From Lytechinus pictus (Eukaryota): a DNA stretch of 64,000 nucleotides. The stretch lies in the NCBI RefSeq assembly GCF_037042905.1, contig NC_087246.1, positions 8,308,001-8,372,000 on the forward strand, written 5' to 3'. Position numbers and translations under genes: made by a program. Under the pieces are notes generated by a model, which was not told the DNA's origin, ran no database searches, and worked only from the letters and a program-made list of their open reading frames with translations. This document shows, in pieces, positions 1 through 64,000 of this stretch (positions are counted from its first letter, which is position 1; the number at the start of each line of letters is the position of its first letter).

Positions 1-144
1 TTACTCTCCCCCTTTCTCATTTCTTCTCTTCTATTTTTTATTTTACCTTTGTATGTACCATCTCTCCCTTCTTTTATTTCTACCTCTCTTTTCTCAACTG
101 CTTTAGTTCCCGTTTTTCTTCTACATACTGTACTTCTTTATGAT

Positions 145-1574
145 TGTAACACGCGGAAACTGATGTAGAAAGATGACACACGACACCATTCCTTGTGTTT
201 CGGTTCGTTTAATATCGATGGATCGTTACATACAAAATTCCAAATACAAGAACAAAAGATAGAAAAAACCTGCAAAAACCGATAAGAACAAAACAATTAA
301 ATAGAATTATGATATGTTTGAAAATGCACAAAATAGAAATATACACATATTTGCTTGTGACTCCAAGATAAAACATTCATCAATATGACGTCAAGTAGAC
401 TCGTAATAATCAATGATAAACATGTTGTCTATATCCATTCATTAAAACCTAATCAATATTGCCTGAATTCAACTCATCTAATCACTAATTCGGTTCCTCC
501 ATCGTTATGGATAACTCTTCCAACAAATAAATGAAATACATCCATCAAGTGAAATTTACCAAACAACAATTAGAATATGCCAACAAATTAACATTGAAAT
601 ACAGTGGTTAATGAATGATAACCACTCACCCTGACAATCTGGCCTAGAGGACCATATTTCCTCTGGTGAGAGCCTCACCCGCTACACGAATGTCATGTCA
701 AATACCTTTAAAAGGAAAGTAACAATTATTACACATATATAGTAGTAAGCAATCATCGTGACCCTTTACTCTGAAAACTCTAAACTGAAACATTGAATTA
801 ACAATTCAATAACCAAAATCAATTTAACCAAAATCTTTCACTCTAAAGATCATTTTACTAAATTGTTTCACTATAAGATTAGAACCGAACACATTCTGTT
901 TTATAACTACATACTACAATCAAGTATATACGTACAAGTAATTATACAAAATATAACAAAATGACATAAGAATAATCTGAAGTAACGAAGACAGATGCAT
1001 AACTAATGAATTATTTAATTTACAAACCCCTTTAAAATAAGACAGATAACATGCTATGCTAGCAAAGATAGCTCTTTAATATAACCTAACGTATTATTTA
1101 AAACTATAGAAAATGCATTGCGAACCAACTTTATAAACTATTATTCAAAACTAACAGAATCGACAAAATAAGATAATTATCTTACCTTTAATTCTGACCC
1201 GAAAATGAAGAAGCCTCTCTGCCTGCCCCATGAATGGGGTGCAGTGCAGGAGTGAATTGGAGCAAAATCCTCTCTCCTTTTTATGCAGTTATCACTCTCC
1301 ATTCACAGATGCTAAGCCTTGACCATAATTATCTACGTCATACAAGCTCATAGCTCTGGAATGTGATGTTTTGACCCAAAGACCATTCAGCATCACTCTT
1401 ACCCAGAAAGAGTGTGAATCATACTTCTTCAAAAGCATGAAGATTGTTAAATATTTCTACTTTCTACTACTTCCTGTGCACTTCCTGTGAAGGCATCTAT
1501 CACTTACAGACAAATGATTAAGAGTTATGAAAATATATGGATTTCCATTAAACAGTTCATTTTGACCTGTTACA
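145..1574 (-). repeat. 3' LTR (1430 bp)
   Basis: TG...CA ends; near-identical to 3250-4609. Confidence 0.9.
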
Positions 1575-3229
1575 TACTCCCCTACATAATTGAGTGACGT
1601 CCCGGCACTCACTATACCAAAATTATTACAAATTAAAGTCCTACTTTAAATAACACTACCCGGGGATGCTTGTTCCCAGTTACAGAACAAATCAATTTAC
1701 AATTAATCATGACAATAAGATATAAAGCCAGTAATCACCCGATACAGAATATGAAAATCTCAGCAATAACTCGGTGTTGGCGAACCCGCACCACTAATAC
1801 GAACTTTCTGGTCTCATGACGAGAATAAACACGGAAAACATATCTAGTGCAAAAACTCAACTGTTTCAGTTTTCAACTACACTCCTTATTATGTAATACC
1901 GATTTCATGTTGAGGCTCCTAGCATTAATATTCCAAGTGCTTCCTAACTGATCATAACAGCTCCAGAGTTTATACCAACCAATGTTTAGTTATCGACATA
2001 AACCTTCACAATCCATGTACCTCAATGAATAACAGACCGTTATATACTTTATAACCAGTAAATAGATCACTATAATGTCATCCTTAAAACTCCCAAAATA
2101 TACCTACTTATACTTACAGCTGATTCAAACTGTTAAGCAAAATTACAAGGCAATAAACAAATAACAACAATTACCAGATGTTTCCCCAAATCTTAGCAAT
2201 TTCCAATGGAACAATGGTTCATCAATATAACATACTGAAAAATCTTATAACTTTTGACTAATTCACTCAACTACCAATGCGTCCTTTCCGGCCTCGAAGG
2301 TTAACAGAAAAACAAAGGTAAAGAGAAAAACCTTACTGCCCCAATAGTCACTCCAGTATCCCTCTAATGTAATCCCGGTCTCAGATTGAGGTTCTCAAAA
2401 TTTACATTGATACTTTATCCTGACTAAACCTAGCAGTACTCCTAGCCAAATCCCAGTTACAAATCAGAAAGATCAGCATATTACAATATAATAACCATTA
2501 TGACACACAGAAACATAATAAAAGTAAAACACTTTCATCAACACGTGGGCTCCCCTACTTTTTCAAAAGTAGCCCCTAAAACTATTAAATACACATTCTG
2601 GATCAAAAAAATAACATTAATACACGCCATAACTTATTAAACCGAATATTAATCAAGACCCAAAACCAAACTTAAAAAGTTAACAAACTTCAAGTTTCAG
2701 ACTAAGAAACGCCTCAACTATTCACAAGTTAATCATGTTTGCCAAACCCAGAGCTTACTCTGCACATACTGTACTTCCTCCTATCAACATATAAAATACT
2801 GGTGTCTCTGGCTTCCAACACCCCAATGTGTGGTTCCCATCCAACCAGCCAGAATTACATAAGAAAGGGGGCATGGACTGTTCCAAAACACAGCATTACC
2901 ATGACAACACAAAAATGAACCTTGAACAGTGCTCAGTGTTCCCTTGACCAAAGCTTTTTTATCTGAAAACTCTTACAGGGTATCTCATAAAATACCTTTC
3001 CATTAGTATTAATCCCTATCAAATACATTGTAGCCTCATATTATTTTAAAACAAACTACATTTCGGCTACAGCATTCACACAATGCACACACCCCGGGCA
3101 CACACACAATACCTCTTAAACTTAAAGCTACGTTCATATTTACAAAATTCAAGATGTCCAACAGATGAGACGGATGAGCTCCTCAGATTGCCAGGGTTTG
3201 AACTTGGTTGTATCCAACGATGAACATCG

Positions 3230-3247
3230 ATCCTGCCGACTACGCCA
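3230..3247 (-). promoter_or_regulatory. Primer binding site, tRNA-Ser
   Basis: + strand ATCCTGCCGACTACGCCA is the 3' end of eukaryotic tRNA-Ser including CCA, 2 nt from the LTR. Confidence 0.85.
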
Positions 3248-3249
3248 CA

Positions 3250-4609
3250 TGTAACACGTGGAAACTGATGTAGAAAGATGACACACGACACCATTCCTTG
3301 TGTTTCGGTTCGTTTAATATCGATGGATCGTTACATACAAAATTCCAAGTACAAGAACACAAGATATAAAAAACCTGCAAAAACCGATAAGAACAAAACA
3401 ATTAAATAGAATTATGATATGTTTGAAAATGCACAAAATAGAAATATACACATATTTGCTTGTGACTCCAAGATAAAACATTCATCAATATGCTGACGTC
3501 AAGTAGACTCGTAATAATCAATGATAAGCATGTTGTCTATATCCATTCATTAAAACCTAATCAATATTGCCTGAATTCAAATCATCTAATCACTAATTCG
3601 GTTCCTCCATCGTTATGGATAACTCTTCCAACAAATAAATGAAATACATCCATCAAGTGAAATTTACCAAACAACAATTAGAATATGCCAACAAATTAAC
3701 ATTGAAATACAGTGGTTAATGAATGATAACCACTCACCCTGACAATCTGGCCTAGAGGACCATATTTCCTCTGGTGAGAGCCTCACCCGCTACACGAATG
3801 TCATGTCAAATACCTTTAAAAGGAAAGTAACAATTATTACACATAGTAAGCAATCATCGTGACCCTTTACTCTGAAAACACTAAACTGAAACATTGAATT
3901 AACAATTCAATAACCAAAATCAATTTAACCAAAATCTTTCACTCTAAAGATCATTTTACTAAATTGTTTCACTATAAGATTAGAACCGAACACATTATGT
4001 TTTATAACTACATACTACAATCAAGTATATACGTACGAGTAATTATACAAAATATAACAAAATGACATAAGAATAATCTGAAGTAACGAAGACAGATGCA
4101 TAACTAATGAATTATTTAATTTACAAACCCCTTTAAAATAAGACAGATAACATGCTATGCTAGCAAAGATAGCTCTTTAATATAACCTAACGTATTATTT
4201 AAAACTATAGAAAATGCATTACGAACCAACTTTATAAACTATTATTCAAAACTAACAGAATCGACAAAATAAGATAATTATCTTACCTTTAATTCTGACC
4301 CGAAAATGAAGAAGCCTCTCTGCCTGCCCCATGAATGGGGTGCAGTGCAGGAGTGAATTGGAGCAAAATCCTCTCTCCTTTTTATGCAGTTATCACTCTC
4401 CATTCACAGATGCTAAGCCTTGACCATAATTATCTACGTCATACAAGCTCATAGCTCTGGAATGTGATGTTTTGAAGATTGTTAAATATTTCTACTTTCT
4501 ACTACTTCCTGCGCACTTCCTGTGAAGGCATCTATCACTTACAGACAAATGATTAAGAGTTATGAAAATATATGATTTTCCATTAAACAGTTCATTTTGA
4601 CCTGTTACA
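3250..4609 (-). repeat. 5' LTR (1360 bp)
   Basis: TG...CA ends; adjacent to the PBS; lacks 66 bp (1375-1440) present in the other LTR. Confidence 0.9.
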
Positions 4610-5172
4610 TAATAATTTCATGCTTGTTTTAATATTTTGATTCGGGGTAATTATAGTAATGTATTGTATATGCTATTATGTTAATATAATCTATGTTATT
4701 TATGTATGCCCTGCTTGTTCTGTTACTCAGAAATGTCCTGGGCGTTCCTTTCTTCTATGTTTGTATATATTTTATTCCTTTGTTTGAACGATTTGAATGT
4801 CAATAAAGTGATGAATTACTACTATTATCTATGCTATCACTGTTTGTTTGTATTTATTTCCATATACAAATAATAAAATGTATACATGTTCAAATTTAAC
4901 AAATCTTATACATCATATAAAGTATGGAGGATGGCCCATATTAACAAAATACCACTGTTCTTCCATGGAGTCCTTTTTCTCAACTCGAGAAGCAGTGAAG
5001 ATATCATCCCGCTGCCGGGCATGAAGATCGAATAGTTGGTCCCAGGAGTTAGTGATTTTGGATGATGCGACACCTACAACTTAAGAATAGAAATTTCGGA
5101 AGTCAAGAGATACCAAGTTGTTGTTCAGTTGTCGGGTATCGGGCAGATATGCCTCGATATCCATATTCTGCA

Positions 5173-5386
5173 CACTCTAAAACACTGAGTAAAATTTTAC
5201 CCAATATTGGGTAGAAAGGGAACATCTGGGTGTTTTTTTTTTACCCTATTGGGCAAACTGCATGTTAAGAGGGTAAATTTCAACGCAACATTGCCTAAAA
5301 TATAAAAAATATTTGGTATCTGTTTACCCAACCAACATGCATGTTCCCATTTTACCCAATAGTGGGTAAATCCTTTTTTTAGAGTG
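5173..5386. mobile_element. CACTA/EnSpm-type MITE
   Basis: Termini CACTCTAAAA...TTTTAGAGTG, 2-bp TSD CA, internal TTACCCAA/TTGGGTA palindromic motifs. Confidence 0.75.
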
Positions 5387-7015
5387 CAAGTTTTCCACAA
5401 ATTTTTGGAATGCCACAGAGACCTGCAGAGAGACGTTGCGATGCTCTTGTGGAGTTTTTACACCGCGAGCGCAGAACGAATTCAAGAACACAGATATTGT
5501 ATTGAAAGTGCAAGTCAAATGACAATGAACAGCTGAGAGGTTTTTGTATTATTGGTGAATCGGGACAGCAGTTTCGTCCCAAGTTTCGGAGCTGACGAAA
5601 AATTGCAAATATGTCTCTTGTCCAGAGTCCAGGGCGAAACTACTATTTTGATTCACGAATTTTCGACAAAAACTTCTTGGTTGTTTTTTGTCATGAAGGG
5701 CATTTGAAAATAGATTTTTGTATGTTCTTGAAAGCGTTCTGCGTCGCAGTGCAAAAACTATTTTAGGAAAGCTTTATATGGACACAGTACACGAGTCGCA
5801 TCAACTTTGTTGTTTGAAATAAACATCTGTTTCATTAATTGGTTTTTATTCAAACCTGGTTCCCACTATCACGATTTGAGCCACGATTGAAACGGTGATC
5901 TTAATCTTAAATTAATCGTAGTGATCGTATCAGATCAGTCGTGACAATCGTGTAGCTCATAATACATGATTGTGAATATTTTGAAAGGTTCCACAATTTT
6001 CACGATCAGTTACGATAGGTTAATCGTGGCGCTCGTAAAGGATTGCACGATACTGAGAACCATTTGAGGAGAGGTCTATATAGTTGTCGAACAGAAATCA
6101 TTCTTCATGACAAGGTCAGGTTGAGGCTCAGGTCTGATCTTCAGTTATAATTATTAACAAATAGCATATATCATACAAAAATTACATTAAAACCATTGAT
6201 TACTTACCCAATCCCACGACTACTTGAATCTGGTAGCTAGCTAAGACTTCAAGCAATATCACTCCGAAGAAAGATAATTTTGACACAAAATAGCAGAACA
6301 TCGTTAGAACTCAGCAAGGTATCCACACGAGATAAAGGATTTTACTCATAATATAGTTTTTTCCATCGCAACCAGGCCTTCTACTTTGTGTGAAGATGAA
6401 TTGAACATATTAACGTAACTCACCAATGTCTGACTTCTCTAAAATGTAGAGAAAAATATGATTGAAACAAATTACGAATATGAATTCACTGTAATATGAT
6501 AATAAAGACTTGTAGCTTTGAATTTACAAATAGAGCACAAACGTGTTGCTCTTGCTTTTACGTCTGAGTGAGATTTCATAAAAGAATGAAATAATGACAT
6601 GAAAGTCGACTATATCTGACAACAATACCACATGGATATCGATTAATTAAACGAAAGAAGTACCTATCATATCCACGGCCGATTACTTTCCAAATATACT
6701 AGGTTTTTTCATCATGACTGTTCATAAGCGCGGGAAGCTTAACAGTAATTATGTATATAAGGTACATCATTAAACATGTTTGTACGAACTCTTCATGGGA
6801 TCAGTGGACACCATGGCAACCAATATCCAATGGGTGATGAGTCTCATCAAACATCAAATGAAAAACCATCGTCCGTTGATTTACTTAATCTGACGAGAAG
6901 GAGAGGAAGGATAAGGGTGGGTGAGAGGTGGAGATATATATAGAGAGGGAGAGGGGAGGGTGTTTCGGCACATTTTGGTAAATTACCAAAAATAAATGTG
7001 CCGATAATGCACCTA

Positions 7016-7700
7016 TATGGCAAGCCATTGCCGAAAATATCATTTATGTTCAAGAGGAAAACTACATGAAACAAAATATGAAATTATATGTTCAAGAAGA
7101 AAAGATATATGCAACAAATACGAAATATATATATTCAAGACCATAAATATTTAAGATATCTATACACAAAATATAAAGGCCTTTTGCAAGACACGAAAAT
7201 ACATGCAAAACATAATTAAGAAACAAAATAGATGCAAAAAAAAGAATATATGTAAAACACAAAATAATCATGCAAGACACAAAAATATATGCAAGACACA
7301 AAATATATGCCAGACTCCAAAATAGAAACAAAATAGATGCAAAACACATTTGTAAGACACAAAATATATGCAAGGCACAATACAAATTATATGCATGGCA
7401 TAAATATTTACAAGGCTAAAAATATATGCAAGGCACGAAATAACAAGACTCCCGATATATTGTGTAAGAAACAAAATAGATTTAAACCGCAGAATATTTA
7501 TGTAAGACAAAAAGTATACGCGAGAAAAAAAAATAATTTGCAAGACACAAAATAAATTCATGCAAGGCTTGCCATAATAATTATGCAAGTCGCTCGTTTT
7601 ATTGAAGACGTGAATTATGTTCATGCCTGACAAAATATGTTCAAGGATTTTAGTCTCTTTTCAAGGCTTACACCATTTTGGTGGGCGCTGGCGTGTCGCT
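7016..7700. repeat. Degenerate ~20-bp tandem repeat (ATGCAAGACACAAAATAT), probably transposon-derived
   Basis: Many imperfect copies; short inverted pair TATGGCAAGCC (7016) / GGCTTGCCATA (7566). Confidence 0.6.
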
Positions 7701-7704
7701 TTCA

Positions 7705-9528
7705 GGGAACACACCCTTTCGTCCAAAGCCCCCCACCATTTACCAAAAGGGCGCGTTTTTCATTTCAATGAATTGCAACCAATTCGTCTAATATAGCCTT
7801 TGGTCTAAAGCCTTTTTGTCTAATACCGATTTGGTTTATTGTCATTTGGTCGAATTAGTATCAAATGGTGTAAAATAAAATCAAATTTGCATAAATTTGT
7901 CCATTGTTCAGTTCGTTTAACCAATCCAGGGGGACAATGCCATCCCCCTCCTAAATGGAGAGAGGAGAGAGAGAGAGAGAGAATGAAAGAAAGAAAAGAG
8001 AATAATAAAATAAAGAAAAGGGGGAAAGAAGGGAAAAGATGAGAAATAAATATAGAGAACAAATCCAGGGGGCTGAAAGGGGCATTGCCCTCCCCCCAAA
8101 AAAATATATATATACATATAAGAAATTGCTGCAAAAGGGGGAGATAGAGAGGAAAGAAGAAGGAGAAAAAAGAAAGATGTGATAGAAGAAACGACAGAAG
8201 ATAGAGAAACGGATCCAGGGGGTGTATTGGTATACCCCCAAAAAAAATTAAAATGAGAGAGAGAGAGAGGAAGAAAATAAAGAAAGGGGGAATAACAGAA
8301 TTAAAGATAGAGAAACAGATCCAGGGGCCGGAGAGGCAATTCTCTTCCCCCCCAAAAAAATGAATAAAAAATATCTAAGAAAAAAATAAACTTAACTTAT
8401 GATGATGAAAAAGAGAAAGAGAAAGGATAATAAATTTCTTGCTTTTTGAGTTTTTTCAAAAAAGATTACCCGTGCCCCCCCCCCCGCGAAAAAATATTTG
8501 TACGGCTATGCCCCCCCCCCTCTTTCTTTCTTTTTGTAGGGGGCAGCCTCCAGCCCCCTGGAACCGCTACTCTTTCTCTTATTCTGTTCTTTCCTCTCCC
8601 CCTTTTCTTCATTTTCTTCATGTTCCCTCCCCACCCCTCCTCATCTGTCTGTCTCTCTTTATTTTTTTTCTGCCTCCCGGATTTTTTTGTCTATCTTTAA
8701 TATTGTTCTTTCCTCTCTCCCACCCTTCTTTATTTTCTTCCTTCTCTCTTATTACTATTATTATTATTATTATTAATATTTTTTAATATTTTTTTTTGGG
8801 GGGAGATACCCCTCCGACCCCTGAATCTATTTCTCTATCTTTAATTCTGTTCTTTCCTCTCTCTCCCATCTTTCCTTATTTCCTCCCCTCTCTCTGTGTC
8901 TCTCTTATCCTTTACATTTTTTGGGAGGATGTCCCTCAAACTCCCCTGGATCTGTTTCTCTATCTTTATTTTGTTCTTTCTTTTCTTTCTTCTTCTTCCC
9001 TCTCTATTTCCCACTTTCCAAGCCATTTCTTATCCTTTTCTATATGTCTGTCTGTTTTTTTTTTTGGGGGGGGGGGGGTGGTATGGGAAGGCCCCTTTCA
9101 GCCCCCTGGATCTGTTTTATATCTTTATTTTCTTTTTATATAAATAGATATCNNNNNNNNNNNNNNNNNNNNNNNNNNNNNNNNNNNNNNNNNNNNNNNN
9201 NNNNNNNNNNNNNNNNNNNNNNNNNNNNNNNNNNNNNNNNNNNNNNNNNNNNNNNNNNNNNNNNNNNNNNNNNNNNNNNNNNNNGCATTGCCCCTCTGGC
9301 CCCCTGGACTGGTTAAACCAACTGGACAATGGACAAATTTTTGAAAATTTGATTTTATCTCAATAAGACCTAATGATAATATCAACCCAAATCGGTATTA
9401 TACCAAATTGTTATATTAGACGAATTTACTATAATAATAATTGTAGTTCATCATAATTAAAAAATAAAACAGCCTTTCGGCAAATGGGAGGGGGGGGGGG
9501 GCTTTGGACGGAAGTGACGTGTGTTCTC
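7705..9528. mobile_element. Foldback-type non-autonomous DNA element with long imperfect TIRs
   Basis: GGGAACACAC..CGTCCAAAGCCCCCC at left matches the reverse complement at 9490-9528, with about 240 bp of inverted homology. Purine-rich left arm and pyrimidine-rich right arm carry ATCCAGGGGG units. Spans the N gap. Confidence 0.65.
9153..9284. other. Assembly gap (132 N)
   Basis: Run of N. Confidence 1.
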
Positions 9529-10139
9529 CTTAACTCTATTTGGCGATTATAATGGAGCAAAGACTGAGTCAGAGACAAAGTAAGTGGTAGTATTTATTTG
9601 TCTCTGTGTGTGCGTGCGTGGGGCGTGTGGGTATGTGTGTGAGAGAGAGAGAAAGAGAGAGGGGGAGGGAGGGGGAGAGAGAATGAGATGTAGTATACGT
9701 ATATGTATGGAGGTGCCGTGGCCGAATTGTCTAAAGGCGACCGCACACCTTGCGATTGGTCTGCGACTTAACTTTGGAATAAAACGTAGTAGAATTTGAT
9801 GCTAATATTGAGACTTGGAATATCTTACTGTGTAATGTTCGAAATTATCATACGAATACCTATGTTAAAATCTGTGACTATGCTATCATCCTTCTTAGAA
9901 TAAAAACAAATTTAATATCTAGTCTTAATGACGTCATATATAGCGGTCGTACGATCGGCTACGATTTGAAACTAATTTGGCATTTACTCCAAAATAAAGG
10001 CTTACAATCTTACAAAATGGTTAAATTAGTATTCTTTCAATTAATTTTAACCTCAAATAAAATGATATGGTCCATTCACATTTTCCAGAGAATGAGCAAA
10101 ATGCAATTTAATTGTTCCAAAATCGGATCGCGAACAGCC

Positions 10140-10270
10140 GTAAGGCGCGCGCTTGACTGGAGATCTGAGGATCAGGGGTTCGATTCCCGACTCGCAATTA
10201 TGCCCCTCAGCATGCAAGGCATTTTATCCACATTGCTGTCTTATTATCCTGCATCAAATAAATGAAAATG
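10140..10270 (+). mobile_element. tRNA-derived SINE fragment
   Basis: B-box GGTTCGATTCCC followed by a GCAAGGCATTTTATCCACATTG core shared with the other SINE copies. Confidence 0.5.
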
Positions 10271-10491
10271 CTATACCATTATGAATAGCCATTTTCCTGG
10301 ATCCGCCAAAGCGACTTATCCGGTCCACTGTACAATCCGACAATCTAATAATTACCGTACCGGTACCGGTATTCGACAAATAATCCGATTATTCGATCAG
10401 CGAACTAACTAACTGTGAGACAGGGCCTCATAACGTTCGTTACTGCTAAAATTTCTGATAATTTTTTAGAGCAAATCAGCAAAAAATAAAG

Positions 10492-10812
10492 ATGCATTCA
10501 AGGATCCACATTCCTCGAGGGTGGTTCATGAATGATTTATCAATCTGCAAAAGCACAACCTTTTATTCCCTTTCTTCTAAGCGAAAATATGACTTAGGAA
10601 CGTCTTCTAATTCTGCCGCAGCAGCATCTACCAGTACCAGCACCGGAACACAACAACAGAGTGCGCCTGAACCGCAGGGCCAAAAGTTCCAAGTACCCCC
10701 GTTCAAGAGAGCTCAGCGAGGGGATTTCTTTCAAGAACAACCTCGGCTTGGCAATGTCTATCGTGAAGATGCAGCATTGCAGTCTTATTTGAACAGATAC
10801 ATTTCAGATGAG
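10492..10812 (+). CDS. acdh-11: ACAD exon 1
   Basis: ATG...[22 protein letters not shown]; donor GAG|GTATGT. Confidence 0.85.
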
Positions 10813-13800
10813 GTATGTCTTTATTTGCTGTACAGGGTACTCTGGGCTAAAAATGATATTTAATAAAAGACATTCACTGATTCACCAACATGACCAAGTC
10901 AGAACAGTAGAGGCGCACGGCCAATATGGGAGACTCTCTCCAATAGGGGAGACAATCTCCCACATTGGAGACTTGCTTTGCAAAAGGACAAAAGAAACAA
11001 CACCAACAAAAGCATGATTTTTTCCACCCAAAATTTTGTCTCACTGAGGTCAGAAGCCCATTTGTTTTGTGTGTGATTAACAACAAAAATCCTTATCAAA
11101 ACAAAAGTAGGCCTAGACGGTGAATTTTTAAAGTAGACGGTGAAAAGGGGTAATTTTTCAGGAGGAATCTCCTTATCACATTTTTATTTGCCGCCAAGGT
11201 AATCCTTTTGCAGCAAATGTAAACAAAGGAAATTGGTTTCCAAAACTGGAGACTGTCTCTGAAATTGGATACCCAAATTCTTTACAAAAGTCTCTGATAT
11301 TGGAGACAATCTCCCACATTGGAGACAGTCTCCAATATTGGCCGTGCGCCTCTACTGCAGAATAAGAATAAGATGGCAAGAAATTCATCAAGGAAAAAAT
11401 TAACAAAAAAGCTCAACCTATTGGCGGCGGAGCAGAGGATTATCTTTTGTTTGGGGGGGACGCAACAATAGATATATATTGTTGCGTTTCCCCCCCCCCC
11501 AAACACAAAAGATAATCCTCTGCTCCGCCGCCAATGATATTAATATTAGGCCTAACGAAACGTCACCAGGGCAATTTAAAATTGGATTAGATCTAACGTT
11601 ATCTACTTTTGTCCGATTTTGATGAATTTTTCAGTGTTTTTCTTTTTCCTGATATTTCTTTATGTCCAGATCGTATTATTTTCAGCCTAGGGTAACCCTT
11701 TAATTAAATTGATGTCTACATACCTTTTTTAAAAATATATTCACAAATATTTTTGTAATCTGATTTCATTAAGATTGATGCTTTGAGCTATCCCTAAGGC
11801 TAAAGTCAAGTACAATATGCAGTTGACATTCAGGGACCCGTTTCTCAACACCGTCATAAGTCTAACTTCTTGACTAAATCGGATATAGTGAGCTACTTGT
11901 CCGCCAACCGTTTCACGAAGCCCTCTTTACCAAGATCGGGTACAACAACCTCACTAAAAATTTATGACACCTCCGAACCTGTCATACATTGTAACTTCTT
12001 TCTAAATGACGTAGTGGCATCACGTGGGTAGACTACATTGTATGACATGCGAAAGTGCCTAGAAATTCTAAAATTATAATCTTACGTAATCAATCATAGA
12101 GGTTGAAATTACATCACAAAACAAGTGGGTTAATGCATTCAATGATAATTGTAATACAAAGAAACTATAAAAACTGTTGGTAAACGCCACAAAACCATTC
12201 ATTTTGAAATAGTAAAATGATTTAATCGATAAAGATTCTACCACGTCAGGCCATCCATAACTGAACTCGTATTTGTTGTTTTCAGACCCCTATTAACAGT
12301 TGGATGAATTCATATCTAATTTATGCATATAATTTGTCCAATATCATATCTTTCGGTATCAATGATTAAAAATGTTTCGTTAAACTATATTTTGATGACG
12401 TTTGGAATTGTAAAAGTCCGTATAATTATCATTTTACAAAGAAAACCGTTATGGTTTACTTTCGTAAACTATTAAAATTGGGTATCCCGGGGGTTGTGGA
12501 GCCGTGTTATGTGCAAACGCCGGGATATGTGCAAACAACGGTATATGTGCAAAATTTCGCCGGGATTTGTGCAAACAACGGTATTTGTGCAAACGCCACG
12601 CCGGGAAATGTGAAAATCTGTCAAAATTTGTTAACGGCATCTGTGCAAACGTACAATTTTCACGGGAAATGTGCAAACTTCCGGGATATGTGCAAATCAC
12701 TGTTTTTATTGAAATCAAGGCTATTTCTCATGAAATTTTTCATAACATTACTGTTAAAATGATAATGTTGGTAATGTTTCAACAAAAAATTACACGGGGG
12801 CGGCGGGCGAATTCGCCCCGGAAAGTCCAAAAAGAGCCCCGGAAAAGGGCTAAAAACATTCACACGAGGGCGACTGCAAAACTCATAATCGCCCCCGTCA
12901 ACACTGTATATTTCACAGTGGCAAATTGTCCATAGACTGTGTACAACGAATTGACCGTCTCGGCTCAGCGAATCGGAGACCGCTGATTGGCCAATCGCGC
13001 AGATCACGTCATGACTACGTGGTCGCCAAAATAATTCCCTTCGGACTGCGTGCGAAAGTATCGATAGCGATAACGATATCCGGTCACATTGTCTACGCGG
13101 GAAATGGTCTTGGTTCGTGATCGGATCGCTCCAGTATCGATCGAAAATTATCGAGACTAGACTCGGCAATTTCATGCATATTCACGCGACGCTCCGAAAC
13201 CCGGAAATCAATTGACTTTGTACACGTTGCGATAGACTCTACAAACTCCAACGAACACGATGCTATATCAACGCTAATTCGTAAGATTTTGACCGAAAAT
13301 CAAGAAGTAATCGAAATTCGCTTACCTGTTCGGTATCGGTGAGAAAATAGATCCTCCGAGAATACCTTTCATAATTCATATAAATTATAGGAAAGTGAAA
13401 TTCTAGGTCGATTTTGGTACGAGGTGATAGAGTATTGCACACTTGTTTTTGTGGAATACTGTATGGGGCTATGGAAGGCTTGCACTGCGCATGCTTACTA
13501 TATTTTCATTCATAAATTGGCTCTCGGCAGTGGCTGGATGACGTCATGTAATAAGCAAAATATACACGCCCGCTAGCGTTGAACGTACCGCTATCCGTTC
13601 TATACAATTTGCCACTGTGTATTTATGTAGCATTTCATGCATACGTACGTGATTGCATTTAAATTATACATTATACTTTATATTGCATTTAAATGTGTAC
13701 TTGTTTGCATTTGCGTGTGACCGCTTATATTACAATCTTGAGCTGTTTCCTACGCGCACACCAATTGTGCTACAACAAAATCCCAAACTCATTGCCCGAC

Positions 13801-16800
13801 TGCAGTTGCGAAGATCACGTATATATGTACGTAAATCACCGCGGAGCTGCCCGCAGAGTCACACAAGCAAATACAAGATACAGTGGCACAATAACATTGC
13901 TCATTTCAGCGCACGCGAGTCCATCATAGGATCGTGTCAGCTAAGAGAACTTACCTGTGAATCTCTGTTTACGGGCGTGAATAGCGCATGTGGTACATGT
14001 GCCTATGAATTTGAGATGGTACCGGTACGTACTTCTCGCTAGCTCGCGCCGCGCTGCTTCGAAGCTTCGTCGCGATCGCATGTACAGTACATCTTGTTGA
14101 AGCAGAGCCTGCAGCAGAGCAGCCCTGCACTGCTGACCAGCATCCCTTCAATGTGGCACACACACACACACACACACAGACACACACACACACACAAACG
14201 CAAAAAAGCCGCGAAATAGCTCCAGAAATTGTAGCCCTGGAAAGTGGAAAAAGAGCCCTGGAAAATGAAAAAGTAGCCCTGGAAAGAAAAAAAGTAATTT
14301 TTTGGTTGGTAATGTTGCATAACATGAAAATATGGCAGCCTTTCCTCCAAACCCAGTTATTTCAAAATGATAAATAACAATACCCAAAAACCAATATAAA
14401 GACCACAGAATCTATTAATGTTGAATAACATGGAAATATAGTGTAGTCTTTTAGCCAGACCCAGTTATTTCAAAATTATGAATAGCAGTTCAACAATAAA
14501 TATAAAAACCCCATAATCATATTAATGTTGAATAACATGGAAATATAGCGTAGTCTTTCCTCCAAACCCTGTTATTTTTTTTCAAAATAATGCTAATAGT
14601 AAAAAAAACTCAAAATCTAAGACCAAACAATCCTTCAAACTAAGAACCTTTAATAAAACAGAGGTTTAGAGCGTTCTCTTTATTCCAGACCTAGTCATCA
14701 AAAAATTATGAAAAAAAAATATTTTAAAGTAAGACCCTATCATATTCTTATTCTTCTGGAATAACACAAGTTTTAAAAAGTATTATTTCCTCCAGACCCG
14801 GTTATTTATAAAAATGAATTAAAAAAAAACTTCAAATCTAAGATCAATCTTCAAAATTTACACCCAGTAAAAAAATATGGGTTTCAAGCATTATCTTTAT
14901 CCCACACCCAGTTTTTTTAATACAAACCAAGACCCCTACAAAACATTGTAATAATGCATGGGTAAAGCAAATATTCCTCCTCCAGAATTGGTTATTATTA
15001 AAAAAAAAAAGTTTTTGAAAATATTTTACAACGAATACCCGATAATCTAATCCCTGTGGAATAACGTTGTTGTTGTTATCGTGGGTTTTAAGGCGTGTAC
15101 CATTCAGATATTAATATTTACGCCTATGATTAATTTGTCTTATTTTTGTGGTTATAAAATTTGATACATTATGGATAACATGAAGAACGATTGTAGACTT
15201 TCTTCCAGACACGGTTATTTAAAAATAAACTATAAATTTTACGTGTCCAAAGGACACAGATGCCCCCGCTTAACGCAATCAGAAATCCATTCAATATATT
15301 TGAATTTAATATCGTGCAGAAACCAATATGCATATATAATGAACAAATTTAGACCTTTGAACCAACTCGCATATAAAGTGAGCTTTGACCTTTGACCTGT
15401 GGACTCCGAATTCGAACTTAGCCTGTATTTTGGTGTCATCTACCTACACACTCAATTTTTTTTGTTCAATCTGTTAAATATTTTTCGATTTATTGCGCGG
15501 AAACCAAGTGGGGGACGGACGGAAGGCCAGACGGACATGAGCAACACGAGTTTTAAGCTTAGTCTTTCGTCTAGACCCGGTTTAAAAAATAAGCAAAAAA
15601 ATCAGGGTTGGTGCGTTTTAAACGGTGTGTTTTAAAACATGTTTTAAAACGCGTTTTAAAACACTTGTTTTTTTTACAAAAAAAACGTGTTTTAAAACAC
15701 CGCATAGACTTGTGTGTTATAAATTTGCATGGATGTGATTTTAGATAAATGTTGTTTTTTATATACTGTTATTTCTGAAGTGGTGTATTATTTTCTTCTA
15801 ACTAACTAAAACTATTTTCCAACACCACTCCTTTTCTCCTCTTTCTCTTTCCCCCTTTATTCTTTCTTTCTCCATTGCTTTGTCATGTTCCTCTTCTCCC
15901 TGTTCAATTGTGCACATCAATCCATATTAAGAATATTCTCATATCTGAGTGCTTTGCTCACTTTTTGGACAGGTAAAGAAACATTATTAAAATAAGCTAA
16001 AATACATGTAAATGTAATAGAATTAACTGAATGAAATGGAAGTGTTCCACAACCACAATAATATTTTACAAATTCTGTAAACCTGACATCATACTCTTGA
16101 GGTACACACAAAAGTTGATGAAACTTTGCGCTTCATAAAGATGAAGAAAAGTACTTTAAACAGTATAAAATAATCATCTAGCAAACCTTAACCCTAACAA
16201 TTCCAGGGGACCTTAATGGCCCCCTAAAAATTTCTATGATAAATCCATAAACACAACAGGGCCACGCCATATCGTTCAAGACTATTTTTGGGATACATGC
16301 ATGGGTATGCAGTTATGATATACACCACAAGTGCATATTATCAGATCCCGAATTTGCTTAAAAACATGATTTCATGTATAAACCCAATGTGAGTTCTTGC
16401 CAAAATGTGTATCTGTATCATTATTTTTACTTATTGTTAATGATTGGAAAATTGCCAAAAATTTCCATAAGTAATAAAAAAAGTTTTAAAATCTGTACAT
16501 ATGAAATATAAAAAGTAAAAAAAACATTACCGGTAACCTTAATAGACTGGGCTATTTCGTTTCCTAAGAAAACTGAGGGGGGTGCCCCCCCCTTATGATC
16601 TGGGCCGTCGATCGCGGTATCACAACGGAAATTGGCACACGCATTACCCATGGCGTAATCTAAAAAAGTACATGTATAAATCAAATTTTGCATAAATGTC
16701 ATTGCTATTAAAAAACTTATGTGTAAAATCAAAAGTTTGCTCTAATTAACTAAATAATGCCCCTGAAATTATCATTTTTGGTTCACAGACTCTTTATAGG

Positions 16801-19800
16801 AATCTGATGAGATGTTCTTTAAAAAAATGTCAACATCACATTTATTTTCTTATGTATTTTATTGTTTTTTCAATGGAAATATATAGTCAGGGACTATATT
16901 TTGACCATAAACAAGGTGAAATTAATTGATTTAAATCAGTAAAAGGGAAAATAATGGCATATTTATAAATTATGGCTAAAAACACTATTTGCATTAGATT
17001 TGTACACAAATTCACATTTTTGAGCAATTTTGGGTCTGCATGCATGTACAAAATGTTGCGTAATTTCGTAACCGCATGCCAGGGGGTCGCAATTTCTGTC
17101 TCAAAAGTTGTGTGAGACTTGAAAAAGGAAGTCTGAGAGTGACGTGGTAAAAAAATTTGCGCAGTGGATTTATCGCAAAAAGTGACGAAGGGGGCTGAAT
17201 CAGCCTCCCAGTCTTATTAGGGTTTAAAAATACATTCTATAGGCCTACTGATTGTTCTTAATATACATTTGATCAGAATTCCTGAATTGAAAAAATAAGT
17301 AGTTCAAGGGCTTTATTTATAGATTTGTATTTCATGCACTAAAATTGGTATAATTGATTCAAATGAAATAAAGCATATTGATTTACCGCTAATGAAATTA
17401 AGCTTTGAAACCCCATGTACGTCAATTTCATCCATTGTGCAAATTCTCCTGCCCCCCCCCCTCGATTGACAAGACTCAGTATACCTCGGGACTACATGTA
17501 TTAGGAATAAAATGTCAAATTACTTATAAGTGGGTTTTTTTGTAGGCATTCAATTTCCATGATCTAGTAATTTTTGGGGAAATATGAACTTTTTTGTTGG
17601 AAATTCATTAACTAAATTGTGGTCATCTCTTATTTAAAACATCAAGAGCTTAAATCATACTGTATTTAGTGTATATTTTAATTGATTCACAGAAAATTGC
17701 ATCATTCGTTGGAAAAAAACGTTTTAAAACGATTTAAAACGTTTTAAAACAATAAAAAACGTTTTATTTGTTTTTTTTAATAAAAAATGTTTTTTATTAC
17801 AACCCTGAAAAAAATTCAAAGCTAAGATCAATCTTCCAAATTAAACCCAGTTAAAATGCTTGGGTTTAGAGCATTTTTTGTCTTTACCCCACACCCAGTT
17901 CTTTTAAAAATACAAATTAAGTGAAACATAATCATAAAACTTAGACCCCAGCATCTTCCAAACTATAAAACCCTGTGATAACACATACTTAGTTTTACCA
18001 GACAAAAGAAACAGAACAACAAAACCAACATTTAAAATTAAAACCCTCTTCCAGCCTAAGATCCTGTAATAAAGATTAAAAAAAATAAAACATACCTTTT
18101 CTTCAAGGTAAAGAAATTTCTAATTAAAAATGAAATCTTCAAAACAAAGAGCCCGGGGAGCATTTCATGAAAGGAGTTGTCAGACGTTTTATCCGTCACT
18201 TACCATGGTACCACTGCTTCTTAGCCAATCAACATCAAGGAAGGTTGTCAGTTCTGACAACTTGTCGGACATAACTAATGTTGATGAAATGCTTCCCCGA
18301 TCATCTCATTCATGTTAAACAGGCACAAGAACATGATTGAGTCTTAGTTAAATGAAGATTTCATTTATCTTAATTTTGAAAATGACAAGGTCTGGAATAA
18401 AGAAAACTCTCTAAACCTTTATTTTATTACAGGTTCTTAGTTTTAAAGATTGTTGGGTTATATTGTATTGTTTTGTTATTTTGGAATAATTGGGTCTGGA
18501 AGAAAGACTACGCCATGTCTCCATGTTATTCAGCATTATAAAGAAAGTGGGGTCTTTGTTACCTTTTTTCACTTTTTTGAAAATGGTTTGTAATTTTGAA
18601 ATAAGTGGGTGTGGAGGGGAGACTACACTATATTTACATGTTTTTCAACATCAATAGGATTGCGGGGTCTTTGTTTTTTTATATTTGGTTTGGTATTTTT
18701 TTATTTGTTGTTTGAAATATCTGGGTCTGGAGGAAAGACTGCATTTAACAGATTAAAGTGTGATTGCTATAAACCATAGAGATGTATACTAATTACGCTA
18801 GAGTGCGGAGTCGCCATAGGCGCGCGTACTTAACGTTTGTGATTGCGCGGAGCGTGGTCGGCCATTGCTCGATAGGTCTAGATTTGCAGAAGTACCCGGA
18901 TGTAAACATAGCTCGTGGGTCAAAACCACTATCTCGGCGCAATTGCGTCAAATTCGTGTCCCGCATGTTATGGGTCCAATTAAAAATAAAATCGATATAG
19001 AATGGTCGAGTTAAGCTATTCTATTTATTATATGAGATCCATTCTTTAAAAAGAAAGTCATATTATTGACCTTCTTTTGGTATATAATGAGAAATTAGCA
19101 AACCCATCCGTTGTAATAGTGAAAAACAGCGTGTCGCCGGTCATATATTTTCTAAATTTCTGTATCTTGCCAAAATAAAGTAAAAAGCAACTGCCCTAAA
19201 ACTAAATTAATATGCATATAAGTGATCCCTCCACAAAATACAATCAAAAGTTTTTGATAAAAATGTTTTGTTTTCACATGCGGATAAAACCAAATGTGTC
19301 GCCAAATGTAGTGAAACTTACGTTACCGTATTTTAGATCAATAATTAATTACTTTTTGTCATCGTAAATATGTTTATTTTTATTTATTTGACACCTCGGG
19401 TATATGATAAGAAATGATACTTATGTACTCCCATTCCTAAGTAAGAATAATCTTATCAAAACCAAACTAAATGCAATTTATAGAAACGTAGCGTTAAGAG
19501 ATGAAACTTACGTTACCGTTTTGGGGTAATGTGTATAGACCTTAGATGCTGATATGTATATCAGCAGTTAGCATTGATAAAAGGAAAGTCAGAGGGCCAA
19601 CGAAATCATACTTGCAAAGAGCAATTTTGGATCAGCAACTATTTATATACCCCATCATGTAATTTACGTTATGAAACTTACGTTACCGTATATGCAGACC
19701 TCGGCCTTTTTGGCGTTAAAAGAATTTTTCTCGATATATAACAAAGATGAGCCATCTACGATCATTCTCAGAAAGCCTAGCAACAACTTTTTCAAGTCTA

Positions 19801-22800
19801 TGGTGGATCTCGTCCCATTTTTCTAATCCCTTGCATCAGAGGCTGACTAGTAAGTATTCAATTTAATCAAATTTTTTAAAGGTTCTACTCCCCTAAATAT
19901 TTGAGTGTATTTTAGGTGCAACCATTAGTCAAGGGCTTCTTAAGAAGTGCTAGAAAATCAAACAAAAGTTTAAGAATGTGAAATTACTCTTCAATCAATT
20001 TTTTATACCTTGATAGCTAGTAATAATAATGTAACGTACGTTTCAACTCTAGTAACGTATGTTTCAAAATAGAAGTTGTCCCATACATAGATGATATAAG
20101 GGGATTTAATCTTGCTAATCGTAACTTTATGTTTATAATAAGCTAGTACTACATTCAATTTCATTACCAGTGGAATTTCGGGAACAAAAAAAAAAGAAAA
20201 AAGTACAATTACTATCACTTCAAGCATTGTTTATGTTCCGTTCAACTTTTATTTTCATGAAATATTTAAAGATAAAACTAGCCCTTTAAAAGATTCGGTA
20301 TTTTGTTACACTGTCTATACCTTTCTTACATTAATACTTGCCAATATTCTTCATAAATAAGATCTCTCTCAATTGGTTGAATTAAGGTATATAACAAAGT
20401 TCATATGCTAATATTTTATCCACCTCATTATAGTAACGTAGAATTCAAATTATAATAACGTAGGTTTCAGGATTTGGTACCGAGTTTTGAATACTAGTTA
20501 AGATTTTTCCCAAGCCCATGATCAAATTCTATTTTTCGCAATATAAAGGAGGGGCGTATATCGGTTTATCGAATGTATTATTGTTGATTTCCTTCCCCCA
20601 AATTTCTTTTATATATATCAATTTTATATAATTGCCTTCTTAAAAAAATAAATATATATATATACCTTAATATTTTTGTAATGAAAGAGAAAAAAACTAT
20701 AAATAGCAGTATAAGGCATATTTGTGTAAAGAAGTTGTTGATATCAATTGATAAACGCGACACCTTTTAATAAGATTTGGAATATAATAATGGCATTTCC
20801 CCTGCCCAAAATGGTAACGTATGTTTCAAGATTTCATAATTGAAAACATAACATACAATATAACCTTTCTCTTTTTATTTTCCCTAAAGGAATGGCTAGG
20901 AGCAGGGCTGAAATTCAGGCTGCTTACAGGCAAAGGAAGCGGCAAAAGATGGGGGAAAATGCTTACTTACAAGCGGAGAGGCAGAGGGTGAAAAAATACT
21001 ACAAACCGGTGGATACGCTCACAAAGAAGAGGGTCCAAGAGAGAAGAACGCAAGTAAATAGAAGAGTACGAAAGCATAGAGATCGAGTTCGTCGGGTAAG
21101 ACAGGAAATGGAACAAAGAAGAAACATGAACATAGATGACGTCGGATATACTGCGGATGACGATTCTGCTATCTCGGACATATCCCCTGACATATCTAAC
21201 CAGTTAGGCCTTACTATCAAAATGCCATTCCAAAAGCCAAGAAGAAAACGAGTGAGTAGGTGTTTGAGCAAGGCTCATAGAAACATTGAACAGCTCACAC
21301 TGAAACTACAGGCGGCAAAGAAAGACAAGACAAGACTAAAGAAAAGGTGTGAGAGGCTGCAGAATAAAGTCATGACTTCAATGCCAACAAGAAAAGAAGT
21401 TAAGAATACACCGCGATCCCGTACAAACTCTCAGCTAGAAGATGAAGGAATAGATCCAAGCCGTGTTCCTTCAATCAGAAAACGATTGTTATTCTCCAAT
21501 GCAATGATGGAAGAGATTCAAGGTTCTTCTAACACAAGCAGAAAGATGTCTGATCGCCGGATTCTTCACCAGCTGGTAGCTGGATCAAAGGTTCTGAAGA
21601 AATACCGCCTATTAAAGTTGCTCCGGACGGAAACTGGATTGGGGAGACGTAACCTTTCGAAGGCAAACAAACATACCAAATCAACTCAACAATCACGACC
21701 AACCTGGACTTCTCTCCATCTGGAAGTAGTAGAATTTCTGCACAGAGATGATGTATCACGTATGTGTCCGGGAAAAAAGGATTCAAGCAAGGGCAAAGAC
21801 GGAACCAAGTGTCAGAAGAGGTATTTGACTGATTATCTGTCTAATCTTCATGAAAGGTATCTGGCAGAGACCGATGGGAAAAGAAAGATATCATTGTCAG
21901 CATTCAACCGCGTGCGACGAACCCTATGTCCTCACATTAAGCGTGTCCAGTTCGCCTCGAGAGATCTTTGCCTTTGTCAAAAGCATCAGAATGTTGCATT
22001 GAAGCTCAAAGCACTACAATCACTAGGGGGAACTGTAAATGACAACCCAGATGAGTTCATTAAAGAACATAATGAAGCTCAGGTAGATATTCTCCTCAAC
22101 AACTTGCAGTCAGAGCAGATCCAATTTGATGAGTGGTCAAGGGTTGAGGTAGATGGGAGAAAGAAAATCAAAATCATCCGCATATCTCAAAGTAAACCTG
22201 ACTTTATCAAGCGCTTTCAGAAGGAGATCCAAGAATTCAGGCAACATGTTGTCAGAATCAAAAACCAATTCAGAGCTTTGCTAGATTGCAAGAATTCTTT
22301 GAAGCCAGATGAGTGCATTATCCAGATGGATTTTGCCGAAAACTATGTCTGTGTTCCACTTGAAGAGGTCCAAAGCGCCTACTGGTGTCAGGATGGGGTG
22401 ACACTTCACCCAATTGTCGTGTACTTCCGCAACGACGGGAATGAACTAGTTCATCAAAGTTTTGCAGCTGTGTCTGATGACAGAAATCACAACACTTCCA
22501 CAATACTGGCAATACTCACCAAGCTCATGCCAAAGCTCAAAGAGCTGATACCCCATCTCCACAAGGTTCACTACTGGACCGACAGTCCTACATCGCAATA
22601 TAGGAACAAAACAATGTTTTCGTTGGTGAGTGAGCATGCTGATATCTTCGACGGCATACATGCTCAATGGAACTATTTCGAGAGTGGCCACGGGAAGGGT
22701 CCGTGCGATGGGATCGGGGGTACCATCAAACGTCTTGCAGACACTGCAGTGAAGAGACGGGCAGCAGTTATCCAAGATGCCTACGACTTTTTCGCCTGGG

Positions 22801-25800
22801 CCTCACAAGAACGCCACGAATGCTCAGGTTCAAAGATCAACTTCTTCTTTGTAGCCAAGGGAGACTGTGCTGCAGGAAGTCTTCTCATTGCGGAGAGGTG
22901 GTCCAGTGTGAAAACCTTTCCTGGGACAATGCAGATGCACGCAGTGATTGGCCATGACAATGGAGTTCTTCTCAGAAAGTTGTCCTGCTACTGTCAAAGC
23001 TGCTATGGCAGTCGGGAAGAAGGCCAAGTTGAAACGATGTGCGAAGGGTGGAAACACAATCGTCTCCTTTATCGATCGACTACCATGTCAACAACAGGTG
23101 CTTCTGTTACACCACAGAGTCCAAGCAACACAAGCATGTCTGAAAATGATGAGTCCTCACCAACAACCAACGAAGCGTCCTCGGGTACATATGGTGTTGA
23201 CGACTGGGTTGCTGCAGTTTATGATAAGCAGTGGTACATTGGCAAAGTCCTCAAATTTGACTCTTCTGATATTCATATTGACTTCATGGCAAAATGTTCT
23301 GGTACCCATACAGGGGGGAAATACAAATGGCCTGTAAAAAAAGATGCAATATGGGTGGCATGGGACAAAGTGTTGTGTCACATTACACCATGCTTTTGTG
23401 ATACTTCTCAAAGAATTGTCACTTTATCTCCAGAGCAGAAAGCTCTGATCGAAGAAGCCTTCAAGGCCGTTGTCTGACTTCATAGATCTTTACTGGAATG
23501 ATTCAAAAGGGGTTTTAATTTTTATGGGTTAATTGATTAATTGATTTCCATATAAATCATTGGCCATATGTTTATTGTAAGAGCTATAAGAAATTAATAT
23601 CACACATGCAAAACTAGAGTTAGGCCTACGTATGTGATTAAGTTGTAGGGATATCAGATTGATCTGCTTCCAGTCTTAGGGAATTAATATTCAAGCATAA
23701 ATAATTGATATGTGAGTTATCTTCAACTCCCTATTATGTTCCTCATCATATCATGGGGGGTTCATTTCTTCTTGTTTTTCATCTTGTGTCTACTTACTGC
23801 AATCTCCCTTTTCCTCATTTCATCTCTCTCTTTCAACATTAGGTTTTATGGTTCATCCACAATTTCAAATCTTAAATGTTAGCTGAGTTAAAATAATTGT
23901 TTTACATTGTCAGATATTGAAGTTAAAATACGTTACTCTTTTTAAAATAATTTTATTACAAATTTTCGCTATGTAAACGTAATCAAAATTTGCTAACAGA
24001 AAATGGGGAATTGATATAAAAGTCATCGGGAAAATAAAGGTAACCACGTTTTGATGATCAATCACATTTCCATATGTTTGACGTATAGTTGATCTACAGT
24101 GCGTCCCAAAAAAAACTATACACTTTTGAAATGGTTGCCAAATAAAAAATATAGCATTTTGGGGGAAATAACTTATAGATATGGAAAGCCAATAAAGTCA
24201 ACTTTCAAGTGAACTCAAAAAGTTCGAAAACTGCTCATGCTTGAGCGAGCACTGCCCGCTGAAACAAAGGGTATGAAAATTAGGGTGGGCTGGAATTAGC
24301 CTTCCAATTTCTTTCAGGTTTTTTGTTTGGTACCTGCAAAGTTGAGGGTTATTTGGTGAATTAAAGATCAGTTGTGATCAGTTTGTTGTTTGTGAAAATT
24401 TAATGCGTATTAAATTGAATTTATTACATTGAAATTTAATGCATGAGTGATCATGAATTGCAATTTTTAGTGCAGCATTTTGTCTTTATCATGTGGATCT
24501 CAACAATGTGTTTATGAAAGTCAGGAGAAGAGGGGGTAATATGACTTAGGTAGGTAAAGTACGTTGATGTGATAAAGGTAAACAGAACATTTAGCAACCC
24601 CTCCCTCCATCTCACCCCCCCCCCCCCCCCCCCCGCTTCTCTCCTCCTCAGACACTAAGCTCGGCTAGGCTGGGCAGGAATTATCCTTACAGTTTTTTTG
24701 AGTGGTTAGTCCTTTGGAACTTGCTAAGCTAAATTAATGAGTGAGATAAGTTTTGGTTTCTTAGACAAATTTCATGAGTTACTAAATTGAAATTTAATGA
24801 ATGAGTGAACAGGAATTGAAATTTTAGTGTAGCATATTCATCTTGTGGATCTCAGAAGTGTGTTCGTGAGAGTCAGAGTAATGTGATGGTACCTGTTACA
24901 AGCAAGAGGGCGAGATATGCTAAGACTTGGTTAAAAGGGCATTCCTCTTCTTTTTGTCCTTTTGCAAATTAAAAGTCATAATTATGTACCCTTCCCTCTC
25001 CACCTCCATTTCCCAGCCCCCCCTCTCTGTCTCACTTCCTGGATTGTAGCCTATTCAAAACTTAGCTGCCAAGTGACCGATGGCTTATGGTCACTTTTTT
25101 ATTGAATTATTACCAAGAAATTTAATGATTATGATGATTAATGAAATGATTTATTGAAGAAAAAAAAATGAATGTTTGATTGATCACATTGCACGAGTTG
25201 ATTTACTGATAAATTGTTGATGAAATGATTGATAGGAAAAAGTTGATGCCCCAATTCAGAATTAATCATTAAATCAACATTCCACTCTTGGACTTCACGG
25301 GTACATGACAATAGCCATCAGTCTCTCAACAGGAGGGGAGGGCGGGAAAGAGGGAGGGGGAGGGAGCTGAATGTTCTGTTGACCCTTATTCCATCAACCT
25401 ACTTCTCCCACTTAAGTCCTATCTCACCCCCTATTCTCCCGACTCCCATGAACACACTGCTGAGATCCACATGATAAAGTTTAAATGCTGCCCAAAAAGA
25501 GATCCAAATGATAAAGTTGAAATGCTGCCCCAAAAGTGTAATTTGTGTTCACTCATGCATTAAAGTTCAATTTAATAATTTATAAAATTTGCATAGGCAA
25601 CCAAAGCTGGTCACGGTTGATCATTAATTTATCACAACGCCCTTAACTTTGCAAGTTCGAAAGGATTTGCCTCTTAAAAACTGACATAAATTGGAAGGCT
25701 AATTCCAGCCCACCCTAATTTTCATACCTTTTGTTTCAGTGGGCAGTGCTCGCTCAAGCATGAACAGTTTTCCAACTTTTTGGTGTCATTTGAAAGTTGA

Positions 25801-28800
25801 CTTTATTGGCTTTCCATATATGTGAGTTTTTTCCCCCAAAATGCTATATTTTTTATTTGGCAGCCATTTCAAAAGTGTATAGTTTTTTTTGGGACGCACT
25901 GTATAAGTGTTATAGTTTATTCACAATTTCAAATTGGTGTTATAGTTCTTTCACACTTTCAGTATTTCATACCTTGGTAAAGTTCAAAAAGACAAATTGT
26001 TAAATTTTAAAGTTGCAATTTCTTGGTACATTGGTGTTATATTTCATCCAAGCTAGCAGATTTTTAATGTTAGTTGTGGTAGGACAATTGTTTAGCATTG
26101 TCAGATATTAAAGTAACATACGTTACTATTTTCAAAGTAACTTTATTTCTACTTTTCACTCTTTACATTTAATTAAAATTGCAAACAGAACGAGGGAGTT
26201 GATATAAATACCATTTAATATCTGAAAACACAACTGACCCCGCGTTTTGATTATCACTCACACTTCCACACGTCTGGCACTTTACATTTGAATATAAAAT
26301 GCCCATATTCTGAGCACCGTGTAATCTAAATTTCCCGTGGATTAAAACCATTTTGTGATAATAGTTGGTCCATTTTGTTTCATGATATTATTTGAGAATG
26401 TAACCAATCAACTTTCAGTTATTTTCGTGCATACAATTCTAAACCTTCGTAGTTATTTTCAGATTTTTAGAACATGTAATTTACGTTACCTTTCATGAAA
26501 CCTACGTTACCATATTTAATGAGACAATTACATATTACATGCTGCCCGTTCGTTGAATTTGATGAACATCCTGTAAAACTTAATCATTACATGACTTTAT
26601 AAATGTTTAAATCTTACCTTTATCTTTCAGATTTATTGTTCGAAGTAAAAAGATACGATTCGTGATTTTGACAGTCAAATTTCTTTATAGAAATTAATGT
26701 TTTCAAACTTCAATTCCCCTCAGTGGTTTTCGCAATCAAACTCAAGGGAAGTAATAGACCATTATCGTACAATTTTTGGCACCAAATTGATTATTTCAGA
26801 AGTGGCAAATTAGTTCTACTCAATAGAAATAGATTTCACCACGACTATTAAAGGTGTAATGCTCTGTAACGTAGGTTTCACACTGAATTATACATGTCAT
26901 TACGAAAACGTGAAAATTTAGTCAATCAGCAAAATTCAAAAGCCAATAATCAACGGATATTAACTTGACAATACATGCATTCTTTTCATAATAAAATGAT
27001 ATGTGTTGAACAAAGTTTATTTTTCTGATTTGTTGAGTTTCCAATTGCGCCGAGATAGTGGTTTTGACCCTCGTGCGTTGTAACGCTGTGAAAAAGAAAA
27101 GAATCCAACCTCATAAATCGAAAATATTAATGAAAAATTGCATCTCAATTAACTATTAGTGTGATTACATGGGGATTATGCTGTGAATTTGGCATTTATA
27201 CCTGACTTCTCGGGATGAAATTCTCTTATATAATTTTTGCATTTACCTCTCTGTTTATAGGCCTATTTTAGATAATAATAGATAACAATATTCATTATAT
27301 CAGATAAAATAAAAAATATACAACGTACATTAATGGAAAGATTGACAATTAATTCAAAAGACAGTGAATTAGCCAATCTTCTCCGCTGGATATCCCTACC
27401 TTTAACTGCATCGTCCTTTTCCACATTTCCTTCATTCACGTCACTTGATGTTCTCATGACCAATTTGTTTATGTTGGATCCTGGGTGTTGGATATAATAT
27501 TTTTATTTCTATATAGGCCTACTATATGTAACTTGCTTTAATTTGTAAAAAATATATCATTAACAATAATTTGTATAAGTTAGTGTTTTGATCTTTGATT
27601 ATATGCACTATTATAATAGCAAGTATAGTATAAAGCACTGGCGTAAATCCGTGTTGATGGGTGGGGGGATGACTGAAATATTTTGGCATTTTTTTTGCAA
27701 TCATGTTTTTAGATATGCAAGGAATTGTCATTGATATGTCCACAGTGGCGTACCGTGGGTCACGGCATGGGGGGGGTACCAGCAAAATTTTTGAATCACT
27801 GAGTGAGTGCGCTAGTGAGCGCGCGAAGCGCGCTCAGTTGCCAGTTATACTGACCTAATAGAGACATTTTAAGGACAATGTCATTAAACGGATATGTATC
27901 TCACTGATCAAATAATGCGAGCGCGAAGCGCGAGCTTAAATTTTTTTATATTCACACCTAAAAAGGGACATTATAATCAAATTAGTGTAATCACGATAGG
28001 TATCTGTCTCGCTAAACAATGCAAGCGCGAAGCGCGAGCTGAAAATTTAGATAATTCAGACCTGAAGTGGGGCATTCTAAGGTTTCTTTGTAGGAATTAT
28101 TAACTAGGACCATACGTATTTCATTAACCAAATGATGCGAGCGCGAAGCGCGAGCTGAACATTTTTGATATTCAGATCAGAAGAAGGGACATTTTAAGGA
28201 CTGATTTTAGGAATTCATGAAGAGCAGACATATCTCACCAATCCACTAATGCGAACGTAATCACGGACAGGAAATGTTTCATATATACGAAGACCTTAAC
28301 ATGGGGCAATCACTTTTTGAGTCATGAAAAAGAAGCATATGTCACTACATAAAACAATGATAACTCAAGTGCTAGGAAATATATTTGGTTTATATTGACT
28401 TGAAAACGGGAGGTTTTAGTACAACAGGATTATATATCTCGTTAAACAGACAATGCGAGCAGCAGGAACAATGAAGACGTAGGCCCTGGGCAAATTATGT
28501 TTCATAAAGTTATGATAAAAATGTTTCTTATGTAATGTAACATAAACATAATTCTAATATAATATAACATTATAATGAATAATATTTTCTTCTTTCCCAC
28601 TACGTTTCTCTTCCTTTCTCCCTCTTTTCTCCTTTTCCCCCCTTTCCCCGTTTTTTTTTTTGTCAGCCGATGGGGGGGGGGGGATGTGCCCCCCATGCCC
28701 CCCGTAGTTACGCCACTGTATGTCCATATGGCAAATACCCCTCCAATATTATTATCTTTTTTACCCCATGATGGTTTAATGGTTTTATTAGAGCTAGATT

Positions 28801-31800
28801 ACATTAATTTCTTTTGACATTCCATCTTAATCCCTTCACAAAGACCCCAACATTGATGAATTGGAAGAAACGGGGGTTTCTCTTCAATGTTATAATAAGG
28901 ACATAAGTATTTCGTTTGGAAATGGTGAACTGGCTCTTTATTTGCATTTTATGATTCAATAATATTGTTTTATTTGTTGAGCGGTATTTTAGGAAGAATT
29001 TTCACCAATAAAACAATTATCTCTTGTGATTTTTTTTTTCATTTCTTTCGTAAAAAGTGGGGGGATGTTTGTACAGGCCATCCCCCCCTCCTCGAAAAGT
29101 GGGGGGGGGGGGATATATCCCCCCATCCCCCCGGGATTTACGCCAGTGGTATAAAGGGTATCTCATTACTGTTCTTGGCGTTACACCAGTGTACATTCTA
29201 AATTCCGAGGTTTTACAAATAAATCCAGATCGGCTGTGAATAGTGACCAGCCGAATATTAGATTAAGATTTAAACCATATAGGATTTAAACATATAAAGT
29301 TAAAACATTTGAATTTAAATCATTTGAGATTTAAAAGTTAATCCTACAGATTAAATATATAACAAAAATTTGGCTGGTTACCATTCACAGCCGATCTGGA
29401 TTTATTTTAAATCCATGGAATTCAGAGTGTACGTGTTGATTTTTTTTTCTCATAGGAACATAATAAATTCCCAAAATCTGCAGGCCTATATGGCACCGAA
29501 AATGAAATATTGATTAAAAAATGTAGAGAATGACTTTTTCCAATAACTATTTGCTTTTTAATTCCCTTCACTTTAAGTTAGAATCGATTTTTATTCGCTT
29601 TTTAAGGGTGGGTGTAATTAAAATGTCATACGCACCCAATCAAAGTTACTTTGACACACTGATCAAAATAAAATACAAGGGGCGCGACTGCATGGATCCC
29701 TCCCTAAAGTGAAAATGAACATGACATAATAAATGATTGTGATTTTATGCACCCCCTTTTTCAAAATCACTCTGCGGCCCCGTATGTAAATGATATTATA
29801 ATTTTGAAAACCTTATTATAAAACAAATCTGAATAATCAAACTCAGGTCCATATATAGGCTAGCCAATGAAATTAAAAAAAGAAAATTAGAAGATCAAAT
29901 TAGTTATACTTTTAAAATGACAAACAAAACTGAATATGCAAAACGCGTGTTTACCGGTTTATGACATAGGCCGGTGCCAATGTTTGGAAATCTTTGCCAT
30001 AAAGTTAACACATACACAGTTAATTAACACAATTTCAAGACAGGTAATTATGATGATCACTCAACAGCTGACAATTTGTATAACATCTTATTCCAAGTAT
30101 TTTCAGTTTTGCAATATGTTTGGTTTTAGTACTCACAATTTTGCAACCGTTTTTATATGATAAGTTTATTAAGTTTGCATTTATGAATCTCTTTCATGAT
30201 ATTGTTATCAACTGGTTTTATACACTCAGTTTTAGTAATAATAATCTTTGTAGTATAATACAAATATCCTCAGTCTTCCCGCCCTTTTTCTTCTCTTCTT
30301 CTCCTCCTCCTTATTCCTCTCCTTCTTATTATTCTATCCTTGATTTGTTCACATAATATTGGTCTTATCATTATAGGATCACAAACGCCGGCCATAATTA
30401 TATCAACAGATATCAGCCGGAATCTGCCGGATCATGTTAAATTTGCAGGACCTAGAACGATATGCCTAGGCCTGCATGTTATTTTTAATATTCATCCTTC
30501 CAAATAATCAGAAAATAGAAGTCATTATGATACATCGAAATGTTATGACCAAAGCAATAACGATTGGGATCGATGTATATCGTTGGACTCATATATTATG
30601 CCCTATAGATAGGTCTATATAGGCAGCTAGTTTTGTCCTCAGTTTTGATAGATTCTTTGTTAATTTGAACTTTAATCCAGTGCGATTTACAATTTTGCTT
30701 TTCCATTTGCTTTCGAGCTCATATGTCATCATTTTGTTCCGTTTCTGTGCTATCACTGTACATCCCCCATAGGTACTGTACGCGCATGGCAGGCTGCGAA
30801 GACCTATCGAGTAATGGCAGCCGGTCTCCGCGTAATCACAGAGATTTGACGAAGTACGCCCTCTAGCGTTATTAGTATATATATATCTCTATGCTATAAA
30901 CACATCTTGTATGTTATGGGGGGTCTTTGTTTTATTAGTATCTCTTTTTGTGATTTGTTATTTTTAAATATCTGGGTCTTGAGGAAAGACTACGCTATAC
31001 TTCTATGTTAGAATGATACACGTCGTATAAGCTAAAACAACAACAACAACAGTTATTTAACATTAAGAAGAATTAATTTTCGATCTTTGTCTGGAAGATT
31101 GTTTAAATGTTTTATATAACTGTGTCTGGAGAAAAAAGACTGTGACTTTGCGCTATATGAACGCATTACTATAGGGTTTTAGTTCAGAACAGATTCGCGA
31201 AAAACCCCTTCAAATTTATTACATTTGTGGGTTAAGTCATTATTACATTTGTGGGCGATGAAAAAATTATTACATTTGTGGGTGAAATTATTACATTTGT
31301 GGGTAAAGTGTTACTACATTTGTGGGCGTTATTACATTTGTGGGCGTTTATTACATTTGTGGGTGTAACACCCCCCCCCCCGCCGCCTCTTTGAAAGCAT
31401 TTCATTGCCGATGGCACTGTAGCTTCCTTATGCAGGCATGCATGTTTCTCAATTTAACAGTAATGTTATGACACATTTCATGAGAAATAGACTTAATATT
31501 GATAAAAACAGTGATTTGCACATATCCCAGAGGTTTGCACATTTCCCGTGAAAATTGTTCATTTGTACATATCCCGTCGTCACGTTTGCACAGATGCCGT
31601 TGATAAATTTTGACAGATTTCCAAATTTCCCAGCATGGCGTTTGCACAAATACCGTTGTTTGCACAAATCCCGGCGAAATTTTGCACATATACTGTTGTT
31701 TGCACATATCCCGGCGTTTGCACATAACACGGCTCCACAGGGGTACGGTACCCATCTCAACGTCCACAAGTGATGTTTTAGTCATGAAATGAATTATTCA

Positions 31801-34800
31801 TAATTTAATTTTCTCTGCAATTGAATGCTCCAGTCTTCATGGTCTATATGTATGTATGATGCATAATTCACCTGTGCTATTATTTTGAAAAGATTTATTT
31901 CCCAATTCATCATAATATTTGCAATTTTGTCATAATTTTCTTTTTGAAAATTATGCTATTTTGTGACTAAGGCTACGTCTCGTCTGCTCTTTTTACCGAT
32001 AGTATCGATATCAAGGTATTCTAGTTAGGAAGCCTTTCGAGAAACAGGTTTAGTAAGATTGGAACTAACTCCATGGTCGGTGGATAAAGATATGACTAAC
32101 TTGTCCATGTGTTGAGAAACGGGCCCCAGGATGCTGCACTAACCATAATGTATACAAATGATGACCAAGTGAGTGCAAGACTCTTTTGAACTTCCATAAG
32201 TCATAACTCTCACATAAGATGCATCTTTTTACTTGCACTAAGTTTAGTTTTGTTCAACTGCACCAAATGTCATGTGTTTTTGTGATTGCGGTCTCAGCCA
32301 AGTACGACTATACTCTGTAAAGAGGACTGTACTCAATGGAAGAAGAAGAATTTCATTATCAATTTTCATGAACCATTTTTTGAAGAAGAAAATTGCTTCT
32401 TTTAACTCTTTCCAATATGGCAATAAGATTGATTCTCTCCTTTGATTAAATGGAACAAGGGTGCTTGCACAATTTTTGTTTATTCACAATGATAGAGATT
32501 CAAATTGAAAATTATGATTTACTTTGTTTGCAGGCAGCGCTGTCACCCATTGAAGATGACTTGGATAATTTTGGAGAGCGGGTGGGGGAGGAGATTGAAG
32601 CCCTTGGGAACCAGTGCGAGGAGAATCCACCTTATGTCAAGCACTTTGATGCATGGGGGAATCGTGTGGATGATTTAATCACATGTGAAGCATGGAAAAA
32701 ACAAAAGGCCATAGCAGCTGAGGAAGGGATCGTGGCTATTCCATATGAAAGGAAATATGGATCTTGGAGGTAATGCTTTTAATTGTGTTTTTAAGTTAGC
32801 AGTCAGGGACCAAAATATGGCATCTAGAAGTAAAACAGTGTTCTGTGTGCTATATAAATGGGCTAATATGATTATGTTCTTGAGAAGTGTATCATGGCAA
32901 GAATGCTAGATGGAGTAATCTGGAAAAAATTGAAACATTGCATAACGGAGGAAAGAAAAAAAGTGAAATTGGTCACATGAGATCAGATATGACCTGATCC
33001 ACCTTTGACCTTTGTTAAAAAAAAGGAACAAACCAAAATACAAATTGTAAAGCCTTAATCAGTGAAGCATTAAAAGTAAAAAAGATCATGTTTGAAGGTT
33101 TGCAAGGTGATATGGACGATCGCCGAGTGAAGATAGAGCAGGAGAGGGGACTCAAAGTTCCGGCAGATTAACTCTCAGATCCATGAAGACAGGACAGTCA
33201 ACCTGCTTGAAACGTCAAGTCTTCTGTTTTGCTCCTCTCTACAACTCCACCTGCCGACTCAAGCCAGCCTCCTCTTATCTCTCCAACTTAAGTCAGCATT
33301 ATCTCAAATACTCAAGCCTATCATCTCTCAAACTCAAAGTAGCCTTCTTTTCCCACTACTCAAGCTTCTCAAATTTTTCTGATTTATAGTCCAATAAGGA
33401 TAACACTCTATAACAAAAGAATACTCTACTTTCTAACCTCCACTTTCTTGCCTGTCCATTTCACTTTTAACTCTATCCCATTTTCTGTAGTCCTTTCCAC
33501 ATGGTGTAGAGTAAACCACTTCCACTTCTGCAAAAGTCAAGAAAAGTGAAGATTTGTCTGATCAATCGACAATTGTCTAAATTAGTCTTGCATGTGACAA
33601 GGCACTTCTTTTATGGAATTTAAGAAACCCTGCTGGTATAACCTCAGAAGGAAATCACACACTTAATGCATGTACATGATGCCTTCTAATGTAGGTTATC
33701 ATAATAATTAGGGTCTTCACATAAAGATATAGATATTATGGTCCAAGCCATGTTTTGCAATATTTCTGAATACATATCTGTACACTATGATTTTTTTTGT
33801 GGGTTTATATTTTATATGGTTTAATAAATTGAAATTGAATTGAATACATAATGTTCAACGTGGGTTCGATTACCAGTCATGACGTGTTTTCCTTAGCAAG
33901 AAATTTACCCACATTTTGCTGCACTCAACCCAGGTGAGGTAAATGGGTATTGGCAGAAAGTAATTCCTCATAAAGTTGTGAGCACCGGAATCGGTAGACT
34001 ACATGTAGCTTAGCCGGGGTAATTACATGTAGGAGTGCCTTGAGTACCTAACAAGGTGGATACATGATGTATGTGCACTATGTAAATTTATTCTTATTAT
34101 TGTATAGCCTATAAATGTACTATCGCAATATAAGTTAGCACTGAAGTACTCGAGTTCTTATTATTCTTGAAATTTAAAGTTCATTTTGATATTTTGGTAA
34201 AATCATGGAATTCTTCATGAGTGACTTTTTTGAAAAAAAATATTCCTTAAATGCCAAGAATAATTTTGTTGCATTGTGCGAAAATTGTATAGGCCGATTC
34301 CATGGTCAGTCGCATAATACACTAATACTAAGCCCTACATACACTTTTTTTTCTAGACCTACTTCAATAAATAGAAGATTATTTTTCTAGATGTGACACT
34401 GTTTGGTTGCAGGAGTCACTATACCAGGCCTGCTTTGTACATAGTCCTATCATTTAGTGATTCAATGTCAACAATACCTTTCTGTTTTTATATATTAGTG
34501 TGTGATTATATTCAATAGAAATGCAGGTTGCAGTTAACCCTTGAATCGTTAGAAAAGATACTGTTCAAAGTCACTTTGGTGACAAAATATTTATTAGGGA
34601 ATAATTTTGCTTATCAAATTCGATTAATAATTTTGGCAATAAGAGAAGAGCTCTCCTATAAGTTCTGTACAGTCCTATCTAAAAATCTGCCATACAAAAG
34701 GCTTTTTGTTGACTTTAAGAATATGTTGAGCAAAATGTACAATGCGATACCAGGAAAATTATTCCGTTTATAATAATAGTGATAATAGTAATTCATTTTA

Positions 34801-37800
34801 AGATAATTTTTTACATGTGCTGGATTGTATAAATCTACCATTGAAATTGAAAGTATGAATACAACAAAACATAAAGTAAACAAAATGTGCAAGGCACAAT
34901 AAATAGTGAAAGCAATTATACAATATGCACAATAACAGGCCTTCTATTTATTTGAAAAGTATCAGTCAAGAGCATCACTCATGTATCTTGCTTGTATTTC
35001 TACAGCCGTGTTTATCAAGCTGCAAAAATGATATTGTATGGGCCATCATCTGGTCTTTATTCCTGTCCTTTGGCTATGACTGATGGAGCTGCTAAGATCT
35101 TTGAGGTAAAATTAGAAGTTTGTATCCACTTGTTCTATTATCAGACAATAATATTGTATACATGTAGCCCTTGATACAGAGTTTCTAAGCACTTTACAAA
35201 AAAAAGATTTAGTAACATACATATAATTGATCATTTAACAAACAAGAATGAAAATTTAGTATGTAAACTATTATCATATTACAAATTACAAATTTGGTAA
35301 CCAACCTACTAATGGTCCAAATTAGTGTTTGATCCAATTATCACTCAGTCTAACTTTCCATAAGTCCAATGTCCTGATGGCCCACTTTCTATTATATGCA
35401 CTTTGTCATGTGAAATTCAATCAGAAACTAAGTGTGTGAAACCAAGTGGATATTAGACGATGACAGTGGCGGACCGTGACCTGGAGGAGACAAAGCATTG
35501 GGGGGTGGGCACAGCATTGTTCACAAACAATACAGTGCCCCTCCAATGCTTTGTCTCCTCCGGGTCACGGTCCGCTACTGGACGAAGACATAGCTTATTG
35601 TGTTTTCAGCCAAATGCCATAAATGTGTTAATAATTTTGGTTTTACTGACATCAATTACTTGATTTTATGAGGTTTATTTATTGATCACAAAAGTGTCAC
35701 CGACAAATTTCAGCATAAATAGAAAAAGATAAAACACAAAAGGTTTAAAAAACAGAAATACATTAGAAATTAAAAAAGCAATAATTAAATAAGATTGCTG
35801 AAAACACCACAACAAAATCAATTACTTGATTTTATGGCGTAATTGGCCATGGCGTAATTTCCTTCAGCAAGAAATTTATCCACATTGTGCTGCGCTTAAC
35901 CCAGGTGAGGTGAATGGGTACCCAGTAGGAAGAAATTCCTTGAATGCTTGAGCGCCTAGGCAGCCCAGCTAAAGTCGGGGTAATAATAATAGCAGGGTCT
36001 GCTGGGAGAACAGTTTTCAGAACTGAAGTGGCTTCCCTGGGTAAATATACCTACATTATTATTATCACAAAATTCTATACCAAAAGTTAGCACATTTGTA
36101 ATTGTCACTGACAAATTTCAGCGTAAAAAAAGAATGAAAAACAAAAGGTCGAAAAAACAGAAATACATGTATGAAATTTAAAAAGCAATAATTGAATAGG
36201 ATTGCTGAGAGCACCGCAAAGGATTTCTACACTGAAAATTGGCACATTTACGGCTTTATTTAGGGAGTAAGAGCAAAATGTATAATTTCACATATTAATT
36301 ACACAAATTAATTGTGCATACATATAGTTAAGCCTAATTAACTAAAACTTTTTTTTTCTTGAAAAAAAAACACTGAACAGTTTTGTAGATTACATTACAG
36401 ACGAGGTGCACGCTAATTTGTGCATTCCATGGCCAAGATCTCAAGGGGGGGGGGGGGAATCTACAAGCCCAGCCTAGCTATGTTGAATAAGTTATTTGGG
36501 ATATTGCAGTGTGATTTGTTCTTGAACTGAATATTTGCAAAGATTAGATAACTCGGACCAGTTCTATTAGATCTGTTAATCAGCTGAGTGTTTGTCCATA
36601 AATGATAGATAGTAGACTCCATACGTCATGGGGGTGGTGTGATGTTTCATATTTAATTTGATTGGTTTTTTTTCTACTGTTTGCCATACGCATGCACTTA
36701 ATTTACAGAATACTGATGAATCGATCCAGGATCCTTGAAATAATATTTCTTTTTATTATTTAGTACACTGTACAAGTTACTTGTTTGATTGCATTACCCT
36801 ATCAAAGTATCAAGCATGAATGTGAAGAGATACAGTGTACAAAATAAATTCATATAAATTATATTATTTTGTAAAGGAATCATGTACAGTGAAAGAGAAA
36901 CTACAATTTATTGCTCATTTCAAAAATAGGCTTTCAAATTATTCATTGAACATGAGGAATGTTTACCCAATAACTTTGACCTATACTATCAACCCAATAC
37001 ACAGAGTTGTAAAAAAAATGTTTATGCTGCTTTATTTGAAATTTGCACATGTAAGATATTGAGTATGTTTTTCAGTTGTTACCATACTTCTGCACAGGTC
37101 ATTGCCACATTGTAGTTTGTATACCGGTAACTGGCACTTCCTCATACATGTATTTGTGTAACATGTACTGTTATTTCATCATTTAAACCATGTTTGTTTG
37201 AAATTATGCTTTGCTTGAATTTCTTTACCTGATGCGGGATGAGCACCATATCATTAATGTGCTATTCTACCGTTAAGTAGAGCAAATGTATTCATCGTAA
37301 TCTTACTGATGTGATATTCATTTCAGAATGATAGTGTGCTTTCATCTGAGTTGCAACGGAGTGCCTTTGGTCATTTGACATCTCGGAAGCCTGAAACATT
37401 TTGGACATCTGGACAATGGATGACAGAGAAGAAAGGAGGATCCGATGTAGGTTAGTACTACTCAATAACCTTTATGACCTGGATCATTCAATTTCAAAGA
37501 CAGATATTTTTGCACATGCATTCTTCTATTTCAGTCATTTCTATCTTTAGCCTGAATGTGCATGTAGATGTGTGAGTTTTAAAACACTCACACGTATTTG
37601 AAGTAATCTTAAAGAAAAACTTCATAGTTATTGAGGATTCATCCGCCTTACCAGAATCATTGCACAGTTATACTATTTATTGGGACTTGGACAGCTTAGA
37701 GTTCTTTTGATGTTTCTAGTCTGTTCATCGGTGTACCTCTTGACCAAAGCTATCAACATTTGCATACAATCGCTTGACCGGAGCATTATTGAGTCACCTT

Positions 37801-40800
37801 CAATTCCAAGCCCATCTTCAAAGAAGCTAGCTGCTCTGTCAGTCCGGCAGTCAGGCAGTTTAGTCAGTATTCTAAGTTTAAATTCGGTTTCTCCCTGTTG
37901 AATGGGGTTTGCTAGATTCAACTCTCACATCATCACATATCACACTACATCCAAACTTTATTATTGTTGTTATTTATTACCCCCTCCCCCTTCACTTTGC
38001 ACAATTCAGTGCATCCTCCTCCATCAGCCCACCCCCTCTCTTTCTAGTAATGATGAATTTTTGTTTGAAGTTCAGCATGAGAAATATACATGAACAGTTG
38101 TGTAAACATAACAGCTTTCCTTCAAAACTTTCTCCTTTATATAGTTGAATTCTTTTAATTTTCTATATAGCTGGTGGAACAGAAACATTGGCCTACCCAC
38201 AGAACGATGGATCCTTCAATCTCCATGGTTACAAGTGGTTCTCGTCAGCCACAGACAGTGATATGACTCTAACTTTAGCAAGAATTGTAGATGATGATGG
38301 CCAATATAAAGAGGTTTGTTCTTTGCTCCTTGCATGTAATTTTGAGATTGATAACCAGTAGTTGCCATTATAGACCTGTATATTTGAGTGTTGATTATTT
38401 AAGATTTCTTGAAAAGGGTCAAAGAATTTAGGGGTCATCATCTAGCATGAGTTCAGGTCACATAATTATGGTCAAAAGTAATTTAGGATCAATTAATTTT
38501 GACCATGTTGTATCAATATCCAAAACTTAAACCAAGGTTAAGATTTTGAATTTTCAAGATAATTTTGAAAGTTGAAGTCCCTATTCCATGAAACCTACAT
38601 ATTTTATAATGGTTATCAAGTAAGACAAATACTTGAATGGTCATAAGGATGAGATAAATGAACTGGTATCAAGTTAAAAAAAAAAATTATCTAAAGTTTA
38701 TGTTGAAATATAAGTCTTTATTATATTTCATATTTAAACTTTGACGTATTTGTTAGAGGTATATAGATGAGTATAATTTCAGGTTACTTGTTTAAGGTCA
38801 AAGGTCATATCAGATGAATTAACTTGGATAAGAATTGTTATTGTGTAGATTATATCTCAAAGAATTATTTTTTCAAATTATTGAAATTCAAAGTCAGCAC
38901 TACTTGCTACATTGAATCGCATAATGAAGGCGAGGCTGCTTAGAGATTCCACGTGTTATTACTTTTGTATAATTGTTTTCTTTTGTGAAAGTATTTTCTA
39001 CTGAACAGTAGATGCAGTAAATTATCTTCTTCAAATTATGAACCAAGGCTTGCTATTCATTTAGTAAAAAACTGTAAAATTAGAAAGAACAGAACCTTAT
39101 ATAGCAAGTGTTGGATCACCATTTTTTTTCTTAAAGGAGAATGAAACTCTTGGAGCAAGTTAGCTTTTGTGAAAGCAGAAAAAACAAAGAATAAGATCAA
39201 CAAAAGTTTGAGTAAAACAGGACTAGCAATAGAAGAGTTATGAGCATTTGAATGTCGAGATCACTAATGCTATGGAGATCGTCCCATTGGCAATGCGACC
39301 AAGATCTATGATGTCACAGATGAACAACTCTCCCCTTTTGGACACTGAAAATATACCCCAAAACATCTCTTTTTGCTCATTCTAATCATATGACAAACGA
39401 TTCATCAATGATATAATGTTGTGAAACCTCTGTACTTGTCCTCTCATAAACAGAACACCTCACCTTGTGATAGACTCTATAAAAGTGAGAATATAAGTGA
39501 AATAAGTACTAAAGTAATGAGGGAGTTGTACGTGTGTGACATCACAGATCTTGGTCGCATTGCCAATGGGAGGATCTACATGGCATTAGTGATCTCAATA
39601 TTCAAATGCTCATAACTTTCTTATTATTCATTCAATCTTCCTCAAACTTTCAACAATATGTTTCTTTGATTTTTCTCTTTGATATGGATTCAGCTGGTTT
39701 CAAGGGTTTCATTCTCCTTTAAGTTTACCCTTGTACATGTACATGTATGTTGTATTCTTAAATTGCAATGACCTTTGGTAGCATTCATGTGTGCATGTGA
39801 TACAGCATTCACAGTTAGTTTGAGTTAAGCCTACTTAATTGTACAGTATATACTACACTGCTTTCCCATTATTCATCACTATAATGTGATATCACCTATT
39901 AATTTGCGTGCATAGAAAATGCATAGTACCAGTAATGGCAATTGCTTCCTACGCAGGGAAACTGTAGCATAGAGATGTTTTATGAGTCTTTGTTTCCATG
40001 ACGTCCTTCAAACATTTGTTTCATAGGGTACCAGAGGGCTATCTTTGTTTTACCTTGAAACTCATACAGCAGAAGGTAAACTGAACGGTATAGAGATACA
40101 CAAACTGAAGAACAAACTTGGCACCAGGCAACTTCCTACTGCAGAATTATTATTAGATGGGACTAAAGCACATCTTGTAAGTACACATATCATCTGTTTC
40201 ATAATGTTAAAGGACTTGAATTTGCTAGTAATTGGTTGAAAATATAAAATTATTCTCATTTTAGTTGAATTTGCCTCTTTGATGTCCAAGGGAGATATTA
40301 TTGTCGAGTTATTTGCTCATTTACACCTCATATCAACACATGTATGGTACTTTTTTGTAAACCACATTAGGAGATCAGTTTTCAGAAAAAATGGCCCATG
40401 GTTATAATATTGATTAGTATCACACATAGACATTACACCCAATTGCACACAGGTGGCGACTCTTTTTTTTTCACATGGGTGGGAATTTAAATGAAATTGT
40501 ATTCAGAAAGCACATTCTTAGTTTTAGAGTGGTTATTCTTCTGTGGAGTGAGACAATATTTTGGGGTATTATCTTGAAATAAAAGTTTGGATTATGATAA
40601 TCCTTACATTGTTGAGAGAATTTAAAAAATCATTTTCAAAATCAAGATTTCATGTAAATATTGGAACTGCGTTTGTTGTATACCAGAATGCTTCTCAGAA
40701 AGAGGCTCTGCTACAAAGTGAGAAGTGAGCTCATGGCTCACCTCACCAGCTTGAGTTATTGTAGGGGGGGGGGTTAAAATTCCGTTGCCTTAAGGATTAA

Positions 40801-43800
40801 ACACCGAGACTGGTAAGTGGCTCTAGGGGAACCATTGGATAAAGAGATTTTCAACCTCACCAGTTTTATATGCTTCCTTTGTCTGGTGTAGATAAGTTTT
40901 GAACACTGACAAGCCGCCCCACAACCAACAATTAGGCAACCAAAATGAATATTGAGATTTTTATTGAGCTTGAAAGGAACTTCTTAAACTTTAAAATGCT
41001 ATTCAATAAGCCTCATAATTATTTTATTTAATGCAGAGGATACTCAGCGTGAGCTTCAAACATAAGGAGAAAACAAGGTTTGAAGTTTAGGGATCACTGC
41101 AATCCCAGTGAAACTTCCAAGCAGTGTGAAGAAAACGGTGTCAAAGAAATCTTGTATCTTTTCTATTGTTCAACATTACAACTTATATTTTTACGGTTTG
41201 AAGTAGAAGAATTGCTTTTTCAGATTTTATAAACTAATTTCTAAATTTTCCTTTTGAAGACCAAATTACTATTTTGGCTATTAACAGAAAACCTTCCCTG
41301 GTGACTTGATGGTTTATGGGTGGCTGGTCACAATTATGCAAGTGTAAGAAATGACATGGACAACAGCTCTGGCAACAATGGTTTAGCTTTAATCAATGTT
41401 TTCTATTGCAATTTCTTTCACAACATATTTGAGTAAAAGAGTTGCCAGAGCTATTGTATATTATATGATTTCTTACATTTATGTACATGTGTATTTATTC
41501 ACTCTTGTACTTGTAATATACCGGCATGTATTCAGTGGTGCATTCATTTAATCAAGTATTTATTCCTTCATGTTTTTATACGCCCGTCCTACAGAACGTA
41601 TTATGGTAACATGCTCGGTGTCCGTACATCCGTCCGTTAACTATTCCTTGTAAACGCGATAACTTAACTTAACCTAAGCTCATATAATTTGGTGTGTATG
41701 CAGGCCTTTGTGTATCATGAAATGATTAGTGTCCTAAAAGGGATAGGAAGGGAGGGAGACCAATTTTATTTTAGATAGAGACAAACAGAAGGAGAGAGAT
41801 ACATGTACACATGTAGAGTTAAGGGGGGGGGGGGGGAGTAGGCGCTATATAAAGGTCAATATACATTTATACATATATAATATATGAGAAAATTTTTTAA
41901 ATGGGAGTGTTTATTGCAGGGAGAAAGACCATGCAATGATGAGGAAGAAGGAGAACATAAATATACTTGTAAAGGAATGGAGACAGGGAGAGGAGAAGAA
42001 AGTTGAACAAATTGACGAACGAAAAAAAGTAAGAAGAGCCACACGCTCTTTTTAATACAATTAAAATCAGCAGTAAATACTAAAATTGATTAAAAGCTGG
42101 GCATGTCTGTCACCACTCAGGTAATGAATGCCACTGTGCATAAAGCACAAGTCAAAAGAGAGACAAGGCCAAAAATAAGTGGTGATGATTCGATTAAAAT
42201 AGTGTAAATAATAGATGATTGCTGCTAGGCATGCATTCATGGCTTCCCAGACGGAATGAATGCTAATGTGAATCATAGAGCTCTTTCTTGATGAATTGAT
42301 GTCTGTGTTATGTGTTTCTCTCCTTGCTTGAATGCATGTATATGTATTGAAATGAACCATATCATCTACCAAAATTGATAAGGATGTTCTATCAATTTTG
42401 AGACATGTACTGATGTTTCATTTCCAATTTTGTAAAATATTTCCAGTTTCCATTAGATCTATCTGTACTAAGTTCACAATTTTGAAAAGCCTGTCCTAGA
42501 CGGGACTTATTATGCTATCACGCTCCGTCCATCCGTCTGTCTGTCCATCCATTAACTTTTCCTTGTAAACGCGATAACTTTAGTTTAACTTAACCTAGGG
42601 CTAAGCTCATATAATTTGGTGTGTATGATACTAGCATGGATCCCAGGAAGCCTATTGATATTGAGGTCATAAGGTCAAAGGTCAAGGTCAGAGTGACATG
42701 TTTTCATTTTACCCGTTTGCAGTCCTTGTAAATGCGATAACCTTAGTTTAACTTCAATGCAATTCCATTGATTTTGAGGTCAGAAGGTCAAAGGTGAAGT
42801 CGCCACCTTCCACTCTTCTTGCTTGACCAATATCTCCATTTTCTGCTTTACAGGCGGGCGTATTATTTGCTCGCCTTAGCGACACTCTTATTACTAATTG
42901 ATGTATATTTTTGTGTTATCATTAATTTATATGTTTATTATACATGTATGTATTATTAATGACAATGATAATAATGACAATGATATATTCACCCTGGGTA
43001 GCCACTTTAGTTCATGTCTGTATGATTTCATTGTAAGTCATGTTTTTATTCACATCATTTTTCGCTCTGCAAGAGTCTGCATAACAATTCATTGTTATCT
43101 ATTCATGTATCGATTACTACTCTGATCATTATAGGTATCTGAACCAGGATACGGTGTTTCCACTATCACTCCCATGCTGACAGCCACGCGCTACCACAAT
43201 GCATCTCATGCTGTAGGTTATATGAGAAGGTGAGATCATCAATTGGATGTTTTTTTTTTTTTTTAGGTATCCAAACCAGGGTTTGGTGTGTCTAACATCG
43301 CCACTATGCTGACCGTTAGCCGCTTCCACACTGCTATTATGGCAGTAGGTGCAATGAGAAGGCAAGTTGAATTAGTTGGGTCTTTGTTTTCCCATTGTAG
43401 GTATCTGAACCAGGGTATGGTGTAGCCTCTATCTCTCCTATGCTGACTGTTACTCGCTACACCAATGCAGCTAATGCTGTAGGTGCGATGAGAAGGCAAG
43501 TTGAAATACGACTTTCTTTCTGAACAGCCTGATTATTGCCTTATTGACCATCAAGAAAACCCAAGCCAAGGGAGTAATGTTTTGTACTGATTTTCAAATT
43601 TGATTTGGAAATAAGCAGATTTTTATTGCAATAAAATCTTTTTGTTTGCCATTTTTGGTGAGCAAATCAGAATTGACCCTTATCTTGATGAAAAAATGCT
43701 ATATTAAGGCTAAAGTTGATACATTTGAATTGATTTCATTTTCATGAAATAATTTTGATACTCATTGATATTGATAATTCCATCATAATTATCATGAAAT

Positions 43801-46800
43801 GTATTGATAATTTATGAAATTTCTAAAAATTCACTATTATAAGTTTTGAAATCTTTGAGTTGTGAATCGAAACACGGCACAATAATAAAACCACAGATGA
43901 ACATGATTAAATTTGTAAACTTCGTAAGTTGGATGTATGAATATAAAGGGCATCATGAAATTAGGCAATAATCACATTCTGCAATCATGTTATTTTAAAT
44001 TTATTACAAATAAAAGCCACTTTGTTGATACAATAAAACCATATATTGCTCATTCTTCGACAGGGTAAGCATATTAGGTATGTCATGTATTTTACATTAC
44101 CCAATCAATGGAGAAAAGGCGTGCTATATTGTGACATTACTCAATTCCGCTAGGCCATTTTCCAATTGTTTGCGTGAAATAAACAAGCAGTACAATGCAA
44201 AGTGCAATGATACTATATGATATAAAGAGCTACGTGCAAATGTCATTTCAATCAAAATTATTTTTGGTTCTCTGTTTTTTTTAACTGAAAGCATTGCTGT
44301 TGTTATGAAAAGTGGTAGTTTGTATAATAATGATATTGGATTTCTTTTGTAGTATATCAGATATATTGTATTCATCAGCATTAATATTACATTCGTCTAT
44401 GGTACGTGCAATTAATGGAAAATATGTGATAAACCACTCAAGTGCATCCACTATTATATAGGGCCTAAAGCATTCAAAAGGCCTCATGTGTTTGGATAAT
44501 TGATAATTTGAATATTACCGAAAAAACTCTACGATATTCTTTTTTTTTCTTGTATGGACCTGTAGGATGATGCTCAATGTGAGAGACTACTCGTTCAGAA
44601 GGAAAGCATTTGGGAAGTTGATTGTTGACTGGCCTCTTCATGTACAAACTATGAGCAGAATGGAGGTGAATAAACTTAATTTCATATTTAACCATTTGAT
44701 TTCTTAATTTTCCATTTCCCATCAAAGTAATCAGTGATCAAGTGTGGAAATTCTTTGTTGTAATATCTGCTATTGGCACATTGACTATTTTTCTGCCTAC
44801 TGTAAAATACAAATGATTATGAACACTTTGTTACTCTTTAGCTTGGATGTGATGAAAAGAATGTTTTAAAAAGAATATATGAATAATCATAAAACCATAA
44901 ATGCTACCGGTGAATTTGAAAACCACCTTGATGTATAAGCCACAATACTATATTTTGTACTTTTTGAGTATGTTTTATAACTCATTTTCATTGTTTTGGA
45001 TTTTTGGCGAGTGTAGCAATCACCATATGAAAAGTGGAAATGTGTTGATGTTATAATTTAAAAAGAGCAATGTTTCAGCATGAACAGTATTTATTGTCGT
45101 AATATTCATGATATTTGTTTTCCATTCACATGTACAATTAGTCATTTATGGTAGTAGCAATGTTATTGACTTATACATAACTGAAAAAAGACCATTAGAT
45201 TTGATCAATTTTATGAGAAAGACATCTTTCATAATTTCTATGTTCATTAAAGTGTAATTGTTGATTCTTGATATCTTGTTATAAAAATTCTTGATACATA
45301 TTGATATAATAATAATAGAAATCTCTATCTTTTGTAGGTGGAGACAAGAGGAGCCATAGCTCTGCTCCTGGAATGCTCCCATCTCCTTGGCAAGGAGGAG
45401 ACAAAGGAAGCATCTGAGGATGATCTTAACCTTCTCCGTCTTCTCATCCCAGTTGTCAAACTCTACACCGGCAAACAGGTTAGGTACCCATACGATAAAA
45501 TGAATATTATGTGTATATGTTTCACCTTGCATATGCCCGTGATCCAAGCTACATGCAGAAGTTATGAATTGATGCATAGGTTTGAGGTTCATGCACTGGT
45601 CATGTATTTCAGATGTTGATGGTTAAGGTCAGTCTCCAGACATAAATAATCATAGCTGATTGATTCATGACTGCAAAAACTCAATTGCACTCACATATGG
45701 AGTTTGGAATTGATAATATCCCCTTGTTATATTGTCATTGAACTTCATTGAGTTGAAAGAGATTAATATTGTTATCAAATATGTTTTTATTTCAATTATT
45801 CAATTGTGAGTTTGATGGTAGGTTAATTTTGTTCTTTGATTGAAGGCCAAGTACAAGTGAGTTGTTTACACTTGGCAGATTATGGACTGAAAAACTGAGT
45901 CCTGAGGGAAATAGTTTGTGTGAATCCGCAAAGCACATGAAAAAATGCTATTGAGCCATTGGTTTTTGCGCAACGTCATCATATCCTTTAACTCTTGATC
46001 AATTATTTTGTGCAACTTGAATTTTTACATTGAAGTTTCAGACTTCTCATGCTCATTTACATGTCCTCAGGTACCAAAGTATTGAAGGAAAACTGAATTT
46101 TATGATTATTTAATAAAAAGTATTGTAATTTATTTGCCCATGGGTAAAAGAATAAATCGTTTCACAATATCTTTTTACTATGACACAAGCCAGTAATGAA
46201 GAAGAAACTCAGAATAATATTAAAAAAAGATTTTCCATTTGTAGAACTAGGCATTTACAGAATTGGCAAATTTAGGATAAATTAAGATTACAAATCAGCT
46301 TAATGATGTATTTTTCCAGCTTTTCCAGGACTTCAGACATTATTACCTTGCTTTAGCCCATCAAACTTACTAATATCACACACACATTTCAAGGGATCAA
46401 TTCCTGCCATAAATAAATAATGTACTTTCATATTTTTGTCATTGTGGTTGGGTGCCTTCAAACAGTTAACTTTTGCTATTTGCATATTAGATAAATCTTT
46501 GGCCATATAGAAATTGCACTTCATCTTTTATTTTTATTTTGCAGGCTGTTAGCATTGCCTCTGAAGGTCTAGAGAGCATTGGTGGACAGGGTTACATAGA
46601 GGATACAGGCCTCCCAAAGATACTCAGAGATGCTCAGGTAAGTACTACCACTTGTGTGCTTATGATAAAAGTATTTAATAATGTTGGAATGTTCCACCAC
46701 TCAACTTCAGGCAATTATTCAATGTAGTGTAACACCATGCTCAACCAATATTGATTGCCCCAGAACAAAAAGTAATCATTTAGTTTGTTTTAGCATGCTT

Positions 46801-47674
46801 GCATTTCTCTAACCTGGCTTCTTCAGTTCTGTTTTGAATAATCTTGTAAATGTAAAGTCGTAATCTGATGGCCCTCAGTTTGGAATGTTTACTTGATTTC
46901 TAAAGCCTGATCTGATCACATTCAATCTGTTGCAGGTTTTGAGCATCTGGGAAGGTACTACAAACATCCTTTCCTTAGATGTACTCCGCTCTATCATCAA
47001 GAGCCAAGGCCAAACTATGGAGACATTCCTCAGACAGGTCCAAACACGCTCTGCTCCATTCATCTCTGCCTCCAACCAGGACATTCAAGCAACAGCCAAG
47101 CTCATTGGGCAGTCATGCAATAATCTGAAGAATTTCTTGATGGAAGCAGCCAATCAGGATGCAGGTTACATGGAGCTGGCTGCCAGGGACTTTGCCTACA
47201 GTATTGCAAGGACCTACACTGGGTTGCTGTTGTTGGAACATGCTACATGGGAACGAGCCAGTGTGGAAGATATCGCTGTAGCTAAAAGGTGAGATAAACA
47301 TACTCTTGAGTAGACAACTTGATGATAGATACTTATTAAGAAAGTTTACAGAGCTGAATATTTTTAACCTGACTAGATTTAGCTGAGAATTCTGAAAAGT
47401 ATATATTTGTGATATGCCACTGTGATCCAAGAAGGTGCTTGGTTTCAAAATATTTTTGACTTCATTTTGTACTAGTGTTACAGATATGGTGATGATATAG
47501 TACTTTGAATATAGATATCCGGAATAGTTATCCTCATTTTTTTAATGTGTCTGTAGGTGGTGCCAAATGGATATGTGTCCAGTTTCAACTCAGCATGCAA
47601 CAGGAACTTATTCAATGGAAGCAAGCTCGCTGGACTACAGAACAGTCATGGCAGGTTACCAACAAAAAGATTAA
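10492..47674 (+). CDS. acdh-11: Acyl-CoA dehydrogenase, AidB / C. elegans ACDH-11 type (often annotated 'ACAD family member 11-like'); whole gene, about 657 aa
   Basis: Spliced frame is consistent across exons 10492-10812, 32534-32769, 35006-35105, 37327-37450, 38171-38313, 40027-40176, [43135-43229 | 43267-43361 | 43401-43495], 44566-44665, 45338-45478, 46545-46637, 46936-47288, 47557-47674 (1974 nt). Motifs: [76 protein letters not shown] (catalytic Glu). Confidence 0.93.
10905..11357. mobile_element. MITE with CAGTAGAGGCGCACGGCCAATA TIRs and 5-bp TSD
   Basis: TIRs with repeated GGAGAC..TCTCC palindromes; TSD CAGAA on both sides. Confidence 0.8.
11419..11536. mobile_element. Palindromic mini-MITE (hAT-like CATTGGCGGCGG end)
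   Basis: Near-perfect 118-bp hairpin; no clear TSD. Confidence 0.65.
12914..13619. mobile_element. Transib-type MITE with CACAGTG termini
   Basis: 16-bp TIR CACAGTGGCAAATTGT; 5-bp TSD TATTT. Confidence 0.82.
14156..14196. repeat. (CA)n microsatellite
   Basis: Seen directly in the sequence. Confidence 0.95.
15603..17807. mobile_element. hAT MITE
   Basis: CAGGGTTG...CAACCCTG, 8-bp TSD AAAAAAAT, subterminal GTTTTAAAAC repeats. Confidence 0.78.
16192..17222. mobile_element. Degenerate piggyBac-like (TTAA CCCTA..TAGGG) MITE fragments nested in the hAT MITE
   Basis: TTAA|CCCTAAC at 16188, CCTTAATAGACTGGG at ~16537, CCCAGTCTTATTAGGG ending at 17222. Confidence 0.45.
18156..18296. mobile_element. 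Small Harbinger-type MITE
   Basis: GGGAGCATTTCAT / ATGAAATGCTTCC; 3-bp TSD CCG; related copy at ~48790-49165. Confidence 0.65.
20892..23477 (+). CDS. Sola2 DDD transposase (861 aa)
   Basis: QMDFAENY...[35 protein letters not shown] triad motifs; CLCQKHQN and CYCQSC Cys clusters; a splice acceptor immediately upstream of the ATG suggests a 5'UTR intron. Confidence 0.9.
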   Translation: MARSRAEIQAAYRQRKRQKMGENAYLQAERQRVKKYYKPVDTLTKKRVQERRTQVNRRVRKHRDRVRRVRQEMEQRRNMNIDDVGYTADDDSAISDISPDISNQLGLTIKMPFQKPRRKRVSRCLSKAHRNIEQLTLKLQAAKKDKTRLKKRCERLQNKVMTSMPTRKEVKNTPRSRTNSQLEDEGIDPSRVPSIRKRLLFSNAMMEEIQGSSNTSRKMSDRRILHQLVAGSKVLKKYRLLKLLRTETGLGRRNLSKANKHTKSTQQSRPTWTSLHLEVVEFLHRDDVSRMCPGKKDSSKGKDGTKCQKRYLTDYLSNLHERYLAETDGKRKISLSAFNRVRRTLCPHIKRVQFASRDLCLCQKHQNVALKLKALQSLGGTVNDNPDEFIKEHNEAQVDILLNNLQSEQIQFDEWSRVEVDGRKKIKIIRISQSKPDFIKRFQKEIQEFRQHVVRIKNQFRALLDCKNSLKPDECIIQMDFAENYVCVPLEEVQSAYWCQDGVTLHPIVVYFRNDGNELVHQSFAAVSDDRNHNTSTILAILTKLMPKLKELIPHLHKVHYWTDSPTSQYRNKTMFSLVSEHADIFDGIHAQWNYFESGHGKGPCDGIGGTIKRLADTAVKRRAAVIQDAYDFFAWASQERHECSGSKINFFFVAKGDCAAGSLLIAERWSSVKTFPGTMQMHAVIGHDNGVLLRKLSCYCQSCYGSREEGQVETMCEGWKHNRLLYRSTTMSTTGASVTPQSPSNTSMSENDESSPTTNEASSGTYGVDDWVAAVYDKQWYIGKVLKFDSSDIHIDFMAKCSGTHTGGKYKWPVKKDAIWVAWDKVLCHITPCFCDTSQRIVTLSPEQKALIEEAFKAVV
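24097..25901. mobile_element. Tc1/mariner-type MITE with long TIRs, inside Sola2
   Basis: TA|CAGTGCGTCCCAAAA...TTTTGGGACGCACTG|TA; about 215-bp near-perfect TIR, with further imperfect inverted homology. Confidence 0.88.
27636..29148. mobile_element. hAT MITE
   Basis: CACTGGCGTAAATCC / GGATTTACGCCAGTG; 8-bp TSD GTATAAAG. Confidence 0.85.
27743..28718. mobile_element. hAT MITE nested in the previous hAT MITE, with GCGCGAAGCGCG subrepeats
   Basis: CAGTGGCGTA / TACGCCACTG; 8-bp TSD TATGTCCA. Confidence 0.85.
29194..29429. mobile_element. CACTA-like MITE
   Basis: About 60-bp TIRs (AATAAATCCAGATCGGCTGTGAAT); TA flanks. Confidence 0.7.
31215..31370 (-). mobile_element. Solo transposon end TGTTACACCCACAAATGTAA with 7 subterminal TACATTTGTGGG units
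   Basis: Tandem 13-bp motif ending in TGTAACA; no partner end in the window. Confidence 0.55.
32534..32769 (+). CDS. acdh-11: ACAD exon 2
   Basis: CAG|GCA...; [19 protein letters not shown]; donor AG|GTAATG. Confidence 0.92.
33855..34100 (+). mobile_element. tRNA-derived SINE (sea-urchin SURF1/SINE2-like)
   Basis: GGTTCGAT B-box; core CACTCAACCCAGGTGAGGTAAATGGGTA; TTA-rich tail. Confidence 0.7.
35006..35105 (+). CDS. acdh-11: ACAD exon 3
   Basis: [33 protein letters not shown]; AG/GT bounded. Confidence 0.92.
35464..35580. mobile_element. 117-bp palindromic hAT MITE
   Basis: CAGTGGCGGACCGTGACC / GGTCACGGTCCGCTACTG; TSD GACGATGA/GACGAAGA. Confidence 0.82.
35845..36066 (+). mobile_element. 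5'-truncated SINE of the same family
   Basis: CAGCAAGAAATTTATCCACATTGTGCTGC..ACCCAGGTGAGGTGAATGGGTACC; (ATT)n tail. Confidence 0.7.
37327..37450 (+). CDS. acdh-11: ACAD exon 4
   Basis: [25 protein letters not shown]; AG/GT bounded. Confidence 0.92.
38171..38313 (+). CDS. acdh-11: ACAD exon 5
   Basis: [36 protein letters not shown]. Confidence 0.92.
39135..39718. mobile_element. Kolobok-type MITE
   Basis: TTAA|AGGAGAATGAAAC...GTTTCATTCTCCT|TTAA, plus an internal ~80-bp inverted repeat (39240-39318 / 39535-39613). Confidence 0.85.
40027..40176 (+). CDS. acdh-11: ACAD exon 6
   Basis: [11 protein letters not shown]...[24 protein letters not shown]. Confidence 0.92.
41573..42892 (+). mobile_element. 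Helentron/DINE-1-like non-autonomous elements (partial copy at 41573-41700, fuller copy at ~42490-42892)
   Basis: TTTTTATACGCCCGTC start, (GTCC/GTCT)n, GGTCAAAGGTCA core, 3' sub-TIR GGCGGGCGTAT and short stem-loop TCGCCTTAGCGA. Confidence 0.6.
43135..43229 (+). CDS. acdh-11: ACAD exon 7a (mutually exclusive)
   Basis: TAG|[31 protein letters not shown](R)|GTGAGA; 95 nt, phase 0-2. Confidence 0.85.
43267..43361 (+). CDS. acdh-11: ACAD exon 7b (mutually exclusive, GC donor)
   Basis: polyT-TAG|[31 protein letters not shown](R)|GCAAGT; 95 nt. Confidence 0.82.
43401..43495 (+). CDS. acdh-11: ACAD exon 7c (mutually exclusive, GC donor)
   Basis: TGTAG|[31 protein letters not shown](R)|GCAAGT; 95 nt. 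Confidence 0.82.
44566..44665 (+). CDS. acdh-11: ACAD exon 8
   Basis: [33 protein letters not shown]; phase 2-0. Confidence 0.9.
45338..45478 (+). CDS. acdh-11: ACAD exon 9
   Basis: VETRGA...[16 protein letters not shown]. Confidence 0.92.
46545..46637 (+). CDS. acdh-11: ACAD exon 10
   Basis: [31 protein letters not shown]. Confidence 0.92.
46936..47288 (+). CDS. acdh-11: ACAD exon 11
   Basis: [18 protein letters not shown]...[15 protein letters not shown]. Confidence 0.92.
47557..47674 (+). CDS. acdh-11: ACAD exon 12 (terminal)
   Basis: TAG|[10 protein letters not shown]...GYQQKD* in the correct phase. Confidence 0.85.
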
Positions 47675-48881
47675 ACAAGGAAGAAATGAAGGAGAACAAT
47701 GGATAGTGAGTGAGAGAAAGAAAGAGAGAGAGAGAGAGAGAGATAGGGGGTGTGGGGAGTGGCGAGGGAGAGAAGAGAAGATGGATTAACTTATTAGATC
47801 CATTCAATCAGGTTTGGGAAGAGAATATAAATGGAAGTGGGAGTGAGAGAAAGAGAGATTGGGTGGGAAAATAAATAATTGAAATAGGGAGGGGAGACAG
47901 CAGGGTAAAAATTATATAGCCAAATGCAGCTGTAAATAATATATTTTTGTTGAACTTTTCTCATTTGTGCTTTTAACAAATTGAATTAGCTACTGTAAAT
48001 AATCACAAATCCTTGATTATGATCATGATATATACAGTGCTTCAAATGCTGAATTTACATCGGCATGAAAATCAGCATAAAAATAGACATATTTGCATTT
48101 ATATATTTTGATGTATCTTTTTGATATTGCCTAGTATATGCACAAATGTTATTTGATTTTTATGAGATGAACCAACTTGTTTTATTAGACAACTCGAATA
48201 GAGTGGCAGATTGAATATGCGGGTATTTAGGTAAACCATCGTAGATGTGATCATTTTTCAATGGAAATTATCCCTGTTGCAACACAAAGATAAATATGAT
48301 GCTGATGTACTGTGGGGGGGGGGGGGCATTGCAAGAAACCTCAATATCATATTTAGGTCACCAAATCAATTATAAGTCTTGTATTTGATAGCTAATATGA
48401 AATTCATTGCTGGTCTGCTTTCTTGCAACAGAAAGTGTCATTCAAGTCAACTCCTATAGCTATAGTTCAGGTAGAGCAATTTATATTATCAATTATTTCA
48501 AACATGCAATAACCTCACTGTTAAGATAGTTGACTACCATTTAATGACATTACTCTAGAGTTAGCAGTTTTGGTCTTAAAAGATTGATCCGTTAGATCAG
48601 TAATTTGGGTTTTGTCTTTAACCAGACATGTCCAGAAAGGATAGTGACCAATTATTAAACACAAGTATGCAAACTTGATCAAAACTGGTGAAACTGTAAA
48701 ATGCATGACCTAAAACATTCATTTTATTATGAATTTGTCAAATTAGTTACCAGTTGTTGCAAAATTCATGATCTGTTACTCATCTTTGCACATTTCATGA
48801 AAAGATGGTTTAGGTGACAAGTTCAGTTTTATCTGACAGTTACCATAGTAACAGAGTTTTCTCAGCCAATGCGAATCACAA

Positions 48882-49110
48882 TGGGGGCTGTGTGGTCTAG
48901 TGGTTATGACTCTCGTCTTTCATTCTGAGGGACTGGGATCCAGCCATGGTGTGTTTTCCTTCAGCAAGAAATTTACCTACATTGTGCTGAACTCACCCCT
49001 TGAATGTTCAGCACCTAATTATGGCAGCACAGTTAAAGCCGGGGTAATGATAGCAGTACTTTGTATCCTCAGGCAAATAGCGTTTAATTAATTCAGCTAT
49101 TATTATCATT
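48882..49110 (+). mobile_element. tRNA-derived SINE inserted into a Harbinger MITE
   Basis: A-box GTGGTCTAGTGG, family core, ATT tail; both flanks match the 18156 MITE family. Confidence 0.7.
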
Positions 49111-52044
49111 AAAAAAAGTTTGTCAGATCCGACAACTTGTCGGACAAAAAATGTTGATGAAACTATATCCTGAGCCACCACATATACTGAATGAGTAAGA
49201 ATAGAAAACTTCAGAAAAATATCATTATTACCAATTTGATTTGAATACATCATGAACACAAATCTTTTTTACCTGTATATGTTCTTGAAGAGTATCTTCT
49301 CCCAAATAATTTAACACTATTTTTATGACTGCAATGAGCATAATGAATAAATCCAGATGACATCATATCCTACATGGGTCCAGCAAACTCCATTACAAAC
49401 TACTATTTTAGTGTGTATCAAACATACTTTTAGTTTCATTAAGAATTGCTTTGCATTGAAGTTCACTGCCATCCATGTGCAGGATTATGACCTTAAGTTC
49501 ATTGACATCTTGATTCGTTTATCACAGTCATGTATCAAATTTGACATCGCAGCGAGGAATACCTCCTGATTATCCAAGCGTTAACATTGTAGTACATGAA
49601 ATTGGTATCAAACTATTTGGAACTAGATACTCTTGGGATGTTTTTCATAAAATTGGTGTCTGTTTAGGTGTAATCGCTTTCTCACTTACTTGGTATAACT
49701 TTGTTTTAAAGTACAATTTATTGTGTTTTGTCTATTTTGATACCTCAGATATGTTGGAAAACTTGGAATTATACCTCTGGTCTGTTGTAAAACTTGGGGA
49801 TAAATGAAATTAATTCATGTACAATAATTGATTATTGTGGGCTTGCAGTAAATTAAAGATTTCATTTTGATCTGAAATACTAAAACCTGCAGAGAACCAG
49901 AAAATGGAGCTCATTATTAGATAGATATTCTGTCAGAAGATTTTCATGGTTTACGTTAGTGTTTAAAAATGCAGTTGACATATAAAAATGCAGTTGACTT
50001 ATACATTCACTTAATGTGCTAATCTGCCATTTACTATTCTGGAGTATACATTTGAATGTCACTTTTATTTTTTTAATTAGTAGCGTATTTGTTTGGCCTG
50101 TGAAAAGTGTAATCTTGACCTGATAAAATCGCAACTTCTTTGAAACCTATATCATTTTTAAAGCATAGATCATCAGGTGATCATGATGAAAAAAGACAAT
50201 TTGAGTTAATATAAAAGAAAAGTGTAAAACTGAGTGAAGGTAAAATTTATTATCTTTTAGCATGTTAAGATTGAACGTCTCCCTTACATTACGAAATTAA
50301 AAAACAATTTAAAACACACTGAAATGAAGGAAAGATCCTTCTTGGTAACAAAAGTGACCAAAAATATGAAATTTGATTAATGTCTTTTACTATATACGTA
50401 TGTAGCATATTCAAATATTGAAGTTATATTCTGAAAATTTTCCAGGAATGGGTTAATGTACAATTTGATATTTTATGAGATTGCAGAAATTACACTTAAA
50501 AGTTTTATTTGCAATACGAGAGGATAATGTATTATACATGAATGTAGATTTTTTTTTAGATTTGATAAAGATTAGCCTTTTGCCATTCTCTTTGTTGAAT
50601 ATTACTTTCTATGTTTCCACCATTATTTCCCACAAAAGAAGAAATTGTGAACTCATTGTTAATATTTGGCATTGTATATGGATATATGATAGTAATATCA
50701 ATAATATATGTATAATCATAATGGGAATAAATAAATACACAATGAAAGATCTAGAATTCACTTTTTGTTGTGTATTGCTGTTGGATTTGTATCTTGAAAA
50801 AAAACATGGGAAGACATTTATTGGTAAGTCACAACTTTTAAGCCGGCTCATTCTCATTGCAGTTTACAAATGATGTTCCTTTCTTGCAGAACATCCAATA
50901 GGTAATTAAAAGTAGGTTTAATGGAGGAGAGTATTTTCAATTAAAGTATATATCACTGTTCCTAATCAAAGTTTGTGTTATTGTGTGACAGGCGATTGAG
51001 AGATAAGATTTATGAGCAAGTCTTAGAGTTGTTACTAATAAACTCCATCAGAAAGTTTTTCAATATATTTCATACTAATACATTAATCATCAATACCTAC
51101 TCCTTTGGTATTTATCAATTTGATATTCTTATTGCTGCAAATCTGAAACCTAGTTCTTAAATCCACTACAATCAGGTACAAGAATTATTAGAACTTCAAG
51201 TTTAATGAATGTATAAAAGTCTATAATTTTTTTTTTCAGAATTACTAAAGGCTAAACCTGAATTGTCAGCACCTAAAATGTGGTTGTAGATTCTTTCTTA
51301 CCTGGTTGAATTAGCTGGAATAATGATGATTAAGGAACATTTGCATATTTGATATACTGCTTAGCCAAGTTAGGAAGGAGTTTTGTCAATTGCTTTTTGG
51401 TAATAATGCTTGGAACATACAGATAACTTTTATAGAGCTGTATTAATTGTCTGAACGACGATATGAGCAATGGGTTCTGTTTCTTCATTTTGTGACTATG
51501 TGATTCAGCATGAAGGCATCTTACCTCAAGCCATAAGTCTTTCATGTAGGAATCCAGCAAGTGTCATATCATTAATCCTCTTATTCAGGATAGATGATAA
51601 AACAATGGTGAATGCGGGAAAGATGCCCGGTACCTATCAGTCCTATGTAGAATCCATGCATATATCAGAGCGGCTTTCCCTCATTCCCAATTGGTTTTTG
51701 TTTCATTATAAATGTAATATTAGTGATAAGATGCATGTGGAATTATTGCATGAAAGAGACTCTGACTTTTGTTAAGGTTCCTGATAAATGAATTGAAATT
51801 TTGAATGGCTTTTACATACATTAATGGGTGCTACATCATCCATTCATTTCAAAAGAATTCCCCAACCCAACCGTTCTAATCGGTCAAACTATAGGGTGGA
51901 CCGTAAAACTCAATGTTAGGCTTAATATCATTATTGTTATTTTTTTGCTTAGATTTCCAATCCAGTTTCATATTCCCTCCTTGATTTGTCTGCTGAGATA
52001 ACATTTGAAGAACAAAAACAAAATACTTTTTGATGGAAATGAAA

Positions 52045-52050
52045 TTTATT
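52045..52050 (-). terminator. Probable polyadenylation signal of EFCAB5-like (3' UTR about 2.1 kb)
   Basis: AATAAA on the - strand followed by U/GU-rich sequence. Confidence 0.4.
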
Positions 52051-54120
52051 CAATCAATATACAATAGATTAAATAAAGTACACATATACATATTTATATC
52101 CCAAATATAAATTGCCCCATTTCATGAGCTTATACACTTAACACTTAAGTTCATTCTATAGTTTGTAAATGTACATTGTTTATATACAAATTTATATGTA
52201 GATATACAAATATTTGCACAAATATTCACAGCTTGAAAAAAATTTACAAATGAAAAAAAAATCTCATGGCTTGATGTAATCAAGACACATGATCACAATG
52301 TTCTCCTTTATTAAATCATGCAAAGATTGATTCATATAGCAAATATGAGGAAATTCTTGTAAAGCAGTTTGTCAGTGAAGTTCACTGACCAAATCATTAT
52401 ATCAGACTGACACAGTGGAAATATACTCAAAGAAACTCTTATAGTAACAGAAGGATGTTAGAATGATACACCCTTCTGGCTCCAAACATGATGGAATACA
52501 AGTACAGTGTGGATTGTACAGCATGGAAGGTTGTTGTATAAAGTATAAAAAAGAGTAATTTCTTACATAGATCAAAATATAAACTTTGGTACACAGTTCA
52601 TAAAAAATATGTCTTCTGATAATATGGGATAAATGGACGGCTAAACTTCTAAGTTTCTTTCCATATTTCTTTCCAGTACATTTACATGTGTACTCTCATC
52701 AGTCAAAGACAATACTTTTCTATTCAATTACCCCTTGTTTTTTTTTCTATGAAAAGAAACTTTCGTCGGAATCGACAATAGCTCACCATCAAGTAGACTT
52801 TACTCATGATAGGTTGATTTTATGTCATAAAATTTGAACTTCAACCATTCACTGAAAATGATTCATAATTTCATACAATCTAATGCACACATCTTTTATC
52901 ACCTCCCCCTCCCTCTATATCAGCAAGTATATAAAATAAGAAGATGTCTATAGTATACACGCTCCGCAAATTAATAGTAGAAGTATGATTACATGACTGA
53001 ATGAACAAATGTTAAAATTTCATGTATAAAAGAATAGAACTGAAGGAAGCATGCACACTTGGCAGCTTGAAATATTTCTCACAACAGTACTTCAAACATC
53101 CCTTCACACTCTTTGATATTATAAAGCAGATTCATGTAAACCTACACACCACATTTCTTATTCACCCTGACCCATTCCAGATTTTAATAAGTGTGTGGTT
53201 GGATTTTTAGAACACCAAATATATATAGACATAACTGTAGCAGGACTTGAGTACAAAAAAATAAAAGTAGGTGGTAAAATGAATGGGAATTCATGCAGCT
53301 GCATTTCCTATGGCTATAAAGTTACAAATACCAGAGAATTTTATTTAGATCACTTTATTATCAGTATTGTCTCGATTTTCAATAACATACATTCAATAAT
53401 GATCTATTTTACATTATTCATTTTAATAACTTTGTATATTCTCACACCATGACAATGTGACAGCTCTGTATCTTAACCCCCCTTCCCATGTCAATGTCAT
53501 GCATAGACGATATTACCATATTAGTTGTGTGAGCCATAGAATCAAATTAGTTCAGTAGAAATGCATATCTATAAAAGCATAAACAAAGTAATGTCAAATC
53601 ATAGGATGTCTTATTCCAAACTAAACAATGCCTCAAATAAAGAGGCTAAAACAAGTTACACAAAGCAAAATGTATAATGTCCCTTGAATTAACCATGAAG
53701 GTCTGTAATTTTTTTTGTTACTATTTCAGCGTCTATTTTTGTTCTTCAGCTAACCTGAATCAAACCTCAGAAAAATCAACATGAACTTTTTTTTCTTGAC
53801 TTCATAATTTTCTGCTCCTCAATTAATGACATTGTAATATCTGGTCATAACGATTATCTTTTCAAAAAACGTAGGAAAGACTTTCTTACTGGTGAATATC
53901 ACAAATTCAAATACCCATTTGCTGAAGAAAAAACTAATTCCCCCACATACTGTATTCATAACTTTTTTTATACATAATAACTCTTGCAAATCTCCTTCAA
54001 TTATCATCGCGTTATGCCAGAAAAAAATCACATCAGTTCGATATCATTGTAAAATTCAAATTTCTGAATAAGAGTTCCTAAAGTTTTTATACAAGCTATG
54101 TATCCTAGATGAGATGCTAT

Positions 54121-57100
54121 CTACTGCTCCACAGTGCGGACCTCACCAGAGGCTGCTGTTCCAGGGGGTGGAGCCACACCAGGTGGTTTATGTCTGGTCA
54201 TCTTACTGGTGTGTTCGAGGAGAGAGAGGCAAACAAATGCCCAGTTGTAAAGATTCTGGGCTGGTAGAGAACCATGCTTTGCCACCGCACCATGGGGTAC
54301 ATCTGCAGTTGCAACAAAAGGAGAGGGAAACATGGATGAATTATCATATCTTTTATATAAGTAATCTCAGTCAATAAAAATAGAAACTTGGAGAACTTGA
54401 CTTCCCCTATGCCACCCTCATACTAGGGAATAATCCATGTTTGAGGAATGAAGCGAAGGTGATCTCTATCTTGCTCACCTCACATCATGTTGTAATTTAT
54501 CTCAAAAAGAGTGAAAAAAGAATGTGTTCACACTTACCTTTAAGATGTCCAGAGATCATACTGACAATTCCAGGAATGTGTTCAGCAGTAGGATCAAACT
54601 CTTCAATCTTCTTGATCAGCTCGGGATTGACAAACTGAAAAGTGATTACAGCAGATGTTCAATATTTTTCCCTTCACTTCAAAACCTTGATGCAAATTAT
54701 TTCATTATCTCTTTTTTTTTTACATGACAAGTTTACATTGAATGCTTGCATACACAATGAAAGAATAACTCATTATACAGTTAAGTTTTTACACATACAT
54801 GTATCTTTGTGAAAGTCAAATCTCATCATAGAATCAAAGAGACTTTCATTATGATAACATATGTCTTATAATGTATAATGTGGATGAAAATTGCTTTGAC
54901 TTATCAAATTATTTAACTCGAGAAGAAATCAGCAATTAAGGTAGAGTTCAATTCACAATGAGAATATAAATAAAGATATAGATTGATCAGATATAAGAAT
55001 TAACCTGAATAAAAATTTCCTATATTTACATTGTAACAACTTCAAAGCATTCATTTTGTAAACCTTATTGTCTCATAAATTTCTTCTTACCTGTTTGCAT
55101 GTATTCCATGCATCCAGCTCCCCTTCCTCATACTTATCTCTGTAGAAGAGAGCCAGGACAGAGACAAGAATACTATGGATGACCTTAGGAGGATCTTTGT
55201 AGCTCTTGAGTTCAGCAAAGGCCTGGGCATTCAGCTTACTCACAGTGTTTCGCAAGTCAGTTAACATGATGCGATCAAACATGATGTCAATACGGGATTC
55301 ATCACTCCCCTTCTCAGCCTCTGCATTGTATAGAGAGAGAGAGAAAATATATTAAAAATTGAATATTTCATATCAATGCAAACATATACATGTAGTTCAG
55401 TTTCTCTTATTAAAAAAAATTGAGGGTTTGGATGGTGGGATGGATAACATGTTCTAAACAAAGACTGTTATGTTGCTGCCAGTGCCAGTTTTCAAATGCA
55501 AGTTCTAGCAGAGTAAAACTTAAATGGGGCACTAAACTGAAAGGCACTAGTGAGAACAGATAGGATAATACATACTTTTATCTACTCTCCTTTACAACTC
55601 CAGACAAAAACTGAAAATCACATGAAAATCCACAGCCAGGTGGCAATGACTCAACATTAATCTCTGTCAGCAAAGGCAACTACCAGATATATGATTGCCA
55701 ACAGCCAAGCAAAAAGCTTTATGCAGAGTTGCACCAATATATCCAAACCAAACACCTACTCACCTAGGACAATCTTCCTGTCACCTCCTGCAGACTCCTG
55801 GGAGACTTCTTTATGAGCCGCCTGTAGGAGTTTGAGCATCCTCTGGACTTCCTTGTTCTCATGGCCAGGGAGTTGTTTCAGTTCACCAATGCTCAGGTCT
55901 ACCAGGGCAACACAACGACCATCAATATCTCTTAGAGGGAAGGCAAGATGTCGCTGACCATAGGCATCAGCTGTCACAGTCTCAGAATTGTCCACTGTCT
56001 TGAAGAGATAATCCCTGGATGGAAAAAATTCAATTCATCTTACAATTATTATTGGTTGAATTCTGAAATTTAAGTTTACTATGTTTTATTTATGACTCTG
56101 GCAATAAATGAATTCTTGGTTGCATACTATCAACAGATGACTCCTCCATTGCAAGTTATGAAATATAAAGCACATTTAACTTCTAGACTACTAAAGACTT
56201 ATCAAATCTTCATTCCAGTATTATGTTATTCTTATTTATATATTTATTGGATGTATTGCTCCTTTCCTCCTATATGCATAGGGCCTACATGGGCTCAGTT
56301 TATAGTTCACTACACAAACAGCTTTTCCATTATAGGGCAATGTCATGAAGTATTTTTACCTGAAGAGGTTTTCTTTGCGCTCCAAGCGAGGGGGGCGGTC
56401 ATGAACTGTGATAGTTCCTTTCTTATCAGTGGTTATCATCCTACGTAGTACAAAATCATCAATCTGAAAACAAATCAAAGCAACGTAACCAATACATCTC
56501 TTGATAATAAACATGTCAAATAAATAGCCTTCATTGAAAAGTAAGTTAAGAAATTAGGCAAGTGTGACATTAATGAAAAGAGAAAATAGATATGATGAAA
56601 TAACAATTAAATCAGGTAAGAATAGTACAATGCAGAATGGTTTCAGAAAACACTGAAAAGATTAATGCATATATTGAATCAACCCAATGGAAACTAGCCA
56701 ATAATGCTATACATTTGATAGGCAAAAGCTCATTATACAATCTCTGTCTCCAACAGGTTACGCCAAGAAGCAAAGTGTCAACCAAAATAATTTTTTAAAA
56801 AGATATGAAATTAATAATTAGAAGACTTCAACCATTTTGATTGAGCAAGAGAAAGAATGGGAAAAGCTGCAGCATAAATTAAAGCCTGCTTCACAATGAC
56901 AGAGTTAATAGTTAAAGTGGATTAGTGAATAAGCTCTTACCTTTTTCGAGTCAGTTTCCATGAAGTGGAAGACATTTTTCTTTGTCTTACCAAGCATGCG
57001 AGGTCTACGCAATTCAAACTCCTTGATTAGTTAAAAACATGCAGAAAATACAAAGAGCAAACAGAACAAAGACATGCACAAGATAAAGAGAGTAACAAGG

Positions 57101-59770
57101 ACAGTGATAAAAGTGCAGGTGAATAAGAAATTGTCAATGAATGCATTATACAGAAAGAGTTCATGAATGACAGCTATCTTTAGAGAATATTTGGTAGATG
57201 AATTGAAAACTAGCACAGTGAGGACATAATATGAATAAGAAAAATTAATGAGTGAAAAAGACAGAACACATGATCATTGTGATAACACTGTTCAGAGTCT
57301 TGTTTCACCAAACATCTATCTATCTTTATATGACACCTAGATAGATCCTTGTGATTTGATTGGTTGTTTGATATCGATCATTCAGTCCATTTTACAATGG
57401 CGTCATCAACCGTGCAATTTTGGATCCATACGATTTTGTCCATTGCACGCGCACACCAAGACTGCAGCTCTTGACAAATAAATACGCATGTTGTAATGAC
57501 GTAACAATCAACAGACCGAACTCGCACTGCATGATCATGTTTTGCATCGAAATTCATAAATTTCACATGAAAAAAAAAAAAATCAATTTTTATGTGTCAT
57601 ATAAACCAAATAATGAATGTATTTTCATTCGTGCAATGGACAGAATACTCCATTCGGTGAAAGATGAAATAATGATCCATTCAACTCGGCTACGCCTCGT
57701 TGAATGGATCATTTCACCTTTCACCGAATGAAGTATTCTGTCCATTGCACTCATAAACATTCATTATTTGTATAATATTCACTTAAATATCTTTGACAAC
57801 ATAACCTACAGCAAACAAGCAGCCTTACACTATACATGACTGAAAAAAGGCATGCTAAATAATTAGAGTCATGCAGCTTACATCATGAATATGGAATTGC
57901 AGAATTGGGGCTAAAAAGGGAAAGTGAAAGAAAAGTATTTGATTGAAAAACAAAGACAGAAAATTATAATTATTTCTGTATGAAAACCTAATGGGAATCA
58001 TATGTCACGTTAGTATAACTTTCTTTAATAATAGGTGATTGAAATGAAAATACAACAATCATATGAACTATGTAAAGAGAAATAAAATAAGTCTGAAAGA
58101 GGAGTGATATTGGACCCTGTTGCACTAAACTAACTCTGCAATTAATGGCAAAACCAAAATGACAAGACTCAGCAGCCTATCAATACTAAAGTTTTCAAGG
58201 GAGTTACCATTCTGCAAATTTTATGCAATTGGGATGAGACTTGGATGTATAGCAAGATAAATTGAAAAGTTCAGTATTGAAATTACTATATATCATAAGG
58301 AGGTTCAAAGAACGACAACATGATGGGGAAGGGTGATAAGAAAAATGTTAGAGATTAACACTTTAATTAGAAAACAAATACTAATGTTAATGAATGTGTG
58401 TGAGGAAGCCTCACAAAGCCTTAGAACAAAGCAACACAGAAGTGAGAAATACTCAGGCACTCAAAGTTTCATTTTTCTTTTTAGTTGGTGTTCACAGAAA
58501 GACTTGTATTCATATATATGTCAGAGTGTGTGTCGGGGGGGGGGGGGGGTGCAAAGAGTCAAGTGCCACTAGATATCACACTTAAATTCCAAGTTGGTGC
58601 TTACACATGGCTTAAAGTGAAATAGCCTTTTTGTTTTGTGACTACACTTCCTATCAATGTAGGATTCAGGTTTTTTTTATTGTCTTTCAAAGTAATTCCT
58701 AGATAGATATCATAGTCGTTTTCTGTGCATATTGTTAGTGTGATTAAAAAGCTTTAGTAATACCTTTGAGATGCCCGTAAGAAAAAAACTAACGTGATAG
58801 TAAGACAGGTTGAAAGAAAATTAGTACCATGATAGAGGATGATATTGACCAACAATACCAAAAAGGAATACATACCTTATCATCAGGTTCAACCATAAAG
58901 ACATTGATCTCTTGGACATGAGGACTTCGTCTATGGATCCAGGAGACTGCACTCTCTGCGATACGTAGTGTCTTTCGTCTTACGTCAACGTACTGGTAGG
59001 CTGTTGCAAATGCCTTGGCCACACCCTATTTCAAAGGAAAATAAAATATCTTTCAGACTTGTAGAGTTACTACCACACAAATCACTTCCAAGTACAGTAC
59101 ATCTGCACTGATTTTTCTTTTATCTCAGTCATATTATTGATACACGATTTACTAGTTTAGTCACCAAGACATTCTGTGCCAGACCAGTACTAGTTTACTT
59201 TATACACATCGATCATCTATGCACATTGAGGATAGGGAATTATTAAAAAAAACATGAAATGGATCAAGGGCTTGTGTGGATACCCAAAATATCTTTCATA
59301 GTATTAGGTTCTTCTATTCTCAAATCATCTATCAGAATTAAGGCCATATTCAAAGGTATTATCAATTCTTAAAGGTGATTGGCCAACTTATCTCTAGGAA
59401 GCTGATTTAACAAGTAATTGAGATATATCATGCAGGCAAAATGATGTGCATCGGATAGTTGTCAGTTATGAGAATCTCGGGGAAATCCTTGGTCTTGATA
59501 AGCTGATTAATACTATTACTATTACACTCATAGAATGACAACTTTTCAGTGCTGATAAACTTCATGAAATGGTGCCCTTGAAATGAGTGATTCAGGATTC
59601 CTTATTTGGAATAATATCTTGAAGGCGGAACTCACCTGGAAGAAGCTGATTTCATGTGTGATGAAGATACTCTTATCATGAGGGTCATTCAATGTGTCTA
59701 TCCCCATCAAACCAAAAACACGCTTCCGGAAATCTTTGAGTGGTATCACTAAGAATGATCCTTGTCGGTC
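54121..59770 (-). CDS. EFCAB5: EF-hand calcium-binding domain protein 5-like (C-terminal GAF-like region); 5' part lies beyond the window
   Basis: Phase-consistent exons 59770-59636, 59025-58876, 56463-56360, 56014-55764, 55320-55091, 54634-54538, 54302-54121(stop). [49 protein letters not shown] and [12 protein letters not shown] resemble EFCAB5. Confidence 0.85.
56941..57021 (-). CDS. Candidate 81-nt in-frame cassette exon of EFCAB5-like
   Basis: AAG|[27 protein letters not shown]|GTAAGA; phase 0-0, open frame. Confidence 0.45.
57330..57775. mobile_element. Crypton-like non-autonomous element with long terminal hairpin
   Basis: GATTGGT near the start; ~75-bp inverted arms (57610-57685 / 57698-57768) around the loop TCGGCTACGCCTC. 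Confidence 0.6.
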
Positions 59771-61833
59771 CTACCAAAAGTGATTAAAACAATACATTAA
59801 GCAAATAAATCAATGCATAGATAAACAGTTATTGAAACCTTAACAAAAATAGAAAATCCCTTTACATAATCCTTAAACTTTACTAGGATTCAGTTAATAA
59901 TGACAAAATGTATATATATCTTTGGAAATTTTTTTCACATACAATATGTTAATATTTGGAAATGGTGACATTAAAAATGATGTATTAATGTATAACAATA
60001 CTATCAATATCAATAGGTATGATTCATCAAATTCCATCTTAATACTTGTTCATAATATGAACCTTCTACTGCCCTATTCTTGATGGGATTTTTCCACTTT
60101 TAAAGCAAAACTAGAAGTATTTTTTAATAATGTAAAGAATACAGATAACAATGAACTGCTCATGAATCTGACATTTCTAGCGAACTAAATGGTCAGCACA
60201 GATCAATTTTCAAACGTCCATAATTCACTAATGCTTTTAATCTACCATAGAATTATGATACATTATTTACTAATATAAAGAACACAGAGAAATAGTGATC
60301 AAACATGTCAGAATTAATAATCTACATGTATAGAGTAAAATTCTGATATGAAAAAAATAGGAAGCTTTAAGAACAGCTTTATTAATCTAAAATAGAGATG
60401 GTGCGCTTGAATTAATTGCAGACAAAGTGAATAACAGTTAGACTTTAAGGAAAGTGATTATTAGAACAGAAATGTGCATCAATACAACTTTAACAAAACA
60501 TACATAAACAAAAACACCAACAACATAAACACAATATTCTCAGATTAAATATAAACACAATATTCTCAGATTAAAAATGAAATTAATTTACTTATTTACA
60601 TATATTGAAACTTTGAAAAATTAGACAATCAAAATCTTGAGGATAACCACTTTACATGTAGTGTCATTTATATAGAGTTTGAAAGTAAAATAAAAATACT
60701 ATACTTGTTTTAGATTAAACATGTGATGCATTATTAATGTGAAATAAAGTTTAGTCTGAGAAAAATGAGATATATTAAAAGCCCTAATCTAACAGCTGGA
60801 GACAACAGACTTCTGTAGAAAGCAGAGATTGAAACAAACTCATCTAAAAAACTCATCATTCTTGGATAATATGGACTCTTATATGCAACACACCAAACTC
60901 TGATATAATCCTACACCAAGATTTCTATCAAAAGATCACTGAAATGTATGGATTCTAGCAGAACTCCAAAATATGAACACATTTGTTTCAATAATGTAGC
61001 TGAATGTGCAGCAGTATGTGATATAAATTAGCATAATGCACAGTTTTCCTATTAGATGATCTTAACACACCATGTTTTAAGCAGCAAAACCATTCAAACA
61101 TCAATCCTCTAATTGATGTCACTTCCTGAACATATCATATCAAAAAGTGCATTTAGCAGAGAGTTAGTGCAACAGACAAAAAAATGAATGCAGGAACAAA
61201 GACTTACAACATTAAGTTTTTAACCAGATAATGACACTAAATGTCATCATCGTATCAATGAGCCTGACCAAATACACAATGAAGTGCTAGTACATCACAC
61301 CAAATTTTTTTTTCACTTTATGAAATGTGCTAGTAAATGGAACAAAAGCAATGAAAGTGCCAATCCTAATCAGATTGCTTAGGAATATCCAGCTTGGAAA
61401 TGGGCTACATAAAATAATTATAGCATAACTAATAAAGGAAATTCTGATATCTTGACAAGCCAAACAAAGACATATATACAGATGACTTACAGACAACTTA
61501 AATACAGATGAAATATTTTCTCAGACATTAAATGGATTTATTTGCAATATACCCATCCTATTTTAACTACATTGGTTATTTAATCACATTTTAATTGGAT
61601 TTTGAATCTATATGTAAAAGTAATCTCCACAAATGGAAAATTATAAATTTCACTGTGTATTAACAAATGGGTTACCCTAATAATAATTTAAGGCAAATTA
61701 AGTAAAAAAAAAATTGGTATCAAACAATCAAACACACAAATAATGAAACAACAAAAACAAAAAAAATGTTCCAAAGTTCAAGTGGAGACTTCACTGCACA
61801 CTAAGGGTTAGGTTGGCACTATTAAACACTTAC

Positions 61834-61875
61834 TCTGGCAGGATCATAATCATCAATCGATATCTTCTTGTATTT
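61834..61875 (-). CDS. Candidate 42-nt in-frame exon of EFCAB5-like
   Basis: TTCAG|KYKKISIDDYDPAR|GTAAGT; phase 0-0, matches the next exon's phase. Confidence 0.45.
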
Positions 61876-64000
61876 CTGAACGCGTGCAAAGGTGCAAAGT
61901 TTGCAATAATAAGAAACATAGACCACAATACAATGTGAACTATATGACACATTTAGTCAACCCCACACAAGTCAAACTTGAATAAGTCTGAATAGGTCAA
62001 AAATGGTTGAGTCAAAGTAAATCTTGATCTCATCCATGTAAATTAAGTCTTGTCTTAGTCACAAATTATTCCAAAATTTCCAATTTCTTTCAATCTTTTG
62101 TACACAGTTTGTTGAAGACAATAGTTGTAATTTATTGTACAATTGATTGGATTTTACAGAGTACAGGGCATTATTGGCTGACCAAATAGAGTTGACTTAT
62201 GTAAAGTTCACTGTATAACAAAGCAAGACTGCCTCACGTAATACAAATCATACATTAAGAACAAATTAAAGGAACAGGAACAGATGTATAATATAAGACT
62301 AAATGACATGAAATACATGTTCAATTTGGGGAAGAGGCTACTTATTCTGGGAATTTTCTTGAGAAAATTTGTAATTGCTAGACAAAGGGAATCCTGAAAC
62401 ACCTTTGCCACTTAGAAACTTAGATAGGACGTTTATAAAGATTCTGGACCATCTTCTGGAAAAATAATTTGTAAAGAATAATTTTTACAATTATAATAAT
62501 GTATACACATGTGACTGATTTTAAACATAACATTGGATACATCAAATTCTAAGTCTTGTGGCCACACACCAACGAAAACAACAATGACCAAAATCAAGAA
62601 CTGCCTAACATAGCTGTGAGGCAAAACACCTACAACAGGACTAAAAGCCTGCAACAACAAACTAGCAACAAAGTGTACAACAAAGATTCGGTACAAACAC
62701 CAGCTGCTCAGATACAATTTTACTTAATTTAAAGTGTAGAGTATGAGCAACATGCCATGTCCATTATGACTATCCCAATAACACAACGCAGTAGGTGAGA
62801 GTGTTCCCTGAAACTAGGACAATCCTAGCATAATCCAAAGAAAGACAATGATATGAAAACTAATGACCAAAGAGCAGAATATTCTGAAACTGTATTCCAT
62901 GTGTCGAAAAGTGAATGATTACGTTTTATAGACAAGTGTCATGTAACATGAAATAAATAGTGATTGATTATGGGTTTTATTTTCATGATTCATCATATAC
63001 AATGAGATTAGATTAATCATAGAAATCAGCTCCATAATCAATCGCTAAGCTTCATGTTACAGGGTTCAGAAATAAGAGCCAAACATGAATGCATTAATCA
63101 TCAGAGATGAATCCCCATTCAAAGTTAAAACCAGCCTTGAGTATTTCATGGAGGACAATATTATTTTGTTGAAATTTTATTGGTGTTTATAAATCCTTCT
63201 ATCAAAATAATCAAGATAAATATTGATTGAGTGATGTCTCAATAAGTACCGTATTCAAATGACCAAGAACACAAAGACCACAAAGACTTAAGTTGACAAG
63301 CATGTTAGATTTTTTTTTAAAGAAAAGGAGGAGGTATGAATATGGATGACTGCTGACTACTCATAATAGGTAACATGACATAAGATTACATAAAAATGAC
63401 ACAGGTATGACATACTACAATAGGTACTACCACACAGGTACGGATACAGCCCAATTAGACACAATAGTTTTGAGAGGTTGACTATTGTTAAAAAACAATA
63501 TGGCCCCTGAAATAGTATTGTGTCTAATGTGGCTAGAACTGTGCCTGCTCCCACAAACCATATGAATGAACAGTGCAAGACAGAATATTGCCAACCTCCA
63601 ACATGAATATGTGTACAGTAATCCAATGAAAGAAAGAAGTCTTGACCATTTAATAAAACCAGCATACCAACCCCAAATGAAACTATCAATTGCGTGCCAA
63701 GAAAGAAAGTGAGATATAGGAAGATGAATGCAATTCATGCCAGTCAGAAAGAAATAACTTACTTCTGGTAACTAATTCAGAGAAACACAATAATGATAAC
63801 AAATGAAGAAATTATAACAGTCATGCATTCAATGAAAAAGAAGAGGGGTTGATGATGTAATTGAAGAAACTTAGAAATCATGCTGTTTATGTGAGAGGAA
63901 ATCATGATGATACAAGATTCACAAAATAAATGGGATGGACAAGTTTTTTTTCATTTCCATCCTTCTTGTTACCTCCTCGAGAAAAGATGGCCGAAAGTCT

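What the first reader, a model, noticed from the sequence alone, without database searches (positions are those of the whole stretch)
43135..43495. Triplicated, mutually exclusive exon that swaps the substrate-pocket helix of an AidB/ACDH-11-type acyl-CoA dehydrogenase
Seen: three tandem 95-nt exons, each with its own AG acceptor and donor, same phase (0 to 2), and no stops or indels. They read 7a [32 protein letters not shown], 7b [32 protein letters not shown], 7c [32 protein letters not shown]. Framework residues (VS.PG.GV..I..MLT..R...A..AVG.MRR) are kept while positions around the conserved Arg vary (YHNASH / FHTAIM / YTNAAN). Including any two exons frameshifts the protein. Established: this segment is helix G of the ACAD fold, which lines the acyl-chain cavity and carries the CoA-contacting Arg (FDKTR in MCAD) and the catalytic Glu in IVD/LCAD. 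C. elegans ACDH-11 binds C11/C12 acyl-CoAs in heat-related lipid signalling. Inference: one gene makes three enzyme or lipid-sensor isoforms with different substrate pockets, a splice-selected specificity switch that I do not know to be described for this family.
Basis: partly seen in the sequence, partly recalled or inferred. Interest (0 to 1): 0.92.

Follow-up and report, generated by a model that had tools for sequence, protein, structure and literature searches.

The report
Three-way mutually exclusive exon in ACDH-11-type dehydrogenase
One acyl-CoA dehydrogenase gene carries three tandem copies of a 95-base exon and splices in exactly one per transcript, giving three enzyme versions that differ only in the helix lining the active site; the same exon is also duplicated in bivalve molluscs.

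Summary
Three 95-nt exons lie in tandem at 43135-43229, 43267-43361 and 43401-43495. They sit in a single-copy, 12-exon gene for a 657-aa ACDH-11/AidB-type acyl-CoA dehydrogenase ("ACAD11-like").

RNA data join each copy to the shared exons 6 and 8, and no listed junction joins two copies. The spacers are only 37 and 39 nt. Any other exon combination produces an early stop. This is a genuine three-way mutually exclusive exon cluster.

The exon encodes the beta-to-alpha linker and the start of helix G. This includes the equivalents of MCAD Thr255 and Arg256. The four cavity-lining helix-G positions inside the exon (21, 22, 25, 29) all differ between copies, while the opposite helix face is invariant. 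Different pockets are therefore plausible but remain inferred.

The exon is not unique to this genome. RefSeq isoform pairs in Mercenaria and Mytilus differ in exactly this exon, and their second copy shares a signature with 7b (Ser18, Thr22, Met25). Whether this is ancient or convergent could not be resolved.

No paper describing it was found. An earlier scan note on the same stretch had already flagged the short spacers.

Verdict: real, a new member of a known kind, of moderate interest.

The parts
10492..47674 (+). Whole coding span of the ACDH-11/AidB-type acyl-CoA dehydrogenase gene. It has 12 exon positions: E1 10492-10812, E2 32534-32769, E3 35006-35105, E4 37327-37450, E5 38171-38313, E6 40027-40176, E7 (a, b or c), E8 44566-44665, E9 45338-45478, E10 46545-46637, E11 46936-47288, E12 47557-47674.
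   Evidence: Exons were mapped with homologous proteins and splice-site search. The assembled CDS is 1974 nt / 657 aa with a single terminal stop for each isoform. Pfam finds AidB_N, Acyl-CoA_dh_M and ACDH-11_C. It is the only ACDH-11_C match in the 811-Mb genome.
40027..40176 (+). Constitutive exon 6 (end of the beta domain). Its donor is shared by all three variants.
   Evidence: RNA junctions 40176>43135 and 40176>43267 are GT..AG. It is 77% identical to the Littorina homologue and matches ACDH-11 residues 248-295.
43135..43229 (+). Exon 7a, GT donor. Motif TRYHN; His25 and Tyr29.
   Evidence: Junctions from exon 6 are seen in X8 (5 reads), X9 (3 reads) and an X1 contig. Junctions to exon 8 are seen in X1 and X2 contigs.
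43230..43266 (+). 37-nt spacer between 7a and 7b, made of the 7a donor plus a 15-T tract and an AG. It is too short to be removed as an intron.
   Evidence: Sequence. No 7a>7b junction is listed.
43267..43361 (+). Exon 7b, GC donor (gcaagt). Motif SRFHT followed by Ile-Met. It resembles the second exon copy of bivalves.
   Evidence: The junction from exon 6 is seen in X9 (3 reads) and an X2 contig. The junction to exon 8 is seen in an X2 contig at depth 21.8. The shared signature with bivalves is shown.
43362..43400 (+). 39-nt spacer between 7b and 7c.
   Evidence: Sequence. No 7b>7c junction is listed.
43401..43495 (+). Exon 7c, GC donor (gcaagt). Motif TRYTN; Asn25. It is a mosaic: the 5' flank and body resemble 7a, while the 3' end and the first 12 intron bases resemble 7b.
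   Evidence: The junction to exon 8 is seen in an X2 contig (depth 12.2) and in X8 (2 reads, one start). The mosaic pattern is shown.
44566..44665 (+). Constitutive exon 8. Its acceptor is shared by all three variants, and its first base completes the last Arg codon of exon 7.
   Evidence: Junctions from 7a, 7b and 7c all land at 44564(+2).

Best explanation
This is a genuine cluster of three mutually exclusive exons in the only ACDH-11/AidB-type acyl-CoA dehydrogenase gene of this genome.

Shown: each mature transcript carries exactly one of 7a, 7b or 7c between exons 6 and 8.

Inferred from geometry: neighbouring copies cannot be joined, because the 37- and 39-nt spacers are too short for a spliceosome to assemble between a donor and the next branch point. 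The one remaining double inclusion, 7a plus 7c, and also complete skipping, shift the frame into early stops and would be removed by nonsense-mediated decay. The GT donor of 7a against the GC donors of 7b and 7c probably makes 7a the default and the other two regulated choices.

The 32 swapped residues form the beta-to-alpha linker and the first roughly 25 residues of helix G. The conserved face of the helix is identical in all copies (Arg19, Ala23, Ala26, Val27, Met30). The face that lines the acyl cavity in other ACADs (positions 21, 22, 25, 29) differs in every copy, as does the residue equivalent to MCAD Thr255 (Thr or Ser at position 18).

Inferred function: the three isoforms keep the same fold, FAD site and catalytic Glu (WEG motif) but have different acyl pockets. 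One gene therefore handles or binds different acyl-CoAs, with usage varying between samples.
For: Sequence: three 95-nt copies in the same phase, all open.

RNA: junctions run from exon 6 to 7a (8 reads in two raw RNA-seq runs plus a contig) and from exon 6 to 7b (3 reads plus a contig). Junctions run from 7a, 7b and 7c to exon 8. In run X2 three parallel unitigs have depths 34.5, 21.8 and 12.2. Run X1, from the same study, shows only 7a. No junction between two copies is listed.

Exon-specific words of 7b and 7c occur in 8 runs of the same organism from two studies, at shares of 0.63 or 0.26. They are absent from X1, which suggests sample-dependent use.

Frame: every combination other than a single copy gives an early stop.

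Selection: dN/dS is 0.27, 0.41 and 0.47 for the three pairs, with dS up to 1.06.

Mapping: an ungapped HMMER alignment to human MCAD puts exon position 18 at Thr255 and position 19 at Arg256. LCAD residues L294, I295, V298 and A302 line the cavity, and E291 on helix G is the catalytic base (PMC11153573). MCAD helix G is part of the active-site core, and the R256T mutant is inactive (PMC2667288). In P. aeruginosa FadE2, Met130, Glu296 and Gln303 together set chain length (PMC11890623). Placing Glu296 and Gln303 on helix G is my inference from that paper's domain boundaries.

Relatives: equal-length RefSeq isoform pairs in Mercenaria and Mytilus differ only in this exon. Both copies have intact splice sites in the genomic loci.
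Against: No structure, model or assay of the three isoforms was possible here, because spliced sequences could not be submitted to the modelling tools. The pocket difference is therefore an inference from alignment to distant ACADs.

Helix G also forms part of the tetramer four-helix bundle, so some of the differences could act on assembly instead.

Support for 7c is thinner than for the other two. It rests on one contig and two reads from a single start position, and its junction from exon 6 was not among the listed rows.

Read counts are small because only about 6% of each raw run was read. The samples are coded, so tissue or condition specificity cannot be stated.

All three copies depart from the family consensus: Tyr or Phe replaces the near-invariant Arg6, and position 20 is aromatic. 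The consequence of this is unknown.
Confidence: 0.75

Rival explanations
1. The exon swap tunes oligomer assembly, partner binding (for example ETF) or thermal stability rather than the substrate pocket. The isoforms would differ mainly at the helix G/H to I/K bundle or in the interdomain loop.
For: MCAD helix G belongs both to the active-site core and to the four-helix bundle that assembles the tetramer (PMC2667288). Several variable positions (3, 9, 10, 12, 13, 20, 24) lie in the linker or off the predicted cavity face.
Against: The four helix-G positions inside the exon that line the cavity in LCAD all vary. The opposite face (19, 23, 26, 27, 30) is identical in all three copies. This is the reverse of what an interface switch would predict.
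Confidence: 0.13
2. Only 7a is functional. Copies 7b and/or 7c are recent duplicates used at noise level and are on the way to decay.
For: 7a has the only GT donor and the highest depth. X1 shows 7a alone. The evidence for 7c is thin. Relatives show that copies can decay: there is a broken relic in Lineus and partial repeats in Saccostrea.
Against: All copies keep their frame, acceptor, consensus GC donor and the invariant framework residues. dN/dS is below 0.5, with dS of 0.4 to 1.1. In X2, 7b and 7c reach 63% and 35% of the depth of 7a, and in X9, 7b takes 3 of 6 exon-6 junction reads. Their exon words occur in 8 runs from two studies.
Confidence: 0.07
3. The three copies are an assembly artefact, such as a collapsed or expanded tandem repeat or merged haplotypes, rather than one locus.
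For: None specific. The window does contain an assembly gap elsewhere (9153-9284).
Against: The copies differ by 19-32%, far more than alleles would. Independent RNA data sets from several studies contain each copy spliced to the same flanking exons. The geometry is regular, with distinct spacers.
Confidence: 0.01

Closest known systems
C. elegans ACDH-11 (PDB 4Y9J/4Y9L) and its bacterial relatives Bd2924 (6SD8) and AidB (3DJL)
   Same: Same architecture: AidB_N, ACAD middle domain, ACAD C-terminal helices and ACDH-11_C. ACDH-11 is the strongest solved-structure match on the longer queries; Bd2924 narrowly leads on the 51-aa exon-6 query. The exon-7 equivalent is ACDH-11 residues 298-329, with the TRIHN motif. 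ACDH-11 binds C11-CoA and has been linked to sequestering or metabolising unusual medium-chain fatty acids (PMC6850173, PMC10876521).
   Different: No alternative version of this exon is reported for the worm or bacterial proteins. The window's copies replace the near-invariant Arg in GRG with Tyr or Phe and carry an aromatic residue at position 20, which is seen in none of 167 relatives.
RefSeq isoform pairs of 'acyl-CoA dehydrogenase family member 11-like' in bivalves (Mercenaria mercenaria X1/X2, Mytilus edulis X1/X2; also Mytilus trossulus, M. galloprovincialis and Ruditapes)
   Same: The isoforms are of equal length and differ only in this 32-residue exon. Both copies are 95 nt with AG/GT sites in the genome. 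Their second copy shares Ser18, Thr22 and [Ile/Leu]24-Met25 with window exon 7b.
   Different: There are two copies, not three. All donors are GT. The spacer is 59 nt in Mercenaria and 9.2 kb with reversed order in Mytilus. These are computed gene models, not a described or tested splice switch.
Classical mutually exclusive exon systems (alpha-tropomyosin exons 2/3 for steric exclusion; PKM exons 9/10 and FGFR2 IIIb/IIIc for specificity switching). This comparison is from my own knowledge.
   Same: Tandem homologous exons of equal length and phase, with exclusivity enforced by too-short spacing and/or frame-dependent decay. The swapped segment changes ligand or effector binding.
   Different: A different gene family. 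This is a three-member cluster with 37/39-nt spacers and GC donors. No competing RNA structure of the Dscam type was found.
Helix-G determinants of ACAD specificity (LCAD/IVD catalytic Glu on helix G; P. aeruginosa FadE1/FadE2 specificity inversion)
   Same: The same structural element. LCAD E291, L294, I295, V298 and A302 correspond to exon positions 18, 21, 22, 25 and 29. In FadE2, Glu296 and Gln303, together with Met130 in the N-terminal domain, block the channel. Their placement on helix G is my inference from the domain boundaries given in that paper.
   Different: In those cases the differences lie between separate genes or engineered mutants. Here one gene selects between the alternatives by splicing.

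Membership tests
ACDH-11/AidB-type acyl-CoA dehydrogenase | AidB_N N-terminal domain | tested here: met
   PF18158 matches exon 2 with E 8.5e-7 and 29.6 bits, above the 22.9-bit cut-off.
ACDH-11/AidB-type acyl-CoA dehydrogenase | ACAD middle beta domain | tested here: inconclusive
   PF02770 matches exons 5 and 6 separately at 22.7 and 19.3 bits. Each is below the 33.3-bit cut-off because the domain is split by an intron, but together they cover profile positions 17-95. Full-length relatives carry PF02770.
ACDH-11/AidB-type acyl-CoA dehydrogenase | ACDH-11_C extra C-terminal helical domain | tested here: met
   PF22217 matches with E 4e-23 and 82.5 bits against a 27-bit cut-off. It is the single match in the whole genome.
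ACDH-11/AidB-type acyl-CoA dehydrogenase | Catalytic Glu in the J-K loop (Trp-Glu-Gly, as Trp428-Glu429 in Bd2924) | tested here: met
   The motif SIWEGTT spans the start of exon 11. The Bd2924 residues are taken from PMC6851490.
ACDH-11/AidB-type acyl-CoA dehydrogenase | FAD binding and dehydrogenase or acyl-CoA binding activity | not testable with these tools
   This needs protein expression and assay.
Mutually exclusive exon cluster | Adjacent exons of similar length and the same phase, homologous in sequence | tested here: met
   Three 95-nt exons, phase 0 to 2, 68-81% nucleotide identity.
Mutually exclusive exon cluster | Each copy is spliced to the same upstream and downstream exons in RNA | tested here: met
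   Junctions are shown. The link from 7c to exon 8 is shown; its link from exon 6 is inferred from a unitig of the same geometry as that of 7a.
Mutually exclusive exon cluster | No productive transcript with two or no copies | tested here: met
   All such combinations give early stops. No inter-copy junction is listed among those shown; three further junctions were not displayed.
Mutually exclusive exon cluster | Mechanism of exclusivity (steric) | tested here: inconclusive
   Spacers of 37 and 39 nt are below usual minimal intron sizes. This is inferred from geometry and was not tested by minigene.

The most novel reading that the evidence does not exclude
The cluster may descend from an ancient pair of alternative exons. 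One is an 'A' type (Thr18, Asn22; the near-universal TRxHN) and the other a 'B' type (Ser18, Thr22, [Ile/Leu]24-Met25). The pair would already have existed in the common ancestor of this non-mollusc lineage and bivalves, and would have been lost repeatedly: it is single-copy in amphioxus, frog, abalone and anemone, with a decayed relic in a nemertean and a divergent open copy in Solemya. On this reading it is a deeply conserved splice switch that toggles an otherwise near-invariant active-site-helix Asn in a metabolic enzyme or lipid sensor. If the B type instead arose independently, the convergence on the same residues would itself point to two discrete functional states of the pocket.
Probability: 0.35. 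Interest if true: 0.75.

Novelty: new member of a known kind. Interest (0 to 1): 0.55.

Why it matters
Acyl-CoA dehydrogenases normally diversify substrate range by gene duplication (SCAD, MCAD, LCAD, VLCAD and so on). Here a single-copy gene does it by choosing one of three versions of the active-site helix at splicing.

The ACDH-11 branch is poorly understood outside C. elegans, where it controls a lipid signal by binding or metabolising unusual medium-chain fatty acids. Naturally paired isoforms that differ only at four or five cavity-facing residues are a ready-made experiment. They can show which residues set ligand choice in this branch.

The bivalve parallel offers a test of whether such a switch is ancient or has been invented repeatedly.

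The locus is also a clean, compact example of steric plus frame-enforced exon exclusivity with GC donors.

Tried and rejected
1. I aligned the window's exons to an amphioxus scaffold to build a profile that might reach closer relatives. MAFFT scattered the short fragments, so the alignment was not used.

2. I searched the protein database with exon 11 alone. Only short fragments came back. The best relative's contig (L011) holds exons 9-12 but not exon 7.

3. A region search with the Mytilus B-type exon returned only Mytilus proteins. It says nothing about B-type exons elsewhere.

The exon-6 scan of metagenome contigs gave 80 loci, none with two exon-7 copies at E below 0.01 and none close to this species.

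5. The chiton locus was not on record, and one Xenopus look-up had to be repeated.

6. A tree of 19 exon peptides is unresolved. The window's copies group weakly (49/93), and a B-type clade is not rejected (p-AU 0.44). Ancient origin against convergence therefore stays open.

7. A search for docking or selector RNA complementarity between the shared post-exon sequence and the flanking introns found nothing of 9 nt or more. A Dscam-like mechanism is not supported.

8. The ACDH-11 structure paper (Ma et al. 2015, PMC4441829) is not held. Ligand contacts in ACDH-11 itself could not be read.

10. No orthologue from the window's own phylum could be fetched, so per-copy conservation in close relatives is untested.
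Full report
**The observation.** The stretch 43135-43495 holds three tandem 95-nt segments at 43135-43229, 43267-43361 and 43401-43495. Each follows an AG and reads in phase 0 to 2 without stops or indels. The repeat finder reports one family of three copies spaced 132 and 134 nt apart. A sensitive tblastn finds no fourth copy in the gene. Pairwise nucleotide identity is 81% (a-c), 73% (b-c) and 68% (a-b). One detail was missed: 7a has a GT donor (gtgaga), whereas 7b and 7c have GC donors in the consensus context AAG|GCAAGT.

**The gene.** I mapped the exons with homologous proteins and a splice-site search. This gives 12 exon positions from 10492 to 47674 on the + strand, with a 21.7-kb first intron. 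With any one of the three copies the CDS is 1974 nt (657 aa) with a single terminal stop. Pfam finds AidB_N, the ACAD middle domain (split over exons 5 and 6) and ACDH-11_C. The closest solved structures are C. elegans ACDH-11 (4Y9J) and Bdellovibrio Bd2924 (6SD8), followed by AidB. The catalytic Trp-Glu-Gly motif is present. ACDH-11_C matches only this locus in the 811-Mb assembly, so the gene is single-copy. Public databases name relatives across Metazoa "acyl-CoA dehydrogenase family member 11-like". The window's protein is about 54-59% identical to the best of them. In a tree it falls outside the well-supported mollusc and vertebrate clades, on a long branch.

**RNA evidence.** I laid two raw RNA-seq runs (X8, X9) and two contig sets (X1, X2) on 40000-45500. 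X1 and X2 skip the introns precisely and are therefore cDNA.
- The junction exon 6 to 7a (40176>43135, GT..AG) has 5 and 3 reads plus an X1 contig.
- The junction exon 6 to 7b (40176>43267) has 3 reads in X9 plus an X2 contig.
- Junctions to exon 8 (44566) are present from 7a (X1, X2), from 7b (X2, depth 21.8) and from 7c (X2, depth 12.2; X8, 2 reads from one start).
- In X2 the three exons appear as three parallel short unitigs with depths 34.5, 21.8 and 12.2, which is the pattern of alternative paths between shared flanks.
- X1, from the same study, has only 7a.
- No junction between two copies is among the listed rows. Three rows were not displayed.

The junction coordinates fit only GC..AG introns for 7b and 7c. 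A second index search shows the exon words of 7b and 7c in eight runs of the same organism from two studies, at shares matching both exons (0.63) or one (0.26). They are absent from X1. This suggests sample-dependent use. Runs of a related organism hold a small share, which I could not inspect. Support for 7c is the thinnest.

**How exclusivity works.** The spacers are 37 and 39 nt (also flagged by scan note s1-323433). The first spacer is little more than a donor, about 15 nt, a 15-T tract and an AG. The branch point for 7b must therefore lie within a few bases of the 7a donor. By established knowledge of minimal donor-to-branch-point distances (the alpha-tropomyosin exon 2/3 case), neighbouring copies cannot be spliced together. 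This is inference from geometry. The remaining combinations (7a plus 7c, all three, or none) shift the frame and meet a stop within 20-46 codons. That would send them to nonsense-mediated decay. No complementary docking or selector sequences of 9 nt or more were found. The GT donor of 7a against the GC donors of 7b and 7c is a plausible basis for 7a being the majority form.

**What the exon encodes.** An ungapped HMMER alignment of the amphioxus orthologue to human mature MCAD places exon position p at MCAD residue p+237. Position 18 (Thr/Ser) is MCAD Thr255 and position 19 is Arg256. Published descriptions then give the following:
- MCAD residues 239-244 are the loop between the beta domain and the C-terminal helices. 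Helix G follows and is part of both the active-site core and the tetramer bundle. The R256T mutant is folded but inactive (PMC2667288).
- In LCAD, helix G carries the catalytic Glu291, and L294, I295, V298 and A302 line the cavity (PMC11153573). The equivalence of Glu291 to MCAD Thr255 is from my own knowledge.
- In P. aeruginosa FadE2, Glu296 and Gln303 lie just after the beta domain and so probably on helix G (my inference from the domain boundaries in that paper). Together with Met130 in the N-terminal domain they block the channel and set chain length (PMC11890623).
- In Bd2924 the central helical domain starts at residue 286, which is exon position 6 (PMC6851490).

Transferred to the exon, the cavity-facing positions are 21, 22, 25 and 29. 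These read H/H/T, N/T/N, H/M/N and Y/A/A in 7a/7b/7c, so all four vary. Positions 19, 23, 26, 27, 28, 30, 31 and 32 are identical in all three copies. On a helical wheel the variable and invariant sets occupy opposite faces.

**Selection and history within the locus.** Nei-Gojobori dN/dS is 0.27 (a-b, dS 1.06), 0.41 (a-c, dS 0.41) and 0.47 (b-c, dS 0.60). This is consistent with purifying selection on all copies and an old a/b split, although 31 codons give wide errors. Exon 7c is a mosaic: its acceptor region and body resemble 7a, while its last codons and the first 12 intron bases match 7b. This points to unequal crossing-over or gene conversion. Against a profile of 167 relatives, all three copies are unusual. 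They have Tyr or Phe instead of Arg6 (94% Arg, otherwise Lys apart from two sequences) and an aromatic residue at position 20 (always aliphatic or Thr elsewhere). In addition, 7c has lost His21 and 7b has Thr instead of Asn22.

**Relatives.** Equal-length RefSeq isoforms of Mercenaria mercenaria (X1/X2) and Mytilus edulis (X1/X2) differ only in this exon, and the same alternative exon appears in Mytilus galloprovincialis, M. trossulus and Ruditapes models. I scanned the genomic loci I could fetch:
- Mercenaria has two 95-nt exons 59 nt apart.
- Mytilus has the two copies 9.2 kb apart and in reverse order.
- The protobranch Solemya has the normal exon plus an open, strongly divergent 89-nt copy 433 nt downstream.
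- The nemertean Lineus has a broken relic with a B-like ending about 60 nt downstream.
- Saccostrea has three partial 74-nt repeats of the exon's 5' half.
- Amphioxus, Xenopus, Haliotis, Biomphalaria and Exaiptasia have one copy.

The bivalve second copy shares Ser18, Thr22, [Ile/Leu]24-Met25 and [Ile/Val]27 with window exon 7b. Each of Ser18, Thr22 and Met25 occurs in 10% or less of the 167 family sequences. In contrast, the N-terminal half of each copy resembles its own lineage's partner. A tree of the 32-residue peptides cannot decide the question. The window's copies group weakly (49/93), and a single B clade is not rejected (p-AU 0.44). Eighty metagenomic loci added no further duplicated case.

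**Comparison with what is known, and novelty.** Mechanistically this is a standard mutually exclusive exon cluster (steric plus frame-based), and swapping a binding segment by such exons is well known in other families. I found no paper that reports it for ACDH-11/AidB-type or any other acyl-CoA dehydrogenase. However, automated RefSeq models already encode the two-copy version in bivalves. I therefore file it as a new member of a known kind. The three-copy form, the GC donors and the cross-phylum A/B signature are the new points.

**Limits.** No orthologue from the window's own phylum could be fetched. The isoforms could not be modelled because spliced sequences have no acceptable reference. 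The primary ACDH-11 structure paper is not held. Read numbers are small and the samples are coded.

**Verdict.** The substrate-pocket switch is plausible (about 0.6) but unproven. Interest is moderate.

Noticed in passing
window 43193 (exon 7a, codon 20): All four RNA data sets read T where the assembly has A (X1 35.3/35.3, X2 34.5/34.5, X8 1/1, X9 2/2). This changes TAC (Tyr) to TTC (Phe) at position 20, next to the conserved Arg. It is probably a polymorphism between the assembled individual and the sampled ones.
   Followed up: partly
window 47557-47674 (last exon): The protein ends ...GYQQKD. Many relatives end in a peroxisomal-type tripeptide (SRL, AKL, SSL, PKL, ERL), so this species' protein may lack a PTS1 or may use an unseen alternative 3' end.
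   Followed up: no
window 41470-41840 and 42390-42945 (intron 6): These stretches have very high RNA word depth (up to about 11,000), many variant letters and reads that run on into unlike sequence. They look like expressed dispersed repeats inside the intron, not part of this gene's mRNA.
   Followed up: no
window 18917-27070 (intron 1): An earlier scan note (s1-323505) calls this an intact Sola2 transposon. It lies inside the 21.7-kb first intron of the dehydrogenase gene. I did not examine it.
   Followed up: no
L010:8584-8901 (Saccostrea echinata orthologue): Three partial tandem repeats (74-nt period) of the 5' half of the equivalent exon, one containing a stop, sit directly upstream of the intact exon.
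   Followed up: partly
L009:12509-12597 (Solemya velum orthologue): An open 89-nt, frame-compatible, strongly divergent copy of the exon with AG and GT sites lies 433 nt downstream of the normal exon. Whether it is used is unknown.
   Followed up: partly
L007:about 21876-21970 (Lineus longissimus orthologue): A decayed copy of the exon, with a frameshift and a stop next to an A-run and a B-type-like ending, lies about 60 nt downstream of the intact exon. An assembly error in the homopolymer cannot be excluded.
   Followed up: partly
window 9153-9284: An assembly gap or masked run of 132 N lies upstream of exon 1. I left it untouched.
   Followed up: no
whole protein (window 10492-47674): In a tree of 18 orthologues, the terminal branch of the window's protein is twice the median length (0.92 against 0.46). 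The lineage seems fast-evolving for this gene.
   Followed up: no

Follow-up and report, generated by a model that had tools for sequence, protein, structure and literature searches.

Steric exclusion in described clusters of mutually exclusive exons

The exclusive splicing of alpha-tropomyosin was reportedly traced by Smith and Nadal-Ginard in 1989 to a steric block, caused by a branch point located near the upstream donor. Both alpha-tropomyosin exons 2/3 and OGDH exons 4a/4b are subject to such a block, with the branch point near the upstream donor, and the steric threshold has been placed at approximately 50 nt from donor to branch point (PMC7969005). In human, 57 exclusive clusters (9%) were found to have potential steric interference (Hatje et al. 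2017, PMC5740500). Caenorhabditis elegans harbours five exclusive clusters with intervening introns of less than 40 nt that are never excised, these being egl-15 5B/5A (14 nt), let-2 9/10 (30 nt), bet-2, gly-5 and gly-6 (Kuroyanagi et al. 2014, PMC4165533).

The cluster described here, in the ACAD11-like gene of the sea urchin Lytechinus pictus, comprises three 95-nt exons, 7a, 7b and 7c, arranged in tandem and mutually exclusive. Its neighbouring copies are almost certainly spaced too tightly for joint splicing, and it adds a clean new case to a mechanism known from mammals and nematodes. It resembles the C. elegans clusters in that the whole intervening intron is below the smallest workable size, and in most of the nematode clusters the exons are also tandem duplicates. 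The five C. elegans clusters have, however, exons of 3n length with no NMD back-up, and each one named in the paper is an exon pair, in an organism with normal introns of approximately 47 nt, whereas L. pictus has three copies of 3n+2 length, one non-adjacent join that is unblocked, two GC donors, and genome introns of approximately 1.7 kb on average. With alpha-tropomyosin and OGDH it shares a donor-to-branch-point distance below approximately 50 nt, at which U1 and U2 snRNPs cannot co-assemble. In those two genes the intron exceeds 200 nt, and the block stems from a branch point that lies unusually far away, with a long pyrimidine tract and an AG-free zone after it, whilst in L. pictus the whole intron is 37-39 nt and the distance from branch site to acceptor would be a normal one. 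The human clusters were identified with the same criterion (donor to branch point of less than 50 bp), and non-3n exons are common amongst them, but these cases depend on computed branch-point predictions; no such prediction is needed for the L. pictus argument because the intervening intron is itself shorter than 40 nt.

With an intron of less than 40 nt amid introns of hundreds to thousands of nucleotides, this locus is among the cleaner natural cases of exclusivity by spacing, and one small cassette unites a putative steric block between neighbours, a frameshift back-up for 7a+7c, and GC donors on two of the copies. The isoforms themselves were already in RefSeq, and the understanding of mutually exclusive splicing is unchanged. 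Injected reporter constructs are feasible in L. pictus, hence a minigene with lengthened spacers could gauge directly how short an intron the spliceosome of a non-vertebrate deuterostome accepts.

Anatomy of the gene and the exon cassette

The window, a 64,000-nt stretch of L. pictus contig NC_087246.1, carries a gene for an ACAD11-like (AidB/ACDH-11-type) acyl-CoA dehydrogenase, an enzyme of fat metabolism. Within this gene, three homologous 95-nt exons were located 37 and 39 nt apart, with the spacers precisely at the coordinates of the original prediction, and the features of the cassette are as follows.

40027..40176, forward strand: exon 6, common upstream exon, 150 nt; donor GTAAGT at 40177; exact RefSeq rebuild, RNA joints 40176>43135 and 40176>43267
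43135..43229, forward strand: exon 7a, 95 nt (3n+2); acceptor CTCTGATCATTATAG, donor AAG/GTGAGA; joints 6>7a and 7a>8
43230..43266, forward strand: spacer 1, 37 nt; 7a GT donor, then 14 nt, T15 tract and 7b AG acceptor
43250..43264, forward strand: T15 polypyrimidine tract of the 7b acceptor, beginning 21 nt past the 7a donor
43267..43361, forward strand: exon 7b, 95 nt; donor AAG/GCAAGT (GC type); present alone in XP_063964740.1; joint 6>7b
43362..43400, forward strand: spacer 2, 39 nt; 7b GC donor, pyrimidine-rich stretch and 7c AG acceptor
43401..43495, forward strand: exon 7c, 95 nt; donor AAG/GCAAGT at 43496 (GC type); counterpart of L. variegatus isoform X2
43496..44565, forward strand: intron between 7c and exon 8, 1070 nt; from the sequence and RefSeq rebuild
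44566..44665, forward strand: exon 8, common downstream exon, 100 nt; RefSeq rebuild, joints 43229>44566 and 44665>45338

Each of the three copies starts in phase 0, has an open frame, and is equipped with its own AG acceptor and GT or GC donor. Nucleotide identities between copies ranged from 68 to 81% (65/95 for a-b, 77/95 for a-c and 69/95 for b-c). Spacer 1 reads GTGAGATCATCAATTGGATG followed by T15 and AG, and the only AG-free stretch upstream of the 7b acceptor is 43235-43264. Spacer 2 reads GCAAGTTGAATTAGTTGGGTCTTTGTTTTCCCATTGTAG, with the last AG before the 7c acceptor at 43374. As had been predicted, a join of 7a to 7c would remove an intron of 171 nt (43230-43400), and the motif CTGAC occurs inside both 7a (branch A at 43180) and 7b (43312). 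This motif forms part of invariant Met-Leu-Thr codons, which are also present in species with a single copy of the exon.

Single-copy inclusion in RefSeq models and RNA reads

Three RefSeq isoforms of L. variegatus, each of 657 aa, differ only at residues 361-387 and carry exactly one copy apiece, 7a in X1, 7c in X2 and 7b in X3; exon 7a of L. pictus is 100% identical to that of isoform X1. The RefSeq models of L. pictus contain either 7b or 7a, and XP_063964740.1, which has the order 6-7b-8, was rebuilt exactly from the window. Single use of the copies was further seen in RNA, in which the joint 6>7a was covered by five reads (run X7), three reads (run X8) and the RNA contig set, 6>7b by three reads (run X8), and 7a>8 by the RNA contig set. 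Exon 7c was represented in L. pictus RNA by about one read (run X7, bin 43388-43578).

At a threshold of 1% / 3 reads, no copy-to-copy joint was listed for the three runs of raw RNA-seq data or for the contig set; depth over the cluster was 1-5x, at which rare or NMD-depleted 7a-7b and 7b-7c joints would escape. Double inclusion and complete skipping likewise had no listed joint in the same reads at this depth, and such products would be unstable. A double-inclusion form is also absent from the RefSeq isoforms of both Lytechinus species.

Spacer length relative to other introns

Exact rebuilding of the L. pictus RefSeq protein (6-7b-8) gave introns of 2221, 720, 1713, 3090, 1204, 672, 1066, 298 and 268 nt, and introns 1 and 2 of the gene measure 21721 and 2236 nt. 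The original statement that no other intron of the gene falls below about 270 nt holds, with a range of 268-21721 nt. In five echinoderms, approximately 40 introns of the gene could be placed reliably, and all were at least 165 nt. For Strongylocentrotus purpuratus, a mean intron of 1753 nt has been published (PMC3460201), and only mean values were found in the literature on the minimum intron length of sea urchins. Judged by the gene's own introns, the approximately 40 orthologue introns and the published mean, both spacers are much below the normal intron size of the organism. A length of 37-39 nt is not an absolute limit, since a few animal introns of 30-40 nt have been validated, including those of human MST1L (30 nt) and Tribolium (35 nt) (PMC4675715).

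Proposed steric incompatibility of neighbouring copies

The AG-free zones place the predicted branch sites at approximately 43235-43247 for 7b and 43370-43374 for 7c, only 8-17 nt from the preceding donor, and no YTNAY motif was found in either spacer. The donor-to-branch-point distance is thus under the published minimum, since even the full spacers come to just 37 and 39 nt, against approximately 50 nt in mammals and an intron of less than 40 nt in C. elegans. In each spacer, the donor of one copy would be followed within 8-17 nt by the only possible branch site of the next, after which come the pyrimidine tract and AG of that next copy. U1 snRNP bound at the upstream donor and U2AF/U2 snRNP bound at the next acceptor would be unable to assemble productively across such a spacer, and adjacent copies would not be joinable. 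On the geometry and the published thresholds, direct 7a-7b and 7b-7c joins should hence be impossible, and the geometry supports a putative steric block well.

The original prediction of steric exclusion is supported in that no other intron sampled comes near the shortness of the spacers, which fall below the threshold of approximately 50 nt; the mechanism is the established one and not a new one. It had also been proposed that the branch points of 7b and 7c may overlap the upstream donor or exon. A branch site adjoining or overlapping the upstream donor is likely and is the arrangement that we favour, whilst a location inside the exon bodies is unlikely. The CTGAC motifs in 7a and 7b were considered as branch points on this basis and set aside, as five to seven AG dinucleotides lie between each motif and the acceptor, and the motif belongs to the conserved Met-Leu-Thr codons.

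Frameshifts as a probable back-up for the non-adjacent join

Exclusion of 7a+7c needs more than a steric block, because the 171-nt intron is not blocked in this manner and the non-adjacent join would escape it. The predicted frameshift of this join was confirmed by computation, in that it gives an early stop. Early stops were also computed for 7a+7b, 7b+7c, inclusion of all three copies, skipping of all copies, and retention of either spacer. All these stops lie in the second copy or in exon 8 and are followed by four or more exon junctions, and retention of spacer 1 gives an immediate TGA. Transcripts with a wrong combination are therefore expected to be unproductive, and from the position of the computed stops they would be cleared by NMD.

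GC donors and the mixture of splice sites

As a correction, the 39-nt spacer has a donor of GC type (AAG/GCAAGT) and not GT, and the intron following 7c starts likewise; apart from the GC, both fit the donor consensus almost perfectly. These donors after 7b and 7c were the only two of GC type in the gene, as established by the exact protein rebuild. The GC donor of 7b was needed to rebuild XP_063964740.1 exactly, which identifies a GC-AG intron. Both GC donors are kept in L. variegatus, and its isoform X2 model uses that of 7c.

Which copy is used by default probably depends on the mixture of splice sites. The acceptor of 7a is weak but its GT donor is good; 7b pairs a T15 acceptor with a GC donor, and 7c likewise has a GC donor, behind a good acceptor. 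In the RNA examined, at a depth of 1-5x over the cluster, the main form contained 7a.

Origin and conservation of the cluster

The cluster is proposed to have arisen by tandem duplication of a unit of 132-134 nt. The intron between 7c and exon 8 opens with 14 nt that almost match the start of spacer 2, a likeness that marks the edge of the duplication unit. In L. variegatus the layout is kept, with spacers of 35 and 39 nt and donors of GT, GC and GC, and the 7b acceptor has an interrupted T tract that is shorter by 2 nt. The two species are 97% identical over the whole region, including the flanking introns, hence their comparison gives no selection signal and is uninformative as a test of constraint. 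The 37-nt spacer is a small target for insertion, and the persistence of its shortness is weak evidence of constraint.

The same exon was found as a two-copy cluster in the crinoids Antedon and Anneissia, with spacers of 50 and 53 nt, respectively. In these crinoids the spacers have diverged in sequence, and the intron upstream is approximately 165 nt in one and 608 nt in the other, both lengths being approximate as they derive from tblastn segments. The exon is single-copy in S. purpuratus, Diadema and Patiria, and Amphiura has one good copy together with decayed fragments. Among urchins, the proteins searched for the cluster were those of Lytechinus, Strongylocentrotus and Diadema, plus one further transcript.

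A broader reading, which we advance only tentatively, is that duplication of an exon with a flank of approximately 37 nt may yield mutually exclusive exons from birth, in that the donor would be placed over the next branch site. Three copies would then form an occlusion chain, in which a spliceosome committed to one copy would occlude the next, and the result would be a three-way switch open to regulators. The GC donors and T15 might serve as regulatory handles, with the T15 tract doubling as the pyrimidine tract of 7b and a U-rich enhancer for the 7a donor. If this reading is true, the clustering of the same exon in crinoids (50-53 nt) and Lytechinus (35-39 nt), and its single state in Strongylocentrotus, Diadema and Patiria, would represent a recurrent and possibly independent solution at one exon.

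Alternative explanations for exclusivity

The best explanation of these data, and one that we regard as probable, is an exclusive cluster produced by tandem duplication, in which a steric block separates neighbours and a frameshift disposes of 7a+7c. The short spacers could instead be a mere remnant of the 132-134-nt duplication unit, with exclusivity arising from splice-site competition, owing to the weak GC donors on 7b and 7c, in combination with frameshift and NMD of any double inclusion. The near-identity between the start of spacer 2 (GCAAGTTGAATTAG) and that of the intron after 7c (GCAAGTTGAAATAC) shows that the exon was copied along with a short flank. As the exons are 3n+2, NMD alone could police every error, and in C. 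elegans 14 of the 19 non-3n clusters depend on NMD (PMC4165533). The nematode clusters with too-short introns are, moreover, all 3n, which makes NMD useless to them, whilst here it is usable and a steric block is not strictly needed. We nonetheless consider this account unlikely, given that the elements of the donor and next acceptor physically overlap whatever their origin, and that the crinoid spacers stayed at 50 and 53 nt while spacer sequence and neighbouring intron length changed; origin and present effect are, in any case, not mutually exclusive alternatives. A quite improbable alternative is that the spacers do undergo some splicing as ultra-short introns, and that the double-inclusion mRNAs go unseen because NMD destroys them. 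The validated introns of 30-40 nt in a few animals (PMC4675715) would allow this, and the RNA depth of 1-5x is too low for rare or unstable products. Against it, no such joint was present in the three raw RNA-seq runs and the contig set, nor any such form among the RefSeq isoforms of either Lytechinus species; spacer 2 would have to be a 39-nt GC-AG intron without a branch consensus; and introns of less than 40 nt between exclusive exons have never been seen excised in C. elegans, despite its far shorter normal introns (PMC4165533).

Steric block by spacing, as favoured here, was also weighed against mechanisms that do not depend on spacer length. Insect clusters of more than two exons often use pairing of docking and selector sequences, and copy choice in L. 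pictus could conceivably be made by competing RNA base-pairing of this kind (docking site and selectors, Dscam exon 6 type) or by U2/U12 incompatibility. No points in favour of either were found in the analysis of this locus, and we regard them as highly improbable. Shuffled sequence folds as well as the cluster does (z = +0.57), the only inverted repeats between 42900 and 44600 are short and AT-rich, and the spacers are too small for selector sequences. All donors are of U2 type (GTAAGT, GTGAGA, GCAAGT and GCAAGT); neither an ATATCC or GTATCC donor nor a TCCTTAAC branch motif is present. Docking by RNA structure was rejected for want of a folding signal, and the sole relative with the same three-copy cluster is 97% identical.

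At the start of each copy, GTATCC or GTATCT resembles a U12 donor, but this sequence is on the acceptor side and encodes a conserved Val-Ser, and U12-type splicing was rejected as a candidate. The same AG/GTATC junction was also viewed in terms of recursive splicing, for which the regenerated donor CTT/GTATCY fits the consensus only at +1 to +3.

Structure of the exon 7 cluster

Searches with the last large exon and two further queries grouped the gene with animal 'acyl-CoA dehydrogenase family member 11-like' proteins, which carry the Pfam domains AidB_N, Acyl-CoA_dh_M, Acyl-CoA_dh_1 and ACDH-11_C, and the exons of the window were 89-100% identical to L. variegatus isoform X1. The L. pictus RefSeq protein XP_063964740.1 was reconstructed with every residue matching along a path from exon 6 (40027-40176) through 7b to exon 8 (44566-44665), for which the GC donor at 43362 was needed. 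Exon 7 is present as three tandem copies:

43135-43229, + strand: exon 7a, 95 nt, preceded by AG, donor AAG/GTGAGA
43230-43266, + strand: spacer 1, 37 nt, GTGAGATCATCAATTGGATG, then T15, then AG
43267-43361, + strand: exon 7b, 95 nt, preceded by AG, donor AAG/GCAAGT
43362-43400, + strand: spacer 2, 39 nt, GCAAGTTGAATTAGTTGGGTCTTTGTTTTCCCATTGTAG
43401-43495, + strand: exon 7c, 95 nt, preceded by AG, donor AAG/GCAAGT

The copies share 65-77 of 95 nucleotides in pairwise comparison and are open in a common phase, encoding related 31-residue peptides. The original prediction of three copies with ultra-short spacers was right, its coordinates and lengths matching the sequence exactly. The make-up it gave for the spacers (donor, pyrimidine tract and AG) also held; it missed that spacer 2 opens with GC rather than GT. 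The intron following 7c likewise opens with GC, and these two are the sole GC donors of the whole gene.

Intron lengths from the reconstruction were 2221, 720, 1713, 3090, 1204, 672, 1066, 298 and 268 nt, with 21721 nt for intron 1 and 2236 nt for intron 2; the remaining introns thus span 268-21721 nt, in agreement with the minimum of about 270 nt claimed earlier. Exon 1 (10492-10812) and exon 2 (32534-32769) are both present in the window, yet RefSeq has only partial models of this gene for L. pictus, of 464 and 286 residues. An earlier sequence-only reading placed a Sola2 transposon (18917-27070) within the 21.7-kb intron 1; the full span of the L. variegatus gene is just ~20 kb. Upstream of the gene, a run of 132 Ns (~9150-9280) amid low-complexity repeats is either an assembly gap or a masked stretch.

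Single use of the exon copies

The three L. variegatus RefSeq isoforms, each of 657 residues, differ solely at residues 361-387, with X1 carrying the 7a version, X2 that of 7c and X3 that of 7b. A second, older L. pictus model begins within 7a. Raw reads from three RNA-seq runs, together with one set of contigs, were mapped to 39950-45650, with a joint threshold of 1% and 3 reads. The joint between exons 6 and 7a (40176>43135) was found in two runs (5 and 3 reads) and in a contig of depth 35, and that between 6 and 7b (40176>43267) in 3 reads with 3 distinct start points; the 7a-to-8 (43229>44566) and 8-to-9 joints were both found in that contig. These reads show that 7a and 7b are each used singly. 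Expression was weak, at a depth of 1-5x with about one read for 7c. None of the joints 7a-7b, 7b-7c and 7a-7c was listed at this threshold, at a depth where rare or unstable products could escape. Very many RNA reads and contigs mapped to two stretches of intron 6 (40900-41300 and 41480-42900), with mismatches, loose ends and odd joints of other than GT-AG type; these stretches look like expressed members of a repeat family, outside the mRNA of this gene.

Exon 7a combines a modest acceptor (CTCTGATCATTATAG) with a good GT donor, whilst the pyrimidine tract is as strong as it can be in 7b (T15) and good in 7c, both of which have a GC donor. This balance would fit 7a as the main form in the RNA data, and suggests that the 7b and 7c donors may need help.

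Spacer geometry and probable steric exclusion

As a rule, the first AG 3' of the branch point serves as the 3' splice site. The closest AG 5' of the 7b acceptor is at 43233, within the 7a donor, and that 5' of the 7c acceptor is at 43374; by the first-AG rule, branch sites are predicted at about 43235-43247 and 43370-43374, and must then lie just 8-17 nt past the first base of the preceding donor. CTGAC motifs do occur inside 7a and 7b, as had been noted, but their proposed role as branch points is unlikely, given that they lie 86-88 nt 5' of the next acceptor with 5-7 intervening AG dinucleotides, and represent invariant Met-Leu-Thr codons also present in single-copy species.

A passage in PMC7969005 (its refs 34-36) puts the threshold for U1 and U2 snRNPs on one intron at a donor-to-branch-point distance of ~50 nt. 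In C. elegans, where ordinary introns are far shorter than those of urchins, intervening introns of <40 nt between exclusive exons were never observed to be excised (PMC4165533). By geometry, the urchin spacers lie well within the forbidden range, a putative block by which the short spacer would prevent joining of neighbouring copies (7a-7b and 7b-7c). A caution is that introns as short as 30-40 nt have been validated in animals in a few cases (PMC4675715). For this gene, some 40 introns could be placed reliably across L. pictus, L. variegatus, S. purpuratus, Diadema, Patiria and Antedon; every one is at least 165 nt, and the published mean for S. purpuratus is 1753 nt (PMC3460201), which argues, from this sample and that mean, that tiny introns are not the norm here.

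Copy choice could instead be governed by RNA structure; however, nothing stood out in folding (z = +0.57), and inverted repeats were only short and AT-rich. Exclusivity through U12-type splicing would call for signals of that type, of which none are present, and the proposal that the tiny spacers are spliced, with the products then lost to NMD, met with no supporting observation at an RNA depth of 1-5x. Steric exclusion is the best available interpretation, based on solid geometry together with annotated and read-supported single-copy isoforms; its key steps are putative, namely that the spacers are never spliced out and that 7a+7c transcripts undergo NMD.

Steric exclusion is a textbook mechanism, as in alpha-tropomyosin. 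C. elegans let-2 and egl-15 are known instances (PMC4165533), and ~9% of human clusters have a potential steric mechanism (PMC5740500). The mechanism is already known and the urchin cluster would be a further example of it; a literature search found no paper on the exon cluster of this gene.

Consequences of incorrect joining

A 7a-to-7c join, with a 171-nt intron, is geometrically possible and outside the reach of the putative spacing block. The frameshift originally predicted for it was borne out by translation, with an early stop. Indeed, 7a+7b, 7a+7c, 7b+7c, all three copies and full skipping every one shift the frame and run into a premature stop, located in exon 8 or inside the second copy. 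If spacer 1 is retained, the stop is immediate (AGG TGA); if spacer 2 is retained, translation continues out of frame to a stop within 7c. As at least four exon junctions lie 3' of every premature stop, wrong-combination transcripts should be NMD targets.

Origin and distribution of the copies

Start-to-start distances of 132 and 134 nt, and near identity of the first 14 nt past 7b and past 7c, show that the exon was duplicated in tandem along with hardly any flanking sequence. Short spacers may be a by-product of this mode of duplication, which would leave their mechanical consequence unaltered; the proposed 'mechanism enforcing exclusivity' may thus name an effect and not a design that was selected for. 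Synonymous divergence, over 24 sites only, is ~0.4 (a-c), 0.6 (b-c) and 1.0 (a-b). There has been time enough for insertions to strike the copies, but with a target as small as 37 nt the short length is a weak signal of constraint.

Clusters of the same exon in relatives are as follows:

L. variegatus (locus L004), 15254-15348, 15384-15478 and 15518-15612: three copies, spacers of 35 and 39 nt, donors GT, GC and GC
Antedon (crinoid, L005), 3388-3437: spacer, 50 nt
Anneissia (crinoid, L006), 6137-6189: spacer, 53 nt

As L. pictus and L. variegatus are 97% identical even in flanking introns, the shared Lytechinus layout reflects inheritance, not constraint. The spacers differ by just 2 and 0 nt between these species, whilst the flanking introns differ strongly in length (intron 6, 2958 vs ~5427 nt; 7c-to-8 intron, 1070 vs 1622 nt).

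The exon is single-copy in S. purpuratus, Diadema antillarum and the starfish Patiria. The two crinoids have a two-copy cluster, and their RefSeq isoforms differ there only; the spacer middles have diverged, with indels, and the intron upstream is ~165 vs ~608 nt, modest evidence that short spacer length may have been maintained. In the brittle star Amphiura filiformis a single good copy is accompanied by decayed fragments, with three truncated partial copies (L007, 20880-21140) directly 5' of the functional one (21217-21311). Small tandem duplications of this exon seem to arise readily in echinoderms.

The peptide variant MLT.SR.HT is an alternative exon in Lytechinus (7b, 43267-43361) and in the crinoids (first copy, L005 3293-3387 and L006 6042-6136), and also occurs in a protein (P0302) from a separate, paralogous Diadema gene; MLT.TR.HN is found in most other animals sampled. 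This spread reflects either an old echinoderm variant repeatedly lost, or convergence.
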